Shown: positions 1-64,000 of the stretch, piece by piece
How positions within the stretch are numbered: the first letter of the stretch is position 1
How the letters are laid out: every line of letters starts with the position of its first letter
NCBI GenBank assembly: GCA_963785725.1
Contig: CAWAWS010000039.1
Location: 288,001 to 352,000, forward strand
Source of the DNA: an uncultured delta proteobacterium
GTDB taxonomy: Bacteria > Myxococcota_A > Polyangia > Palsa-1104
Direction of reading: 5' to 3'
Length of the DNA: 64,000 nt
Translations under genes and position numbers: made by a program
The notes under the pieces: generated by a model
The model's input: only the letters and a program-made list of their open reading frames with translations
Databases searched by the model: none
What the model was told of the DNA's origin: nothing

Positions 1-168
1 ACGCAGCGGCCACAGCTCTTGGCTCGGCGCCGCGCCCCGGCCGAGCAGCCGCAGCATCGCGTTGCGCAAGAGAAACGGCTGATGCTCGAAGCGCCGGAAC
101 GCCTTGCCGACATCGTGCACGCGCACGATGAGCTCGGTCGGTTGCGGTCGCAGCAGCACGGGCGTCAT
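1..168 (-). CDS. wzt: Polysaccharide ABC transporter ATP-binding subunit (Wzt-like), 5' part only; runs off window
   Basis: Own translation from ATG at 168: MTPVLLRPQPTELIVRVHDVGKAFRRF...QELWPLR, a typical Wzt N-terminus, directly downstream of wzm. Confidence 0.7.
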   Translation of the reverse strand, partial: MTPVLLRPQPTELIVRVHDVGKAFRRFEHQPFLLRNAMLRLLGRGAAPSQELWPLR

Positions 169-175
169 GGCTCGA

Positions 176-1027
176 CTAAACATAATCGAGCACCATGCGT
201 TCGTAGTGACGAAAGATCGCCCAACCGACCGCGAGAATAATCGCCGTCGGCACGGTCATGCCGATCCAGGTGAGCCGGTCGGGCGTCACGCCGTCCATCA
301 CGCAGCCGCGCAGCGCGATCAAGATGGCCGCGAACGGGTTGAGATGCAGCATCTTGGCGTAAGGCTCGGGGACGATCGAGATGGGATAGATGATCGGCGT
401 CAGCCAATAGAGCAGCATCAGCGTGGTCGACACGAGGTAGGCGACGTCGCGGTAAATGACGTTGAGGACGCTCGTCATGAGCGCGATGCCCGCCAAGAGC
501 GCCACCAGCAAGGCCAGGACGATCGGCACCAGCAGCAGCGCCGGCGTCAGCGCGAACGCGTGCGGGAAGATGGGCACGAACAGGAGCACGAGCCCGCATT
601 CCATCGCGAAGTTCACGCCATAGCTGAGCAGCGACGCCATCGGCAAGAGATGGCGCGCGAAGACCGTGCGCTTGACGACGTCGGCGTTGCTGACGAAGGC
701 CTGCGTCGAGGCGTTGATGGCGTTCGAGACCCACTGCCAGAAGACGACGCCGATCAGCATGAAGACCGGAAAATTCGCCGTCGCCGAGTGAAAAACGCGC
801 GTGAAGATGAGGCTCAAGATGAGCATCTGCACGAGCGGGTTGAGCAAGGACCAGATGATGCCGAGCGCCTGCGCGCGATAGCGGGCGCGGAATTCGTTGC
901 GCGTCAGCACCGCCAGCACGTGTGACCAGCGTGACGGGGGCGCGTCAGCGCGGCTGTCGCCGTCTAAATTACCGTACGACAAGCCGCTCGGGCGGCGATG
1001 AACCCAGACATCTGGCAGAGCGCGCAT
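176..1027 (-). CDS. wzm: ABC-2 type polysaccharide export permease (Wzm-like)
   Basis: EFRARYRAQALGIIWSLLNPL, YWLTPIIYP and LNPF motifs; about six TM segments. Confidence 0.9.
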   Translation of the reverse strand: MRALPDVWVHRRPSGLSYGNLDGDSRADAPPSRWSHVLAVLTRNEFRARYRAQALGIIWSLLNPLVQMLILSLIFTRVFHSATANFPVFMLIGVVFWQWVSNAINASTQAFVSNADVVKRTVFARHLLPMASLLSYGVNFAMECGLVLLFVPIFPHAFALTPALLLVPIVLALLVALLAGIALMTSVLNVIYRDVAYLVSTTLMLLYWLTPIIYPISIVPEPYAKMLHLNPFAAILIALRGCVMDGVTPDRLTWIGMTVPTAIILAVGWAIFRHYERMVLDYV

Positions 1028-1038
1028 GCTGCAGCTTG

Positions 1039-2001
1039 TTACGTGTTGGCGACCTGCCGCGCGGGCTCGGCGTCGAGGTCGTACTCCATGCGCAGCTCAT
1101 CGGTGATGACCGACTTGGTGGTCTCAGAAATCTGCCAGATGTGGTGGTTGCGGCCGAGACGGAAATCCATGTAGCCGAGCGCGCGCGAGAGCACTTCGAC
1201 GGCGATCGTCCCCAGCGCGTAACCGGTGCGCTTGGGCGTCTTCGTCGACAGCTCGGACAGCGTCAGGCGCGCGATGCGCGAGACGTCCATCGTCGACACG
1301 GTGTAGCCGCTGACGTCGCGCAGCCAATAGTGCCCGGCGGCGATGCGACGGCGCTGCTTGACGAAGTCGCGCACCGTCTCCGGCCCGTGGTTGTGCACGA
1401 CCGCTTCCGGCACGTACGCCAAGCGGTAATCGGCGGCGACGATGATCTGCTCCAGCGTCGCTTCGTCGACGCAGCTCTCGGGCGGCAGGCCATGCACGAT
1501 GCCGGCGCGCAGCATGACGAGCTCGCCCAGCTTCGGCGCCTCGAGCGCGACCTTATGGTGCATGTGCCACAGAAAGCGCGTCGCCTCGCCGGGAAACGTC
1601 CCGTGGCCGTTGGTCGGCACCGGTCGCGCGCCGCACATGCCGATGTCGTGGTTGATCAGCAGGCACTGCACGAGCCGCTCGATCGCCTCCGGCGCGACCA
1701 ACAGATCGGCCGACGAGAGGCAGATGGCTTCGACGTTGCGCGCGTTGTCGCCGTGCGCAAGATACGTGTTGATGGCCGCGACCTTTCCGCGGCGCATCGG
1801 CTCGACAATGAGACGGACAGGAATGCCGCGGCGCTGCTGGCGCTCGCGGACGATATCGGCTGTGCCGTCGGTGCAACCGCTGGCGACGACCACGATCTCG
1901 ACGATTTCGGCGCGGCGCGTCTTCTGCGATCGCAGCGAATCGATGAGCAGCCCAATATTGCGCTCTTCGTTGTACGCGGGAACGGCGACGCTGACTCTCA
2001 T
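1039..2001 (-). CDS. Glycosyltransferase family 2
   Basis: VPAYNEE N-terminus, SGCTDGT, GKVAAIN, QRRRI (QxxRW-like) motif. Confidence 0.9.
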   Translation of the reverse strand: MRVSVAVPAYNEERNIGLLIDSLRSQKTRRAEIVEIVVVASGCTDGTADIVRERQQRRGIPVRLIVEPMRRGKVAAINTYLAHGDNARNVEAICLSSADLLVAPEAIERLVQCLLINHDIGMCGARPVPTNGHGTFPGEATRFLWHMHHKVALEAPKLGELVMLRAGIVHGLPPESCVDEATLEQIIVAADYRLAYVPEAVVHNHGPETVRDFVKQRRRIAAGHYWLRDVSGYTVSTMDVSRIARLTLSELSTKTPKRTGYALGTIAVEVLSRALGYMDFRLGRNHHIWQISETTKSVITDELRMEYDLDAEPARQVANT

Positions 2002-2112
2002 AAGCTCGCTTTCATTGGTCGTTAATCCAAGTAGGCTGTGACGCGCCGATCATATATGGGCAGCGACGCTACCCGGCGTTACAGCTACTTGTCAACAAAT
2101 GCGCGAGTCGTG

Positions 2113-2128
2113 TGCAACTTGGGTGCCC
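2113..2128 (-). promoter_or_regulatory. Putative sigma54 (-24/-12) promoter of the GT2-wzm-wzt operon
   Basis: Minus strand reads GGGCAC-CCAAG-TTGCA versus consensus TGGCAC-N5-TTGCW; about 110 bp upstream of the GT2 ATG. Confidence 0.6.
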
Positions 2129-2245
2129 GCGCTAACGAACAGTGCAAGGGTGCGCGGGGTGTCAGAAATCAGGCAGATCGCGTCAGGGTGCGTCAGAAAG
2201 TCGACCAGGCAAACACCTTATATAATGATGCTGTGGCTGCGCAGG

Positions 2246-3262
2246 CTACGGGATGAGGACTAACTTACCCCGCGCTTTACGGTCGTGCAGATAGTGATGG
2301 GCCGCCGCCGCCTCGTCGAACTTGAACGTCTTGTCGACGAACGGCTTGATCTGGCCCGCCTCGTACATGCGCAAGAGCGCCTCGAACTGCGGCCGCACGA
2401 TGTCGAGGTGGTCGAACATCGGCCCCATGTTGACGCCCGTCACTGTCTTGTTGTCATTCATGAGCTTGATCGGGCTCCAGCACGGGATCGACATCGCCAA
2501 CTTCAAGATCGCCCATAAATTGCGCGTCTTGCCCTGCGCCATCGTCGACGCGCCGAAGTAGACGGCGCGGCCGCCGGGCGCGATGAGGTCGTACGACTGC
2601 TTCCACGAGCGGCCGCCGACGGGATCGAGGATGAGATCGATCTTGCCGTCGCCACCGACGAGCGCGCGGGCCTGCGCCACGACGTCGCCGGCCGAGTCGA
2701 GGCAGTGCTGAACGCCGCGCGCGCGTAGGAATTCGTGCTTGCCGGCGGACGCGGTGCCGATGATCTCGCAGCCGTGCGCCGTGAGGATATCGATCGACGC
2801 GAGCCCGACGCCGCCGGCCGCCGAGTGCAACAGCACCTTCATGCCACGACGAAGCGCGCCCGTGTGCAAGAGCATGTGATGGGCGGTCAAGTAGACGACC
2901 GGCAGGGCCGCGCCCTCTTCGAACGTCATCTGCGCCGGCATATGAAATGTTTGCGGAGCCGGCAGGACGACGGTGTCACTGTAGCCGCCGAAGCGCGGCA
3001 TGCCGAAGACGCGATCGCCGACGGCAAAGCCGGTGACGTCTGGTCCGACCTGATCGACGACGCCAGCCACCTCGTAGCCAACGACACACGGGATCTTGGG
3101 CGCGTCGGGATAGACGCCGACGCGCGCCATCAGGTCGGCGAAGTTGATGCCCGACGCGCGCACGCGGATGCGCACGGCGCCGGCGCCAGCCTCGGGATCG
3201 GGCGCCTCTTTGACGACGAGCACTTCGGGCGCACCAGCCTTGGTTATCCAGATCTGTCGCAT
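2246..3262 (-). CDS. Medium-chain dehydrogenase/reductase, quinone oxidoreductase / VAT-1-like
   Basis: [31 protein letters not shown] nucleotide-binding motif, GKLVL C-terminus. Confidence 0.9.
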
Positions 3263-3295
3263 TTTGGCGATGATACATGCCAGAATGGGTCAATC

Positions 3296-4630
<1,335 letters not shown>

Positions 4631-4655
4631 CAAAACCGCCGCGAGCGCGACGGTT

Positions 4656-5858
4656 TTAACGAGCAGCGCGCGAAGGCGAGAGCTGCTCGGCTTGCTGCTT
4701 CACGCCGCGCAAAATCACGAGCTGCAGGCCGACGTCGATGCCGTATTCGAAGAACGGCTCGAGGCGATAGAGCTCCTTGATGACCATGCTGCCGCGATCG
4801 AAGTTCTCGAGGCAGCGGAGCACGATCTCGGCCTGCGCGTCGCCGCCGTCGTGCAGCTCACGCACGTCCCAGCGCATGCGGCCGCGCTGCAAGTCGCCGT
4901 CGAGGCCGAACATGTCGACGGACGTGGCGTTGCTGGCGACGCCCCACGTCGTGTCCCACGACATCAGCGGCAGCGATTGGTCGAGCTGGAAGCCGGGCAG
5001 GCCCGAGCGTGCGCCGAGCGCCTTCGACTTCTCGATCGTCGGCACGAAGCGCGACCACTCGCCGGTGTTGCTGGCGACGCGCACGAGCACATCGGCGCGG
5101 GCGCGCGTGCGGTCGACGAGGTTGACCTCGGACAAGCGGCCGCCGGCGCGGCGAAACAGCGCCACCGTGCCGCGATCGAGCAGGAAGCCGAGGTTCGGCT
5201 GCGCGCCGCCCGGCGGCATCGACTGCGGCCCGGCCACTTTCTCCGACTGCTGCTTGATGGCGAGCAACAACGTCAGCTGCGGAATGAGCGCCAGGCCGTA
5301 TTCGAGCGTCTGCGCGCGGTGAATCAGCTTGCCGTACAAGCCGTCCGTCGGAATTTGCGTGTAGCCGTAACAGACGAGCAGCGTGCCGCCCGGCGCCGCG
5401 TAGAATTCCCAGCGATAGTGGCGCACGCCGTTGTCGTCGGGATCATAGACGTCGATGGGCGCTTCGGCCTGACCCGGCACCGGCGGCAAGAAGACGTAAC
5501 GATGCCGGCCGTCGACGCTGATGATGGAGTAGTCGAGCTTGTATTCGTGGAACAGCGAGCCCGACGGCTCGCGGCGCGCATCGGAGCGCGTCATGTTGGG
5601 CACGAACTTGCCGTAGCCGCCCGGATTGGCGACGATGGCGTGCACCACCGACGGCGGCGCGGCGACGAGCGAGACGGTCGTCAGCTGCTTGAGCAGGCCG
5701 CGAGCGTCGTACTCGATGAGCGCCAGATCCGCCTGATGCAGCGACGGCGCCAGCGTCAGCAGCTTGTCGCCCGGCAACGGTGTGAGCGGCCACGGCTTCG
5801 CATTGGCGGCCGCGATCGAGCTTGCGCATAGCACGAGAAGCAGCGGGACTACGCGCAT
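4656..5858 (-). CDS. Secreted hypothetical protein with two START/SRPBCC-like halves
   Basis: Signal peptide MRVVPLLLVLCASSIAAANA from ATG 5858; paired segments YGKFVPNM/WSRFVPTI and LEYGLAL/FEYGIDV. Confidence 0.55.
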   Translation of the reverse strand: MRVVPLLLVLCASSIAAANAKPWPLTPLPGDKLLTLAPSLHQADLALIEYDARGLLKQLTTVSLVAAPPSVVHAIVANPGGYGKFVPNMTRSDARREPSGSLFHEYKLDYSIISVDGRHRYVFLPPVPGQAEAPIDVYDPDDNGVRHYRWEFYAAPGGTLLVCYGYTQIPTDGLYGKLIHRAQTLEYGLALIPQLTLLLAIKQQSEKVAGPQSMPPGGAQPNLGFLLDRGTVALFRRAGGRLSEVNLVDRTRARADVLVRVASNTGEWSRFVPTIEKSKALGARSGLPGFQLDQSLPLMSWDTTWGVASNATSVDMFGLDGDLQRGRMRWDVRELHDGGDAQAEIVLRCLENFDRGSMVIKELYRLEPFFEYGIDVGLQLVILRGVKQQAEQLSPSRAAR

Positions 5859-5874
5859 CAGCGGTAAGCCTAGC

Positions 5875-6999
5875 TTACGTTGCAGCCGTTTCAACTTTCG
5901 CCTTCCGTCCCCACAGCCGCCGCTGCAGCGCCAGACCCTTGATTTCGATGTAGCGCTCGAACGCGTGGGCCGACAGCGCGAACGACGAGCGCAGCGACTG
6001 GCGACCGAGGATGAGCCGCTCGGTGTCGCGCTCCTCGGCGTTCCAGGCGAACTTATAGGTTTCGTCGCCGCGCAGGAGGTCGAACTCGCGCGCACCATCG
6101 AGCATGGCTCGTTCGACTGCGTAGGACATGGTGACGTTGCCAATGGAAAACTTGGAGAAAGCAAGATCGAAGCCGCTCAGGTAATAGTAGACGCGCGGAC
6201 CGAGCTGAAAACAGTAGAAGGCGGCGCGGATGACGCCGTCGAGCTTGAGCCGGTGCAGCTTGAGCCAGCCGCGCGCGAGAAACAGCTGCGCGACTTCGTG
6301 ATGAAACGCCTGAATCCGCGCACCTGCGAAGGCGCCGGCGACGCCGCGACGGCGCCAGCGGGCGTTGTGCAGCGCGAACAGCGCCTCCATCGACTCGCGC
6401 AAATTCTCGGGCGCGGCGATGTCGGCCTCGGCTTTGAACTGCTTGGCGACCTGGCGACGACGGCGACCGACGTTGGTGCGCATATTCTTCGACAGTCGAC
6501 CGACGAATTTCTCCCACGTCGCATCGAGCGGAATATACGGGCAGACGCGGTGATGCACGAGCAGCGGACGCAGCCCGCGCGGCATCTCAGCGGTGGTGGC
6601 GAGCGAAGTGCCCTTGCGTTGGTCCGCGAAATCGCACAGATCCCAGCGATCTGCATGCGCCGCCAGGTATTCGAGGAACGCTTGTCGCGTCGCCGTTTCG
6701 TGACCGGCCGCGGCCAAGATCTGCTGAAAATCGGACAGGGGCGCGCCCAAGAAGCGGACTTGGCGCAGCGGGGTGCCGCGATAGCGCGCGATGTGCAGCG
6801 GCATGAGCCCTTGTATGACACCGTTGTCGCGGGCCACGAGCACCCACAAGCGACCCGAGCCGTGATGACGCCACCACGTCTCCTGCCATTCGAACGATTG
6901 AAACGGGGTCGGATCAGCCGCGCGTCCGAGAAGATCGTTCCACTCCGCGCGCAGCGACGAGAGCGCCGCACCGTCGGTGACTTCGAGAACCTGCAACAT
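5875..6999 (-). CDS. GNAT-family acetyltransferase (CelD/BcsL-like, polysaccharide-associated)
   Basis: PFQSFEWQETWW, YYYLSGFD, FDLLRGDETYKFAW. Confidence 0.85.
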   Translation of the reverse strand: MLQVLEVTDGAALSSLRAEWNDLLGRAADPTPFQSFEWQETWWRHHGSGRLWVLVARDNGVIQGLMPLHIARYRGTPLRQVRFLGAPLSDFQQILAAAGHETATRQAFLEYLAAHADRWDLCDFADQRKGTSLATTAEMPRGLRPLLVHHRVCPYIPLDATWEKFVGRLSKNMRTNVGRRRRQVAKQFKAEADIAAPENLRESMEALFALHNARWRRRGVAGAFAGARIQAFHHEVAQLFLARGWLKLHRLKLDGVIRAAFYCFQLGPRVYYYLSGFDLAFSKFSIGNVTMSYAVERAMLDGAREFDLLRGDETYKFAWNAEERDTERLILGRQSLRSSFALSAHAFERYIEIKGLALQRRLWGRKAKVETAAT

Positions 7000-7019
7000 C
7001 GCGCCGCGGATTATGCAGC

Positions 7020-8081
7020 ATGACCGCGCGTTGTATACTGTATAGTGCGCCGCCCTTGGAACGGTTCTTGGATGACGCCCGTCCCCGCGTGACTTGGAAG
7101 CGGACGCTGCTGCGCTGGATGCTCCCGACGCTGCTCTTGGCGGCGATCGTCGGCCTGCTCGGACGGCAGATCGATCTACGGCATTTCTGGACGACGCTGG
7201 CGCACGCGCGCTGGCCGCTGGTGGCGTTGGCGGCGGGGTTGGCGGCGACGCTGTGCATGGGCGGCTTGGTGTTGCGGCTGTTTCGGCTGCTGCAGCAGCT
7301 GCCGCACGACGAGCCGGTGGGCGTGTGGGAATTGGCGTCGATCTACTTCGCGTCGTCGGCGGCGCACAACGTCCTGCCGGCGCCGGCGGGTGAAGTCTTG
7401 CGCACGGTGCAGCTCAAGCGGCGGCACGGTTATACCGTCGGGGTGTTGGTCGCGGCGCAGCTGATCGAGAAGGTCATCGAGGCGCTCGGCTTGGCCATCG
7501 GTGCGCTGACGATGGCGTCGCTCGGGCAGCTGCCGCACGCGCTCGACCGCTGGATGTTCGGCGTCGCGGCGCTCGGCGTCGGCGGCGCGGTGGTCGCGCT
7601 CATCGTCGGCTGGCGTTATCGACCGACGACGGCGCCGCTGCCGGACGCGGCCGGGCTGCCGTTTGGCGCTGCGCTGCGCGTGAACGTTGGCAACTTCTTT
7701 CGTCGTCTGGGCGAGGGGTTGCATCAGCTGCGCGCGCCGCTCGTGTGGCTGCGGGCGCTCGGCTGGTCGATGTTGTCGGACGCAGCCAACGCCGTGACCG
7801 TCGGGCTGTGTCTGATGGCGGTGGGGGTGACGTTGCCGTTCGCGGCGTGGTTCTTGACGATGTTGGCGGCGCGCGGCGCCGGGCTCGTGCCGTCGACGCC
7901 GGGGCAGTTCGGCGTGCAGGAAGCGGGCGTCGTCGGCGCGCTCAGCCTCGTCGGCGTCGACCAAGATCGCGCGCTCGCCATCGCCCTGTTGCATCATATG
8001 GCGCACTTCATCCCGGTGACGTTGATCGGGCTCATCGAGCTGCGGCGCTGGTGGGCGCCGACCAAGGAGGCCTCGCAGTGA
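7020..8081 (+). CDS. Lysylphosphatidylglycerol-synthase TM domain / flippase-like membrane protein
   Basis: HNVLPAPAGEVLR and PSTPGQFGVQE motifs, multiple TM helices; exact start uncertain. Confidence 0.8.
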   Translation: MTARCILYSAPPLERFLDDARPRVTWKRTLLRWMLPTLLLAAIVGLLGRQIDLRHFWTTLAHARWPLVALAAGLAATLCMGGLVLRLFRLLQQLPHDEPVGVWELASIYFASSAAHNVLPAPAGEVLRTVQLKRRHGYTVGVLVAAQLIEKVIEALGLAIGALTMASLGQLPHALDRWMFGVAALGVGGAVVALIVGWRYRPTTAPLPDAAGLPFGAALRVNVGNFFRRLGEGLHQLRAPLVWLRALGWSMLSDAANAVTVGLCLMAVGVTLPFAAWFLTMLAARGAGLVPSTPGQFGVQEAGVVGALSLVGVDQDRALAIALLHHMAHFIPVTLIGLIELRRWWAPTKEASQ

Positions 8082-8340
8082 GCGAGCGCGAGCGAGCGAA
8101 CTTGAGCGTGGCCCGTAGGGCCCGCGGATCGACGTCAGCCTCACGGACGCGGCTGGTGCGTCCGTGAGCGAGCGCGAGCGAGCGAACTTGAGCGTGGCCC
8201 GTAGGGCCCGCGGATCGACGTCTGTCTCACGGACGCGGCTGGTGCGTTCCGTGAGCGAGCGCGAGCGAGCGAACTTGAGCGTGGCCCGTAGGGCCCGCGG
8301 ATCGACGTCAGCCTCACGGACGCGGCTGGTGCGTCCGTGA
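8078..8340 (+). repeat. Three tandem 86-87 bp intercistronic repeats with internal hairpin (MIRU/REP-like)
   Basis: Units start 8078, 8164, 8251 (GTGAGCGAGCGCGAGCGAGCGAACTTGAGC...); hairpin CTCACGGACGC-N7-GCGTCCGTGAG. Confidence 0.95.
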
Positions 8341-10889
8341 GCGCCCCGCAGGAATCACAGGAACGAGATACGAAGATGAAACGGCTGTTCACTTGGTACG
8401 TCGACATCGCCGATCGCCACAACGGCAAGCTGTTGGCGGCGCTGCTCGGGCTCATGTTCGTCTCGGCGTTCTTTGCGTCGCGACTCGAATTGCATACGGA
8501 TTTCGCGGAGCTGTTGCCGCCGACGCATCCGGCGGTGGTCGCTTATCACGGCATTTCGGGGCGGCAGCGCAGCGCGACGAACCTCGTCATGCTGATTCAT
8601 TCGCCGAACGCCGAGGCCAACTTTCGGCTCGCCGAGGCGCTCCGGCCGCGCCTGCAGGCGCTCGTGCCCAAGACGTTCACGCAGATTCAGTGGTCCAAAG
8701 ACAAGGAAATGCCGGAGTTCTTCCGGCAAGAGAAGTGGCTGTACGCGGAGACCAAGGATCTCGAGAACGCCGAGGCGCTGCTCGATCGCATCATCGCGCG
8801 CCGCTCGCAGCCGGGCTTCGTCGACTTGGAAGGCGATCCCGAGGAAGAGCTGAAGAAGCTGCGCGGCGACATCGACCAGAAGCTGCCGCCGGCGCCGTCG
8901 ACGGGGCGCAAAGGCGAATACTTCGAAGGGCCGATCACGCCGAAGGGCGGCGTCGAGGAGCACTACATCGGCATCATGCTATGGCAGCAGCTCGACGGCC
9001 TGGCGACGCAAGGCGCGCGCGAGGCGCTCGATGCGACACGCAAAGCCGTCGCCGACGCCAACCCGAAGAGCTTCGACCCGCACATGAGCGTCGACTACAC
9101 GGGCGGCATCTATCAGGCGATCGAGCAGCAGGACGGCGTCAAAGACGATCTGACCCTGGCGACGGCGCTGGTGACGATCTGCGTGCTCTTGGCGCTCTAC
9201 AGTTACTTCCGGCGCCTGGCGCTGCTGTGGGTCATCGGCGCGCCGGCGTTCCTCGGCCTCCTGATGGCGCTGTTCTTGGCGTCGGTGACGATTCACTATT
9301 TGAACCTCACGACGTCGTTCCTCATCTCGATCATTCTCGGCAACGGCATCAACTCGCCGATCATTTTGCTCGGGCGCTACGGCGAGGAGCGCGAGGCGGG
9401 ACGGTCGGTGACGACGTCGCTGCAGGTGGCGATGACGGGCTCGTTCACCGGCATCGCGGTCGCGGTCGCGGCGGCGTCGGTGGCGTACGGCAGCTTGTTG
9501 TCGACGGCGTTTCGCGGGTTCAACCAGTTCGGCTTGCTCGGCGGCGCGGGCATGATCTTCGTCGGCTTGATGACGTTCGTGTTGGTGCCGCCGCTGGTCA
9601 TCTTCGGTGAGCGGCGCTGGCCGGGGCAGTTCACGCCGCGACGGAACTTGTGGCGCGTGCTGTTCGCGCACCTGGGTCGGCTGTCGGTTCGCCATCCGCT
9701 GCTCTTGGCGCTGCTCGCGGTCGTCGGGCTGGGCGCGGCGGTGAAGCCGCTCTATGGCTACGCCAAAGATCCGCTCGAATGGAACATGGAGAACCTGCGC
9801 ACGGACGATCCGCCGTCGCAGAAGTTCTGGAAGCCGATGGAGCAGCTGGGCATGGCCGACGTCGGCGCCGGCTTCATCGCCAACAAAGGCGTGCTGCTCG
9901 TCGACAAGCCGGAGCAGGCCGACGCCGTCGCCGACGCGTTGCGCGCGCAGGACGAAGCCAAAGGGCCCGAGCTGCACGTGCTCAAGGTCGTGCGCACGAT
10001 TCATACGGTGTTGCCGCAGAATCAGCCGGAGAAGCTGGAGATCTTGGCGCGCATTCGCCGCAAGATCGATCGGCACGTGCGGCTGATGGACGACAAGGAG
10101 AAGGCGGAGGTCGGGGAGTGGCGGCCGCCGGATTCGCTGCGTCCGCTCGACGTCGACGATCTGCCGAAGGTCATTCGCGACGCGTTCACCGAGACCGACG
10201 GTCAGCGCGGACGGCTCGTCGGCATCGACAGCGATCACCGGACCTATTACGACTGGCGCGGCCGCGATTTGCTGCGGCTGTCGCAGGCGCTGACGGTCAA
10301 GGCGCTCGGCCGCACGTGGGTGGCGGCGTCGACGGCGACGCTGTTCGCGGGCATGTTGGAGACGATCATCGCCGACGGCCCGCGCGTGACCGAGGTGGCG
10401 CTGTTGGGCGTGACCCTCTTGGTGCTGCTGCTGTTCGGGCTGCCGGTGTTGATCGCCGATCCGTCGCCGCGAGGCTTCTTGCGTGCGATCGGGAGCGCGC
10501 TGCCGGTGCTGGTGTCGCTGGCGGTCGGTGTCACGTGGCTGGGCGGGATCGTGGGCGCGATTCAGCTGAAGCTGAACTTCATGAACTTCGTGGCGGTGCC
10601 GATTACGCTCGGCGTCGGCGCGGATTACGCGGCCAACATTTGGGCGCGCGTCAGGCACGACGGTGTCGGGCGGCTGCAGGAGGTCGTGGCCGATACCGGC
10701 AGCGCCGTGGCGTTGTGCTCGCTGACGACGATCATCGGATATTCGTCGCTGCTGCTGTCGCACAATCGAGCGCTGCGGTCGTTCGGCAAGCTGGCGGATC
10801 TGGGGGAGATCTTGTGTCTGCTGGCGGCGCTGGTGGTGTTGCCGGCGCTGATCCGGCTGGTCCTGGGGCGGCTGGCGAGACGGGCGTGA
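8337..10889 (+). CDS. MMPL/RND-superfamily transporter
   Basis: 850 aa, two TM bundles; IILGNGIN and ITLGVGADY motifs, two extracytoplasmic loops. Confidence 0.88.
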   Translation: MSAPQESQERDTKMKRLFTWYVDIADRHNGKLLAALLGLMFVSAFFASRLELHTDFAELLPPTHPAVVAYHGISGRQRSATNLVMLIHSPNAEANFRLAEALRPRLQALVPKTFTQIQWSKDKEMPEFFRQEKWLYAETKDLENAEALLDRIIARRSQPGFVDLEGDPEEELKKLRGDIDQKLPPAPSTGRKGEYFEGPITPKGGVEEHYIGIMLWQQLDGLATQGAREALDATRKAVADANPKSFDPHMSVDYTGGIYQAIEQQDGVKDDLTLATALVTICVLLALYSYFRRLALLWVIGAPAFLGLLMALFLASVTIHYLNLTTSFLISIILGNGINSPIILLGRYGEEREAGRSVTTSLQVAMTGSFTGIAVAVAAASVAYGSLLSTAFRGFNQFGLLGGAGMIFVGLMTFVLVPPLVIFGERRWPGQFTPRRNLWRVLFAHLGRLSVRHPLLLALLAVVGLGAAVKPLYGYAKDPLEWNMENLRTDDPPSQKFWKPMEQLGMADVGAGFIANKGVLLVDKPEQADAVADALRAQDEAKGPELHVLKVVRTIHTVLPQNQPEKLEILARIRRKIDRHVRLMDDKEKAEVGEWRPPDSLRPLDVDDLPKVIRDAFTETDGQRGRLVGIDSDHRTYYDWRGRDLLRLSQALTVKALGRTWVAASTATLFAGMLETIIADGPRVTEVALLGVTLLVLLLFGLPVLIADPSPRGFLRAIGSALPVLVSLAVGVTWLGGIVGAIQLKLNFMNFVAVPITLGVGADYAANIWARVRHDGVGRLQEVVADTGSAVALCSLTTIIGYSSLLLSHNRALRSFGKLADLGEILCLLAALVVLPALIRLVLGRLARRA

Positions 10890-11230
10890 CGGGCGGCGGC
10901 TGAGGCGGCTGAGGCGCCTGTCGGGCGTGAGGCGGCTGTCGGGGCGTGGGGCGGCTGTCGCGACGGGGGTGACGGGCGGCGGCTTGAGGCGGCGGTGGCG
11001 GCTTGCGGCTGGCGGGCGGGGATTAGCGGTGAGCGGATTGGCGCTGGCGCGCGGGCGGGCTGTGCCCGCGCGCGGCGGCGCTCCGCCGCGCCGGCCATCG
11101 GTGGAGCGCGCACCGCGATCGCATGGTTTATCGCGGGCTTGGTCTTGAATCGCCGACGTTCGCCCCCAAGCGCAACGTCACGCGCTCGAACGCAACGTCA
11201 CGCGTCGAGCAGCGCGGCGGCGCCGGGCGG

Positions 11231-12455
11231 TCAGACGTCGATGAGCGCGAGGCCGAGCAGCTTGGCGGGCGCGAGCTGCTCGACGGCGCGCGTGAGCGTG
11301 CGCGCCGACGTCGAGCGCGACCACGCCGTGAACAGCACGCCGTCAGCCGCGTCCTCGACGAGGTTGACGTCCGCGATGCCGAGCACCGGCGGCGTGTCGA
11401 TGACGATGTAGTCGTAGCCCGCGTGGCGCAGCATGTCGACGGCGAGCGTGAACGCCGGCCCGTCGAGCAGCGGCTGCGACTCCGACTCCGGCTTGACCGC
11501 CAGCACATGCAGCGACGGCGACAAGATCTCGACGACGCTCCACGCTTCCTGCGGGCTCTCCTTGTGCCGCTGGAGCTGCACCGAGAAGCACTCCGGCGGC
11601 AAGAAGCCGAACAGCGCCGCCAGCGCCGGCGTCCGAAAATTGGCCTCGATGAGCAGCACGCGCGCGCGTCCGCATTCGCCGAGCGCCAACGCCAGATTGG
11701 CGGCGCACGTCGTCTTGCCCTCGCGCGGCCCGGCGCTGGTCACGGCGATGACGCGCGGATCGCCGCGCTCGGCCAGCCGATGCCGCATGACGCGAAAGCT
11801 CGCCGCCCGCGCCGAATCCGGCTCGCGCACGAGGATGAGCCGCGCGTCAGGATCCTCCGGTGGCTTGTGCGTCGCCACCCAAACCTGCGTGCGCGGCGAC
11901 GTCGCCGGCGAGCCGACCTGCACTTCGACGGCGGCCAGCTGCTGCGTCGCCGGCGGCGTGAGGTTGCGCTGTCGCGTCGTCGCGTGCGGCACCAGCGCCG
12001 TCCGAATATTCTCCTCCGACACGAAGCGCGCGCCCGGCGCCGACGGCTGCGCCCGCGTCGGATCCTCGCCGCCGCCTTCGTCTTCCGCCAGCACGCTCTC
12101 GGCCAACGCCCGCGCGCGCGCCGAGCTCGAGCCGAGCGTCTGCATCTGCGCCGTCGGGCGCGCGTCCATTCCCGGCCGTGGCGTCAGCACGCGCTCGCGC
12201 TCCGGCTTGACGCGCTCGATGTTGCGCTCGGTCGGCCCCGCGGCGGCCGCGTTCCAATCGGCGCCCACACGATTCGATCGTCCCCGGCGCCGCCGCGCGC
12301 TCCGACGTCACGCGCTCGGACAGCGGCTGCGCCGACACGCGCTCGGCCGTGACCCGCTGCTCGCTCGCTTCACGCGGCACCGGCATGCGCGGCTGCGTGA
12401 CGCGCGCCGGCGGCTGCTCGCCGTCACCACTGCCGGGCCGGCGCGAATTAGACAT
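11231..12455 (-). CDS. Stand-alone BY-kinase (CpsD/CapB-like); probable frameshift near 12270
   Basis: Walker A SAGPREGKTT, VLLIEANFRTP, YIVIDTPP. The ORF track gives 11231-12268, but an ATG at 12455 overlapping the upstream stop opens a different frame. Confidence 0.75.
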
Positions 12456-13947
12456 GCTCCACCTTCCTCGACGCTCGCGGCACCATTCCCACGAGCGGCA
12501 ACAGCCCCAGCTGCTCGACGTCCGCGCGATCGTAGAGCCGGTCATCCAGCAGCGCCAACCCAATGGCCAGCGCGATCGCCAACAGGAGCGAGATGGCCAT
12601 GCCCGCGCCCGCGACCACACTGCGCGCCGGCTTGGCCGCGTGCGTGGGCGTGAACGCCGCATCGACCACCACCATCTGCGCCGTCCGTCCCGTCGCCGCG
12701 GCGCTCTCCACCATCGACGCCTTGAACTCCTTGTCCTGCAGCGATCCGAAGCGCTCACGCACCTCGGCCACCTCGCGATTCAGCCGCGTCCAGTCGGTCT
12801 CGAGCGCCACCACCGACGTCGCCACCGTCGACGGCTGCTCCGCCTGCCGCTTCTTCGCCTTGTACTGCACGATCTCGTCGTTGATGCGCTTGAGCTCGTT
12901 CTCGAGGGCCGCGCGATCGATCGTCCCCTCGTCCTCGGCCTTCGCTTCGGTCTTCTGCTGCGCCGCCGCGATGCTCGCCGACACGGCGTCCGTCGCCCGC
13001 TTGAGCTTGTCCTGCGCCAGCTTGTAACGCAGCTTGGCCGCGCGCACGTCGGGATGCTCCTCGGTGTACTGCGACTGCTTGTCCGCCAGATCCTTCTGCG
13101 CCGCGCGGAAATCGGAGTCGGCTTCGCCCTTGATCTGCAGCAGCACCGGATCGGCCTGGGCCTCGTTCTTCTTGCGCGCCACCGGCATGCCGAGCCGCTC
13201 TTGCAGGCGCGTCGCCTCGCGCTCGAGCGACGCCAGCGCCGGATCGGACGCCTTCGGCGCCGCGTTCTTGGCCGCGGCCGCGCGCACGGCCGTGCCCGCC
13301 TGATTGCCGCCGCCTTGCTGCGCCGCTTCCTTGGCGAACTCGGGATGCTTGGCCAAGAACTGCGCCAGCGCCGTCTCTTTTTCCTTCAGCTCGGCCTCGG
13401 TGTGGACGCGCTCGCCATCGAGGAAGTGCTTGGTGACCTCGGCCTGCAAGGCGTGCGTCTTCGAGTTCTCGGCGAGCAGCGCCTCGGCCAGCCGTGCCGT
13501 CACCTGCTGCACCGTCTTCGGATCGTCGCCGTCGAAGGCGAGCCCGAACGTGTCGCCGTCCTTGACGCGAAAGTTGATGTGCGCGCGCATCTCGTCGACG
13601 GCCTCGATGATGCCGCGATCCTCGACCATCGCCGGATAGAGCTTGTATTGCGCGATGATCTGCTCGAGCTGCGTGCGCGACAGCACCATTTCCTTCAGCC
13701 GCAGGCCGAGCTTGTTGGCGCGATCGCCCGAGTCCTCGCCGCCGACGAGATCCGACGAGCGGATGCCTTCGCGATAGAGGATGAGCGTCTCGGACTTGAA
13801 GACGCGCTTGCGCATCATGGCGTAGCCGACGGAGGCGCCGGTGCCGATGACGAAGAGGACGAGCGCCGCGCCTATGAAGCGGCGCGAGCGACCGAGGAGG
13901 GACAGCACGCGGTCGAGCCGATCGCGCGCGGTGCGGGGCTGGCTCAC
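12448..13947 (-). CDS. Polysaccharide co-polymerase (Wzz/Wzc N-terminal, GumC-like)
   Basis: TM - coiled coil - TM layout, YTEEHPDV motif, DDRLYDRADVEQLGLLPLVGMVP; GTG start at 13947 inferred. Confidence 0.85.
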   Translation of the reverse strand: MSQPRTARDRLDRVLSLLGRSRRFIGAALVLFVIGTGASVGYAMMRKRVFKSETLILYREGIRSSDLVGGEDSGDRANKLGLRLKEMVLSRTQLEQIIAQYKLYPAMVEDRGIIEAVDEMRAHINFRVKDGDTFGLAFDGDDPKTVQQVTARLAEALLAENSKTHALQAEVTKHFLDGERVHTEAELKEKETALAQFLAKHPEFAKEAAQQGGGNQAGTAVRAAAAKNAAPKASDPALASLEREATRLQERLGMPVARKKNEAQADPVLLQIKGEADSDFRAAQKDLADKQSQYTEEHPDVRAAKLRYKLAQDKLKRATDAVSASIAAAQQKTEAKAEDEGTIDRAALENELKRINDEIVQYKAKKRQAEQPSTVATSVVALETDWTRLNREVAEVRERFGSLQDKEFKASMVESAAATGRTAQMVVVDAAFTPTHAAKPARSVVAGAGMAISLLLAIALAIGLALLDDRLYDRADVEQLGLLPLVGMVPRASRKVEHV

Positions 13948-14049
13948 GAGGCCCACAGTGTAGCACGAGGATTCGCGATAGCCGCGCCCGCGCAGCGGCG
14001 ACGGCGGGAGGCGGCGGCGCACTGCGCGGCGGGGGCGCGGCAGCTCGCG

Positions 14050-14600
14050 CAGCGGCGGAATGCGCGGCGGCGGAATGCCCGCCAGGCCGCGCGGCGGCGG
14101 AATGCCCGCCAGGCCGCGCGGATTGCCCGAGAGCTCGCGCAGCGGCGGTTTGCGCCCTGACGAGTTGCGCGGCAGCAAGTCGAGCGGCGGCAGCAATAAG
14201 CCGCGCCAGGCCGTCCGGTCGCGCGCTGGGGGCGGCGATGAGTTGCGCGGCGGCAAGTCGAGCGGCGGCCGCGACGAGTCGTGTACCGACGAATTGCAGG
14301 GCAGCGAGTCGAGCGGCGGCCGGGATGAGTCGTGTGCTGACGAGCTGCGCAGCAGCGAGTCGAGCGGCGGCCGCAACGAGTCGTGTGCTGACGAGCTGCG
14401 CAGCAGCGAGTCGAGCGGCGGCAGCAACGAGTCGCGCCAGGCCGACGGGCTGCGTGCCGGAGGCGAGTCGCGCCGGCCGGACGAATTGGGTCGCGAAGGC
14501 AAGTCGAGTCGGGTGGACGAGTTGGGTCGCGAAGGCGAACTGCCTGGCAGCGGCGAACTGCCTGGCAGCGGCGAATTGTCGCACGTCGGCAGCGGCTAGC
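14050..14600. repeat. Composite tandem-repeat tract (27, 51 and 18 bp units), probably non-coding
   Basis: 51-bp units at 14277, 14328, 14379 (GAGTCGTGTGCTGACGAGCTGCGCAGCAGCGAGTCGAGCGGCGGC...); GGAATGCCCGCCAGGCCGCGCGG x2; GGCGAACTGCCTGGCAGC x2. Confidence 0.85.
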
Positions 14601-14930
14601 GTCGCGGTGGCACCTCGCGCGACTCGGATTGCGAGGCCAACCAAACGCACGTCCGCCACGAGTGGCACGGCAGAGGCAACACATTGTTGGGCTGCGCTTG
14701 TCGCAGCATCGGCACGTCGCGCAGCCAGCGCGGCGACCTTGAAACGGTCCGGTTGCGCTGCGGTGATCACAGGCGCCGAAATCGCAAAATGGCTAAGCAT
14801 TCGTGCGCCGCCCGCGGCGTATTCTCCCGCGACCCGCCGCTCGGCCGCGCGCCCGTCACCGCAGATTCGCCCGCCTCGCCCATCGATCTCGTCCCCCGTC
14901 TGCTGGCGCTCGCGAACGCCCCAACGAGCG

Positions 14931-16481
14931 CTACTTCGCGTCGTCGGACTTCCCCTTACGCCGCTTACTCGACGCTTTTCCGCCCGTTTTCGTCGATCGA
15001 CCGCCATCAACAGGCGGCTCGCCTGTGCCGATGCCACCCGTGCTTTTCGCGCCTACGCCGCTCTCTGCGCTGCTCGCGCGGTTACCGCCGTCCGAGCTGA
15101 TGACCCCACGGCCGTCGTCACCCTCGACAGCGGTGCTATCTGCGGCGGCGTCACTCCCGCCTGCCGCTCGACCATTGTCGGGCGCTCCGACGGACACCCC
15201 TCGTTTGGCGCCGCCGTTCCCGACCGAGCCGCCACCGTGCTCGGCTGAGCCGCCGGCACGCTGCCCGACCGAGCCGCCACCGTTCCCGGCTGAGCCGCCG
15301 CCGCCGTTCCCGACGGAGCCGCCGCTGTTTCGGCCCGACCCGCTGCCGCCGTCTCCGCCGCGGCCGCGCGAATCCTGCTGCAGCCGAATGTCGAGCGCGC
15401 CCACGTTGTCGCCGACAAACGGCCGCATCGCGCCCAACGCACGCAGTCCCAGCCGTTGCACATCCACCGTGCGGTAGATGCGATCGTCGAAGGCACCCAC
15501 TGCGATCATCGCCAGCGGCAGCGAGAAGAAGAACATCGCCACCGCGACGAACGCCAACAGCTTGTGCCGACTCACGCCCGCCGACGCCACGCGCCCCTGA
15601 TCCGTCAGCTCGAAGCGCAGCCCCAGCTGTTTACGCTCGATCTGCGAGCGCATGTAGATTCGCGTACGCCGTTTTTGCGCGGCCTCGAGCTGCCGCTCCA
15701 GCTTCGGCATGCCTTGCTCGAGGTCGATCGCTTGCACGAGCAGCTGCGCTGTCTCCGCCGTCGACTTGGCGCTCGCGCGCAGGAACTGCTTGGCGACGAG
15801 CGCCGCTTGCGCCTTCTCGAGCACCGCTTTGGCGTCGGCCACTTCGTCGTCGGCGGCAATGAGCGCGCTGTCGGCTTCGTCCTGGCGCGAGGTCGCTTCC
15901 GCCTCGGTGACGAGCGCGCCCAAGTCGCGCACGACGTCGTAAACCTGGCGCGGATCGTGGCCTTGATAGCTGATGGCGACGCGCGCTTCACGGCCGTCGG
16001 GTCCGGCGGCGCCTTCGATGAAGTAATTGCGCCAGACCTCGATGTTCAGATCGTCGCGCATCTCTTCGACGGCGAGCGACGGATCGCGCTTGGTCAGGCC
16101 GGGATAGAGGCCACGCGCGCGGATGACCGAGAGTAGGCGCGACGTCGAAAAGCAGATGTCGGCGACATATTCGCGCAGGCGGCCGTTGGGCGACGGCCCC
16201 GTCGCCGGATCGACGTCCCCTTCGACGACACGAAAGGCGATGCGCGACTCGAACACTTGCTGTTTGCGCGCGCGATAGCCGACAACGGTCGCGGTCGCGA
16301 GCAGCGTCAAGGCGAGCGTCAGCCACGGCCGCGCGGCCGCGCGCAGGAGGAGTCGGCGCAGCTCGTCGAGAACGCCGCCGGACGCGCGCTCGTCGGCATC
16401 CCAGCCGTGCGGCGCGCTCGCGGCCAATGGTTTAACCACCGGCCGCGGCGGATGCGGCCGGTTCGCGCGCGGCTCAATCAT
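14931..16481 (-). CDS. Second polysaccharide co-polymerase-like protein with Gly-rich C-terminal extension
   Basis: Paralogous motifs (AVEEMRDDLNI, AFDDRIYRTVDVQRLGL); tail built from about 21-bp GGGS-type repeats; start at MIEP (16481) inferred. Confidence 0.75.
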   Translation of the reverse strand: MIEPRANRPHPPRPVVKPLAASAPHGWDADERASGGVLDELRRLLLRAAARPWLTLALTLLATATVVGYRARKQQVFESRIAFRVVEGDVDPATGPSPNGRLREYVADICFSTSRLLSVIRARGLYPGLTKRDPSLAVEEMRDDLNIEVWRNYFIEGAAGPDGREARVAISYQGHDPRQVYDVVRDLGALVTEAEATSRQDEADSALIAADDEVADAKAVLEKAQAALVAKQFLRASAKSTAETAQLLVQAIDLEQGMPKLERQLEAAQKRRTRIYMRSQIERKQLGLRFELTDQGRVASAGVSRHKLLAFVAVAMFFFSLPLAMIAVGAFDDRIYRTVDVQRLGLRALGAMRPFVGDNVGALDIRLQQDSRGRGGDGGSGSGRNSGGSVGNGGGGSAGNGGGSVGQRAGGSAEHGGGSVGNGGAKRGVSVGAPDNGRAAGGSDAAADSTAVEGDDGRGVISSDGGNRASSAESGVGAKSTGGIGTGEPPVDGGRSTKTGGKASSKRRKGKSDDAK

Positions 16482-17282
16482 GTGGCCCCTCGTGGCGGCG
16501 GGCTCGCGCTGCGGCGCGGGAATCGCGGGGCAGGCTCGGCTGCAATGGTTTAACCATTGCCCGCCGCCAATCGCGCCCGCCAAATAGCCGATCGCGATTC
16601 TGGATCGAGCGCGCAAAGCGAGCATCGGCCGGGAGTCCGGCCGCGGGGAGGCTCAACTGGCTTAGCCAGTCGAGGCGCGCTTGCGCCCTGTCGATCGATG
16701 CTGAATCAGCGTCGATCCTGCGCTGGCGAAGGCAGTGCAGGATCGTGCGCGCTGATTTAGACGCGTGGTCCGACCCGCCCGCGCGCGCCGCGACTTCGGC
16801 GTGTCCGGCACGTGAGGCGCGCGCCTCACGTAAGGCTCGGTCCAACTGTGCCGCGCGCGCCTCACGCGGAACGCCCGCGGCCAAGGGTTTAACCATTGGC
16901 CGCAACGACGCCGAACGAGCCGTGCGTCGCGCACCCATCGCCGATCGAGCGCGTTTGGCGCGCGCCGGGCGGTGAGTGTCGGGCAGCCGCTGCATGCGCA
17001 ATGGTTCAACCATTACCCGCGGCGACTGCGCACCCGCAGTGCGCGGCGCAACCAATCGACGTTCGACGGTGCTGGGCGCTGCCGCGAGATCGATGTCGGG
17101 CAGGCGCTGCGGCAGGATTGGTTTAACCATTGTCCACAGCGACCGCGCACTGGCATTGGGCAGCGCAAGTTTCCGACGTTCGACGGCGATCGGCGCGTGC
17201 TGCGAAACCAATGTCTGCCGACCGGTTCGCACACAAGGGTTTAACCATCGCCTGCAGCGACGGCGCGCGAGCCCCTCGATGC

Positions 17283-19364
17283 TTAGCCATGTGGCCCTCC
17301 GCAGCGCGCGCGCCAGGCGTCGTACAGCCGGCCGCGCGCCGCTTCCCAGGCCGCCGGATCTTCAGGCCACGCCGCCGCGCCGGCGCCCTCGTCGAGCGCG
17401 CGCGGCACGAGCTCCCGCAGCAGTGCGGCCGCGACATCCGCCGCGCCGCACTGCTCGAGCGCGCGCAACAGCAAGCGGTCCTGCAGCCCGCGTCGCAGCG
17501 TCTTCAGGCGCAACGAAGGCCACGGCCCGTCGACCGCCGCCGCCTCGGCCGACGCGCGCACCGTCTGCGCTTGCGCTGCGTGCGCCGGCTCGGCGTCGTT
17601 CGACCGCACTTTGGACGGCGCGCCCGACCGGTCCGACGACGCGCTCGGATTGGTCACACCTATCGATGACTTCGGGTCCGTCGCAGCGGCCACCGACGAA
17701 GACGTGTCGCCCGGGGCTTGTGGGGACGCGCCCTGCGGCGGCGGATAGAAGAGCACGCCGTCGCCGTTGCCCCAGTCGGGATTGCGCAGGCGCTTGCGCC
17801 GCTGGTCATACGTGAGCGGATCGGTGAGCACGTCAGTCGGTCCGCCGCCATTATACCGGTCGGCGAAGTAAGTGCCTTCCCAGGCGTACCAAAGCTCGAC
17901 GCCATAACGCGCGGCGATCCAACCCCAAGTCCGCAGCGACGGGCCGGCGGCGTCGATGACCATACTGCCCGCGGCCGGCGGCGTGCCGTTGTAGGTCCAG
18001 CGATGCGGCGGTCGCGACGCCGGCCCGATGAAGACGTCGATCGCGTCGCCGAAATCGCGATTGGGCGGCGCCGTCACCGCGCGCAACAGCTTGTCGTGCC
18101 GTCCGATACGCTCGCCGGCGGCGCGTGCCGACGCGCGTTCAGCCGCCGAATGCGGCTCGTCGATCGGAATCGTAAACGCCGTCTGCGCCCGCGTCGCGAA
18201 TTGGTTTAACCATTGCTGGACGTCGTGCTGCGCGCTCGCCACCGTCGAGAGATCGATCTCGACCGGCCAATAGCGCGTCCCCCGCATGAGTGCTTGCCGC
18301 GCGACAAATCGGTCGAGCGGCAGATCGGACGCGAGGTAGGCGCCGTGCGCACGGGCCAACGCGTGGTAGCGCTCTTCGAGCGGCAGGAGCGCGCGATCGT
18401 CGTCGGGCAGGCCGTGCGCGCGCGCGATCTCGGCCGGCATGTACCAGATCCAGACGAGCGGCTCCTCGTCGACGGCGACCTGCACCGCCTCGACGGTAAG
18501 CTCGACGGGAAACGTGCGCGTGCCGACGATGAGCGTGCCGCGATGCAGGCCCGGCGCGGCGTCGGCGGCGATGGCGACGTCGAACAGCGCGTCCCCGGTC
18601 ACAGGCTGCGACGAAGGACGCAGCGGATCGGGGTAAACGCCGGCGCCGCGACTCGGCCCATACATGGTCGTCGACGGTTCGCGGAGGTTCAACCATTGCA
18701 CGGCGAACGCGTCGACGTGCACCGCCGCGACATCGACCGCGCGGCCGGTCGGCGATTGCATCGGCGATACGGACGCTCGCTGCGTCGGTGCCGCCGCCTT
18801 CATCAACGGCTGCTGCGTGGGCGGCGACGCCCGTGTCGACCACGGCGCCTCGGTCGTTGGTGCGGTTGACGCCGCGCGTGTCGACGTTCGCGGCGACGCC
18901 GGTTTCGCGAACGGCGCTTCGGTCCCGGGCGTGGTTGACGCTGCCCTCGGCAACGTTCGCGGCGTCGACGTGCCCGCGTTCTGCGCTGCGGATGACGGTC
19001 CGTTCGGGGGCCGCGCGGCTGGTTGCGATTGCGGCGCCTCGCTCGTCGAAGGGGTGGGCGGCGGCTCGGTCGCAAACGTCAGCGAGCTCGCGGCGTCGTG
19101 CGTGCGCGTCAGGACCTGCAGCGCCAGCGTCTCGCCGCGACCGCCGCGCAATCGCACGCGCGTCCCGTCGAACAGTGGCGACGTCGCGGGCAGCGGCTCG
19201 TCGCGACGTAATCGCGTGTCCTCGGTCACGATCGCCAGCTCGGCGCCGCCCGCGGCGCGCGCGTCGGCGGTGCGGCCGTCGTCGCGAGGTTGCGCCGTGC
19301 GCGCATCACGCCGGCCGCAGCCGCTCAGCGCGACGAACGCAGCGACGACGAGAATGCGCGTCAT
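17283..19364 (-). CDS. Lipoprotein with C-terminal DUF4091 (glycoside hydrolase-associated) domain and low-complexity insertions
   Basis: Lipobox LSGC; NGDGVLFYP...PSLRLKTLRRGLQD; Pro/Ala/Thr/Ser-rich inserts at about 18740-19080 and 17550-17740. Confidence 0.75.
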   Translation of the reverse strand: MTRILVVAAFVALSGCGRRDARTAQPRDDGRTADARAAGGAELAIVTEDTRLRRDEPLPATSPLFDGTRVRLRGGRGETLALQVLTRTHDAASSLTFATEPPPTPSTSEAPQSQPAARPPNGPSSAAQNAGTSTPRTLPRAASTTPGTEAPFAKPASPRTSTRAASTAPTTEAPWSTRASPPTQQPLMKAAAPTQRASVSPMQSPTGRAVDVAAVHVDAFAVQWLNLREPSTTMYGPSRGAGVYPDPLRPSSQPVTGDALFDVAIAADAAPGLHRGTLIVGTRTFPVELTVEAVQVAVDEEPLVWIWYMPAEIARAHGLPDDDRALLPLEERYHALARAHGAYLASDLPLDRFVARQALMRGTRYWPVEIDLSTVASAQHDVQQWLNQFATRAQTAFTIPIDEPHSAAERASARAAGERIGRHDKLLRAVTAPPNRDFGDAIDVFIGPASRPPHRWTYNGTPPAAGSMVIDAAGPSLRTWGWIAARYGVELWYAWEGTYFADRYNGGGPTDVLTDPLTYDQRRKRLRNPDWGNGDGVLFYPPPQGASPQAPGDTSSSVAAATDPKSSIGVTNPSASSDRSGAPSKVRSNDAEPAHAAQAQTVRASAEAAAVDGPWPSLRLKTLRRGLQDRLLLRALEQCGAADVAAALLRELVPRALDEGAGAAAWPEDPAAWEAARGRLYDAWRARCGGPHG

Positions 19365-19400
19365 CGCGCGACAGCTCCAAGTGACCTAGACCGTGAGACC

Positions 19401-19610
19401 GAGTCGCGAATCTGCGAGGCCGACAGTGATGTCGACCAGTCGCGCGTCTGCGAGGCCGACAGTGATGCCGACCAGTCGCGAATCTGCGAGGCCGATAGTG
19501 ATGCCGACGAGTCGCGACTTCGCGCGGCCCACATCGATGCGGGCGAGTCGCGATTTTGCGAGCCCAACATCGATGCCGATGAGTCGCGATCCTGCGGGGC
19601 CAATAGCAGC
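19401..19610. repeat. Intergenic 36-bp tandem repeat, about six degenerate copies
   Basis: Units at 19401, 19437, 19473, 19509, 19545, 19581: (G/C)AGTCGCGAATCTGCGAGGCCGACAGTGATGCCGAC. Confidence 0.85.
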
Positions 19611-19748
19611 GTTGACGCCGACGTCGACACTGAATGCGCATGCGAGTGTGACTGCGATGCGGACGCCGATGCCCATGGCCATGTTCGCTCGCTCGAATCG
19701 TCATTCCGACGACGGCTACAGGACCGGACGCGCCAACTGTGGCTGCTG

Positions 19749-20921
19749 CTAGCGATACGCACGGACCGCGTCCTCGAGCACGGCGTGCAGCCGCGCCGCG
19801 CTCTCCGCCCAGCCGCCGCGCGCGCCAATCGCGGCCACCTCGCTCGCGTCGTAATCGATCGCGACCTGCCGCTCCAGCGCGGCCGCCAGCGACGGTGCGT
19901 TCATTGGTTCAACCATTTCGCCCAACGCCGGCGAGGTCATGACATCGGGAATGCCGCCGACGCGCGTCGCGACCGCGCGCCGACCGCAGGCGAACGCCTC
20001 GAGCAGCACATTCGGCGTCCCTTCGTTCCAGCTCGGCAGCACGAAGAGGTCGCACGCCGCCAGCCAGCGCGGCACTTCCGCGAGCGGCCGCGCGCCGACG
20101 AGCTGCGCCTGCGGGCCGATGCGCGCCGCCATCGCCGCGCACTCCGCCCGCGCCGCGCCGTCGCCGACGAGCACGAGCGAGAGGTCGGGATGACGCGGCG
20201 CCAGCGTGGCAAAGGCGTCGAGCAGCTCGATGAGCCCCTTATCGCGCACGAGCCGACCGACGTAGACGATGACACGACCTTCCGGCGGCAGACCCAACTC
20301 GACGCGCGCTTGCCGGCGATCGCGCGGCTGAAACAGCGTAGCGTCGACGCCGTTGGCCACGATGGCGATGCGATCGCGCGCTACGCCCAGCGTCGCCAGC
20401 GAATCGGCGAGCGGTCGCGAAACGGCGACGGCACGCGTCGCCCGCGGCAAGAGCGCGCGCAGCTGCCGCCGCACCGACGGCAGCTTGGCGACGATATTGA
20501 CGTCCGATCCGTGCACCTTCACCACCGACGGCAGCCGCAGCGCCTCCGCCAGCATCACCGTGGCCGCACCGTCGGGATAGGCCCACGCGCCGAGCAGCAC
20601 ATCAGCCCGCCGGCGCCGCCACGCCGCTCCCAACAGCGACGCCGCGTACAGCGCCGCCGACGCGCCCGGCAGCTTGGGCGCCATCAAGTAGCGCGGGTGC
20701 GAAATGGTTAAACCATTGACGCTCTCCGTCGCTGGCACGGCCGCCAAACGACCGGCCGCGCTCCACTTGCGGAACATCCCGGCGCCCGGAAACCAGGGAA
20801 TGACCCCCAGCACCTCGACGTCGCAGAGCTTGCCGAGCGCGGTGAACTGCTGCTGATTGAAGGGCGACCAGAGCGGCTCGACCGGATTGGGAAACAGCCG
20901 CGTGAGGACGACGACGCGCAT
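19749..20921 (-). CDS. Glycosyltransferase family 4 (TuaC-like)
   Basis: AWAYPDG, KVHGSDVN, NGVD, PSWNEGTPNVLLEA (EX7E). Confidence 0.92.
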   Translation of the reverse strand: MRVVVLTRLFPNPVEPLWSPFNQQQFTALGKLCDVEVLGVIPWFPGAGMFRKWSAAGRLAAVPATESVNGLTISHPRYLMAPKLPGASAALYAASLLGAAWRRRRADVLLGAWAYPDGAATVMLAEALRLPSVVKVHGSDVNIVAKLPSVRRQLRALLPRATRAVAVSRPLADSLATLGVARDRIAIVANGVDATLFQPRDRRQARVELGLPPEGRVIVYVGRLVRDKGLIELLDAFATLAPRHPDLSLVLVGDGAARAECAAMAARIGPQAQLVGARPLAEVPRWLAACDLFVLPSWNEGTPNVLLEAFACGRRAVATRVGGIPDVMTSPALGEMVEPMNAPSLAAALERQVAIDYDASEVAAIGARGGWAESAARLHAVLEDAVRAYR

Positions 20922-20962
20922 TCGTCCATCGATCTTACACGACGGGGCATTACACTCTCGAC

Positions 20963-21613
20963 ATGCTCAGCCTCTATCTGGTTCGCCACGGCCAGACCGA
21001 CTATTCGGCGCACAATCGTTTTTGCGGCAGCGTAGATCCGCCGCTCAACGACGTCGGGCACGCCATGGCCGAGGCGCTCGGCAAGCGCTACGGCGCCGGC
21101 CCTACGCCGGGTGAGCGCTGGAACGCGATTTACGCCAGCCAAATGCTGCGCGCGCGTCAGACCGCCGAGCCGACGGCGCGCGGCGCAGGAATTGGTTTAA
21201 CCATTGACGATGGTCTGCGCGAGATCGCCTATGGTGAGTGGGAGGGCCGGCCCGAGGCTGATGTCCAGCGCGACGATCCCGGGCGTTTCGCGGCCTGGGC
21301 GGCGCATCCCGGTCGTATCGCGCCGCCGGGCGGCGAGAGCGGTTACGCCATCGCCGCGCGCGCCATCGCCGCCGTCGAGCGCATCCGCGCCGCGCACAAA
21401 GACGGCAAGGTTCTCGTCGTCTCGCACAAAGCGACGCTTCGCGTGCTCGTCTGCGCGCTGATGGGCGTCGACGTCGATCTCTTCCGCACGCGCATCGCGC
21501 AGAAGACGTGCGCCGTGTCGATCATCGACTTCAAGCCCACGGGTCCGCTGCTGCAGGTGCTCGGCGACACCAGCCATTTGCCGCCCGAGCTTCTCGCGGG
21601 CGACGGCACCTGA
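20963..21613 (+). CDS. Histidine phosphatase (phosphoglycerate mutase family)
   Basis: LVRHGQT, RARQTA, LREIAYGEWEG, VVSH. Confidence 0.92.
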   Translation: MLSLYLVRHGQTDYSAHNRFCGSVDPPLNDVGHAMAEALGKRYGAGPTPGERWNAIYASQMLRARQTAEPTARGAGIGLTIDDGLREIAYGEWEGRPEADVQRDDPGRFAAWAAHPGRIAPPGGESGYAIAARAIAAVERIRAAHKDGKVLVVSHKATLRVLVCALMGVDVDLFRTRIAQKTCAVSIIDFKPTGPLLQVLGDTSHLPPELLAGDGT

Positions 21614-21636
21614 ACGCCGCGCACGACAGCGCGCGA

Positions 21637-22973
21637 ATGGTTGAGCCAATCGCCAAGCCGCGCCTGACACTGATTCCGCTCGTCGCCGCCACCTACTTCA
21701 TGGTGTCGGGCGGCCCGTACGGGCTCGAGGAGATCGTGGCCGGCGCCGGTTATCGCGGCGCGATCATCATCCTGCTCGTGACCCCGCTCGTGTGGTCGTT
21801 GCCGACGACGCTGATGGTCGGCGAGCTGGCCGCCGCGCTGCCCGAGGAGGGTGGCTATTACGCGTGGGTCAAGCGCGCGCTCGGTCGCTTCTGGGGTTTT
21901 CAAGAGGCGTGGCTCTCGCTCGTCGCCAGCATCTTCGACATGGCGATCTACCCGACGCTGTTCACGCTCTATCTCGGCCACTTGTGGCCCGCGCTCGCGG
22001 TCGGCCACCGCCCGCTCGTCGCCGGCGCGCTCATGATCTTCGTCTGTGGCGCCTGGAACCTGCGCGACGTGCGCGCCATCGGCTGGAGCGCCGTGGCGTT
22101 GACGGTAGCGCTCTTGGCGCCGTTCGCCGTGCTCGCCGCCAGCGCTTGGCTCGCGCCGACGGCCGCTCTTGCTCCGTCGCTCGCGTCGACGGCGTCGGCA
22201 AGCGGTGCCGCTCCGCCGTCGCTGGCGTCGGCGGGATTGTGGAGCGGCGTCCTCGTCGCCATGTGGAACTACATGGGCTGGGACAACGCCTCCACCGTCG
22301 CCGGCGAAGTCCACCGCCCGCAGCGAACCTACCCGCTGGCGATGCTGCTCGCCGTCGCCTTGGTCGCGCTCACCTACGTCATCCCCGTCGCTGCCGTCGC
22401 CCACGTCGACCTCGATCCGCGCGATTGGTCGACGGGTGGCTGGGTCGACGTCGCCCGCACCATCGGTGGCCCCTGGCTCGGCCGCGCCATCGCCGTCGGC
22501 GGCGTCCTGTGCGGCATCGGCATGTTCAACGCGCTCATCCTTTCTTACTCGCGCGTTCCCGTCGCCCTCGCCGAAGACGGCTTCTTGCCGCGCCAGTTCG
22601 CGCAGCGTTTGCCGTCGGGCGCGCCCTGGCTCGCCGTCGTCACCTGCTGCGTCGCCTACACGGCCTGCCTGGAAATTGGCTTCGTGCGCCTCATCGAGCT
22701 CGACGTGCTCGTCTACGGCCTCAGCCTGCTGCTCGAGTTCGTGTCGCTGGTCGCGCTGCGCATTCGCGAGCCGAAATTGGTTAAACCATTTCGCGTCCCC
22801 GGTGGCGTCATCGGCGCAGCGCTGTTGGGCGTGCCGCCGATGGCGCTCATCGTCGTGGCGCTAGTCAGCGGTTGTCACGAGCAAGCGGGCCGCTTGCCGA
22901 CGCTGGCTCTCGGCGCCATCCTGGTAGGAGCGGGCCCGTTGGTGTATTGGATTGGCGTTCGAAGGAGAAGCTG

Positions 22974-22974
<1 letters not shown>
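21637..22974 (+). CDS. APC-family amino acid/polyamine permease
   Basis: FMVSGGPYGLE, LPEEGGYYAWV, MWNYMGWDNAST; ATG at 21637 (MVEPIAK) inferred. Confidence 0.9.
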
Positions 22975-23248
<274 letters not shown>

Positions 23249-23249
<1 letters not shown>

Positions 23250-25114
23250 TGCGCGCGGCTGGTGACATCTTGCTCGTCTCGACGTACGAGCTTGGTCACC
23301 AGCCGCTGCACCTTGCGTCGCCGCTGGCGTTCCTCGAGCGCGATGGCTATCGGCCGCGCGCGGTCGATGTCTCCGTCGAGCCGCTCGACGACGAGGCGAT
23401 CCGGCGGGCGCGCTTCGTCGCCGTCGCCGTTCCGATGCACACGGCGCTGCGGTTGGGCGCGGAGGTGGGGGCGCGCGTCAAGGCGCTGAATCCGACGGCG
23501 CACCTCTGCTACTTCGGTCTCTACGCGCCGCTCAATCGTGAATATTTGCGGCAGCACGGCGCAGACTCGGTTCTCGGCGGCGAGTACGAAGCGGCGTTGG
23601 TCGCGGTCGTCCGCGCGGCGGAATTGGTTAAACCAATTGCCGTGCTCGTCGCAGCCGTTGCGGCCGCGTTGCCCGTAGCGCCGGAGCCGGCCCACGCGAG
23701 CGAAATCGGCGCCGCTGAATTGGTCAAACCAATTTCAGCATTGGTTGAACCAATTCCGGGACGAGCGGGCGCGGCTCCACCGATTGCAGCGAGCGAAATC
23801 GGTGCGGCAGAATTGGTTAAACCAATTGTCGCAATGGTTGAACCAATTCCAACGGCGCGTGTCAGCTCAGGTCCGCCGATTCCAGGGGGCGAAAGCGGCG
23901 CGGCAGAATTGGTTAAACCACTCGCCGGCGAACGAACGACGGCGGTCCGCTCGGCAGCTACAGGCACGGTCGGCGGGATTGAGCTGGGCGAGCCCTGTGC
24001 TGCCGGACGATCGGACGATGCGGGCTCGGCCGAGAAGGCCGCCGACCGTCCAGGCGAATTGGTTAAACCAATTTCGGAAATGGTTGAACCAATCGTGCTC
24101 GAGCGGTTGGACTTTCCCGTGCCGTCGCGAGCGCGGCTGCCGCTGCTGTCCCGATATGCGCGGCTCGAAGTCGACGGCGAGGCGCGGCTCGCGGGCTATG
24201 CCGAGGCGAGTCGCGGCTGCCTGCACCATTGTCGACATTGCCCGATTCCGCCCGTGTACGAAGGGCGCTTTTTCGTCGTTCCCATCGAGACGGTGGTCGC
24301 CGATGTCGCGCAGCAAGTGGCCGCCGGCGCTCGTCACGTCACGCTCGGCGACCCCGATTTCTTCAACGGGCCGGGCCACGCCATGGCGGTGGCGCGCGCG
24401 ATCCACGCCGCACATCCGTCGCTGACGTTCGATGTCACGATCAAGGTCGAGCACATCTTGCGGCGGCGGGCGCTGTTCGGTGAGCTGGCAACGCTCGGCT
24501 GTGCCTTCGTCGTTAGCGCCGTCGAGTCGACGTCAGACACGGTCTTGCGGCTGCTCGACAAGGGCCACACGCGCGCCGATCTCGACGAGGCGCTCGCCAT
24601 CCTCGACGCAGCCGGTCTGCCGCTGCGGCCGACGTGGTTGCCGTTCACGCCTTGGACGACGCTCGACGACTACCTCGACATGCTCGATTGGATCGAGTCG
24701 CACGCGATGATCGATCACGTCGATCTCGTGCAGCTGGCGGTGCGGCTGCTGATTCCGCCGGGCTCGAAGCTGCTGTCGCTGCCGGAGATGCAAGCGGTGC
24801 TCGGTCCGCTCGAGCCCGAGAAGCTGAGCTACGCCTGGACGCATCCCGATCCGCGCATGGATCGGCTGGCGCACGACGTCTTCAGCGCCGTGGCCGAGGG
24901 GGCGCATTTTGCCGACGTGCGCGCGCTGGCGCGAGCGGCGGCGGCGCTGCCGCAGCTGTCGACGACGGCGATCGTGCACAAGCGCGTTCGCGGCCGGCCG
25001 CCGCGCCTGAGCGAATCCTGGTTCTGTTGAGCGGAACCCACAGCGAGCCAGTTCGGCGCGCTAAAGACTTCAGCCGTTGACCCGCTCCCGGAATTGGTTA
25101 AACCAATTCCGTAG
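23249..25114 (+). CDS. CUAEP-tail radical SAM selenoprotein (B12-binding-like N-domain + radical SAM; UGA 25028-25030 read as Sec)
   Basis: LVSTYELGHQP N-terminus, ASRGCLHHCRHC CxxxCxxC; after SESWFC-TGA the frame continues AEPTASQFG...ELVKPIP-TAG(25114). Confidence 0.85.
25042..25062 (+). promoter_or_regulatory. Putative bacterial SECIS hairpin
   Basis: AGCG-A-GCC[AGTTC]GGC-G-CGCT stem starting 11 nt after the UGA, with GU in the apical loop. Confidence 0.6.
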
Positions 25115-25190
25115 TGCGCTTAGTGCCCGTCGCGTGGGCCACATCTGCCCGACTCATTTTCGATCATCTCTGCGCCCGCAGATACATCGG

Positions 25191-25260
25191 GGCATCTTCA
25201 TGCACGATCAGCGTGCGAAGGATCAGGCATCTTCATTCACGATCAGCGTGGGAAGGCTCA
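25191..25260. repeat. 35-bp tandem duplication between convergent genes
   Basis: GGCATCTTCATGCACGATCAGCGTGCGAAGGATCA / GGCATCTTCATTCACGATCAGCGTGGGAAGGCTCA. Confidence 0.85.
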
Positions 25261-25369
25261 TTCACGAGGGTCGCTGCGATGGATCACGGCGCAAGGTCTG
25301 ACGGTGCTCGGCAGTTGGTCGAACTGGTCGGCTCGAGCGTAGGAATGGTTTAACCAATCCGATAAATGG

Positions 25370-26641
25370 TTAAACCAATTTTGGGAGCAGCGGGGTTATG
25401 TCGAGCTCGAGGTGGCGATGGGCCTGACGCAGCGCCGCTTCGACCTCTGCAGGCGTCTCGCCGCGCGCGAAAATGAAGCCGAGGTAGCTCGCGCCCTCGG
25501 GCAGGGGCACGAGGACTTCGCCCGGCCGCGCAGAGATGGTCACGTCTTCGATGAGCGGCACTCGGCGCGCTTCGTCGACGCTGCGAACCTCGGCCAAGAT
25601 GCCGCCGGACGGAATCGGAATCATCATGACGCCCGCCGCGCCCTGTCGCTCGAGCGCGCCCAGATCGTGCCCGAGCGCGGCGCGAATGACGATCTCCTCC
25701 AGCGAAGTCGCGCCCAAACCGAACCGCAACGTGCGCGCGCACAGGCCGCCGATCGAGCGCGCCGCCACCTCGATGACGACGGGGCCAGCCGGCGACAGCC
25801 GCAGCTCGGCGTGAATCGGACCGTTGGTTAAACCAATCGCGACTGCCGCCTGCGCGGCCTCCGTCTCGATCGCGCGCTGCAACGATGGCGCGTGGCGCGA
25901 CGGCGTCACATAGATCGTCTCCTCGAAGAAGGGGCCGTCGAGCGGATCGGGTTTGTCGAACAGCGCCAGCGTTGTCAGCTCACCGTCGCGCAAGATCCCT
26001 TCCAGCGCCACCTCGGCGCCAGGCACGAAATCCTCGACGAGGATACGCTGCCCGTCCGGATCTTCGACCGCGCGCAAGGCCGGCGTCTGCAGCAGCGCGC
26101 GCAACCGCCGCCACGCGACGACGAGCTCGGCCGCCGAGTTGGCGCGCATGACGCCGCGGCTCCCCGAGCACAGCAGCGGCTTGATGACGACAGGCCAGCG
26201 ATTGGTTAAACCATTGGCGACCACGTCGGGCGAATCCTGCGCGTCGAAGACGGCGCTGGCCGGGTTGGCGACGCCCGCCCGCGACAACGCCGCGCGCATG
26301 AGCCGCTTGTTGCGCGCCGTGGCGGCCGCGCCGACGGAGTTGCCGCGCAGACCCAGTCGTGCCGCGGCGCGCGCCGCGATATCGGCTGTCGGCTCGTCGG
26401 TGGCGATGATGGCGTCGAATGGTTTAACCATTGCCTCGCGCACGATCGCGTCCGTCGTTTCCTCTTCGTGGCGGAACTCGAGCGGCAGCGATCCGCCGAA
26501 CGCAGCGCGAGGCCAAATCTCGGCCAGCTCGTGGCAACGATTGGTACCGAGCACCGCTTCGACCCCGACGCGGTCGGCGGCGCGCAGGAAATCGTCACCC
26601 CGGTAGGAAGTGGTCGACGACAGAACGAGGACTCGACCCAT
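25370..26641 (-). CDS. ATP-grasp domain protein (L-amino-acid ligase-like)
   Basis: RNKRLMR, PVVIKP..SGSRGV, LVEDFVPGAE, HAELR, VIEVAARSIGG. Confidence 0.9.
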   Translation of the reverse strand: MGRVLVLSSTTSYRGDDFLRAADRVGVEAVLGTNRCHELAEIWPRAAFGGSLPLEFRHEEETTDAIVREAMVKPFDAIIATDEPTADIAARAAARLGLRGNSVGAAATARNKRLMRAALSRAGVANPASAVFDAQDSPDVVANGLTNRWPVVIKPLLCSGSRGVMRANSAAELVVAWRRLRALLQTPALRAVEDPDGQRILVEDFVPGAEVALEGILRDGELTTLALFDKPDPLDGPFFEETIYVTPSRHAPSLQRAIETEAAQAAVAIGLTNGPIHAELRLSPAGPVVIEVAARSIGGLCARTLRFGLGATSLEEIVIRAALGHDLGALERQGAAGVMMIPIPSGGILAEVRSVDEARRVPLIEDVTISARPGEVLVPLPEGASYLGFIFARGETPAEVEAALRQAHRHLELDITPLLPKLV

Positions 26642-26674
26642 GGATTATCGCCAATAATGTGATAACAGATCCGC

Positions 26675-27415
26675 GTGCTGTCCATCGTCGTTGCCATTCT
26701 GTCGGGTGTCTTCGTCGGCGCGCTGTTCCGATTGACCCACCTCGTCCACTCGTTCGCCGGGACCATCCTGCCCGGCGTGCTGGCGACGATCGTGGCGGCG
26801 ATCTTCCTGTTCCGGCGCGTCAGTGCATTGGTCAATCCAGTCGTCGAGGAGGCGCAGCGGCATCTGAAGGGCGGCCGCGCCGAGCTGGCGCTGAAGTCGC
26901 TGCGCGACGCGCTGCGTTTCGGCCGCTGGCACCCGATGCTGGAGCCGCAATTGCGTACACAAATCGGCCTGTTGCTCTATCAGCAGGGCGATATGGACGC
27001 GGCCATCACCGAGCTCGAGCGCGGCGCGTCGCGGCCCTGGGAATCGCCGGCGTTTTTGGGCTGCGCGTACTACAAGAAGCGCGACGACGCGAAGATGACC
27101 GCGGCGTTCGAGAAGGCCGTCAAAGCGGGCGAAAAAGAGGGCCTGTGCTGGACGGTCTACGCTTGGTGTCTGGCGTCGCGGAGCAAGAAGGCGGAAGCGA
27201 CCGCGGTGTTGAAGCGCGCCATCGCGAAGCTGCCGGCGGACGAGCGGTTGCAGGGCAACTTGGAGCTCGTCGAGGCAGGCAAGAAGATGAAGGTCGTGCC
27301 CTACGGTGACCGCTGGGCGCATTTTGGGCTCGACGGCGCCAAGCCCGGCGTGCCGAAGGCGATGCGCGGCTTCGCGCAGCGCCCGGGTTTCCGTCAGCGC
27401 CCGACGCGACGGTAG
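26675..27415 (+). CDS. Membrane-anchored TPR-like hypothetical protein
   Basis: Two N-terminal TM helices followed by helical TPR-like repeats. Confidence 0.7.
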   Translation: MLSIVVAILSGVFVGALFRLTHLVHSFAGTILPGVLATIVAAIFLFRRVSALVNPVVEEAQRHLKGGRAELALKSLRDALRFGRWHPMLEPQLRTQIGLLLYQQGDMDAAITELERGASRPWESPAFLGCAYYKKRDDAKMTAAFEKAVKAGEKEGLCWTVYAWCLASRSKKAEATAVLKRAIAKLPADERLQGNLELVEAGKKMKVVPYGDRWAHFGLDGAKPGVPKAMRGFAQRPGFRQRPTRR

Positions 27416-27958
27416 CTCCGTTCGTTTCGTAGCCGCGCATTTCGTCGACGCCTCAGCCTTCGACGGGATGCCGAACGATGCCTGGCCGCTTACGCGTCGA
27501 CAGGGTTTGACCCGGCAAGCCTGCTTGCCGATTGGTTAAACCAATTTGCTGAGCGGCTGGCGGCGAGCGCCGTCCAGCAGCCAACCTGCCCTGAATTCGT
27601 ACGCCGGCCCAATCCGCGCATGGATAATGGTTAAACCAATTCTAGTTGGACTCGGCTGCATGCCGCGAGCCGCGCGCTCCACGTTTGAATAATTGGTTAA
27701 ACCAATATCGGTGGATTCGGGTGCGTGACCGGACCGCTGCGCGTGTTCGTACGAGTAAACTGGGTAACCATTCGACAGTGAAGCTGGACGTCGACCGGCT
27801 CCGCGTTCGCTACCGAATGGGCGATGAATCCTTGCGGCGACGCTGCCCGCGTACGCGTGGAGAATTGGTTTAACCATTCTCGCCGAGTCGAAGCCGTCTC
27901 GTTTATGCGCGGACGCGGAGAGTTGGTTTAGCCAATGGATGGCGACGTCGGCCGCTGC

Positions 27959-29977
27959 TTACGCCGTGCCGAGTGCGCTCCAGAGCGGCGCCGTCCGGCG
28001 TGTCACCAGGCCGAGCTCCTGCATCAGGGCGTAGACCTTGGCCAGCGAATCGAGTGTCACGCGGCGATAGGCGCGATTGTTCGTGAACGCCTCGGCGACG
28101 ACGGACGCGGGAATGTCGAACTCCCGGATCAGCGCTGGCGGCGGTCGTAGCATCAGCTCGGCCGTGATGCGGAGAATGACGGGGGCCGTTGCCGCCAGCG
28201 CCATCCGTTTTAACGGATGCAAGCGCGGCACATACTCGCGCAGGAAGCTGCGCGCGAAGCATAGGTGGCGCGCCTCCTCGGTGACGTGGATTTGCGAGAT
28301 CCTCCGCAATAACGGATGGAGGTTGGGCTGGCCTGAAAGCGCCAGGCGCTGCGCGTGATCGATGGGATCTTCGCCGCCAAGCACGAACACGAAGAACAGC
28401 TCGGGAAAGCGCGCGGCCAAGCCGGCGACGCGCGTGCCCAGCCAGGCGAGCCGCGGCGTGAGGCCGCTGATGTCGAAGCGGCTGCGGCGGACGAACTCGG
28501 AGAACATCATCGAGTGGTGCGATTCCTCGATGAGCTCGTGATAGGCGTAGCGATGCTCGGGTGACTGCTCGGAGCGCGAGAGGATGAACAGCAAGAGGCC
28601 GCGGCTGAGGACGTTTTCGAACTGCACGCCGACCTTCATGAACGTCGCGACGCGATAGAGGCCGATGCGCGCGCGTTCCGCCGGCGGCTTGGCGCGGTAC
28701 CACGCGGTACCACCGAGCGGATCGTCGGGGCCGAGCTCCCAGCGCGAGTCGTCGTCGCGGACGGCGAAGTCGGGCGCGTCCCAGTCGATGTCGCGGAAGG
28801 CTTCGTAGCGTTTGCTGACCGATTGTCGCGACAGGCGCATCAACAGGGCGTCGTAGGCCTCGCGCGGTGCGCGGTGCTCTTCGTCGGCGACCGTGGGATC
28901 GGCAACGGATGGAGTGGTGGCGGAGTCGCGGGCCGAATCTCGAGCGACGGCCGGGTGACGCTCGTTCGGCGCGGCGGCGACGGACGCATCGCGCGGACCC
29001 GCAGATGACGCGGCGGCGACGGACGCATCGCGCGGAGCCGCAGATGGCGCGGCGACGACCGACGCATCGCGCGGAGCCGCAGATGACGAGGCGGCGACGG
29101 ACGCATCGCGCGGAGCCGCAAATAACGTGGCATCGACCGACGTATCCCGCCGAGCCGGCGATGGCGTGGTGTCGACCGACGTATCTCGCCGAGCCGCAGA
29201 TGACGTGGCGTCGGCCGGCGTGTCTCGCCGAGCTGGAGATGTTGCTGTGGCGACGGACGTGTCCCGCCGAGCCGCAGGTGACGTGGCATCAACCGACGCA
29301 TCCCGCGGACCCGCAGACGACGCGGCGTTGACGGACGTATCCCGAGCCGCCGATGGCGCTGTGTGAACAGGCGCATCCCGGCGAGTTGCAGACGGCGTGG
29401 CGTGAACGGCCTTCCTATGGGTTGCGGCAGCGACGGACGTATCGTGAGGTGTCGCAGCTGGACCGGCGGCGAGGTGCATATCGCGAATGGCAGTGGCGGA
29501 CGGCGCGTCGACGCGCATATCGCGATGAGTTGCGGATAACGGCGCATCGACGTGCACATCGCGACGAGTCGCAGATTGCGCGGAGTCGAAGGACGCATCG
29601 CGAGTGGCCACGGAAGAGGGGGCGTCGAGATGTGTATCGCGAGTGGCCGCGGAAGAGGGGGCGTCGAGATGTGTATCGGGAGTGGCCGCGGAAGAGGGGG
29701 CGTCGAGATGTGTATCGCGAGTGGCCGCGGAAGAGGGGGCGTCGAGATGTGTATCGCGAGTGGCCGCGGAAGACGGGGCGTCGACGTCTGTATCGCGAGT
29801 GGCCGCGGAACCCGGAGCGCTGACGGCAGCCGCGGCCGCGGATTCGGCCTCGGTGGCGGCTGCCGTGCCGTCGCCGGCGCCAGCGCGCCCGGCCGTGCCC
29901 GGCGCGCCATCGGCGGGCAGGTCGCGCATCGCCGCGGAAGACTCGTCGTTGCCGGTACGATCGACGGGGAGCTTCAT
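27959..29977 (-). CDS. AurF-like diiron oxygenase with long repetitive N-terminal extension
   Basis: IEESHHSMMF, GEDPID, HVTEEARHLCFA; ATG 29977 overlaps the TetR stop (ATGA) and follows a GGAGGT RBS. Confidence 0.85.
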   Translation of the reverse strand: MKLPVDRTGNDESSAAMRDLPADGAPGTAGRAGAGDGTAAATEAESAAAAAVSAPGSAATRDTDVDAPSSAATRDTHLDAPSSAATRDTHLDAPSSAATPDTHLDAPSSAATRDTHLDAPSSVATRDASFDSAQSATRRDVHVDAPLSATHRDMRVDAPSATAIRDMHLAAGPAATPHDTSVAAATHRKAVHATPSATRRDAPVHTAPSAARDTSVNAASSAGPRDASVDATSPAARRDTSVATATSPARRDTPADATSSAARRDTSVDTTPSPARRDTSVDATLFAAPRDASVAASSSAAPRDASVVAAPSAAPRDASVAAASSAGPRDASVAAAPNERHPAVARDSARDSATTPSVADPTVADEEHRAPREAYDALLMRLSRQSVSKRYEAFRDIDWDAPDFAVRDDDSRWELGPDDPLGGTAWYRAKPPAERARIGLYRVATFMKVGVQFENVLSRGLLLFILSRSEQSPEHRYAYHELIEESHHSMMFSEFVRRSRFDISGLTPRLAWLGTRVAGLAARFPELFFVFVLGGEDPIDHAQRLALSGQPNLHPLLRRISQIHVTEEARHLCFARSFLREYVPRLHPLKRMALAATAPVILRITAELMLRPPPALIREFDIPASVVAEAFTNNRAYRRVTLDSLAKVYALMQELGLVTRRTAPLWSALGTA
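28970..29810 (-). repeat. 39-bp (13 aa) coding tandem repeat, about 20 degenerate copies
   Basis: PSSAATRDTHLDA / SSAAPRDASVAAA-type units; near-identical copies at about 29600-29800. Confidence 0.9.
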
Positions 29978-30585
29978 GGTTGACCTCCGGGAAAAGCGAA
30001 CGTGGTGAGCAGCTTCATCCCCTGCAGAACATCGTCGGCGCGCGCCCGCGACGGTGTGACCAGCAGTCGATCGAGCGCCAACCCCTGCAGCAGCGCGAAC
30101 GTGAAGCGCGGCGCGATCTCGAAGAACGGATTGGTCACGTCCGGCGGCGGAAACACCTGCCGGAACGTGCGCTCGACCTGCATCGCCGCGCGGCTCCCGA
30201 GCTCGCGCACGCGCCGGCCCAGCGTCGGATCGGTGCGCCCGGCCACCGCCAGCTCGAGCCACGCGTAAAACGGCTCGCTGCCGATCATCTTCCACAGCAG
30301 GTCGATGGCGGCGACGGCGCGATCGGCCGTCGGCGGCAGTCGCGCGAACGTGTCGAGGAACTCCTGGTTGCGCCGTTCGAACAGATGCTCGACGGCCGCC
30401 AGCACGAGCTCCTCCTTCGTCGGAAAATGATGGAGCTGCGCGCCGCGCGACACGCCCGCGCGCTCCGCGACAGTCGAGGTCGTCAGGTGCGCGTAGCCGA
30501 GCTCGATGAGGCAGTCGATCGTCGCGTCGAGTAGGCGCGATTGCGTCTCGGCGCTGCGTTCCTCTTGGGTGCGGCGTGCCTTCAC
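29974..30585 (-). CDS. TetR-family transcriptional regulator
   Basis: RLLDATIDCLIELGY...VAERAGVSRGAQLHHFPTKEEL; GTG start at 30585 inferred. Confidence 0.92.
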   Translation of the reverse strand: MKARRTQEERSAETQSRLLDATIDCLIELGYAHLTTSTVAERAGVSRGAQLHHFPTKEELVLAAVEHLFERRNQEFLDTFARLPPTADRAVAAIDLLWKMIGSEPFYAWLELAVAGRTDPTLGRRVRELGSRAAMQVERTFRQVFPPPDVTNPFFEIAPRFTFALLQGLALDRLLVTPSRARADDVLQGMKLLTTFAFPGGQP

Positions 30586-30603
30586 CGGACGATCCGTAAC
30601 GCC

Positions 30604-30641
30604 GACATAACAAACAGTCAAGTCTGCTTGTTTGTTGTGTC
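30604..30641. promoter_or_regulatory. Inverted repeat, probable TetR operator
   Basis: GACATAACAAACA-N12-TGTTTGTTGTGTC immediately upstream of the TetR start. Confidence 0.65.
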
Positions 30642-31105
30642 CCGCGGCGAGCCCTCGATTTGGCGCGGCAAAGGCGTCATTCCGCGACACAGGGTGGTCG
30701 GTACGTGGTCTCGATTGCGCGGCGCCGACTGCGCAGCACAGGCGTCATTCAGCCACGCGGCTGAAAGCACGGAAGGCACATATCGGAGCGTATCGGCGCG
30801 CATGTGAGGCAGCGGCCGTGAAGGCGGCAGCGACGAATCGAAGGCGGCCTCCATCAAAAGCAGACGACAGCGACGGCTCGCTATCCGCGCCCGTCGAAGC
30901 TTGAGCCGCGGACAGCGGAGGCGTCGTCGCGAATATCGAAGCATCGTCGCGGACACGAAAAATGGAGCCGCGAACATTGGTTGAGGTTGCGGGCGGGCGG
31001 AGATTGAACGCAGCAGTCGCGGACATCAAAGGGTACGCGGCCGGATACGGGCCGCTGGCCTAGGCGGTGAGCTCGAGGCCAATGCCTTCGGCAGCTGCCG
31101 GGTCG

Positions 31106-32515
31106 TTATGGGAGGTCGACGGGCTGGGCCAGCGCGTACTGCAGCGCCGCCGGAATGTCGTCGGGTGCGAGGCCGATCCAGAAGACGTGCCAGTCGGCGA
31201 AGCGCATCATGCCGTCGCACAGCTTGACGTACCAAGGTCCGATGGCGTTGGCTGCGCGCGCGCGCCAGAAAATGCGCGGATAGTCGCTCGCCAGCGCTTG
31301 CCACAAGTCGCGCCCGATGCCTTCGCCTTGCGCCTCGGCGTCGACCGCGAACTTCGACAAATACGCGCCCAGCGGAGTCTCGACGACGAGCGCGGCGCCG
31401 CGCCAGCCGTGATCGTCGGGATCCTGCGCGCGATCGGACGCGTCGATCGCATGCGCCGCCGCGGCGCGGCTCGCGGCGACGACGTCGTCGGCCGCGGCGC
31501 GTTGTTCGACCGGCGTGCTCGCCGCGCCCTGCGCGGCCGCAACGTCTGCCGCCGCGCGCCCGCTCGGCGTTGCCCGCTCAGTCGGCGCGCTCGCCGGCGC
31601 GCGCCCGACAGTCACGTCGGCCGCCGCGCGCCCGACGGCCGCGTCTGCCGCCGCGCGTGCGACGGGCGCGTCGGTCGCGTCGCCGCGCGGCACCATCGCC
31701 ACGTACGCCCGCGCGATCGGCCGCGCAAAGAAGTCGTCGACCGGCGGCCGCCCGAAGCTGCGCGTCAACAGCGCCCGCAGCCGCTCGCGATCGACATCGC
31801 CGAAGTCGCGCCGCTCGACAATCGCCCCCCGTCGCAGCAGCGTACCGGCGCCCTTGATCGTAAACAGCTCGCGAAACAAATTGAGCGGCGACGTGATGGC
31901 GATCGACAGCCGATGCGGCGTCCGCTCGACCAGCCGGCGCGACTCCTCGACGAGCGCCCGCTCCTTGCGCGACAGCTCCTTCGACTGCGCCAACGCCGTG
32001 TAGTCGGTCGTCAAATTCACGATCGGCACCAACGTCCCCGACTGCCGCAAGCCGCCCGGCCGGTGCAGGAAAATCAATTTGCGCGTGCGCATCGCCACCA
32101 CCAGCGCCGCCAGCGTCTCGAAGCGCGCCTCGGCACCGACGGCGAACGTCAAGATGGGGATGGTCTGCGCGCGCGTCGCCGCCGTCGCGCGCTCGATGGC
32201 GTCGGGCTCGTGCGCGCCCAGCAACGTCGCGCGCACGCCGGCGCGCTCGAGCCGCTTGCCGAGCCGGACCGCGTGATCCATCGCTTCGGTCGACTCGAAC
32301 AGACCGAGGAGCACGACCGGGTACAGTCCCAGCGACGCCAGGAAGCGCAGATCGAGCGTCACCGCCTCGGACGCGTGACGCGCGACGTTGGCGTCGACGG
32401 AGATGGCCGCGAAGCGCTCGGGCTCGCCGGCGCGAAAGAGCGCGAGGTAGAAGTCCGCCTCGCGACGAGAGCCGACGCTCTCGAGGAAGCGCAGGACGAC
32501 GTCAGCCGGATCCAT
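31106..32515 (-). CDS. Acetylglutamate kinase/synthase-like protein (AAK-like domain + NAT/DUF619 domain)
   Basis: ITSPLNLFRELFTIKGAGTLLRRG, YLSKFAV..AQGEGIG, FWRAR..NAIGPWY..CDG; adjacent to argE. Confidence 0.8.
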   Translation of the reverse strand: MDPADVVLRFLESVGSRREADFYLALFRAGEPERFAAISVDANVARHASEAVTLDLRFLASLGLYPVVLLGLFESTEAMDHAVRLGKRLERAGVRATLLGAHEPDAIERATAATRAQTIPILTFAVGAEARFETLAALVVAMRTRKLIFLHRPGGLRQSGTLVPIVNLTTDYTALAQSKELSRKERALVEESRRLVERTPHRLSIAITSPLNLFRELFTIKGAGTLLRRGAIVERRDFGDVDRERLRALLTRSFGRPPVDDFFARPIARAYVAMVPRGDATDAPVARAAADAAVGRAAADVTVGRAPASAPTERATPSGRAAADVAAAQGAASTPVEQRAAADDVVAASRAAAAHAIDASDRAQDPDDHGWRGAALVVETPLGAYLSKFAVDAEAQGEGIGRDLWQALASDYPRIFWRARAANAIGPWYVKLCDGMMRFADWHVFWIGLAPDDIPAALQYALAQPVDLP

Positions 32516-33581
32516 GCGCTCGCAAGATCTGCGTCAAGACATCGCGCGCCTGCTCCAGCTCGACGATGGGCACGAACTCGTCGGGCGCGTGCGCGTGGGC
32601 GATGTCGCCCGGTCCCCACACGACGCAGTCGATGCCCATCTCCGACCACAGCGCGGCTTCGGTCCAGAACGCGAGATCGACGGCCGGTCCGAGCTCGGCC
32701 GGGAAGTCGTCGCGATTGCGCGTGGCGAACGTCGGATTGATGATGGGCACGGTCAGCCGCGCCCGCGGCACGACGGCGCCGGCGAGCGCGAACAGCTCGT
32801 CGCGCACTTTCTCGACGTCGCTGCCCGGCGGTGGTCGCACGCTCACGCTCAAGCGCGCCTCCGACGGAATGACGTTGAACGCGATGCCTCCGTCGAGCTT
32901 GGCGACGTTGAGGCACATGCCGGTAAAGCCGCTCGGTCCGTGCTCGCGCTGCTCGATGCCCCACTGCCCGTAGGCGACGGCGAGCCGCGCGGCGTCGTAG
33001 AGCGCGGCCGGCTCGTGATCGGCGCGCGAGCTGTGCCCGCCGCGACCGTCGATGCGCGCCTCGAGCGCGAGAATGCCGCGATGACGCACGCCCGCCTGCA
33101 GCGAAGTCGGCTCGCAGACGATGGCGCGCGTCACGTCGCCGAGGAGCCGGCGTTCGCGCTCGAGCGCCGCGCGCACGACCGTGCCGCGGTTCTCCTCGTC
33201 GCCCGAGAAGATGACGGCCAAGTCGTGACCGGGCGTCGTCTCCAGCGCGCACAACGTCGCGGCGATCGCCGCCTTCGTGTCGCACGCACCCAAGCCGTAG
33301 ACGCGCCCGTCGGCGACGCGGGCCGCGAACGGATCGTGGCTCCAGCCTTCGTTGGCCGGCACCGTGTCGACGTGCGCGTTGATGATGAGCCGCGGTCGAC
33401 CCCAGGTCGCGATGACGTAGGCGCCGATTGCGCCTTCGCGCGTGACCGTCTCGACGCGCACGTCGCCGCCGAGCGCGCGCAGCCGCTCGCCCAAGTCGGC
33501 GCACAGCCGCGGCTCGTCGCCGCCCGGGTTATGCGTGTCGACGGCAATGAGGCGCTGCAGCAGCTCGACGACGTCCGTCAT
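32502..33581 (-). CDS. argE: Acetylornithine deacetylase (M20 peptidase family)
   Basis: NAHVDTVP, GLGACDTK, DEE, CEPT, GPGDIAHAHAPDE. Confidence 0.88.
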   Translation of the reverse strand: MTDVVELLQRLIAVDTHNPGGDEPRLCADLGERLRALGGDVRVETVTREGAIGAYVIATWGRPRLIINAHVDTVPANEGWSHDPFAARVADGRVYGLGACDTKAAIAATLCALETTPGHDLAVIFSGDEENRGTVVRAALERERRLLGDVTRAIVCEPTSLQAGVRHRGILALEARIDGRGGHSSRADHEPAALYDAARLAVAYGQWGIEQREHGPSGFTGMCLNVAKLDGGIAFNVIPSEARLSVSVRPPPGSDVEKVRDELFALAGAVVPRARLTVPIINPTFATRNRDDFPAELGPAVDLAFWTEAALWSEMGIDCVVWGPGDIAHAHAPDEFVPIVELEQARDVLTQILRAHGSG

Positions 33582-33617
33582 GCGCGCATTCTAAACAATG
33601 TCGGCGCGCGTAACGGC

Positions 33618-34562
33618 TTATTCTGGCGCGACCGATTCGGCGCCGATCGCGGCTTCATGCGAGCAGCAGCCGTGCGGCGTCGCCGTCGGCGCGCGGCGCG
33701 TCGTCACTTCCGCCGTCGCCGCGATGGCCCGCACGACGACCGACGCGGCGGCGAGCCCGAACGCGCCGGTCACGAACCCGGCCGTCCCGTAGATTACGCG
33801 CCGCTCCTCGCACGAGTGCACGTCGTTGGTGCCGCCCGGACAGACGCAGCGAAAGCCTTCGGCGCCGTCGTAGTGCAGCTCGTGCGGCACCTCGGGATGC
33901 TCCATCGAGTAGACCGCCGTGATGCCGAACGGCTCGCCCGTCGGAAAAGCGTACTTCTTGCGCAGCAGGTGGCGCACGGCGTTGGCCAGCGGATCGATCG
34001 CCGTGTCCGCGAGATCGACCACGCGCAGCTGCGTCGGATCCATCCGCCCCGACGCGCCCGTCGACGTCACCACCGGAATGCCGCGCGCCTTGCACGTCGC
34101 CAGCAAGTGACACTTCGCCGTCACGTTATCGATGGCATCGACGACCCAATCGGGCTCGTGCCCCAAGATCGCGTCGCTCGTCTTGTCCGAATAAAACAGC
34201 GGCAGCGGCACCGCCGTCGCCTGCGGATTGATGGCGCGGACGCGCTCGGCCAACATCGTCGACTTCGGCTTCGCCACCGCCGTCGCCACCGCTTGCAGTT
34301 GCCGATTGGTATTCGTCACGCACACGCGATCGAAGTCGACCAACGTCAGCCGCCCGACGCCCGACCGCGCCAGCGCCTCGACGACGAACGAGCCCACACC
34401 GCCGAGCCCGATGACCATGACGTGCGCGCCGAACAGCCGCTCCATCGCGCTGTCACCGACGAGCCGCCCGATGCGATCGAACCGCCGATGCAGTCGATAG
34501 CTCGTCTCGCGATCCAATTGTTGCGTGGGCGGTTGCGGGTGCGTCTGCTTCGGCAATTCCAT
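33618..34562 (-). CDS. tcdA: tRNA threonylcarbamoyladenosine dehydratase (ThiF family)
   Basis: IGLGGVGS, DFDRVCVTNTNRQ, VVDAIDNVTAK, AVYSMEHP; ATG 34562 overlaps the tatD stop. Confidence 0.88.
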   Translation of the reverse strand: MELPKQTHPQPPTQQLDRETSYRLHRRFDRIGRLVGDSAMERLFGAHVMVIGLGGVGSFVVEALARSGVGRLTLVDFDRVCVTNTNRQLQAVATAVAKPKSTMLAERVRAINPQATAVPLPLFYSDKTSDAILGHEPDWVVDAIDNVTAKCHLLATCKARGIPVVTSTGASGRMDPTQLRVVDLADTAIDPLANAVRHLLRKKYAFPTGEPFGITAVYSMEHPEVPHELHYDGAEGFRCVCPGGTNDVHSCEERRVIYGTAGFVTGAFGLAAASVVVRAIAATAEVTTRRAPTATPHGCCSHEAAIGAESVAPE

Positions 34563-35344
34563 CAGCGTGGTTCCAACAGGCGGCGCGCGTTCTCGTCGGT
34601 AATCCGGGCCGCTTCGGCAAATTCGACCCCCCAAATCTGCGCGACCGCGGCCACGATTGCAACGAGAAAGGCCGGCTCGTTGCGGCCCGGCCGCTGCGGC
34701 TCCGGCGTCTGATCGGGCGCGTCGGTCTCGACGAGCAGTCGCGCGCGCGGCACGACGGCGGCGGCGCGCGCGGCTTTGTTGTCGCGCCCGTGCCACGTCA
34801 GCGAGCCCGAGAACGACACGTGCAGCCCGAGCGCCACCCACTCCTTCGTCAGCTCCGGCGACGACGAGCAGCTGTGCAAGAGGCCGGCCGCGGGCGCGTG
34901 GCGCGCATAAACCGCGATGGCGCGCGGATGTTGCCGCAAGACATGCAGCGCCACCGGCAGCCGATACTTGCGCGCCAGCTGCAGCTGCGCCACGAACACG
35001 CGCTCCTGCCGCTCCAGCGTCGCGCTGCGCTCGCCCATTCCGTCGAGGCCGATCTCGCCCAGCGCCACGACGTTGGGCCGGCGCGCCGCCAACGCCGCGT
35101 CGAGCTCGCCGAGCATGCGATCGCACGCGTCATCGTCGACCAGCGCCACGATCTGCGGGTGAATGCCGTACGACAGCGTCAGCTCGGGATGCGCCGCCGC
35201 CAGCGAATCCTCGACGCGCCAGCCGCTCGGGTCGACGCCCGCCAGCATCATCGTCGTCACGCCCGCGGCCGTCGCCCGCGCGATCGCGGCCGCCGCGTCG
35301 TCGACGAGCCGCGCGTCGTGCAAGTGACAATGCGTGTCGTACAC
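34562..35344 (-). CDS. tatD: TatD-family hydrolase
   Basis: DTHCHL, GIHP, LGEIGLD, LLVETDAPD, RNEP. Confidence 0.92.
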   Translation of the reverse strand: MYDTHCHLHDARLVDDAAAAIARATAAGVTTMMLAGVDPSGWRVEDSLAAAHPELTLSYGIHPQIVALVDDDACDRMLGELDAALAARRPNVVALGEIGLDGMGERSATLERQERVFVAQLQLARKYRLPVALHVLRQHPRAIAVYARHAPAAGLLHSCSSSPELTKEWVALGLHVSFSGSLTWHGRDNKAARAAAVVPRARLLVETDAPDQTPEPQRPGRNEPAFLVAIVAAVAQIWGVEFAEAARITDENARRLLEPR

Positions 35345-35392
35345 GGCGCGATCTTAGCCGCCACGAGCGGCGCGCGGTAGTATCGTCGCCGC

Positions 35393-35884
35393 ATGTCGAC
35401 AGGAGCTGCTGCGTTGATTCGCCCGGGTGAGGCGCGCGATCTGCCCGCCGTCGTCGCGCTCGTCGCCGCGCTGGCCGAGTTCGAGAAGCTGCCCGGCCCC
35501 GACGCCGAGGCGCTGGCGCGCATGACGACCGACTTCGCGCGCGGCCGCTTCCAGCTGCTCGTCGCCGAGGCCGACGGCGTCGTGAACGCCTACGCGCTCT
35601 ACTTCTTCACCTACTCGACGTTTCGCGCGTTGCCGTCGCTGTATCTCGAGGACCTGTTCGTCCATCCGGCGGCGCGCGGGCACCAGATCGGCGAGCGGCT
35701 GATGCGCACGCTGGCCGGCGAGGCCGTGCGCAACGGCTGCGGCCGCTTCGAGTGGACCGTGCTCGACTGGAACGTGCGCGCGCAGAAGTTCTACCTCAGC
35801 CTCGGCGCCGAGCTGTTGGCCGAATGGCGCACCTGTCGCGTCGACGGTGACGCGCTGACGCAATTGGCCGCGCGCGAGACGTGA
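35393..35884 (+). CDS. GNAT N-acetyltransferase (diamine acetyltransferase-like)
   Basis: YFFTYSTF, LYLEDLFVHPAARG, WTVLDWN. Confidence 0.9.
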   Translation: MSTGAAALIRPGEARDLPAVVALVAALAEFEKLPGPDAEALARMTTDFARGRFQLLVAEADGVVNAYALYFFTYSTFRALPSLYLEDLFVHPAARGHQIGERLMRTLAGEAVRNGCGRFEWTVLDWNVRAQKFYLSLGAELLAEWRTCRVDGDALTQLAARET

Positions 35885-36077
35885 CCCGCGCGTCGACACG
35901 TGGGGCCGACAGTCTCCACGGTGAAGGGCGCGCGCGGCCATTGTTGGCGCGATAAGTCTCACCGCCGCAAGCGCAGTAGCCGCCGTTTGTGGCGTGCCAG
36001 CCAACGTCGCTGCGTCGCATCGGCGCCGATCAGGCGAAAACTCGATTGGCGCGTTTCCTGCTCTCGAACTGCCGGTC

Positions 36078-37172
36078 ATGCTCGCGCGCGACGGCCACAG
36101 CCAGCCGATTCAGACGGAGCTCGGCATCGGCGTGCGTGTCGGCGCCTACGAGATCGAAGCGGTGCGCGCGCGCTTGCCGCACGTGACCGTCCATCGCGCG
36201 CATCACAGCGTGACCGGCCGCACGGTCGCCTTCGAGCTGCTCCGTCCGACGGCGTCCGGTCCATCGCTGCGCGATCTGAAGCGTGAGCTGGGCGCGCTCA
36301 ATCATCTGCGCCACGCCAACGTCGCCGAGATCCTCGAAGCCGGCGAGCTCGACGACGGCCGCCCGTTCCTCGTCGTCGAATGGGTGGCCGGCCGCTCGCT
36401 GCAGACGCTGCTCGATCAGCGCGGCCCCTTGCCGCTCGACGCGCTCATGCCCATCGCCGACGAGATCGGCAGCGCGCTCGCCGCCGCGCACGCGCTCGGC
36501 GTCGTCCATGGCGAGCTGCACGGCCGCAACGTCGGCCTCGTCGCGCGCGGCGATGGCGATGTCCACACGGTCAAGATCGTCAGCTTCGGCATGGCGCGCC
36601 TCTCGGGCACGCGCCTCGCGCCCGAACAGCTGCGCGGCCTGTGCGACCGTCGCAGCGACGTCTTCGCCTTGGGCGCGCTGTTGTACCAAGCCGTCACCGG
36701 CGTTCGTCCGCACGCCGAGCCGCTGCCGCCGAGCACGCTCGCCGACGTTCCTTCCGGCTTCGACGAGGTCGTGCTGCGCTGTCTACGCGCCGATCCGGCT
36801 CGCCGCTACGACAACGTGGAGCCGATGATGCAGGAGCTGCGTTCGACCGTCTCCGGCAGCGAATTGGTGGCCGAGCTGTACGTGAGCGCGTTCATCGATC
36901 CGCTCGTCGACGACGTGGAGATGGCGGCGCTCGATGACGTCGAGCGCGCGCTGGCGCTGGCGCAACAGTGGCTCGAAGACCAGCGGCTGGCGCTGGTGCT
37001 CGGCGGCGCCGGCGCGGTCGTTGCCACGGCGCGCATTCCGCGCGCGCTCGACGCCCAGCGGGCGGCGCGCGCCGGCTGGGTCAAGCTCGCCGGCGCCGTG
37101 CAAGCGCAGATCGAAGCGCGCCCGCGCAAGCATCCCGCGGTTCGTACGCGCGTGAACGTTCGGATTGATTAG
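36078..37172 (+). CDS. Ser/Thr protein kinase-like protein lacking catalytic residues (pseudokinase)
   Basis: LRHANVAEI, PFLVVEWVAGRSL, APEQ, SDVFALG retained; VAFE, HGELHGRN, SFG replace VAIK, HRDLKPEN, DFG. Confidence 0.8.
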   Translation: MLARDGHSQPIQTELGIGVRVGAYEIEAVRARLPHVTVHRAHHSVTGRTVAFELLRPTASGPSLRDLKRELGALNHLRHANVAEILEAGELDDGRPFLVVEWVAGRSLQTLLDQRGPLPLDALMPIADEIGSALAAAHALGVVHGELHGRNVGLVARGDGDVHTVKIVSFGMARLSGTRLAPEQLRGLCDRRSDVFALGALLYQAVTGVRPHAEPLPPSTLADVPSGFDEVVLRCLRADPARRYDNVEPMMQELRSTVSGSELVAELYVSAFIDPLVDDVEMAALDDVERALALAQQWLEDQRLALVLGGAGAVVATARIPRALDAQRAARAGWVKLAGAVQAQIEARPRKHPAVRTRVNVRID

Positions 37173-37200
37173 CGTGAAGCGAAGTTGACGCGGAGCCGAG

Positions 37201-38400
37201 TTACGCGAGGCGCTCTTGCAGCGCCTGATTCTCGGGGATGACGTGGATGTTCGGCAGGCTCGGCGCGCGGCCGTGGCACGCCTGATACGCCAAGCGGTAG
37301 ACATGCATGTGCTGCGCGATCACCGAATCCCAAGCGAACCAGTCGAGGCTGCGCTTCGTCGCCTCGCTCATGCGTGCGCGGAGCTCGCCGTCGCGCATGA
37401 CCTCGGCGATGTGCTGGATGAACTCGGCGTTGGTGTTGGCGAGGAAGCCTTCGCGGCCGTGACGAATGAGATCGCCGACGCCGCCGTGGTTCATGGCGAC
37501 GACGGGCAAGCCGCAGCAGCGCGCTTCCAACGTCGCGATCGACAGCGCCTCTTTCGACGTCGGCAGAATGAACAGCGACGAGCGCGCCAAGATCTCGCGG
37601 ATCTGATGCCGCGGCTGAAACCCGGTCAGCTCGACGTAATCGCCGACGCCCAGTCGCGCGATCTCGCGCTCGACGTGCGCGCGCTCGGGACCATCGCCGA
37701 CGAGCGTGAACGTCGGCCGCAGATTCGCCGGCAACAGCGCGTGAATCTTCGGGATCGCGCGGATGACCTCGTGCGGCTTCTTGCGCTTGGTAAAGCGCAT
37801 GACCGTCGTGACCCGCAGCGGCTTCGGCTCGTTCGGCGCCGGCGGATTGTGCGGCTTCCACTCGCCCGGGTTGATGCCGTTGGGCAGCACATACACGTCT
37901 TTACGGCCCGACACCGCGCGCATGTCGCCGGCGACGTAGTGGCTGACCGCCGTCAAGACGCCCGGCCAATCGGCCCAGCCCCAGATCTTGTGCAGCGTCG
38001 ACAAGAGCGCCAAGCCCGCGCCCTTCAACACCGAGTGCTCCGTCATCACCGACGGAATCGACAGCTTCTTCGCGACGTAGGCGGCGCCGATCGACAGCGG
38101 CGACAGCGCCGTGTGGCAGTGGATCAGATCGTACTGCTCGCGCACGAACAGCGCTTCCAGTGGAATCAGCGCCTTCTTGCTGCGGATCGTATCCAGCCCC
38201 GGCATCAACGGCACATCGAGGCGATGCACTTTGATGCCGTCGAGCTCGCGCTCACCCGGCGTCGCCGTGATGACGTGCGCTTCGTGGCCGCGCGCGTTGA
38301 GCTCTTTGGCGAGATCGCGCAGATGCAGCTCGAGCCCGCCGATGCGCGGCAAATACCAGTCGGAGACGATGGCGATCTTGTAGCCGGTTCGCGTTTTCAT
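37201..38400 (-). CDS. Glycosyltransferase family 4 (PIG-A-like)
   Basis: VSDWYLPRIGGLELH, LPNGIN, EALSIATLEA; ATG 38400 overlaps the upstream stop. Confidence 0.9.
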   Translation of the reverse strand: MKTRTGYKIAIVSDWYLPRIGGLELHLRDLAKELNARGHEAHVITATPGERELDGIKVHRLDVPLMPGLDTIRSKKALIPLEALFVREQYDLIHCHTALSPLSIGAAYVAKKLSIPSVMTEHSVLKGAGLALLSTLHKIWGWADWPGVLTAVSHYVAGDMRAVSGRKDVYVLPNGINPGEWKPHNPPAPNEPKPLRVTTVMRFTKRKKPHEVIRAIPKIHALLPANLRPTFTLVGDGPERAHVEREIARLGVGDYVELTGFQPRHQIREILARSSLFILPTSKEALSIATLEARCCGLPVVAMNHGGVGDLIRHGREGFLANTNAEFIQHIAEVMRDGELRARMSEATKRSLDWFAWDSVIAQHMHVYRLAYQACHGRAPSLPNIHVIPENQALQERLA

Positions 38401-39383
38401 GATTGGCGCACCTGCAACATGCTGCGGAGCTGAACGAGCGGCGAACGCACGCGATCGACGGTGCCCGCGCGATGCACGCAGCCGATGGTGCAATAGGGCG
38501 CGCAGGTCTTGGGCGACGTATATTCGCGGCGAATGTCGGCGACGGAGTAGTCGGCCAGCGGCGTGCCCGGATAACCACGCTGCTGCGAGCAATAATGCAC
38601 GAGGCCCTTCTCGCAAATGTACAAATAGCGAGCGCCCGCGCGGCATTGCCAGTCATTCGAGCGGCCTTCGATGAGGTTCCGCTGGAAGTCGTTGATGCGC
38701 GTGTACAAGCCCTGGCCGAGCTGCACGCACTCGTCGTAGACGGCGCGCTCGCGCGCATTGAGCGGCTGCAGCTGCCCCGACTCGTCGTGCAGGATGCCGA
38801 CCGACGTCGAGAAGCCGAGCGCAGAGGCGCGGCGCGCGATCTCGAGCGCGTCTTCCGGCCGCTTCATGCCGGCGCCGACGACGCTGTTGATGTTGACGTG
38901 AAAGCGCGCGTGCTCGGCCAGGTGCTGCAGCTTCTTGTCGAGCGTCTTCAGGCTCTTTTGCGAGACCTCGTCGGGCGTGACATTGTCGATCGAGATCTGC
39001 AGATACTCGAGCCCGGCGTCGTTGAGCCGCGCGATGCGCTCGGGACCGAGGTAGAAGCCGTTGGTGATGAGGCCGGCGAGCATGCCGCGGTCGCGGATGC
39101 GCTTGATGATCTGATCGAGCTCGGGGTGCATCATCGGCTCGCCGCCGGAAATGGTGACGATGCCGGTGCGCAGCTCGCCGAGCTTGTCGATGCGCCGCAG
39201 CATCTCCGCAATCGGTACGGGATCCGAGACCTTGTCGTACTCGTTGCAGTAGCCGCAGGCGAGGTTGCAGCGGCGCATGGGGACGATCTGCGCCAAGATC
39301 GGGTGGGTCGTATCGAGTAAACCCCACGTGACCATTCGCACTTCACGCAGGGTGCGGGTAATACGCTGGGGAAGGGTTTCCAT
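38397..39383 (-). CDS. Radical SAM protein with C-terminal Cys-rich (SPASM/twitch-like) domain
   Basis: CNLACGYC, SGGEP, ITNG, CRAG..YC..CAPYCTIGC. Confidence 0.9.
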   Translation of the reverse strand: METLPQRITRTLREVRMVTWGLLDTTHPILAQIVPMRRCNLACGYCNEYDKVSDPVPIAEMLRRIDKLGELRTGIVTISGGEPMMHPELDQIIKRIRDRGMLAGLITNGFYLGPERIARLNDAGLEYLQISIDNVTPDEVSQKSLKTLDKKLQHLAEHARFHVNINSVVGAGMKRPEDALEIARRASALGFSTSVGILHDESGQLQPLNARERAVYDECVQLGQGLYTRINDFQRNLIEGRSNDWQCRAGARYLYICEKGLVHYCSQQRGYPGTPLADYSVADIRREYTSPKTCAPYCTIGCVHRAGTVDRVRSPLVQLRSMLQVRQS

Positions 39384-39535
39384 AGGCTCGCGACGTTAGT
39401 TGGTTGGCATCGGGTTAGCAATTTCGGAGCCCGACTCGAAGCGGCCACGAATGCCCTATTAATGAGCGGTTAGATGAGGACGCTGTCGAAAAGTGTCAGA
39501 TTCCCGCCGCCCCGGTGGTAGAAGGATTGCGCACT

Positions 39536-40267
39536 ATGGACCTTTGCATCACTGTCGACCTCGAGCATGACTGCCCGCCGTTTCTGACGACCTATCGCGG
39601 CGTGACCGAAGGAATGCCAAGGCTGCTCGACCTCTTGGCGCGCGAGTCGGCGCCGGCGACGTTCTTCTGCACCGGCGACGTCGCGCGCAAGCATCCCGCG
39701 ATCGTGCGCCGCCTCGTCGCCGAAGGGCACGAGCTCGGCTGCCACGGCGACACGCACACGCGCTTCGGCGGCATGGATCGCGCGCAGGCGACGAAGGAGC
39801 TGGTGGACGCCCGCGCGACCCTCGATCCGTTCGCCAAGGTCACGTCGTTCCGCGCGCCGAATCTCGACTTCCCTAATGAATTCGTGCCGCTATTGGCCGA
39901 GCACGGTTTCACGCTCGACTCCTCGCAAGGGCGGCACAAGCCGGGCTCGTTCTTCATCACGCCGCACGTGAACACCGGCGTCGCGCGCGTGCCGGCGACG
40001 ATGGCGCCGTCGGCGCTGCGGCTGCCGGCGCCGGTGCGCAACCTGCTCCTCTCGCGCATGCGCGATCCGGTGGTCTTCTTCTTTCACCCGTGGGAGTTCG
40101 TCGACATGACGCGGGCGCCGATTCCGCGCGACTGCCGCTTCCGCACGGGCGATCCGGCGCTCGAGTCGCTGCGCGACGTCATGACCTGGTTCCGCAAGCG
40201 CGGCGCTACGTTGCGGCGGATGCGCGACTTGCCTGCCGCTGCCGGCGCCACGCAAAGAGCAGCTTGA
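39536..40267 (+). CDS. Polysaccharide deacetylase family protein
   Basis: TVDLE, ATFF, GHELGCHG..H, FRAP, FFHPWE. Confidence 0.9.
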   Translation: MDLCITVDLEHDCPPFLTTYRGVTEGMPRLLDLLARESAPATFFCTGDVARKHPAIVRRLVAEGHELGCHGDTHTRFGGMDRAQATKELVDARATLDPFAKVTSFRAPNLDFPNEFVPLLAEHGFTLDSSQGRHKPGSFFITPHVNTGVARVPATMAPSALRLPAPVRNLLLSRMRDPVVFFFHPWEFVDMTRAPIPRDCRFRTGDPALESLRDVMTWFRKRGATLRRMRDLPAAAGATQRAA

Positions 40268-41603
40268 GCGCGGTCGGCGGAATCAGCGCGCACGCCACCA
40301 GCAGCTCCTTCGTTCCCAAGACCACCGGCCGATAGTCGCAATCGAGCGGCAGCGTCGCCGCGTAGTAGCTCGTCAGCGCCAGCACGAACAGCCGCAACGA
40401 CGGCTTCATGAAGTCGGGCAGCGCCGGCGCCAGCGGCAGCAGTGGGAGCAAATACCAGCCGTTCACGAAGGCGTGAAAGAGCACGTAGTAAACCAGCAGC
40501 AGCGTCGCCGCCCAGCGCAGGATCTGGCCGTCACGCGCGGCGCAGTAGGCGCACCAGGCGATCCAGATGGCCGCGGCGGTGCGGAACACGAGGCCGATGG
40601 CCCACGAGATGGCCGGCCGATGCAGCACGTAGACGAGCGCGGCGCGCGGCAAGGCCTCGAACGAGCGCGAAAACAGCGGGTGGCGCTCGCTCGGATCGCC
40701 GAGCAGCGCGGCGAACGCGGTCAACGTCGGCCAGGTGCGCAGCGCGACGATGGCGGACGCGACGGCAGCGACGGCGAGCGCGGCGGCGGCGATGACGAAG
40801 CGGCGCGGCGGAATGCGCTGCGCGATCGGCCGCAACAGACGGCGCAAGAGCTCGAACGCCACGAGCAGTGACGCCGAAATCTTGACCGCGATCGCCGACG
40901 CTAGCGCGACGAAGCCGGCGCCGCTGCGTCGGCGCGACACGGCGACGGCGAAGAGCGCGGCGGCGAGCGCGAGCCAGACGTCGTTGTGCGGGTTGATCGT
41001 GCCGTCGACGATGGCCAGCGGGCAAAAGAGCACGAACGCGACGGCGGGGGCGCCGAAGGCGACGCCGGCCAACGCCGCCGTGGCGACGAGGACGACGACG
41101 TTGATGGCCTGGTACAGTCGCAGCTGCAGCGTCAGATCGTCGCCGCCGGCGGTGGCGACCAGGCGGCTGAGCGCGTCGAAGGCCGGGCCGTATGGGCTCG
41201 TGCCGTCGCGCCAATCCTGGCTCGTCGGCAGCACCGTGAGGAAGCGATCGTCGGCCGGCAGCGTCGCCGACAGCGGTGTCGACGCGCGGGCGTGATAGCG
41301 CGCCTCGGCGTGACCGATGGCGGCGTAGAACAGCGGATCGTTCGACGCAAAGGGCGGCGCGCCCAACGCCACGACGTGCACGATCGCGCCCAGCGCCAGC
41401 GCGCGACGGAAGGACCAGCCGGCCGCTTGCGCGCGTTGCCAGGCCCACGCGAGCAGCGCGATCGCCGCCAAATAAGCGGCTGCGTAGAACGCGCCGGCGA
41501 GCGGCGAAGGCCACGTCGCGCACGTCGCGGCGTCGATGCGGAAGCGCTGCGCCGGCAGCCACAAGAGCAGCGTGCCGGCCAGCGCCAGCGCGAACGCGAA
41601 CAT
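40206..41603 (-). CDS. Polytopic GT-C glycosyltransferase (MptA/MptB-like)
   Basis: FASNDPLFY, SPYGP, NPHND, VK motifs, many TM helices. Confidence 0.7.
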   Translation of the reverse strand: MFAFALALAGTLLLWLPAQRFRIDAATCATWPSPLAGAFYAAAYLAAIALLAWAWQRAQAAGWSFRRALALGAIVHVVALGAPPFASNDPLFYAAIGHAEARYHARASTPLSATLPADDRFLTVLPTSQDWRDGTSPYGPAFDALSRLVATAGGDDLTLQLRLYQAINVVVLVATAALAGVAFGAPAVAFVLFCPLAIVDGTINPHNDVWLALAAALFAVAVSRRRSGAGFVALASAIAVKISASLLVAFELLRRLLRPIAQRIPPRRFVIAAAALAVAAVASAIVALRTWPTLTAFAALLGDPSERHPLFSRSFEALPRAALVYVLHRPAISWAIGLVFRTAAAIWIAWCAYCAARDGQILRWAATLLLVYYVLFHAFVNGWYLLPLLPLAPALPDFMKPSLRLFVLALTSYYAATLPLDCDYRPVVLGTKELLVACALIPPTALKLLFAWRRQRQASRASAAT

Positions 41604-41673
41604 TCCGCATTGTAGACACCGACGTCACAACGGCAAGCCTGGTGACAACGTAATGGGCGCATAGGACTAGCTC

Positions 41674-42219
41674 ATGGTTCGAGCGCTTGCTTGCTTGGCT
41701 GCCGGAGCACTCGCGATCGGGTGCGCGCATGCGCCGCCGAAGGGGCACTTCGACGCGGCGGCCGATCGGGTCTGCGCCGGTCGCGTCTGCTATCGCATGG
41801 GCGCGCTGCCGTCGGGCTGGCGCGTCGTGCAGCTGGAGAGCGCGGCCATCGGCTTCTACAGCGACGATATCGGCGGCGTCATCGCGGCCAACGCCAGCTG
41901 CCGCGACGACGCCGAGGCCACGCCGCTGGAAGCGCTGACGCGGCTGCTGCTCATCGGCTACACCGATCGCAGCTTCAAGGCGCAAACGAAGGTGCCGCTC
42001 GACGACCGCGAGGCGCTGCGCACGCGAGTCGACGCCAAGCTCGACGGCGTTCCCGTGTCGCTCGAGCTGCTCGTCATGAAGCGCAACGGCTGCATCTTCG
42101 ACCTGTCGTATGCCGCGCCGCCCGCGCGTTTCGCCCGCGGCAGCGACGACTTCGCGCGCTTCGTGCACGGCTTCGCCGACGATCGCCAGCAAGCGCGCGC
42201 CGAGCGAGGCGGCTCGTAG
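41674..42219 (+). CDS. Hypothetical lipoprotein at head of mla operon
   Basis: Lipobox AIGC; stop abuts the mlaE start. Confidence 0.7.
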   Translation: MVRALACLAAGALAIGCAHAPPKGHFDAAADRVCAGRVCYRMGALPSGWRVVQLESAAIGFYSDDIGGVIAANASCRDDAEATPLEALTRLLLIGYTDRSFKAQTKVPLDDREALRTRVDAKLDGVPVSLELLVMKRNGCIFDLSYAAPPARFARGSDDFARFVHGFADDRQQARAERGGS

Positions 42220-43083
42220 ATGGCGACCATCACCGCGTCGGCGCCGCCGGCATCGCGCTCGCAGTCCGATCCGGACTCGTCGGCGTCATCGGATTCGTCG
42301 CTGCCCATTCGCGCCGTCGGCTTCATCGGCCGCGGGCTCACCGACGGCGTGCTCGTGCGCCTCGGCCGCTTGTCGCTGATGGTGTCGCGCACGACGACCG
42401 GCCTCTTTCGCCGCTCGGTTCGCCTCGCCGACGTCGTCTACCAAATCCAATCGGTGGGCGTGCGTTCGCTCGGCCTCGTCGTCACGATGGCCGCCTTCGC
42501 CGGCATGGTCCTGGCTTTCCAGTTCGGCTACGGCCTCGAACGCTTCGGCGCCAAGCTCTACATCGGCCAGACCACGGTGACGGCGCTGGTGCGCGAGCTC
42601 GGGCCGGTCATGACCGCGCTCGTCGCCGGCGGCCGCATCGGCGCCGGCATCGCCGCGGAATTGGGCGGCATGGCCGTCACCGAGCAGATCGACGCCGTGC
42701 GCGCGCTCGGCGCCGATCCGCTACAGCGACTAGTGGCTCCGCGGCTCATCGCCGTCACCATCGCCATGCCGCTCTTGGCCGTGTGCGCCGACGTCGTCGG
42801 CACCTTCGGCGGCATGCTCGTCGCGTGGGGCCAATACGGCGTGCCGCCGCGCATGTTCATCAACGGCGTCTACGACTTCGTCACCATCAGCGACTTCGGC
42901 TCCGGCCTCGTCAAAGCGGTCGTCTTCGGCTTCATCGTCGGCGCCATCAGCACGTCCGAAGGCATGCGCGCGCAAGGCGGCACCGAAGGCGTCGGCAAGG
43001 CGACCACGCGCGCGGTCGTGGCCGGCGCGCTCGTCGTCCTCGGCGCCGACTTCCTGCTGACGAAGGTGATGTTGACGCTATGA
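42220..43083 (+). CDS. mlaE: MlaE-family ABC permease
   Basis: VRELGPVMTAL, AELGGMAVTEQIDA, GGTEGVGKATTRAVV. Confidence 0.93.
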   Translation: MATITASAPPASRSQSDPDSSASSDSSLPIRAVGFIGRGLTDGVLVRLGRLSLMVSRTTTGLFRRSVRLADVVYQIQSVGVRSLGLVVTMAAFAGMVLAFQFGYGLERFGAKLYIGQTTVTALVRELGPVMTALVAGGRIGAGIAAELGGMAVTEQIDAVRALGADPLQRLVAPRLIAVTIAMPLLAVCADVVGTFGGMLVAWGQYGVPPRMFINGVYDFVTISDFGSGLVKAVVFGFIVGAISTSEGMRAQGGTEGVGKATTRAVVAGALVVLGADFLLTKVMLTL

Positions 43084-43853
43084 GCGCGCCGGCGAACGAA
43101 AACGAGCCCGTCGTGGAGCTGAAAGAGGTCCGCAAGATCTTCGGCGACAACGTGATCTACCAGTCGCTGAGCTTGACGGTGCGGAAGGGCGAGACGTTCA
43201 CCGTGCTCGGCCCGTCGGGCGTCGGCAAGAGCGTCATGCTGAAGCTGCTCATCGGCCTACATCGTCCCGACGGCGGTCGCGTGATCGTCGGCGGCGAGAC
43301 GGTCAACGACTACGAGGAAGAGCAGTGGCGCGAGGTGCGGCGCAAGGTCGGGATGCTCTTTCAAGGCGCGGCGCTGTTCGACTCGCTCGACGTCGGTGAC
43401 AACGTCGCTTACGGCTTGCGCGAGCACTACAAGTGGCCGGAAGAGAAAGTGCGCGCGCGCGTCGCCGAGTGCTTGAAGTCGGTGGGTTTGCCCGACGTCG
43501 AGCGGATGCGGCCGAGCGATCTGTCGGGCGGCATGCGCAAGCGCGTCGGCCTGGCGCGCGCGCTGGCGCCCGGCCCCGAAGTCATCCTCTACGACGAGCC
43601 GACGACCGGGCTCGATCCGACGAACACGCGGCGCATCAACGAGCTCATCGTCTCGCTGCAGGAGCAGCTGGGCGTGACGTCGATCGTCATCACGCACGAC
43701 ATGGCGTCGGCGCTGGCGGTGTCCGATCGCATCGCGCTGCTCGAGGGCGGCAAAATTACGCTGACCGTCGACGCCAAGGAGGCCGAGCGCGATCCGCCCG
43801 AGCGGCTGTCGAAGTTCATGCACGGAGAAGGCGAAGATGAACAAAGACCGTAA
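43080..43853 (+). CDS. mlaF: MlaF-family ABC ATPase
   Basis: GPSGVGKS, LFQGAALFDS, LSGGMRKRVGLARA, YDEPTTGLDP; ATG 43080. Confidence 0.93.
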   Translation: MSAPANENEPVVELKEVRKIFGDNVIYQSLSLTVRKGETFTVLGPSGVGKSVMLKLLIGLHRPDGGRVIVGGETVNDYEEEQWREVRRKVGMLFQGAALFDSLDVGDNVAYGLREHYKWPEEKVRARVAECLKSVGLPDVERMRPSDLSGGMRKRVGLARALAPGPEVILYDEPTTGLDPTNTRRINELIVSLQEQLGVTSIVITHDMASALAVSDRIALLEGGKITLTVDAKEAERDPPERLSKFMHGEGEDEQRP

Positions 43854-44935
43854 ATTAGAGGTCAAAGTCGGTGGGTTCGTGCTCGGGCTCGTCGCCTTGG
43901 GCATCGTCGCCGTGCTCTTGCTCGGCCGGTCGAAGCACGTGTTCGAGTCGCGCGTGCGGCTGCACGCGACGTTCGGCGACGTCGCCGGCCTCGTGCAAGG
44001 CGCGCCCGTGCGCGTCTCGGGCGTCAACGTCGGCACGGTCGCGCAGATCATGTTCGTGCACGCCGATCCGCGGCCGGAGATTCGCGTCGACATGCAGATT
44101 TCGCAGTCGGCGCTAGGGCTCATTCGCGCCGATTCGGTGGCGACGATCTCGGCGCAAGGTCTGCTCGGCGACAAGATCGTCGAGATCCAAGCGGGCACCA
44201 ACGCGTCGCCGCAGGTGGCCGACGGCGGCAACGTCAAGACCGGCAGCGGGCCCGACTTCGACAAGATGATGAAGCAGGCGGCGGCGACGCTCGACGACGT
44301 CAAGCACGTGGCCGATCGCGCGGCGGAGACCGTCGATACGATCTCTGGATCCGAAGACCGTGAACATGATTCGCGAGTCGATGGAGCACATTCACGGCCT
44401 CTTGCACGCGACCGACAAGGGCGACGGCCTGGCGCACGCGCTGTTCTACGATCGCAAGACCGCCGACGAGCTGCAGCGCATCGAGGGCAACTTGACGCGG
44501 CTGTCGCAGCACGTCGACGAGAGCGTGCAGCACATCAACACCGTGCTCGGCTCCATCGACGGCGACGGGCGCAACGTCCTCAACAACGTCTCGCGCGCCG
44601 CCAAGAGCATCGGTGACACGGCCGATTCGGTACAGAAATCGAAGATCGTGGCCAACCTCGATCATGCCTCGGGCGACTTGGCGCAGATGGCGGCGTACAT
44701 GAAGACCGGGCAAGGGACGATGGGCTCGCTCATCATGGATCCGACGGTCTACGAGCAGCTCGTGCAGGTGCTGGGCGGCGTCGGTCGCTCGCGCGTGCTG
44801 CGCGCGCTCGTGCGTTATGCCATCTCGCGCGACGGCGAGCAGGGCGTGGCGCGCGTCGTCGACGCCGACAACGTGCCGGCGCTCAAGACGCCGAAGTCGG
44901 CGAAGGCGCCGCAGCCGCGGCCGATCTCGCAGTAA
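43837..44935 (+). CDS. mlaD: MlaD/MCE-family protein, split by a frameshift near 44350
   Basis: MCE domain GLVQGAPVRVSGVNVG..GLLGDK in one frame; helical tail GQGTMGSLIMDPTVY in ORF 44360-44935. Confidence 0.85.
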
Positions 44936-44944
44936 CATACGCGG

Positions 44945-45397
44945 GTGCGAAAAGCGCTCGTGCTCCTACTCTCGCTGGCGATTGCGCCGGCCCTGGTCTC
45001 GGCCGATCCCATCATCGGCGACGCGGCGCCGGCGCTGGCGGACGCGGCGCTCGGCAAAGGCGTCGTGGTCGTCGACTTCTACGCGACCTGGTGCGGGCCG
45101 TGCCAGCTGGCGATGGCGGCGCTCGACGACATCGTCAAGCGCCGCGGCGCGCAGCTCGTGGTCGTCGACGTGGGCGAGCCGGCCGAGCGCGTGCAGGCGT
45201 TCGTGGCCGCGCATCCGCTGCCGGCGGGCGCGCGGCTGGTGCTCGATCCCGACGGCGACGCCGCGCACCGCTGGGGCCAACACCGCTTTCCCACGACCTT
45301 CGTGCTCGGCGACGGCGTCATTCGACATATCAATCGTGGTTATGGCCCGGGCTACGCCCATCGATTGGATCAATGGGTCCTGGCCACGTCGCGATGA
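44945..45397 (+). CDS. TlpA-like thioredoxin-fold protein
   Basis: Signal peptide, DFYATWCGPC, FPTTFV. Confidence 0.88.
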   Translation: MRKALVLLLSLAIAPALVSADPIIGDAAPALADAALGKGVVVVDFYATWCGPCQLAMAALDDIVKRRGAQLVVVDVGEPAERVQAFVAAHPLPAGARLVLDPDGDAAHRWGQHRFPTTFVLGDGVIRHINRGYGPGYAHRLDQWVLATSR

Positions 45398-45442
45398 GCT
45401 GAAAACGGCGACGAGCCGCTACCGGGCGAATCTGTAGCGCGA

Positions 45443-45724
45443 CTAGGGTTTGAGCGCGGCGGCGAGCTGCGACTGCATGGCGATGGCGGCGGCGTCGGCG
45501 TTCCCGAACGCCACGACGGCGACGGCGCCGTTCGGCTGCCGCTTGAGCGCGAACGTGCCCGCCGGCGTCTTCAGCCGCACGTCGCTCCACGCCGCCGGCG
45601 CCGCGTTGGGCAGGACCAGCTGACCGTCGACCATGACGATCGTCGACGGCGCACCCGCCGCCCGCAGCCGCGCGAGCAGCTCCGTCAGCGTCACCGCGCC
45701 GTCGACGATCTCCTGCCGGCCCAT
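45443..45724 (-). CDS. Small hypothetical protein
   Basis: 93 aa ORF starting 2 nt after the SDR stop, protein-like composition. Confidence 0.6.
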   Translation of the reverse strand: MGRQEIVDGAVTLTELLARLRAAGAPSTIVMVDGQLVLPNAAPAAWSDVRLKTPAGTFALKRQPNGAVAVVAFGNADAAAIAMQSQLAAALKP

Positions 45725-45726
45725 GG

Positions 45727-46497
45727 TTACTTGGGCGCCATCCGCAGCGCGCCGTCGAGACGCACGACTTCGCCGTTCAAGTAGCGATTGGCGACCATGT
45801 GCTCGACGAGCGCCGCGTAATCGTCGGGCGAGCCGAGCCGCTTCGGGAACGGAATGCCCGCCGCCAGCGCCTGCCGCGCCGCTTCCGGCAGCTGCGCCAG
45901 CATCGGCGTGTCCATCGTGCCGGGCGCGATCGTGAGCACGCGGATGCCGACGGCCGACAGATCGCGCGCGATCGGCAGCGTCATGCCGACGACGCCGCCC
46001 TTCGACGCCGAGTAGGCCGCTTGGCCGATCTGACCATCGAACGCCGCCACCGACGCGGTGTTGACGATGACGCCGCGCTCGCCGTCTTCCTGCGCCGGCT
46101 GCTTGGCCATGCCGGCGGCCGCGAGGCGCGTGACGTTGAACGTGCCGACGAGGTTGATGCCGATGACGGTCTTGAACAGGTCGAGGTCGTGCGCGACGCC
46201 CTCTTTGTTCAGCGTGCGCGCCGCCCAGCCGACGCCGGCACAGCTGACGGCGATGCGCAGACCGCCCATCTCGTTGGCCGCGTCGACGGCCGCTTGCACT
46301 TCTTCCGCCGACGTCACGTCGGTCTTGACGAAGCGCGCGCGATCGCCGCCCAGCTCGTTCGCCAACGCCGGACCGCGCTTCTCGTCGCGGTCGACGATGA
46401 CCACGCGTGCGCCGCCCGCCGCCAGCCGCCGCACCGTCGCTTCACCCAAGCCCGACGCGCCGCCAGTCACCAGGGCTACCGATCCTTGCAATTTCAT
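45727..46497 (-). CDS. SDR, 3-hydroxyacyl-CoA dehydrogenase type II-like
   Basis: [39 protein letters not shown] before ATG 46497. Confidence 0.93.
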
Positions 46498-46562
46498 ACC
46501 GCCTCCTATTCGCGCATGCATAGCACATGGGGCTGGCCCGCGGCTTGCTCTCCGTCCGCGTC

Positions 46563-46730
46563 ATGCGCAGCGTCATCGTCATCGCCGTTCTCCTCTGCGT
46601 GTCGTCGGTAGCCGGGGCGCGTCCCAAGCGCACCCATCACGCCGCGCCCGCCGTCGCGCGCGGCCCGCATCGCCTCGGCGAGCCGGCGCCCATGCCGGTC
46701 CACGCCCGCCACAGCCATCACAATCACTAG
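46563..46730 (+). CDS. Small secreted His-rich protein
   Basis: MRSVIVIAVLLCVSSVAGA signal peptide, tail VHARHSHHNH. Confidence 0.5.
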   Translation: MRSVIVIAVLLCVSSVAGARPKRTHHAAPAVARGPHRLGEPAPMPVHARHSHHNH

Positions 46731-46828
46731 AACGCAACGTCCTAGCGCCGCCTGCAGTTACGCACGCTGCCGGTCGTGCTAGTGTCCGGTCGCCAAATTC
46801 GTCGCCCGCGCGTGGCGATCGGCAAAAG

Positions 46829-47206
46829 ATGTGGATTTCCAACGAACAAGCCAGGCTGGGCCGGAACGCCGGAGTGGACGCCGTGATCCGCCGCTTGCAG
46901 GCCTATCAGCCGACGTTCGAGGACGACGATCCGGCCGTTTTCATCCTCGCGCCTGAGGTTGCCCGCCCCATCCCGGCTGGGGACACGCGCCGCGGCACCG
47001 CCTGGCTGTTTCGTTCGCGGGCGGCGGCGGCGGCGTTCGGCGACTGGATTCACGAGCGCCACGGCGTAGAGACCATCCCGGTGCTGGTGCGGCTGCGGCA
47101 GCTGGCGCACGCCTTGGCCGAGCGCGATTTGACGTGGGTGCTCGATCCCGAGCCGCGCGAAGGCCACGGCGATCCGGTGAGCTTCAAGGCGCCGCTGGAA
47201 AATTGA
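46829..47206 (+). CDS. Hypothetical protein
   Basis: MWISNEQARLG...VSFKAPLEN, protein-like composition; 3' part of ORF 46058-47206. Confidence 0.6.
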   Translation: MWISNEQARLGRNAGVDAVIRRLQAYQPTFEDDDPAVFILAPEVARPIPAGDTRRGTAWLFRSRAAAAAFGDWIHERHGVETIPVLVRLRQLAHALAERDLTWVLDPEPREGHGDPVSFKAPLEN

Positions 47207-47277
47207 GCGCCGCTGCATCTAAGACGGCGAATGCCATGACCGACGACGAGCGATGCCGACGGCGCGCGGGAGAATGG

Positions 47278-48188
47278 ATGACGATCGAAGCAGGCAAGAC
47301 GCGCATCGGCTGGATCGGCACCGGCGTCATGGGCGCCTCGATGTGCGGCCACTTACTGGCGCGCGGCTTTGGCGTGACCGTCTTTTCGCGCACGCGGGAC
47401 AAGGCCGCGCCGCTCGTCGCGCGCGGCGCCGTCTGGGCCGACTCGGCGCGCGCCGTCGCCGACGCCAGCGACGTCGTGTGCACGATGGTCGGCTTCCCGG
47501 CCGACGTGCGCGCGCTGCTACTTGGGCGACGGCGGCTTGGCCACGGCCGCGCGCGCCGGCCAGATCTTGGTCGACCTCTCGACGTCGCAGCCGGGCTTGG
47601 CGCGCGACATCGCGACGGCGGCGGCGGCGCGCGGTGCGCGTGGCGCTCGACGCGCCGGTGTCCGGCGGCGACGTCGGCGCGCGCGAGGCGCGGCTGTCGA
47701 TCATGGTCGGCGGCGACGAAGCCGCGTTCACCGCGCTCGAGCCGCTGTGGTCGGCGATGGGCAAGACGTTCGTGCGGCAAGGCGACGCCGGCGCCGGCCA
47801 GCATACGAAGATGGTCAACCAGATCTTGATCGCGTCGGGCATGATCGGCGTCTGCGAGGCGCTGCTTTATGCGCACAAAGCGGGCCTCGAGGCCGAGCGC
47901 GTCTTGCAGTCGGTGGCGTCGGGCGCGGCCGGCTCGTGGTCGCTGACGAACTACGGGCCGCGCATCTTGGCGGGCAACTTCGAGCCTGGCTTCTTCGTCG
48001 AGCACTTCGTCAAGGACATGGCGATCGCGCTGGAAGAGGCGCGGCGCATGCAGCTCGTGCTGCCGGGCTTGGCGCTGGCCGAGCAGCTCTATCATTCGGT
48101 GCAAGCGCTCGGTTTCGGTCGCAAAGGCACGCAGGCGCTGCAGCTGGCGCTGGCGGCGATGTCCGGCGTCGACTGGGCGCGGCGATGA
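47278..48188 (+). CDS. NAD(P)-dependent beta-hydroxyacid dehydrogenase (3-HIBADH / 6PGD family), two frameshifts
   Basis: [39 protein letters not shown] spread over three frames; shifts at about 47520 and 47640. Confidence 0.85.
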
Positions 48189-49152
48189 CCTTCGTCGCGC
48201 CGCGCTGGCTCGCAGGACGACACGCGCAGACGGTGTTCGCGGCCTTGGTGCGGCTGCCGATCAAGCTGCAGCTCGTGCGTGAACGCTGGGAGTTGCCCGA
48301 CGGCGACTTCCTCGACGTCGATCGCTTGGCGGCGCCGACGCCCGATTCGCCCATCGTCGTCGTCTGCCACGGCCTCGAGGGCAGCTCGAAAGCCGGTTAT
48401 GTGCGCGGCCTTCTGCGCGAGCTCGAGCGGCACGGCTTGGGCGCGGTGGCGATCAACTTTCGCGGCTGCTCGGGCGAGCTCAATCGGCTTGCCGCGCTTT
48501 TATCACTCGGGCGAGACCGGCGATTTGGCGTTCGTCATCGACAAATTGCGCGCCGAGCGGCCGGGTCGCGCGCATCGGCCTGGCCGGCTTCTCGCTCGGC
48601 GGCAACGTCGTCACGAAGTATCTCGGCGAGCGCGGCGACGACGTCGCGCCCGAAGTCGTCGCCGGCGCGGTGGTGTCGGTGCCGTTCGATCTGGCGCAGT
48701 GCTGCACCGCCCTCGACGGTCCGGGCGTGATGGCGTGGGTCTATCGTCAGCGCTTCTTGAAGCGGCTGCGGGCGAAGGTCGCGGCCAAAGCGCAGAAGGT
48801 GGCCGGCGTCGACGTCGCGGCCGCCGACGGCGCGCGCAATCTGCGCGACTTCGACGACCGCGTCACGGCGCCGCTGCACGGCTTTACCGACGCCGCGGAT
48901 TACTACACGCGCTCGAGCTCGGGACCGCTCTTGCCCGACGTGAAGCGGCCGCTCTACATCGTCGCCGCCGATGACGATCCGTTCATTCCCTCGGCGGCGA
49001 TTCCGCGCGCGGCGGCGGCGGCGAATCCGCTGGTGACGCTCGACGTGTTCGCGGGCGGCGGGCATGTCGCCTTCGTGCACGGCCCGCCCTGGTCGCCGAT
49101 TCGCTTCGCCGAACGCCGCGTCGCCGACTTCCTCGCCGACCAGCTCCGCTAA
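48185..49152 (+). CDS. YheT-like alpha/beta hydrolase, two frameshifts
   Basis: HAQTV, HGLEGSS, FRGCSG | [10 protein letters not shown] | GFSLGGN, DDPF, GGHVAF; shifts at about 48490 and 48570. Confidence 0.85.
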
Positions 49153-49403
49153 CGCAGGCCATTCGCGCTCGACCTTACGTCGCGCCGGCACGGCCGCGCG
49201 CGATCGTGGCGTCGCCGTGCGATCGCCACAAGCGGGCGCGATCGTGAATGGTCACGCGGTTTTCGTCGCTGGCGCTGGTTTGGCGGACGTCGAGCGATCG
49301 TTCACTTCAGGAACGTTCGTGACGATGGAGACTGACGAGGCCGCGCGCGAATAAGGGTCTGCGGCGTCGGTGCATCGGGCCGCGTGTGGCGGCCCGATTC
49401 GAG

Positions 49404-50249
49404 CTACTTCGCGGCCGGGGCGGTCTTCGCGCCCGACGGCGGCGGCAAGTGCATGCCACCCGGCGGCGCCAAGCGCATGCCCGACGGCGGCACGCCGAAA
49501 TGCGCGCCCGGCGCCATATGCATGCCCGACGGCGGGACCAGGCCCGGCACCGGCGTCTGCGCCTTGACGATGTCGACGAGCTCGACCTCGAACACGAGCG
49601 TCGCGCCGCCCGGAATCGTCGGCGGACGGCCCTGGTCGCCGTAGGCGATGTTCGACGGGCACACGAGGCGCGCCTTCTCGCCGACCTTCATCTTCTGCAG
49701 ACCTTCGGTCCAGCAGGGGATGACGTTGTGCAACGGGAACGTGGCCGGCTCGTTACGCTTGTACGAGCTGTCGAATTCGGTGCCGTTGGTGAGCGTGCCG
49801 CGGTAGTTGACCTTGACGGTGTCGGTGTCCTTCGGCTGCGCGCCGGTGCCCGGCGTGAGCGACTTGTAGACCGCGCCCGACGTCAAGCGCTCGGCGCCCG
49901 CTTCCTGCGCCGCCTTGTCGGCGAACTCCTGGCCCTTCTTCTTCTCGTCCGTCGCCTTCGCTTCCGAGCGCTTGCGACCGAATTGATTGACCTTCGGGCC
50001 GTACACTTCCAGCTCGACCTGGGGCTTCTTCGCCAGCGCCGCGTCGCTGATGCCGGCCTTGACCGTCTCGAGCTCTGCCGGCGACAAGTTGAAGTTGGCG
50101 ACGTTTCGCCCAATGATCAGGCCGAGCGCGTACAGCGTCTTCTGGTCGTCGCTGTCGAGCTTGACCGATCCGCCGCCGCCGCCGCTCATTTTGTTACAAG
50201 CCGGGAGCGCGAGCGTCAGCAGACCCAAGAACAGTGCTGGTTTCATCAT
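49404..50249 (-). CDS. FKBP-type peptidyl-prolyl isomerase lipoprotein (FkpA/Mip-like)
   Basis: Lipobox LPAC; VNYRGTL..FDSS, VIPCWTEGL, AYG, LVFEVEL; PPxGMH-repeat tail. Confidence 0.93.
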   Translation of the reverse strand: MMKPALFLGLLTLALPACNKMSGGGGGSVKLDSDDQKTLYALGLIIGRNVANFNLSPAELETVKAGISDAALAKKPQVELEVYGPKVNQFGRKRSEAKATDEKKKGQEFADKAAQEAGAERLTSGAVYKSLTPGTGAQPKDTDTVKVNYRGTLTNGTEFDSSYKRNEPATFPLHNVIPCWTEGLQKMKVGEKARLVCPSNIAYGDQGRPPTIPGGATLVFEVELVDIVKAQTPVPGLVPPSGMHMAPGAHFGVPPSGMRLAPPGGMHLPPPSGAKTAPAAK

Positions 50250-50300
50250 GGCGACCGTCCTATCATCTTTCGCGCCGCGATGCACTCCCGCCGCTGACAG

Positions 50301-50909
50301 ATGTTGATCGAGATCAACGCGCTGTATCCCGAGCCGCGTAAGGTTCGTCGCGCGGTCGAAGCGCTGGAAGCCGGCGAGATCATCGGCTATCCGACCGATA
50401 CGGTGTACGCGCTCGGTTGCGACCTCACGAACAAAAAGGCGATCGATCGGCTCTATCAGGTCAAAGGCATGGCGAAAAATCAGCCGCTGGCCTTCATTTG
50501 CCCCGATCTGGCGGATCTGTCGAAGTATGCCGTCGTCGACACGCACGCCTATCGCATCATGCGGCGGGTCTTGCCGGGCGCGTATACGTTCATTCTGCCG
50601 GCGACGCGCGAAGTGCCCAAGATCCTGCATACGTCCGACAAGCGGACCGTCGGCATTCGCGTGCCCGATTCGGCGATCATCACGGCCATCGCGCGCGAGC
50701 TCGGTCGGCCGGTCATCTCGACGAGCGCGCATCCGTCCGGCGGCGAGCAGCTCATCGACGCGCGCGATCTGGTCCCGACGTTCAAAGGGCTGGCGCTCGT
50801 CCTCGACGGCGGACTGTGCGGCAGCGAGCCGACCACCGTCGTCGACCTCTCGCAAGGCTTCGTCGACGTCGTGCGCGAAGGCGCCGGCTCCGTCGAGAAA
50901 CTAGGCTGA
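50301..50909 (+). CDS. Sua5/YciO/YrdC family protein
   Basis: YPTDTVYALGC, LPGAYTFIL, VGIRVP, ISTSA, PTTVVDL. Confidence 0.92.
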   Translation: MLIEINALYPEPRKVRRAVEALEAGEIIGYPTDTVYALGCDLTNKKAIDRLYQVKGMAKNQPLAFICPDLADLSKYAVVDTHAYRIMRRVLPGAYTFILPATREVPKILHTSDKRTVGIRVPDSAIITAIARELGRPVISTSAHPSGGEQLIDARDLVPTFKGLALVLDGGLCGSEPTTVVDLSQGFVDVVREGAGSVEKLG

Positions 50910-50946
50910 CGTCGTCATCGCGCCTCGATTCGTGACCAAAAAACCT

Positions 50947-51097
50947 GCCGTAAAATCGCAGCAAACCGTCGCTCGCGGCTCAAGTGCTAGGCGGAGCGAG
51001 CACCGGAGCGGAGCAGCCTCTGAGGCTGTGAGCACCGGAGCGCAGCGACAACGACGCAATTGGGCCGCTCGCGGCGGTTTGCCCGATTTTAGCCGGC
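50947..51097. repeat. About 150-bp imperfect palindromic element (MITE/REP-like) between convergent genes
   Basis: Arms TAAAATCGCAGCAAACCGTCGCTCGCGGCTCAA / TTGGGCCGCTCGCGGCGGTTTGCCCGATTTTA; core GAGCACCGGAGCG x2 around CAGCCTC-T-GAGGCTG. Confidence 0.7.
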
Positions 51098-53039
51098 GTC
51101 TAGCCACTCTTTGTACGCGCTGAAGTCATAGTCGCGGCCGAGGAAGTCGTGCACGAGCTCGGCGGCCGGCTTCGATCCGCCGGGCTCGAGGACCGCGCGC
51201 CGATACTTCGTCGCCGGCGCCGGGTTGAGCAGCCCTTCGTGCTTGAAGACGCTGAACAGATCCTTGGCGATGACGAGCGACCACATATACGTGTAGTAGA
51301 TCGCCGAATAGCCATCGAGATGGCCGAACGACTCGTGGAAATAGGTGCCCTCGACGTACTTGAACGGCGTGTAGCGGTTCTGCAGCTCGGCCATGAGGTG
51401 CGTCGTGTCGAGCCCGCGCGGATTGCGCGCGTGGAACTCGAGGCTCGTCGCTGCGTAGAACATCTGCTGGCGCACCCAGAGGCCTTTGCCGTATTCGTCG
51501 GCGGCTTTGGCGCGCGTCAGCAGCTCCGCCGGCAGCGGCTCGCCTGTCTTGTAGTGGCGCGCGAACGTCTGCAGCGTCTCCAAGTCCCAGATCCACTCTT
51601 CGAGCATCTGCGACGGCGCTTCGACGAAGTCCCACTCCGTCGCCACGCCCGACTGCCCGAACCACTTGGTGTGGCCGCCGAGCACGTGATGCAGCAGATG
51701 GCCGAACTCGTGGAAGAACGTGCGCACCGAGCCGTGCTCCATCAATCCCGGCTCGGCCGCCGTCGGCCGCGGGAAGTTGCAGATGAGCAGACCCTCCGGC
51801 AGCTGCTTGCCGGCGACGCCGTTGGCCAACGTGAACTGCGCGTAGTGCTTGTACTTGCCTTCGCGCGGGTGCATGTCGAGGTAGATGCGACCCAATAGCG
51901 CGTCGCCGTCGCGCTCGTGCACGTCGTAGGCTTCGACGTCGGGATGCCACAGCGGCGCGTCCTCGACCTTCTGATAGCGAATGCCGAACATGCGCCCGGT
52001 GATGTCGAGGACGCCCTGTTTGACGCGCGCATATTCGAAGTAGGCGCGCATCGCCTGCGAGTCGAAGCCGTACTGCTCGGCCATGACGCGCTCTTGGTAG
52101 AAGGCCGAATCCCACGCCGCCACTTGCGTCGCCTGGGGATCGTCCTTTTGCTTGCGCGCCAAGAGCTGCGCGTAATCGCGCTGCGCCCGCGCTTCCGACG
52201 CCGCTGTAATGCGCGCGATGAACTCGCGACGCCGCCTGCGCCGAGCCGATCATCTTGTCTTCCGTCGCGTAGGCCGCCCAGCTCGGATAGCCGAGGATCG
52301 TCGCCAGCTCGTTGCGCTTCTCCAGCATGCGCGAGAGCACGTCGAGGTTCTTCGGGTGGCCGCGCAGTCGATAGAGCCGCCACAACTCCTCGCGCGCCTG
52401 GTTGCTCTTGGCGTAGGTGACGAACGGAATGTAGTCGGTATTATCGGTCGAGATCGTGACTTTGCCGTCGCTGTTGGCGGCGTGCGACGACTTGTAGTCC
52501 TCGGGCAGCCCTTCCAGATCGGCGGCGTCGACGAGCAGCGTGCGCACGTCGTCTTTGATGTTCTTGCCGAACTCTTGGCCGATCTTGAGCAGCTCTTCGC
52601 GCAGCTGCTTGACGCGCGTGCGCGTCGCTTCGTCCTTGTCGACACCCGAGCGCCGCAGATCGCGCAGCGTCTTGGCGACGTAATAGCGCGTCGATTGCTC
52701 CTGCTCGACGAGATCGATCGCCGCCAGCGTGTCGTAGATCCCGCGGTCGAGCGACAGCTCCGTCGCCAGCGCGTCGACCTCCTGCTCGCACTGATCGGCG
52801 GCGTCGCGCATCTTCTCGTCGGGATGCGAGTTGCGGCAGACGCTGGCGCGCGCCGCCGCGTCGCCGAGCGCGCCCATCGCGCGGTCGTAGGCCTCGAGCG
52901 CCGCGATCGGATCGCGCGGCATCGTCATTCCGTAGAGCGTCGCGATTCCTTGGCGGGCACGCGCCATGTCGGCGCGACAAGCAGCGATGAGTGAGTCGGG
53001 CGTCCCTACGAGAACGCGCGCGGCATCCGGAGTCGGCAT
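51089..53039 (-). CDS. M3-family oligopeptidase (thimet oligopeptidase-like), frameshift near 52225
   Basis: YLDMHPREGKYKH, FFHEFGH zinc motif, DFVEAPSQMLE, YYTYMWS; N-half lies in ORF 51126-53240. Confidence 0.9.
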
Positions 53040-53433
53040 CGCCACAATATAGGGTCCGTATAAAAGCGGCTGCAAGGGCGCAGTGCGCAATCGCCGTCGA
53101 GCCCGCCACGCCGCCAGCGTCTCGGCGAGGGCCGCGACGCCTCGTCGCAGCCGCGCGGGCAGACGCGTCAGATCGCGAATCAAGCCGAAAACGCGCATCT
53201 CGAAGCGGCTTCGATTCGCCGGACGGTCGGTCCGATTCATTCGCGAGTCGTTATCGGCCGCGCGAAGAATTCGTGGCTGGGTTTTCGCGAAATCAGTGGA
53301 GCGTCCGGAATTCGGTTGGCGCCGATCCGATTACCGGAAAGCGTCTCGCTTGCAGCGCTAGTGGTTTCAGGTGGTTGCGATTGGTACGCGGCGTGCTTTG
53401 TCGGAGGTCGAACCACAAACGAAGAGGTTGAAC

Positions 53434-53661
53434 ATGCGTACGCTCGCCATCGCTCTGGTCTCTTGTCTGCTCGCGATTCCGGTGTCGGCCTCGGCCGCGA
53501 CCCACGCGTCGAAGAAGCCGCAGCATCACGGTCGCGCGGCCAAGCACGCCAAGGCGAAGAGCAGCAAGAAGGCGCGCTCGCAGCACGCCGCGCGCAGCAG
53601 CCACAAGTCGTCGCCGGCGCACGCGTCGCGCGAGCACAAGGCTACGGCGAAACATTCGTAG
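53434..53661 (+). CDS. Small secreted Lys/His/Ala-rich basic protein
   Basis: GAGG RBS, MRTLAIALVSCLLAIPVSASA signal peptide, very basic mature part. Confidence 0.6.
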   Translation: MRTLAIALVSCLLAIPVSASAATHASKKPQHHGRAAKHAKAKSSKKARSQHAARSSHKSSPAHASREHKATAKHS

Positions 53662-54859
53662 TCGGCGCGGCGGCCTCGCCGTTGACGCGCGCCTCGACGA
53701 TGGCGACCAAGATCGGGAAGATCGTGGCCAGCGCCATCGACAGGAGGGCGACGCGCGGGATGCCGTCGAGCGTGCCGTCGGGCCGCTGGCGTAGCAGGCC
53801 GGTCGAGAACCAGGCCGCGAAGCCGGCCGTCGCGTGATAGACGGTCGATTGGATCGAGAGGAAGCGGGCGCGTTCGTAGGGACGCGGCACTTTCGAGGTC
53901 AACGCGTTGTAGGCGACGTTGCGGGCGCCGAGCGCCATCATGAACGTGACGTAGAACAGCATCACCGGCAGCGGCAACGGATGGACGAAGAAGAAGTAGC
54001 TGATGAGAAGGCCGATCGGCACGAAGATCAGCGTGATGCGCAAGGAGCTCGTGCGATCGACGAGCCGGCCGATCAGGCGCAGCGTGATGAAGCTGGCCGT
54101 GCCACCGACGGCGGTCAGATACTGATAGTGGTTGCGCGGGTAGCGCATGTTGGCCGTGAGGTAGGCCGGCAAGTTGGGGATGAGCACGAAGCCCGACGCC
54201 ATCAGCACCGCCGTCATGGCGTACGAGAGCCACACGATCGGCTGCGACAAGAGCTCGCGTAGGCTGGCCGCTTGCGGCTCCGTCTTGGCGAGATGCGAGC
54301 GCAGCGGCGGCAAGAGGAAGATCGCGCTCAGCGTCACGACGAGCCCGATGGCGGCGACGCTGAAGAACGGCATGCGCCAGCCCCACTTGCTCGACACCAT
54401 GACCGCGGCCGAGACGCCGACGATCTGCGCGACCGAGAAGGCGCCCATGACGGCGCCCATGGCTTTGCCGCGACGCGCGGGCGGGATGACGTCGGCGATG
54501 ATGGCGTAGGCGATCGAGGTCGCCGGGCCGCCGAACAGGCCGGCGACGACGCGGGCCAAGGTCAGCGTCGGCAGATCGTGGGCCAGGCCGCCGAAGAGCG
54601 TGCCGACGACGAGGCCGAGCATGGCGACGGCGAGCGCCGAGCGGCGGTCGAAGCGGTCGAGGAAGAAGCTGCCGAGCAGGCCGGAGAGGGCGGCGGCGGG
54701 GCCGTAGCCGGCGACGATCTTGCCGAGCTCGGACGTGGGAATGCCGAGCGCGTGCGCGAAATCGGGGCCCAGCGGCATCACCATCGTGAAGTCGAGGACG
54801 TTCACGAATTGGACGGCGCCGACGAGAAAGACGACGCGCCGCTCGGAGACGTTGAGCAT
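53642..54859 (-). CDS. MFS transporter
   Basis: LDFTMVMPLGP, DRFDRR motif A, RRGKAMG; about 12 TM. Confidence 0.9.
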   Translation of the reverse strand: MLNVSERRVVFLVGAVQFVNVLDFTMVMPLGPDFAHALGIPTSELGKIVAGYGPAAALSGLLGSFFLDRFDRRSALAVAMLGLVVGTLFGGLAHDLPTLTLARVVAGLFGGPATSIAYAIIADVIPPARRGKAMGAVMGAFSVAQIVGVSAAVMVSSKWGWRMPFFSVAAIGLVVTLSAIFLLPPLRSHLAKTEPQAASLRELLSQPIVWLSYAMTAVLMASGFVLIPNLPAYLTANMRYPRNHYQYLTAVGGTASFITLRLIGRLVDRTSSLRITLIFVPIGLLISYFFFVHPLPLPVMLFYVTFMMALGARNVAYNALTSKVPRPYERARFLSIQSTVYHATAGFAAWFSTGLLRQRPDGTLDGIPRVALLSMALATIFPILVAIVEARVNGEAAAPTTNVSP

Positions 54860-54961
54860 CGGTCGGCAAATTGTAAGATGCCGGCCGGAGGAATCCATGA
54901 TGCTGTTGCGATCGCGGCACGATTACCGGCAGATCGGCGACGATTTGCCCGCGGTGACGCG

Positions 54962-56665
54962 ATGACGGCGCGGGCCAAGGCGACGGCGACGTACGATTAC
55001 GTCGTCATCGGGGCCGGCTCGTCGGGCTGCGTCGTGGCCGGACAGCTCGCCGCCGACGGACGCACGCGCGTGCTGCTGCTCGAGAGCGGGGCCGCCGCCG
55101 AGGAGCATCCGGAGACGTTGGCGGCGGCTGGGTACAAACAAGCGTTCATCAACGACGCGCTCATGTACGACCGCTATTCGGCGCCACAAGCCGAGTGCGG
55201 CAACCATCGGCTGTTCGTCGGCAGCGGGCGCGGCGTCGGCGGCTCGGGCGCCGTCAACGCCATGGTCTACACGCGCGGCAGCCGGCACGACTACGAGATG
55301 TGGGGCTGCGATGGCTGGCGCTGGAACGACGTCGTGCCCGCGTTCGAGCAGCTCGAGGCGCGACTGCATGTCTCGCGCAAGCCGCCGACGCGCTGGACCG
55401 AAGCGTGCATCGACGCCGCCGAGCAGGCCGGATTTCGCCGCAAAGAGGACCTCAACGACGGGACGCTGGGCGGCTTTCTCGGCTACGAGTGGATGAACAT
55501 CGAAGGCGAGGCGCGGCGCAACTCCTACGTCGCCTTCGTCAAGCCGCTGGCCGGGCGCGCCAACTTGACGCTGCAGACGCGGGCGACGGTGCGGCGGATT
55601 CTGCTCGAGTCCGGCGGTCGCAGAAGCGACATCGCGCCGCGCGCGGCCGGCGTGCAGCCGCGCGCGGTCGGCGTCGAATACGATCGCGACGGCTTCGTGA
55701 CCGAGGCCTACGCGACGCGCGAAGTCGTCGTGTGCGCGGGCGCGCTCGAGACGCCAAAGCTGCTGATGTTGTCGGGAATCGGGCCCGCCGACGAGCTGCG
55801 CGCGCATGGGATCGAGGTCGTCGTCGAGTCGCCGCACGTCGGGCGCAACTTGATGGACCATCCCAACGTGCAGGTGTTCTTCCGCGGGCGGCAGCCGACC
55901 GATTGCGACTGGGCGCAGCTGTACGGCTTTCATCGCGCCAACGCGGCGACCGAGCTGAAAGCGGGCGAGCCCGACAGCTGCTACGTCTTTTACAGCGCGC
56001 GCTCCTCATTCCGCGAGGGCGCGATCCGAATTTTGCCGGGGATCGCGCTGCCGCAGCCGCTCTATCGGCAGGCTTGGCTGCGCGATGGATTTCGCCAGGC
56101 GTTGAAGGGCGTGTTCGCGTTACCGCCGGTGCGCTCGTTCGTGCAGCGGATGTACGGCGTCGTCGTCATCCTCGGCAAGCCGAAGAGCCGCGGTCGCGTC
56201 GGGCTGGCGTCGCGCGACGCGACGGTGGCGGCGCACGTCGACCTCGGCTACTTCACGGCGCCCGAAGACCTGCAGACGCTCGTGCACGGCGTCGAGCTGG
56301 CGCGGCGCGTGGCCGCGGCGCCGGCGTTGGCGGCGTGGGGGAATCGCGAGCTGTTGCCGGGCGCGCGCGTGGCGTCGCCGGAGGCGGTGGCGGCGTGGAT
56401 TCGCGCCAACGTCATGACGACGTATCACTTCGCGGGCACGTGCAAGCTGGGGACGGGCGCCGACAGCGTCGTCGACGCCGAGCTGCGCGTGCGCGGCGTG
56501 CGCGGGCTGCGCGTCGCCGATGCGTCGGTGATTCCGTCGGTGCCGGTGTCGGCGCTGAACGCGCCCAGCATGATGATCGGCTGGCGCGCGGCCGAGCTCC
56601 TGCGCGCGGCCGAGCGGTCGCGGCCGAGCGGTCGCGCGGCGTCGGTCGCCGCCGTCGAAATTTAG
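54962..56665 (+). CDS. GMC oxidoreductase (choline dehydrogenase-like)
   Basis: YDYVVIGAGSSG, GGSGAVNAMVYTRG, LMLSGIG, YHFAGTCKLG, LRVADAS. Confidence 0.92.
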   Translation: MTARAKATATYDYVVIGAGSSGCVVAGQLAADGRTRVLLLESGAAAEEHPETLAAAGYKQAFINDALMYDRYSAPQAECGNHRLFVGSGRGVGGSGAVNAMVYTRGSRHDYEMWGCDGWRWNDVVPAFEQLEARLHVSRKPPTRWTEACIDAAEQAGFRRKEDLNDGTLGGFLGYEWMNIEGEARRNSYVAFVKPLAGRANLTLQTRATVRRILLESGGRRSDIAPRAAGVQPRAVGVEYDRDGFVTEAYATREVVVCAGALETPKLLMLSGIGPADELRAHGIEVVVESPHVGRNLMDHPNVQVFFRGRQPTDCDWAQLYGFHRANAATELKAGEPDSCYVFYSARSSFREGAIRILPGIALPQPLYRQAWLRDGFRQALKGVFALPPVRSFVQRMYGVVVILGKPKSRGRVGLASRDATVAAHVDLGYFTAPEDLQTLVHGVELARRVAAAPALAAWGNRELLPGARVASPEAVAAWIRANVMTTYHFAGTCKLGTGADSVVDAELRVRGVRGLRVADASVIPSVPVSALNAPSMMIGWRAAELLRAAERSRPSGRAASVAAVEI

Positions 56666-56684
56666 TCGGGAATTTGCGGAGAGA

Positions 56685-57977
56685 CTAGTTGCGGCCGAGC
56701 GCCTGCACCAGCTGCGCGCGCGCCGTCGACACGTTGAAGTCGGCCTGCACCTTCTGCGCGGCCGCCGTCGTGTACGCGACCTGCGCGTCGCCGAGCTCGA
56801 TGATGCTACCGACGCCCGCGGTGTAACGCCCTTCGGCCAAGCGCAGCTGCTCCTTGGCGTTGACGACCGCCTCTTCGGCGGCGACGACGGCGATCTTGCT
56901 CGCCTTGACCGCGAGCCGCGCCTGGTCGACTTGCAGTCGCGTCTGCTGGCGCACGAGCTCACGGTTGGCGATGACGCCGTCGAGGTTCGCCTTCTGCTCC
57001 TTGACCGTGTACCAAGTGAGGCCGCCCTGAAACAGCTGCCAGTTGATGCCGAGCGAGAACGTCCAGTTCCAGCCCAAGTTGCTCAGATCGACGCCGCCGT
57101 CGGTGAAGCCGGTCGACGCCGTCAGCGTCGGGCCGTAGGCCGTCTTCGCCGCCCACACGGCCAGCTCCTGCGCCTTGACCTGCTTGTCGAGGCTGACGAA
57201 CTCGGGGCGATTCTGCAGCGCCTCGTTGAGCAGCGGATCGAGGGGCTGATCTTCGCCCGCCACCGCGCCGATGCTCTCGTCGGCGACGTCGTAGCCGGTG
57301 TCGCGCTCGACGCCCATCGACTGATTCAGCGTCGCCTTCGCCACTTCGTAGTTGTTCTCCGCCTGAATCAGCTGCACGCGGGCGTTGGCCACGTTGGTGC
57401 GCGCCGTCGCCAGCGCGATCTCCGGCTGCGTGCCGACTTTGACCTGCCCGTCGGTCTGCTGCAGATGCTTGTCCTGGTTCACCAGCGTGTCGCGCGCGAC
57501 GCCGACGAGCGCCTTGTCGGCGACGGCCGTGAAGTAGCTCGAGCGCACCGTCAACGTCACCGACAGCTTGGTGGCGCGCTCGGTGGCTTCGACGCTCTCG
57601 GCGGTGGCGACGTTCTGCCGCCAGCGCGCGAATTGACCGCTGCCGTCCCACAGCGTCTGCTGCGCCGTGATGCCGAAGTTCCAGTGGTTGAGCGTGTTCC
57701 ACGAGTCGAGGGACGCGGTCGACCCGGTGCCGCCGCCGAAGCCGGCCACGGCCGCCGCGCCCGGCTGCTGATTGGCCGTCGAGCGCGTGTAGGTGGCGCT
57801 GCCGCTCACCTGCGGCAAGAGCGGCGCGCGCGCCTCACCGGCACGCGCGTAAGCGACGTCGGTGTTGGCATGCGCCGCCAACAGCTGCGGCTGATTCTTC
57901 GCGGCCGTCTGCACCGCTTGATCGAGCGTCAGGACCTGCGTCGTAGCGAGAAAGACCGTGATCGCGAGATTCATCAT
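56685..57977 (-). CDS. TolC-family outer membrane efflux protein
   Basis: LTLDQAVQTA, LLPQVS, WQLFQGG, RYTAGVGS. Confidence 0.9.
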   Translation of the reverse strand: MMNLAITVFLATTQVLTLDQAVQTAAKNQPQLLAAHANTDVAYARAGEARAPLLPQVSGSATYTRSTANQQPGAAAVAGFGGGTGSTASLDSWNTLNHWNFGITAQQTLWDGSGQFARWRQNVATAESVEATERATKLSVTLTVRSSYFTAVADKALVGVARDTLVNQDKHLQQTDGQVKVGTQPEIALATARTNVANARVQLIQAENNYEVAKATLNQSMGVERDTGYDVADESIGAVAGEDQPLDPLLNEALQNRPEFVSLDKQVKAQELAVWAAKTAYGPTLTASTGFTDGGVDLSNLGWNWTFSLGINWQLFQGGLTWYTVKEQKANLDGVIANRELVRQQTRLQVDQARLAVKASKIAVVAAEEAVVNAKEQLRLAEGRYTAGVGSIIELGDAQVAYTTAAAQKVQADFNVSTARAQLVQALGRN

Positions 57978-59203
57978 TCATACCGGAGCGCGTCGATAGG
58001 GTCGAGTTGCGACGCCTTCCACGCGGGATAGAGGCCGAAAATGACGCCGACGGCCGCCGAGAATGCGACGGAGATGACGATGACGTCGGGACGAATCAAT
58101 ATCGGCCAGCCCAACTTCGAACCCACTATGCGCGCGGCGCCGATGCCGATCGCGATGCCCATGATGCCGCCCAGCGTCGACAGGCTGAGCGCTTCGACGA
58201 GGAATTGCAGCAGAATGTTGCGCGGCTTGGCGCCGACCGCCATGCGCAGGCCGATCTCGCGCGTCCGCTCGGTGACGCTGACGAGCATGATGTTCATGAT
58301 GCCGATGCCGCCGACGAGGAGCGACACGCCGGCGATGCAGCTGAGCAGCCAGGTCATCGTCTTCGTGCCTTGCGCCTGCGAGTTGGCGAGCTCGGTCAAG
58401 TTGCGCACGAAGAAGTCGTCGTCGGAGCCGAAGGCCAAGTGGTGCCGGTCGCGCAAGAGGTTCGAGATCTGCGACTCGGCGCGCGCGGTGTCGCCTTGCG
58501 AGGTCGCGCCGACGTAGATGGTGCCGCTCAGGTAGTTGTGTAAGCCGCCCTGAATCTTGCTGCCGAAGGTCGAGTAGGGCACGTAGACGGCATCGTCGTA
58601 GTCTTGGCCCATCGCCGACTGGCCTTTGCGCGCGAGCACGCCCACGACCTGGAACGGGATGTTCTTGATGCGCACGACGCTGCCGATCGGATCCGAGTTC
58701 TCGCCGAACAGCTTGTCGACGACGGTCTGGCCGAGCACGGCCACTTTCGTGCCCGTTTCGATGTCACCGTCGGTGAGCGGCGCGCCGCGCGACACCGGCC
58801 AGTTGCGAATGGCGAAGTAATCGGGCGACGTGCCTTGCACTTGCGTCGTCCAGTTTTGATCCTCGCTCATCACCTGCGCCGACGTGCGCAAAACCGGCGC
58901 CGCGTAACGCACGGTCGCGATCTCCGACTGCATCGCGCGCCAGTCGTCCCAGGTCAGCGTCGAGCCCGAGCCGTTGCCGCCGCGCGCGCCGCCGGCGTTG
59001 GTCGTGCCCGGCTGGACGATGAGCAGGTTGGAGCCCATCGCGGCGAAGGTCTCCTCGATGTTGGCCTTCGCGCCTTCGCCGATGGCGACCATGGTGATGA
59101 CGGCGCCGACGCCGATGATGATGCCGAGCGTCGTCAGGAACGAGCGGATCTTGTTGCGCAAGAGCGCACGCAAAGCGACCCGCAGCGTCTGAAAAATGCT
59201 CAT
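57974..59203 (-). CDS. macB: MacB-type ABC permease
   Basis: RSFLTTLGIIIGV, GGIGIMNIMLVSVTERTREIG, LDPIDALRYE. Confidence 0.92.
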   Translation of the reverse strand: MSIFQTLRVALRALLRNKIRSFLTTLGIIIGVGAVITMVAIGEGAKANIEETFAAMGSNLLIVQPGTTNAGGARGGNGSGSTLTWDDWRAMQSEIATVRYAAPVLRTSAQVMSEDQNWTTQVQGTSPDYFAIRNWPVSRGAPLTDGDIETGTKVAVLGQTVVDKLFGENSDPIGSVVRIKNIPFQVVGVLARKGQSAMGQDYDDAVYVPYSTFGSKIQGGLHNYLSGTIYVGATSQGDTARAESQISNLLRDRHHLAFGSDDDFFVRNLTELANSQAQGTKTMTWLLSCIAGVSLLVGGIGIMNIMLVSVTERTREIGLRMAVGAKPRNILLQFLVEALSLSTLGGIMGIAIGIGAARIVGSKLGWPILIRPDVIVISVAFSAAVGVIFGLYPAWKASQLDPIDALRYE

Positions 59204-59234
59204 GGGCGCGGCACCCTGTCAGCTCGCCGCGCGC

Positions 59235-59996
59235 TCACGCCGTCACCTTCGGCGCGGCCGCGGCGTCGTCGTCGGGCGAGGGCAGCTCGCGCGCCGCTTT
59301 GGCGGCGTCGCGCGGCTGATGGCGCGTGTCCGACTGCACGCGACCGTCGCGCATGACGATGACGCGCGCCGCGAACTCGGCGATGTCCGGCTCGTGCGTG
59401 ACCAGCACGACGGTGATGCCGTCGCGACCGAGCTGCTGAAACAGCGCCATGACCTCGAGGCTGGTCTTCGAGTCCAAGTTGCCGGTCGGCTCGTCGGCGA
59501 GGATCACCTTTGGCTTGGCGACGATGGCCCGCGCGATGGCCACGCGCTGCTGCTGCCCGCCCGACAGCTGCGCCGGGTGATGGTCGAGCCGCTTGCCGAG
59601 CCCCACCGTCTTCAGCGCTTCGATCGCCCGTTGCACGCGCTCTTTGGTGCCGACGCCTTGATAGAGCAGCGGTAGCTCGACGTTCTCCACCGCCGTCGTT
59701 CGCGACAACAAGTTGAAGCTCTGGAAGACGAAGCCGAGCGTGTGATTGCGAATGTCGGCCAGCTCGTCGCGGGTCATGCGCGACACGTCTTTGCCGTCGA
59801 GCAGGTAGTGGCCTTGCGTCGGTCGATCGAGGCAGCCGACCAGGTTCATGATCGTCGATTTGCCGGAGCCGGAGCTGCCCATGATGGCGACGAACTCGCC
59901 CGCCTCGATGTCGAAGCTGACCCCGCGCAGAGCGTGCACGTCGACGTCGCCCATGTGGTACGTCTTGTGGACGTCCTGCAGCCTGAGCAGCGCCAT
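59235..59996 (-). CDS. MacB-type ABC ATP-binding subunit
   Basis: [34 protein letters not shown] 59996. Confidence 0.93.
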
Positions 59997-59998
59997 GG

Positions 59999-61270
59999 TT
60001 AGAACCGGCCGAACCCCGGCGGTCGACCGTTGCCCGGACCGTTCGCCGCCGCCTTGCCGCTGCCGGGGTTGGCGAGATCGGTGATGACCTGATCGCCTTC
60101 GTGCACGTCGCCTTCGACGATCTCGGTGACCGAGCCGTCGCTGATGCCGATGCGGATCGGCACCTGAGCCGCCGCCTCGTTGCGCAACAGCCAGATCTGC
60201 CGCTTGTCGCTCGCCTGCGAATGATCGCGCTTGTGTCCGCCCGGACCGCTCGAACCGCCGCCCGGCGGACGCACCGCCGCCGACGCCGTTCCCGACGATG
60301 ACGCCGCGGCGTTCACGGCCTCCGGCGGCTTGAAGCGCATGGCCGAGTTCGGCACCTTCAGCACGTCGCTCTTCTCGGCCCACACGAACGTCACGTTCGC
60401 GGTCATGCCGGGCTTTAGCTTCAGCTCTTTGTTGTCGACGTCGATGACCGCGTCGTAAGTCACGACGTTCTGCACCGTCTGCGCCGCGTTGCGGATCTGC
60501 CGCACTTTGCCGCGGAAGCGCTCGTTGGGATAGGCGTCGACGGTGAAGATCGCCGGCATGCTCGGCAACAGCTTGCCCACGTCCGACTCGGCCACGCTGG
60601 TATCGACCTGCATCTTCGTCAGATCTTGCGCGATCGTGAACAGCGTCGGCGCCGACAACGAGGCCGCGACCGTCTGCCCGACGTCGACGCTGCGCGAAAT
60701 GACCGTGCCGTCGGTGGGCGACTCGATCGTCGTATAGGCGAGGTTCGTCAGCGCCTGATGCAAGTTCGCCTTCGCCTGCGCCAGCTGCGCCTCTTGCACC
60801 GCGATGTTGGCGTTCGCCGAATCCGCCGCCGCCTCCGCCGTCTCCAAATCCTGCTGCGCGATGAGGTTCTGCGCGCGCAGCTGTCGACTGCGCAGCCGCT
60901 GCAGATCGAGGCTCTTGAAGTTGACCTTCGCTTGCTCGACCTGCGCCACTTCCTGCGCCATCGACGCCTTGGCCTGCTCGACGGCCGCCTGAAACAGCTG
61001 CGGATCGATCTTGGCGATGAGCTCGCCCTTTTTCACCGGCGAGTTGAAGTCCGCGTGCAGCTCCGCGATGCGACCCGACACCTGGCTGCCGACCTGGACC
61101 GTCACCAACGCCGACAGCGTGCCCGTCGCGGTCACCTTCGAGCTGATGTTGCCGCGCGTGATGGCCGTCGTCTCGTACTTCGTGGGCGCAGGCTTGGCGT
61201 GACGCTCGTAGTAAATGCCGCCCGCGGCGACAGCGAGAAGGATCACACCGATCACGGCCCAGCGACTCAT
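59999..61270 (-). CDS. macA: MacA-like periplasmic adaptor
   Basis: VQVGSQVSGRI, SPTDGTV..GQTVAASLSAPTLF, LKPGMTA. Confidence 0.9.
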   Translation of the reverse strand: MSRWAVIGVILLAVAAGGIYYERHAKPAPTKYETTAITRGNISSKVTATGTLSALVTVQVGSQVSGRIAELHADFNSPVKKGELIAKIDPQLFQAAVEQAKASMAQEVAQVEQAKVNFKSLDLQRLRSRQLRAQNLIAQQDLETAEAAADSANANIAVQEAQLAQAKANLHQALTNLAYTTIESPTDGTVISRSVDVGQTVAASLSAPTLFTIAQDLTKMQVDTSVAESDVGKLLPSMPAIFTVDAYPNERFRGKVRQIRNAAQTVQNVVTYDAVIDVDNKELKLKPGMTANVTFVWAEKSDVLKVPNSAMRFKPPEAVNAAASSSGTASAAVRPPGGGSSGPGGHKRDHSQASDKRQIWLLRNEAAAQVPIRIGISDGSVTEIVEGDVHEGDQVITDLANPGSGKAAANGPGNGRPPGFGRF

Positions 61271-61333
61271 CGACGGGAATGTACCCTGTCCCGATGTGTC
61301 AGCAAGACCCTTTACGACCTCTTTACACCTGCT

Positions 61334-62170
61334 TCACACTCCTGAACGGGCACGCAATAAATCGGCGAGCGCGGCGAAATCGCGCACGATCCGGCCGTAT
61401 AACGGCCGCGCGGGCCACGCGCCGCTGCCGCCGAAAATGAGGTCGGCGCCGACGTGCCGACACGCGACGCCGATGTGCTCGGCTTGCCGCGCCAGATCGG
61501 CGCCGTTGCTCGACAGCGCCGACGCCGACAGCGCCACCAACTGCGGGCGCGCGTCGGCGATGGCGGCGACGACGTCGGCGATGGGCGCGCTGCGGCCGAT
61601 CCAATTGGGCTGCCAGCCGCGCTCGCGCAAGCAGACCTCGACGAGCGACAGCCCGAGCGTGTGCTCGTCGCCTTCGGCCGCAGCCAACAGGCACTGCGGC
61701 GCGTCCGTCGCCGGGATCGCGGCCGGCATCCAATCGCCGAGGCGCGACAAGGCGCGGCTCAATCGCTCGCTGGCGCGATGCTCGTCGGTGACCGAGATTT
61801 CGCCGCGCTCCCAGCGCCGGCCGAGCTCGTGCAACGCCGGACCCAAGCGCTGGCACACGCGCCACCAGCAGCCGAGCTCGGCGCGCGTCGTCAGCAGCGT
61901 CGCTTCCAGCATCAGCGGCGGGCGCGCCGCCAAAAGCTCGTCGACCCACGCCGCAGCGTCGCGGCCGCCGACCGTCGGCGATGCGACGGTCGCCACGTCC
62001 GCGGCGTGCGCCGCGCGAAAGTGATCGATCGCCGCACGCCGAAAGCGCCGGTGCTGTCCGGCCGTGCGCACGCACGGCAGCGCGCCGGCGTCGGCCCAAC
62101 GTTTGACGCTGGCGGCGCTCACGCCGAGGAGCTGAGCGACCTCGGCGCTCGACAGCAGCGGCTCGTTCAT
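61334..62170 (-). CDS. CarH/LitR-like regulator: HTH + cobalamin-binding domain
   Basis: EVAQLLGVSAASVKRWAD HTH; W-x9-EH (WERGEISVTDEH); EGDEHTLG. Confidence 0.85.
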   Translation of the reverse strand: MNEPLLSSAEVAQLLGVSAASVKRWADAGALPCVRTAGQHRRFRRAAIDHFRAAHAADVATVASPTVGGRDAAAWVDELLAARPPLMLEATLLTTRAELGCWWRVCQRLGPALHELGRRWERGEISVTDEHRASERLSRALSRLGDWMPAAIPATDAPQCLLAAAEGDEHTLGLSLVEVCLRERGWQPNWIGRSAPIADVVAAIADARPQLVALSASALSSNGADLARQAEHIGVACRHVGADLIFGGSGAWPARPLYGRIVRDFAALADLLRARSGV

Positions 62171-62288
62171 GACCTAGCTCTGAACGATTTGAGCGATTTT
62201 GGCAACCGATTCGTTACTCCAAAGACGCAGATAGGCTTGCTAGTGCACGAATTAGGCGCAATATATTCGTTCAAATCGTGCAGACAAA

Positions 62289-63680
62289 ATGAGCGAGATG
62301 GAACAGCTGAAGCAGGATCCGCGCGTCACCGTGCGCCGCGATGGGCCGCTCGATCCCGACGGGCGCTGCGTGCTCGTCTGGGTGCAGCGCGCGCAGCGGG
62401 CGACGGACAATCCGGCGCTCGACATTGCCATCGCCGCCGGCAACGCGCTGCGACTGCCGGTCGTGGCCTTCCTCGGCATCGTGCCCTCGTTTCCCAACGG
62501 CAACTGGCGCCACTATCAGTTTCTCGTCGAGGGCGTGCCCGATTTGGCGGCGGGATTGGCGCGGCGCAACGTCGGCTTCGTGCTGCGCCGGCATCCCGAT
62601 CATTCGCTCTTACGCGTCGTCGAGGAGCTGCAGCCGGCGCTCGTCATCGGCGACGAGAATCCGCTGCGCGAGACCGAGGCCTGGCGCGTGCGGGCGGCGG
62701 AGAAGCTGCGCGTGCCCTTGTGGACGGTCGACGCCGACGTGGTCGTGCCGACGAAGCTGCTCGGTCGCGAGCAGTTCTCGGCGCGCGTCATGCGTCCGCG
62801 CTTGAAGGCGCGGCTGCCCGAGTTCCTCGTGGCGTCGACGGAGCAGTCGGCGCAGGTCGCCTGGCGGCCGCCGGCGAAGCTGCAGTCGCTGTCGGCGCAG
62901 ACGCTGAATCTCGACGGCTTTCCGCTCGATCGCGCGGTGTCGCCGGTGCGTGTGCGCGGCGGCGAGCAGGCGGCGAGAAGCGCGCTGGCCGACTTCCTCG
63001 CGGAGCGGCTGCGCGGCTACGGCGAGTCGCGCAACGCGCCCGAGCTCATCGCCACGTCGAAGCTGTCGCCCTATTTGCACTTCGGGCACCTGGGGCCGCG
63101 GCAGGTGGCGCTGGCGGTGCGCGCGGCCGACGCGCCCGCGGCCGACAAGGACGCGCTCTTGGAGCAGCTGATCGTGCGCCGCGAGCTGGCGATCAACTAT
63201 GTGAGTTATAATCCCAAATATGACCGGCTCGACGGCTGCGAGCCGTGGGCGCGGCACACGCTGCATCATCACGCGCGCGACCGTCGTCCGTCGGCGCTGA
63301 CGCGGGCGCAGCTGGAGGCGGCCGACTCGCCCGATCCGCTGTGGAACGCTGCGCAGCGCGAGATGATGGTCTCCGGCTGGATGCACGGCTATCTGCGGAT
63401 GTATTGGGCCAAGAAGCTGCTCGAATGGTGCCGCAGCGTCGACGAGGCGTTCGCCGTCGCCGTCGAGCTCAACGACAAATGGGAGCTCGACGGGCGCGAT
63501 CCCAACGGCTACGCCGGCATCGCCTGGGCGCTCGGCGGCAAGCACGATCGCGCGTGGGGCCCGGAACGGCCGATCTTCGGTAAGATTCGCTATATGTCGC
63601 TGGCCTCGACCTCGCGGAAGTTCAACGCCAAGGCTTATATCGCGCGCGTCGACAAGCTGGCGCGCGGCGGCGGACTATGA
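62289..63680 (+). CDS. phr: Class II CPD photolyase
   Basis: RAQRATDNPAL, SKLSPYLHFG, EQLIVRRELA, MHGYLRMYWAKK, DGRDPNGY, RPIFGKIRYM. Confidence 0.93.
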   Translation: MSEMEQLKQDPRVTVRRDGPLDPDGRCVLVWVQRAQRATDNPALDIAIAAGNALRLPVVAFLGIVPSFPNGNWRHYQFLVEGVPDLAAGLARRNVGFVLRRHPDHSLLRVVEELQPALVIGDENPLRETEAWRVRAAEKLRVPLWTVDADVVVPTKLLGREQFSARVMRPRLKARLPEFLVASTEQSAQVAWRPPAKLQSLSAQTLNLDGFPLDRAVSPVRVRGGEQAARSALADFLAERLRGYGESRNAPELIATSKLSPYLHFGHLGPRQVALAVRAADAPAADKDALLEQLIVRRELAINYVSYNPKYDRLDGCEPWARHTLHHHARDRRPSALTRAQLEAADSPDPLWNAAQREMMVSGWMHGYLRMYWAKKLLEWCRSVDEAFAVAVELNDKWELDGRDPNGYAGIAWALGGKHDRAWGPERPIFGKIRYMSLASTSRKFNAKAYIARVDKLARGGGL

Positions 63681-64000
63681 TGACCGCCGGCGCCGCGACC
63701 AGCGCGGTCGAGCGACGAGCACGCGCAGCTGTGTCGACGCGTCACGGCCGAGCTAGACGCGCTCTTCGCCGGCGACTGGCGACAGCGTGACCTCGTCGCG
63801 ATGCAGGCGCGCCTGAAGCTGGCGCTGATGGCGTGCGCGCCGTTCGGGCAAAAGCAGCTCGGGCGGCTCGTCGCTGCCGGCAAAGCGCTGCCGCCGGCCG
63901 AGCTGGCGGCGGCCTATCGCGACCGCGTCGCCGCCGTCATCGCCGTCGAGCCGACGCGCGGCCGGCACGTCAACGCGCTGGCGCACGCGTTCGGCTACTT
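63677..64000 (+). CDS. ybgA: YbgA/DUF1722-family protein, partial; runs off window, start out of frame
   Basis: Own translation LVAMQARLKLALMA...LGRLVA...HVNALAHAFGY; the ATGs at 63677/63680 are not in this frame, suggesting an indel. Confidence 0.7.

Follow-up and report, generated by a model that had tools for sequence, protein, structure and literature searches.

Introduction

The lac system has three operators, of which the auxiliary operators O2, located inside lacZ, and O3 strengthen repression via looping. Clustered specific sites that mark a region independently of promoters are known from ParB/parS clusters, RacA/ram, MatP/matS, Noc, and SlmA. REP/BIME-type extragenic palindromes are short and often paired, and they favor the gaps between convergent genes. 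For the FadR subfamily of GntR regulators, an excerpt of PMC4494728 gives the operator consensus TKGT/ACMA with a 3-nt gap between GT and AC. Extracts of PMC7660256 describe the PdhR box as (A)ATTGGTnnnACCAAT(T) and report 35 gSELEX targets of Escherichia coli PdhR that are dispersed over the genome. PMC7797058 presents Atu1419 of Agrobacterium fabrum as a tetrameric VanR-type, FCD-family GntR repressor acting on a catabolic region, which makes it a precedent for two operators being bound by a dimer of dimers.

In this study, we analyzed a 64-kb stretch of DNA (the window) from a soil myxobacterium, which carries an island of palindromes. The sites resemble the PdhR box in being A/T-flanked palindromes of 15-17 bp, and their candidate binder resembles PdhR in its GntR wHTH and FCD domains and in the predicted control of its own operon; source annotations of its myxobacterial homologues are PdhR-like. 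Unlike the PdhR targets, however, about 150 sites are gathered here in four islands with essentially none elsewhere, their middle triplet is fixed as T-N-A, and many occupy coding sequence or the ends of genes. The regulator is also only distantly similar to solved PdhR (E 2.6e-10, HTH only). Its predicted structure is best matched by E. coli FadR with the fadB operator (PDB 1hw1, 1h9t), which has the same type of helical effector domain. Acyl-CoA enzymes in the putative ancestral island are a further likeness to FadR, although the two proteins are only 18-20% identical. FadR is not known to us to form dense phased arrays. As in lac, there are extra operators away from the promoter and within coding sequence, but here they number 25-60 per island and looping would have to be inferred. 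Atu1419, for its part, represses three genes. The ParB/parS, RacA/ram, MatP/matS, Noc, and SlmA systems differ from the islands in motif and protein family, and the location of the islands is neither near dnaA nor conserved. REP/BIME elements share the highest density in convergent gaps; in contrast to them, the sites have no element body or flanks and no genome-wide dispersal, some were made inside genes by substitution, and a matching transcription factor has sites at its own promoter, which predicts autoregulation. We favor, with a probability of about 0.5, the reading that the operators of one repressor have multiplied to form arrays of many cooperating sites, by which entire islands are likely controlled.

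Results

One palindrome fills an island of the window

The window contained 26 exact copies of TGGTTNAACCA, all between positions 16428 and 27876; none was found in the remaining 52 kb, and none occurred in 100 dinucleotide-preserving shuffles of the window. When one mismatch was allowed, 33 matches were obtained, comprising the exact copies, six further cores within 16428-27934 (at 16885, 17237, 18685, 21638, 23721, and 27924), and a single core outside this interval at 9516. The original prediction had counted 26 exact and six one-mismatch copies in the interval and no exact copy elsewhere in the window, and these counts were reproduced. When the 137 copies in the genome were combined in a matrix, the full motif was defined as the 15-mer A(96%)-W(94%)-TGGTT-N-AACCA-W-T, and positions outside it carried no information. 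The extended palindrome proposed earlier was nearly correct, but this 15-mer takes its place. Literature searches with the letter strings of the motif gave, among the matches listed, unrelated eukaryotic or other topics. The features of the window island are listed in Table 1.

Table 1. Sites and site-bearing features of the window island (positions in the window; asterisks mark cores with one mismatch)
Feature	Position	Strand	Observation
Window island (I4)	16426..27938	.	26 exact 11-mer cores; 28 15-mer sites at ≤1 mismatch, 23 of them perfect
Non-coding gap with six cores (16428, 16546, 16885*, 17002, 17119, 17237*)	16426..17251	.	
Site in 693-aa ORF	18200..18214	.	no Pfam family; orthologue missing from the syntenic stretch of the relatives
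Two sites (19903, 20703) in GT4 glycosyltransferase gene 19749-20921(-)	19903..20717	.	
Site in histidine-phosphatase gene	21191..21205	+	substitutions only; AGL-PV/EV/PL-T.. (relatives) to AGIGLTI
Site in amino-acid permease gene	22776..22790	+	substitutions only; EPxLPRPF to EPKLVKPF
Eight sites in a single reading frame ('ELVKPI'/'MVEPI')	23623..24093	+	in-frame insertion in gene 23246-25030
Single site (25093) and 21-bp-spaced pair (25344, 25365)	25093..25379	.	gap between convergent radical SAM and ATP-grasp genes
Three sites in ATP-grasp L-amino-acid-ligase gene 25370-26641(-)	25823..26432	-	in place from ancestral codons
Four sites and one 1-mismatch core	27531..27938	.	gap between convergent TPR and AurF-like genes

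The cores in the first gap lie partly inside a tandem repeat of about 117 bp. The insertion of about 152 codons in gene 23246-25030 separates the N-terminal domain from the radical SAM core and contains a tandem repeat of 96 bp; it is present only in this genome (G000), being absent from all relatives. One of the three sites in the ATP-grasp gene adjoins a 3-codon gap. We agree that the window has no GntR or ParB gene; a TetR gene is located at 29974-30690, just beyond the island edge.

The sites are confined to four islands

The distribution of the sites over the 8.9-Mb assembly was examined. Four islands totaling about 85 kb, of which the window island is one, held 112 of the 113 perfect 15-mers, and one lay outside. 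The 15-mers with one mismatch were likewise confined to the islands (38 inside, 0 outside), and those with two mismatches numbered 23 inside and 11 outside. The 137 exact cores form four clusters and one singleton, with 25-60 sites per island.

The island had been proposed as a candidate centromere-like array, serving segregation or SMC loading, and the ParB system of this genome was examined. It had been asked whether canonical parS is absent. It is present: the copy at C16:16102 is perfect, and the three at C19:123687-123777, which lie 9 kb from dnaA, are near-perfect. The only ParB_N match of the genome is at C6:333k, and ParB, parS, and dnaA are all on contigs other than that of the window. 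In G002, the congener with the best assembly, where dnaA is at C2:0.65 Mb, the conserved island 1 (C2:1.62-1.65 Mb) and the orthologue of island 3 (1.70-1.72 Mb) are about 1 Mb away from it. At the window locus, no site at ≤2 mismatches was found in any of seven orthologous stretches from six relatives; therefore, the window island is not a conserved chromosomal landmark. A ParB-type partition or SMC-loading array would accord with the clustering and partial gene independence of the palindromes, and the original prediction points to a multi-copy parS cluster in Myxococcus. It is nevertheless extremely unlikely, given the parS and ParB found elsewhere, the distance of the islands from dnaA, the site-free window locus of the relatives, and a motif and candidate binder of the GntR/FadR rather than the ParB type. 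A ParB/parS-type centromere, whose motif differs and whose origin-proximal conserved location is not that of the islands, is thus not supported. Binding by the candidate regulator described below would make the islands dense repressor-bound domains and not a centromere. Neither ori nor ter could be located from the GC skew of contigs C7, C33, C39, C19, and C6, which was dominated by noise.

A GntR regulator of the largest island is the candidate binder

The largest island, on a contig other than that of the window, contains a gene for a GntR+FCD regulator (G000:C7:367773-368570). The GntR domain (PF00392) was detected at E 1.5e-21 with 76.2 bits (cut-off 27) and the FCD domain (PF07729) at 26.7 bits (cut-off 24.3). 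The AF2 model (pLDDT 85.9) has three helices and a beta wing at residues 19-78, followed by a helical domain from residue 81 to 254. Its top Foldseek matches were the E. coli FadR-DNA complex 1hw1 and related FadR chains (TMt 0.78 for the best matches, 0.74-0.79 overall). All regulator orthologues have an Arg/Lys-rich C-terminal tail.

In all seven orthologues with an assembled 5' end, the start codon of the regulator is contained in a site, and another site is located upstream. These seven proteins begin with 'MVKPI', which is the site itself; the upstream spacing is 21 bp, or 20 bp in G012. This pair of sites predicts that the regulator controls its own promoter. As an operator, the 137-copy matrix reads A-W-TGGT-TNA-ACCA-W-T with 3 nt between GT and AC. 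This agrees with the consensus sequences in the excerpts of PMC4494728 and PMC7660256, and bears out the earlier suggestion of a GntR/FadR (PdhR-box) operator shape. On sequence evidence, the candidate combines a GntR wHTH, a helical FCD domain, a TKGT/ACMA-type operator, and an operator at its own promoter. These results suggest that a single regulator of the GntR family, whose gene lies in the largest island, likely binds the 15-mers, and the trans-encoded dimeric binder anticipated by the original prediction is still the best reading. A Pfam search at E ≤1 gave nothing usable for five island proteins without annotation or for the small ORFs that follow the regulator gene.

Sites favor gene ends over promoters and are strictly spaced

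We then compared the positions of the sites with those of the genes. According to a crude in-house gene caller, on which these densities rest, sites occurred at 5.6/kb in convergent gaps, 3.6/kb in tandem gaps, 1.8/kb in divergent gaps, and 0.95/kb in called coding sequence. Sites were present in 14 of 16 convergent, 11 of 25 tandem, and 6 of 15 divergent gaps of the islands. This placement is opposite to a simple promoter-operator model. The array had been described as ignoring gene structure, which holds insofar as sites do occur within genes, but not for their density, which is lower in coding sequence than in any type of gap. The gene caller placed 57-60 of 150 sites in ORFs, whereas only 8 of 136 sites were flanked on both sides by a same-phase coding signal in a GC-frame test; the actual fraction of coding sites falls between these figures. 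Coding sites verified by orthologue alignment number only 13, all in the window.

In G012, pairs of sites fill the tiny gaps between the stop codons of convergent genes and also occur between operon genes. In the window (16000-28500), two terminator-like hairpins were found against 8.6 expected from shuffles, and a sigma-70 promoter scan of the same interval gave 0 sites against 0.6 expected. Together with the occupied convergent gaps, the G012 pairs and the scarcity of hairpins could mean that bound pairs act as roadblocks or insulators at gene ends, halting read-through and antisense transcription in place of intrinsic terminators. We regard this as improbable, because it does not account for why the sites are limited to four islands, for those deep in genes, or for the arrays of 4-6 sites, and the rest of the genome does without such sites.

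The spacing between neighboring sites was next determined. Exactly 21 bp separated 32 of 147 neighbors, with none at 20 or 22 bp, and this spacing was strict even where spacer sequences differed. Spacings of 27-222 bp gave a weak helical signal of 10.5-10.7 bp (R 0.30-0.39), with eight periods tried and tandem copies that are not independent, and this signal is not counted as evidence of phasing. Hairpin formation between paired sites was examined by covariation: 46 of 96 variable positions were complementary, compared with 41.3 +/- 4.6 in shuffles (P 0.18), and the W positions within a site varied independently. These data do not support a structured RNA or DNA hairpin.

Tandem arrays at the exact 21-bp spacing, the many predicted high-affinity sites away from promoters, and the predicted autoregulation would also be expected of decoys that buffer free regulator, as datA does for DnaA, and so sharpen an induction threshold. 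Such titration would, however, require neither clustering in islands nor writing into enzymes at a codon cost, and orthologous single sites are conserved individually. It is a poor candidate, and we give it slight credence.

Selection maintains the sites across congeners

In the congeners G002 and G003, 37 sites could be aligned to G000, and 30 of them were retained in G000 at ≤1 mismatch, while the flanks were 43-84% identical. The changes in retained sites were at W or N positions. At least five coding sites of the window arose by substitution in place, without length change, to very rare codons: TTA (0.8% of Leu), GTT (2.5% of Val), CCA (2.1% of Pro), and GGT (7.4% of Gly). Because most sites were kept despite diverged flanks and coding sites were made in place with very rare codons, these alignments indicate that the sites are under purifying selection at the DNA level.

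The islands also show signs of expansion. Site-bearing tandem repeats have units of 96, 117, 43, and 21 bp, and the median intergenic gap was 342 bp in island I1 and 511 bp in I3, compared with 102 bp (mean of medians) in random 25-kb segments. The coding fraction was 0.67 in I1 and 0.70 in I3, compared with 0.84 in these segments. Together with the insertion in the radical SAM gene and the far higher copy number in this single genome, the repeats and enlarged gaps could be explained by non-adaptive proliferation, in which sites spread by tandem duplication, slippage, or an unknown copying process and are kept where harmless. We consider this very unlikely, in view of the missing conserved flanks and element body, the five substitution-made coding sites with their rarest codons, the 30 of 37 orthologous sites retained while flanks diverged, and the strict 21-bp spacing across differing spacers. 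A REP- or MITE-like mobile element is not supported, given the absence of information beyond the 15-mer, the five coding sites without length change, and the location of 112 of 113 perfect copies in islands. One 152-codon insertion with eight sites does exist.

The number of sites was compared with the presence of the regulator. Genomes with a regulator orthologue of at least 50% identity had 5-113 perfect sites. The exception was G011, where the regulator gene lies at the end of a contig of 1.8 kb and no site at ≤1 mismatch was present. Family genomes lacking an orthologue had 0 perfect sites, except G007 (four sites; 51% complete). Genus g7 has only about five perfect sites, including the pair at the regulator's own promoter, and G010 carries this pair with few sites besides. 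Judged from the sites in genus g7, the system looks to have started out as an ordinary operator under autoregulation.

Discussion

A bacterial repressor is usually pictured with only a few operators, located at promoters. In the present case, one FadR/PdhR-type operator has multiplied from about five copies in one genus to more than 110 perfect copies in this genome. They are confined to four islands, and selection retains them within enzymes as well, despite the use of the rarest codons that this entails. In our preferred reading, the palindromes are predicted high-affinity operators of the single FadR/PdhR-type GntR repressor from the largest island. Its dimers would bind cooperatively to adjacent sites on the same face of the helix, as the exact 21-bp spacing suggests, and distant sites would probably be bridged by looping; the looping and tetramer steps we purely infer. 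The additional sites at the ends of genes and within coding sequence would serve to raise local occupancy. Whole islands could then be placed under one repression, which a small-molecule ligand of the FCD domain may lift. The likely ancestor is the autoregulated operator of a local catabolic cluster with tryptophan/kynurenine and acyl-CoA enzymes. From there the operator would have spread across its neighborhood and, in this genome, founded a new island, the one in the window.

The gene content of the islands is mixed and includes housekeeping functions (uvrD, tatA, rluD-like, thyA, folA, htrA), for which a single switchable repression is hard to rationalize. This mixture is consistent with locus-specific structuring of the nucleoid, in which the same GntR protein would coat the islands mainly to shape DNA into a compacted domain or hub, with regulation being secondary. 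The sites favor places without an expected promoter as well as gene interiors. At ≤2 mismatches, about 173 of them lie in 85 kb of islands against 12 in the other 8.8 Mb, and islands 1 to 3 fall in one neighborhood of G002; the Arg/Lys-rich tail of all regulator orthologues also points this way. We nevertheless hold this explanation to be unlikely. The very small number of sites in G010 means that such a role cannot be essential or ancient, congeners lack the window island, the regulator retains a complete FCD effector domain, and our literature search found no GntR protein described as a nucleoid organizer by title or abstract.

A bolder reading, which we offer tentatively as a doubtful possibility, is that a metabolite-sensing FadR-type repressor has become a chromatin-like protein that acts at specific loci. 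The four islands would be coated through more than 170 sites, selection on these would be strong enough to recode enzymes with the rarest codons, and ligand-switchable compacted domains or an inter-island hub may form and spread to new loci, as at the window locus. The large nucleoprotein or silencing domain of the original prediction comes close to our best reading of the island arrays, even though its proposed role in segregation is not supported. If the regulator binds the sites, this would be a natural example of an array of transcription factor sites that has grown to the scale of a domain. Related genomes still show the intermediate stages, so that the birth of regulons or of bacterial chromatin-like domains becomes testable.

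The copies themselves were compared with Logan contigs, and site-bearing pieces (for example, 23521-23816, 23948-24465, and 23475-23719) were covered at 90-99% likeness in four soil metagenome runs from three studies. Read support was thereby obtained for pieces, but not for the stretch as a whole, as no contig covers all of 22800-26800. The Logan contigs tend to end at site pairs, and the sites disrupt short-read assemblies. They also introduce starts of the 'MVKPI' type and repeats of the 'ELVKPI' type into proteins. Both effects call for caution in annotation.

Distribution of the palindromic site

The window contained 26 exact copies of TGGTTNAACCA, all within positions 16428-27876, and 100 dinucleotide-preserving shuffles of the window contained none. 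With one mismatch allowed, 33 copies were found (the 26 exact ones, 6 more inside the interval and 1 at 9516), which confirms the 26 exact and 6 one-mismatch copies originally counted in the interval. We searched the whole assembly (8.89 Mb, 47 contigs, 68% GC; database records attribute homologues of its proteins to Polyangia MAGs) and obtained 137 exact copies of the 11-mer core, in four clusters and one singleton. In a matrix built from all genomic copies, the information was limited to the 15-mer A-W-TGGTT-N-AACCA-W-T. Matches with 0, 1 and 2 mismatches numbered 112, 38 and 23 in the islands and 1, 0 and 11 outside. The spacing between neighbouring sites was exactly 21 bp in 32 of 147 gaps and 20 or 22 bp in none, and the spacers of the 21-bp-spaced sites differed in sequence. 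Only one perfect 15-mer falls outside the islands; it precedes the called start of an aconitase-family gene by 42 bp and may be a conventional single operator.

Coordinates of the features (C, contig of this genome unless G002, a congener, is named; W, window, which is C39:288001-352000)
Feature	Position	Content
Island I1	C7:356795-389461	55 exact cores
Island I2	C7:421119-434690	23 exact cores
Island I3	C33:40549-63747	32 exact cores
Island I4 (window)	C39:304428-315866	26 exact cores
Singleton	C20:273119	1 exact core
Perfect 15-mer outside islands	C20:273117-273131 (locus L060:3117-3131)	
Candidate regulator P0001	C7:367773-368570	GntR+FCD, 265 aa
I1 left part, putative catabolic cluster	C7:352940-362772	
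ParB_N gene	C6:333k	
dnaA	C19:114k	
parS-like, perfect	C16:16102	1 site
parS-like, near-perfect	C19:123687-123777	3 sites in 90 bp; dnaA at 9 kb
dnaA, G002	C2:0.65 Mb	
Window orthologue, G002	1.04 Mb	
I1, G002	1.62-1.65 Mb	
I3 counterpart, G002	C2:1.705-1.720 Mb	~9 sites, ~70 kb from G002 I1
Tandem-repeat array, I1	C7:383327-384039	unit roughly 55-110 bp
Tandem-repeat array, I1	C7:364215-364930	unit roughly 61 bp
Inverted PhaR-family segment	C7:384157-385624	
Dispersed repeat	W 16580-16765	~180 bp
GNVR and P-loop genes	W 11231-14502	
GC-rich tandem repeats	W 14041-14575	units 27-51 bp
GC-rich tandem repeats	W 19397-19601	unit 36 bp
AurF-like and TetR-family genes	W 27959-30690	

The original prediction had favoured a centromere-like, chromosome-organising array. 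The positions of dnaA, of the parS-like sites and of the G002 counterparts indicate that the islands are not at the dnaA locus; GC skew was uninformative. Canonical parS, whose absence had been considered, is present on other contigs, and one island is specific to this lineage. A centromere is therefore very improbable.

A candidate binder of the sites

A GntR+FCD regulator is encoded in I1. Its ATG falls within a site (A-ATG-GTT-AAA-CCA-AT, giving MVKPI), which is preceded at 21 bp by a second one. Seven orthologues have an assembled 5' end (those of G000, this genome, and of relatives G001 to G004, G010 and G012); both sites were present in each of them, spaced by 20 bp in G012. The predicted structure (pLDDT 85.9) comprised a winged HTH and a helical domain, with E. 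coli FadR as the best fold match (TMt up to 0.79), and the nearest solved chains by sequence were an Rv0494/FadR chimera, PdhR and FadR. The shape of the site is that published for the PdhR box (PMC7660256) and for the FadR-subfamily operator (PMC4494728). All orthologues have an Arg/Lys-rich C-terminal tail (residues 245-265 of P0001), and those of genera g1 and g9 have a basic N-terminal extension after MVKPI; both lie outside the GntR and FCD Pfam matches. We consider this protein likely to be the binder. Of the original interpretation, the operator of GntR type and the binder acting in trans were retained, and the centromere was not.

Perfect 15-mers were counted in 42 genomes of the order. 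This genome had 113, G012 31, G002 27, G001 21, G003 17, G004 10, G010 5 and G007 4; the remaining seven genomes of the family had none, and 2 of 27 genomes of the other two families had one copy each. Regulator orthologues of at least 50% identity were found in G000 to G004, G010, G011 and G012. Two genomes did not fit the pattern of regulator with sites: G011, where the gene lies at one end of a 1.8-kb contig and no site with up to one mismatch was found, and G007 (51% complete), where sites were present and the orthologue was not found.

Conservation of the sites

We mapped the sites of two congeners, G002 and G003, onto this genome and could align 37. Thirty corresponded to positions that are sites in this genome too, with no more than one mismatch, within 60-bp flanks of only 43-84% identity, and the differences were confined to the W and N positions. 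The other seven were not sites in this genome, indicating turnover. Since relatives' independent genomes carry orthologous sites, an assembly artefact was ruled out. Logan contigs from four soil runs of three studies covered pieces of the site-bearing sequence at 90-99% likeness. They often broke off where sites are paired, and loose ends of one kind led into the sequence that follows the start of the regulator itself, as expected if assemblers confuse pairs.

A hairpin formed between paired sites was rejected, because the pairs did not covary to keep complementarity (46 of 96 variable positions matched vs 41.3 ± 4.6 in shuffles). The W positions within one site also varied independently of each other. 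These results fit protein recognition rather than nucleic-acid pairing. A mobile element was rejected as well, since the matrix contained no element body and several coding sites arose without length change. In orthologue codon alignments, sites had been made from ancestral codons with length unchanged in the ATP-grasp (three), histidine-phosphatase (one) and permease (one) genes; one of these five has an adjacent 3-codon gap. Their codons include TTA, GTT, CCA and GGT, whose shares among the synonymous codons of this genome are 0.8%, 2.5%, 2.1% and 7.4%. The radical SAM gene carries an in-frame insertion of ~152 codons with 8 further sites, encoding 'ELVKPI' and 'MVEPI' repeats and absent from all 10 relatives having the gene. 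All three frames were used by the called coding sites (26, 19 and 12 of 57).

Placement and possible function

Using our own hexamer-based gene caller, we found 0.95 sites per kb in coding sequence, 3.6 in tandem gaps (11/25 occupied), 5.6 in convergent gaps (14/16) and 1.8 in divergent gaps (6/15). A plain promoter-operator arrangement would show the reverse, and this is the main result against our best reading, to which we give a probability of about 0.5. In that reading, the operators of one FadR/PdhR-type repressor would have multiplied from an ordinary autoregulated operator and would act cooperatively in pairs, probably looping across whole islands. The sites may serve as operators of an auxiliary or looping kind, as roadblocks or in a structural role, or may simply pile up where harm is least. 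The system is unusual in its scale, its confinement to islands and its recoding of enzymes, and intermediate stages are available in relatives.

History of the islands

I1 and I2 were syntenic with contigs of G012, which belongs to another genus and in which most short intergenic gaps of the counterpart are filled by pairs with 20-bp spacing. The same region of G010 (100% complete) had only the pair at the regulator's promoter and a few further sites, which suggests as the simplest history an ordinary autoregulated operator that proliferated later. In the stretches orthologous to the window island in G001, G002, G003, G004, G010 and G012, no site was found at up to two mismatches; this island is new.

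From its Pfam content, the left half of I1 is read as a catabolic cluster, whose left part looks suited to tryptophan, kynurenine and aromatic acyl-CoA compounds. Immediately upstream of the half are tryptophan dioxygenase and kynureninase; within it are RidA, enoyl-CoA hydratase, acyl-CoA dehydrogenase, an OYE-like flavoenzyme, an acyl-CoA ligase, a creatininase-family protein, a GMC oxidoreductase, the regulator and a PLP enzyme. In G007:C60 (L050), site pairs separate the genes from tryptophan dioxygenase to the CoA ligase. The remainder of I1 and I2 is mixed (Ser/Thr kinase, pseudouridine synthase, SLT-LysM, TatA, PhaR, ketoacyl synthase, a lipid A acyltransferase-like gene, UvrD, HtrA and MoxR).

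The island gaps are swollen by tandem repeats, and the coding fraction was 0.67 in I1 and 0.70 in I3 vs 0.84 ± 0.06 in random 25-kb segments. Two expanded I1 gaps hold long tandem-repeat arrays without palindrome sites; the matching G002 gaps are 0-100 bp. A PhaR-family gene segment is inverted relative to G002 and G003, with site arrays inside and at its right side and a tandem-repeat array at its left. The palindromes may promote such rearrangement.

Neighbours of the window island

A site-rich gap contains a dispersed repeat unrelated to the palindrome, with copies of 82-93% identity on at least eight other contigs (C22, C14, C15, C26, C6, C7, C36 and C37). Left of the island are genes for a GNVR-domain protein and a P-loop protein of AAA_31/ParA-like type, of the kind found in polysaccharide co-polymerase/tyrosine-kinase pairs; by its context, the P-loop protein is not a partition ParA. 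Large ORFs that have no Pfam family contain, or are close to, several GC-rich tandem repeats. Just beyond the right edge are a TetR-family gene and a gene for an AurF-like arylamine N-oxygenase (294 aa by our caller, in a frame open to 884 aa). These two may form a small biosynthetic cluster with the genes for the radical SAM protein and the ATP-grasp amino-acid ligase.

Follow-up and report, generated by a model that had tools for sequence, protein, structure and literature searches.

The window, i.e., the 64,000-nucleotide stretch of DNA from an uncultured member of the Polyangia that was analysed, carries a gene for a CUAEP-tail radical SAM protein (23249–25030, forward strand), which encodes 593 residues up to an in-frame TGA and matches the NF040546 and PF04055 profiles. 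The domain order of the protein is a B12-binding-like N-terminal domain, an insert and the radical SAM domain. Its score of 643 bits with the NF040546 profile, against a curated cut-off of 500, places it in this family, and the match is split in two (model positions 1–120 and 132–467) with the insert in between. The CxxxCxxC motif of the radical SAM cluster (C324, C328 and C331; 24218–24241, forward strand) is intact and invariant in the alignment, and the C-(U/C)-A-E-P tail of the family is present as a predicted selenocysteine TGA followed by a read-through tail that begins C-U-A-E-P (25028–25114, forward strand). The genome contains SelB, above the cut-off, as well as tRNA-Sec; the hairpin that follows the TGA, examined as a possible SECIS element, is no more stable than those of shuffled sequences (z=-0.83). 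A model obtained with AlphaFold2 from a 14-sequence alignment showed both domains with high confidence, and a pLDDT below 50 for 135 residues, mostly within 165–281. The family is described as functionally uncharacterised in the available part of its source (bioRxiv 10.1101/2022.07.06.499078). The genes for YggX, the radical SAM protein and an ATP-grasp protein (22974–26641) are also neighbours in three relatives (G002, G003 and G004), which is a possible clue to the function of the family.

The insert (23615–24091, forward strand; approximately residues 123–281) is rich in Ala, Pro, Glu, Val and Gly, is predicted to be mostly disordered, and is formed by five units that hold eight sites of a 15-bp palindrome, AWTGGTTNAACCAWT in the genome-wide logo. 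Site 1 (23623–23637) belongs to unit 1; sites 2 and 3 (23719–23754) and sites 4 and 5 (23812–23847) are tandem pairs, 21 bp apart, in units 2 and 3; site 6 (23908–23922) belongs to unit 4; and sites 7 and 8 (24058–24093) are the pair of unit 5, which abuts the catalytic domain in the same way as the pair in the two-site linker of the closest homologues. In units 1 and 4, the second site has decayed (best match 6/14), which leaves 8 of the 10 potential sites. All eight palindromes listed in a preliminary description of the window were recovered at their reported positions. Seven of them contain the exact core TGGTTNAACCA, the copy at 23721 having one mismatch, and the 15-mers match 13–14 of the 14 informative positions; under a second-order Markov model, approximately one exact core per genome, or 5e-5 per 471 nt, is expected by chance. 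The codons used in the motif are rare (GTT, 2.6% of Val; CCA, 2.3% of Pro). The repeat period of 93–96 bp given in the same description holds for the first three unit spacings (96, 93 and 96 bp) and not for the last one (150 bp), and a common 5′ flank is found in units 2–4 only; its view that the motif is conserved while the intervening sequence has diverged agrees with 13–15 of 15 positions being alike between units in the sites versus 4–13 of 30 in the 3′ flanks.

An assembly artefact was ruled out by three overlapping contigs of run X1, which cover 23560–24129 with 89–93% identity (19, 18 and 15 differences), and by a 165-nt contig of run X2 that bridges the 5′ junction of the insert with zero differences; each of these contigs covers a part of the insert, and they may derive from more than one strain. 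The contigs of the RNA run X7 cover 22941–23209 only, outside the insert. At the other end of the protein, a ninth site (25093–25107) lies at the end of the predicted selenocysteine tail, where it encodes ELVKPIP inside a hairpin with a 10-bp stem.

History of the linker and level of constraint

The CUAEP- and CCAEP-tail radical SAM (seleno)proteins have the same domains, cluster motif and CU-AEP tail as the window protein, and differ from it in the linker. From 120 listed homologues, 101 could be measured (19 have no anchor); the span from GGEYE to RGC is 59–78 residues in 100 of these 101, as the preliminary description had anticipated, and 212 residues in the window protein. From these values, the insert amounts to 153 residues over the site-free congeners, whose linker has approximately 10 residues, and to 145 over the nearest relatives; the insertion is thus in frame as first described, and the original estimate of about 160 residues was slightly high. 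That description had also singled out array-free homologues that keep an ELVKPI-repeat linker in different codons as the observation that would speak against its proposal. Thirteen site-free orthologues from relatives (12 from genomes without a site around the radical SAM gene, plus the partial one of G001) have short linkers and no ELVKPI peptide.

Seven database homologues, known from their protein sequence, do have ELVKPI-like linkers (P0002–P0005, P0035, P0040 and P0043). The closest to the window protein are P0002 and P0003, with approximately 90% identity, followed by P0004, P0005 and P0035 with 76–80%; these five show a 67-residue span with one motif-shaped pair 7 residues (21 bp) apart, e.g., ELVKPIAARVEPI. 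The variable residues of these linkers (K/E/Q and I/F/L/M) are almost only those allowed by the N and W positions of the motif, the exceptions being some degenerate second sites. A quick IQ-TREE phylogeny of 49 linker-free sequences grouped the window protein with P0002 and P0003 (SH-aLRT 100), within a seven-member clade (98) that carries the peptide in six of its members, while P0040 and P0043, which also have the peptide, are found in a separate clade. From the linkers and the tree, the order of events was from no site to one pair, and from one pair to five units. The gene offers a traceable case in which selection at the DNA level has overwritten and lengthened a protein, and each of the three stages is still extant in relatives.

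Comparison with the sister strain of run X1 revealed that 1 of 88 core positions differs, and this difference goes towards the consensus, versus 34 of 383 other positions of the insert (Fisher p=0.011). The spacers show 19 non-synonymous and 11 synonymous changes (pN/pS approximately 0.7), and the best-supported subset of differences in the folded domains (n=11) 10 synonymous and 1 non-synonymous, scored on the 36 differences of a list that omits those near contig ends and two more. Since the cores are kept while the spacers drift, the constraint falls on the DNA and not on the protein; together with the rare codons, this pattern indicates that the enzyme domains are constrained as protein, that the spacers are nearly free and that the cores are held at the DNA level. 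These results suggest that protein binding, rather than coding, is what the DNA has been shaped for. The earlier proposal that an interdomain linker served as neutral space for amplified DNA binding sites is therefore supported by the disorder of the linker, the pN/pS of its spacers and the conservation of its cores, the binding itself remaining putative.

It could be argued instead that the ELVKPI repeats have a function in the enzyme at the protein level, i.e., as spacer, docking or localisation repeats, considering that the frame is open over approximately 480 bp and that three short helices are predicted at the repeat starts of the insert. The same 15-mer, nevertheless, is found in intergenic DNA as well as in each of the three frames and on either strand; its synonymous positions are fixed on rare codons, the spacers drift as described, and such a peptide is absent from 93 of the 101 measured homologues. 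This explanation is already largely refuted and we consider it extremely unlikely. A role as RNA hairpins was also discarded, given that the site pairs fold only modestly (z of -1.6 and -2.2) and that the 21-bp spacing suits DNA better.

Domain A and the other site domains

The insert is part of domain A (16426–27936; C39:304–316 kb), which has 29 sites with a match of at least 12/14 in 11.5 kb. The genes across this domain encode a glycosyltransferase, a probable histidine phosphatase, an APC transporter, YggX, the radical SAM protein, the ATP-grasp protein and a TPR protein. One site pair (25344–25379) is located between the convergent 3′ ends of the radical SAM and ATP-grasp genes, and five sites (27531–27936) between the convergent TPR gene and a gene that ends at 27959. 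Several details of this region deserve mention: the site at 21636–21650 supplies the start codon of the APC transporter (MVEP), the site at 25367 overlaps a stop codon, a 35-bp direct repeat (two copies, 91%) lies at 25191–25260, in the gap where the radical SAM and ATP-grasp genes converge, and in one X1 contig 216 bp are missing from the stretch that separates the sites at 25117 and 25334.

In the complete genome, 136 of the 137 exact cores are found inside four domains of 12–35 kb; the other three are B (C7:356–389 kb), C (C7:421–436 kb) and D (C33:40–64 kb). When sites with a match of at least 12/14 are considered, there are 170 in 8.9 Mb and 7 of these are outside the domains. The dominant spacing between sites is 21 bp (36 pairs), and no other palindrome with 5-bp arms is clustered likewise in the genome. 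The insert had been proposed to be the densest part of the array; this is correct for the array of the window but not for the genome, as six sites occur in approximately 115 bp at C7:370,952–371,057.

Among 40 relatives, at least five strict sites were detected in G001–G004, G007, G010 and G012, and six other genomes have 1–3. Domains B, C and D appear as clusters of sites at the same genes in the congeners, and B and C also in G012, which belongs to another genus. The DNA syntenic to domain A has no sites in G001, G002, G003, G004 and G012; therefore, domain A is specific to the sub-lineage of the window, and domains can be founded anew. The sites within genes of domain A arose in register by substitution, e.g., EP[SA]LPRPFRV changed to EPKLVKPFRV in the transporter, and required up to 8 substitutions, with amino-acid changes. 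Their ancestral positions already matched the motif at 4.8–5.8 of 14 versus 3.1 for the background, in a set that includes repeats across frames and some misaligned inserts.

Metagenomic data provided 47 stretches with an exact double site, 41 of which were analysed after dropping six overlapping duplicates; most of them map to domain B. Double sites at L204, L216, L208 and L228 are beside genes outside all four domains of the window's genome (G000), and could represent further lineage-specific domains. In G012, the pairs on C148, C307 and C438 are 20 bp apart instead of 21, and domain C reaches further, towards the genes found at C7:436–454 kb of G000.

A candidate binder and the footprint of the domains

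Within domain B, C7:367,776–368,570 encodes a 265-residue wHTH-FCD protein, a GntR regulator of the FadR type, whose closest structures are Rv0494/FadR and PdhR. Orthologues with at least 50% identity are present in only 8 of the 41 genomes (G000–G004, G010, G011 and G012), and seven of these eight have at least five strict sites; G011 (86% complete) has an orthologue, cut by the end of a contig, and no sites, and G007 (51% complete) has sites and no orthologue was found in it. The FadR-type gene has a site pair across its TTGAC promoter and its ATG in 20 of 22 loci, which include some duplicates, one truncated locus and a distant one, and the second site of this pair usually spells the regulator start MVKP. 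At L003 (C7:368,559), where the site gives this start, the transcript is apparently leaderless. The promoter pair is the only one near the FadR-type gene in G010 and L224, which is likely the ancestral state, and at L207, from another taxon, a double site is located just upstream of an unrelated FadR-like gene. The consensus operator of the FadR subfamily is given, in the available part of PMC4494728, as TKGT and ACMA boxes 3 nt apart, and our logo is likewise an A/T-rich palindrome with TKGT/ACMA and 3 nt between GT and AC. From the fit to the consensus, the pair at the regulator's own promoter, the co-occurrence of gene and sites, and the double site of L207, it is likely, on sequence grounds, that the motif is the operator of the protein encoded at C7:367.8 kb. 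A second GntR paralogue (C19:148 kb) is an unlikely binder because weak matches like it are found in the majority of genomes of the order, also in site-free ones. The close FadR-type orthologues all end in a Lys/Arg-rich tail, missing from the distant L114 protein, that could add non-specific DNA binding. Judging from N-terminal sequences, the neighbouring region (C7:352.9–362.8 kb) looks like a cluster for tryptophan or aryl-CoA breakdown, a candidate for the ancestral regulon.

The classic autorepressor layout at the promoter of the FadR-type gene, and the presence of an FCD effector domain besides the wHTH in the regulator, would fit a dense transcriptional regulon, in which this one protein would repress the genes of every domain, with the intragenic sites, the array of the insert included, as auxiliary operators or as roadblocks for RNA polymerase. 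Promoter placement, as expected of FadR operators, is partly seen in domain B of the congeners, where 12 of 22 and 14 of 24 sites are at 5′ ends versus 16–18% expected; this proportion, approximately one half, favours a regulatory origin. It is not seen in domain A: called 5′ ends hold 3 of its 29 sites (11% expected by area), and 7 fall between convergent genes. The gene calls treat inserts as intergenic, which inflates the class of other intergenic sites for G000. A sigma-70 scan of 16000–28500 detected no promoter and is uninformative in this GC-rich genome. Moreover, eight sites are in the middle of a gene, the genes of domain A have unrelated functions with no common pathway and are site-free in five relatives, and there are almost no sites in the rest of the genome. 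A regulon of this kind is therefore considered unlikely.

Another aspect of the domains is their mutational footprint. Tandem repeats free of the motif, detected with TRF, account for 7.6% of the domain DNA versus 1.3% outside, a sixfold difference (46 arrays in 96 kb of domains, and 476 in 8.8 Mb outside). Such tracts are found at the left edge of domain A (14042–15325) and, with a 39-bp unit, at its right edge (28969–29810); several of the tracts within these two regions and 19397–19590 are in frame within genes. The GC content at four-fold sites, computed with the motif codons masked, is 0.89–0.90 in the genes of domain A versus 0.95–0.98 in their orthologues (p of 1e-5 or lower) and 0.94–0.96 outside; the amino-acid divergence of these genes is ordinary, with a relative rate of 0.9–1.3. 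Orthologous intervals are mostly 1.1–1.5 times longer in the domains than in the congeners, and approximately 1.0 outside, although these ratios rest on few intervals and two comparisons go in the opposite direction (0.84 for A versus G012, and 0.72 for C versus G003). Neither the repeat excess nor the gain in length was observed in the domains of the congeners, and therefore the footprint is specific to the lineage of the window. The amplification of the linker is thus one among many local duplications, and stands out only because a site pair was caught in it; a local duplication hot spot may have produced it as a by-product, selection having acted afterwards on the retention of the sites.

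The excess of motif-free repeats would also be expected from a neutral or selfish process, in which the bound protein causes slippage and short-patch conversion that copy the motif locally, with no benefit for the cell. The decay of two of the ten linker sites is in line with this idea, as are the joints in run X1 that hint at other unit numbers, with sides of only 31–32 nt. Nevertheless, the cores are conserved relative to the spacers, single sites appeared in register in different genes, where the sequence was already nearer to the consensus than the background, and domains B, C and D persist across genera; hence we regard such a process as improbable.

A biased uptake or transfer of DNA, acting as a molecular drive that favours whole domains, was considered as well. 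According to the available part of PMC2817400, the uptake sequences of Pasteurellaceae (cf. Haemophilus) and Neisseria are short motifs that build up in coding DNA and bias the peptides at tolerant, poorly conserved positions, as the in-gene sites of domain A do. Unlike them, the sites described here are palindromes that come in pairs at 21 bp and have been multiplied by tandem duplication, and the genome-wide dispersal expected of an uptake sequence is not seen, since the motif is confined to approximately 1% of the genome. In addition, the candidate binder is of a cytoplasmic regulator type, and the GC content of silent sites falls, rather than rises, in the domains. Such a drive is thus very unlikely.

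Interpretation and comparison with known systems

The reading that we favour, with a probability slightly better than even (roughly 0.55), is that the insert is an amplified array of FadR-type operators, and that domain A is coated and probably looped by the C7-encoded regulator, as a structural unit instead of working as a set of promoter switches. According to this reading, dimers would bind the 21-bp pairs cooperatively, two helical turns apart and on the same face, and selection would favour the density of sites within the domain. The occupied DNA might be copied, repaired or recombined less cleanly, giving rise to tandem duplications and AT drift; one series of duplications could have caught the pair in the linker, and would have been tolerated, a disordered hinge being of little cost to the enzyme. 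A bolder version, which we put forward tentatively and as rather doubtful, is that a FadR-type repressor was co-opted as a chromosome-domain protein, and that the clouds of sites resemble a miniature bacterial centromeric heterochromatin: they would form de novo at loci that are unrelated, acquire sites by altering gene sequences, and suppress clean repair or recombination, leading to satellite-like repeats and AT drift and turning the hinge of an enzyme into a satellite array.

The positions of the domains were also compared with chromosomal landmarks. The parB gene is at C6:333 kb and dnaA at C19:114 kb, neither inside a domain, and two matches to the canonical parS motif are at C16:16 kb and C19:124 kb, outside the domains. 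A ParABS centromere was therefore rejected, as parB, dnaA and the parS matches are all on contigs other than those of the domains. In G002, domains B and D are approximately 1 Mb away from dnaA; consequently, no landmark explains where the domains are. A dif-like match is on C26, a contig without sites, in this assembly of 47 contigs, where the GC-skew signal is too weak to place the domains relative to ori or ter.

The enzyme family and the type of operator were already known; the new elements are the history of a linker that passed through three steps within a single gene, the founding of a domain in one lineage, and a footprint measured against matched orthologues. New loci can thus give rise to operator-dense domains, and these leave a mutational footprint that can be measured. 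Should binding and looping be confirmed, this would be an undescribed way of marking regions of a bacterial chromosome, and the effect of protein occupancy on local mutation and duplication rates would become testable with matched domain-free orthologues. A literature search, with most subscription papers outside its reach, returned no description of domains of this kind.

Several known systems share part of these features. MatP/matS, SlmA/SBS, Noc/NBS and RacA/ram consist of sequence-specific binders, some with regulator folds, that mark chromosome regions through sites located in genes; those sites are spread over hundreds of kb and tied to ori or ter. In contrast, here there are approximately 1–2.6 sites per kb in short domains, and a new domain was founded in one lineage. 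The Rickettsia palindromic elements also bring palindromic DNA into the reading frame of protein-coding genes, at positions that tolerate it, but they are long mobile units inserted whole, whereas the 15-bp site arises here by substitution and local duplication, with unrelated flanks. A mobile palindromic element of the RPE or MITE type was accordingly discarded: there is no whole unit of constant length, and the neighbouring genes show in-register substitutions without indels. The 24 parS sites of Myxococcus xanthus ParABS (PMC3778016) are another example of many palindromic sites clustered in one chromosomal stretch; the motif is different, the candidate binder of our sites is not ParB, and the domains are away from parAB and dnaA. 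A precedent for looping is Atu1419 of Agrobacterium fabrum, a tetrameric FCD-type GntR protein that, in the available part of PMC7797058, bridges two palindromes and loops the DNA; that source describes few sites at three regulated genes, with loops of approximately 190 bp, and a similar oligomer of the Polyangia protein is hypothetical. Lastly, PdhR, LldR, GlcC and FadR, as described in the available part of PMC4494728, combine the wHTH and FCD domains, the TKGT/ACMA palindrome with its 3-nt gap and paired sites over their own promoter, as found here. The sites of this subfamily are reported there at promoters and divergons; unlike them, those of the window's genome number approximately 170, are gathered in four domains of 12–35 kb, fall in many cases within coding DNA or between convergent genes, and have expanded the linker of a protein.
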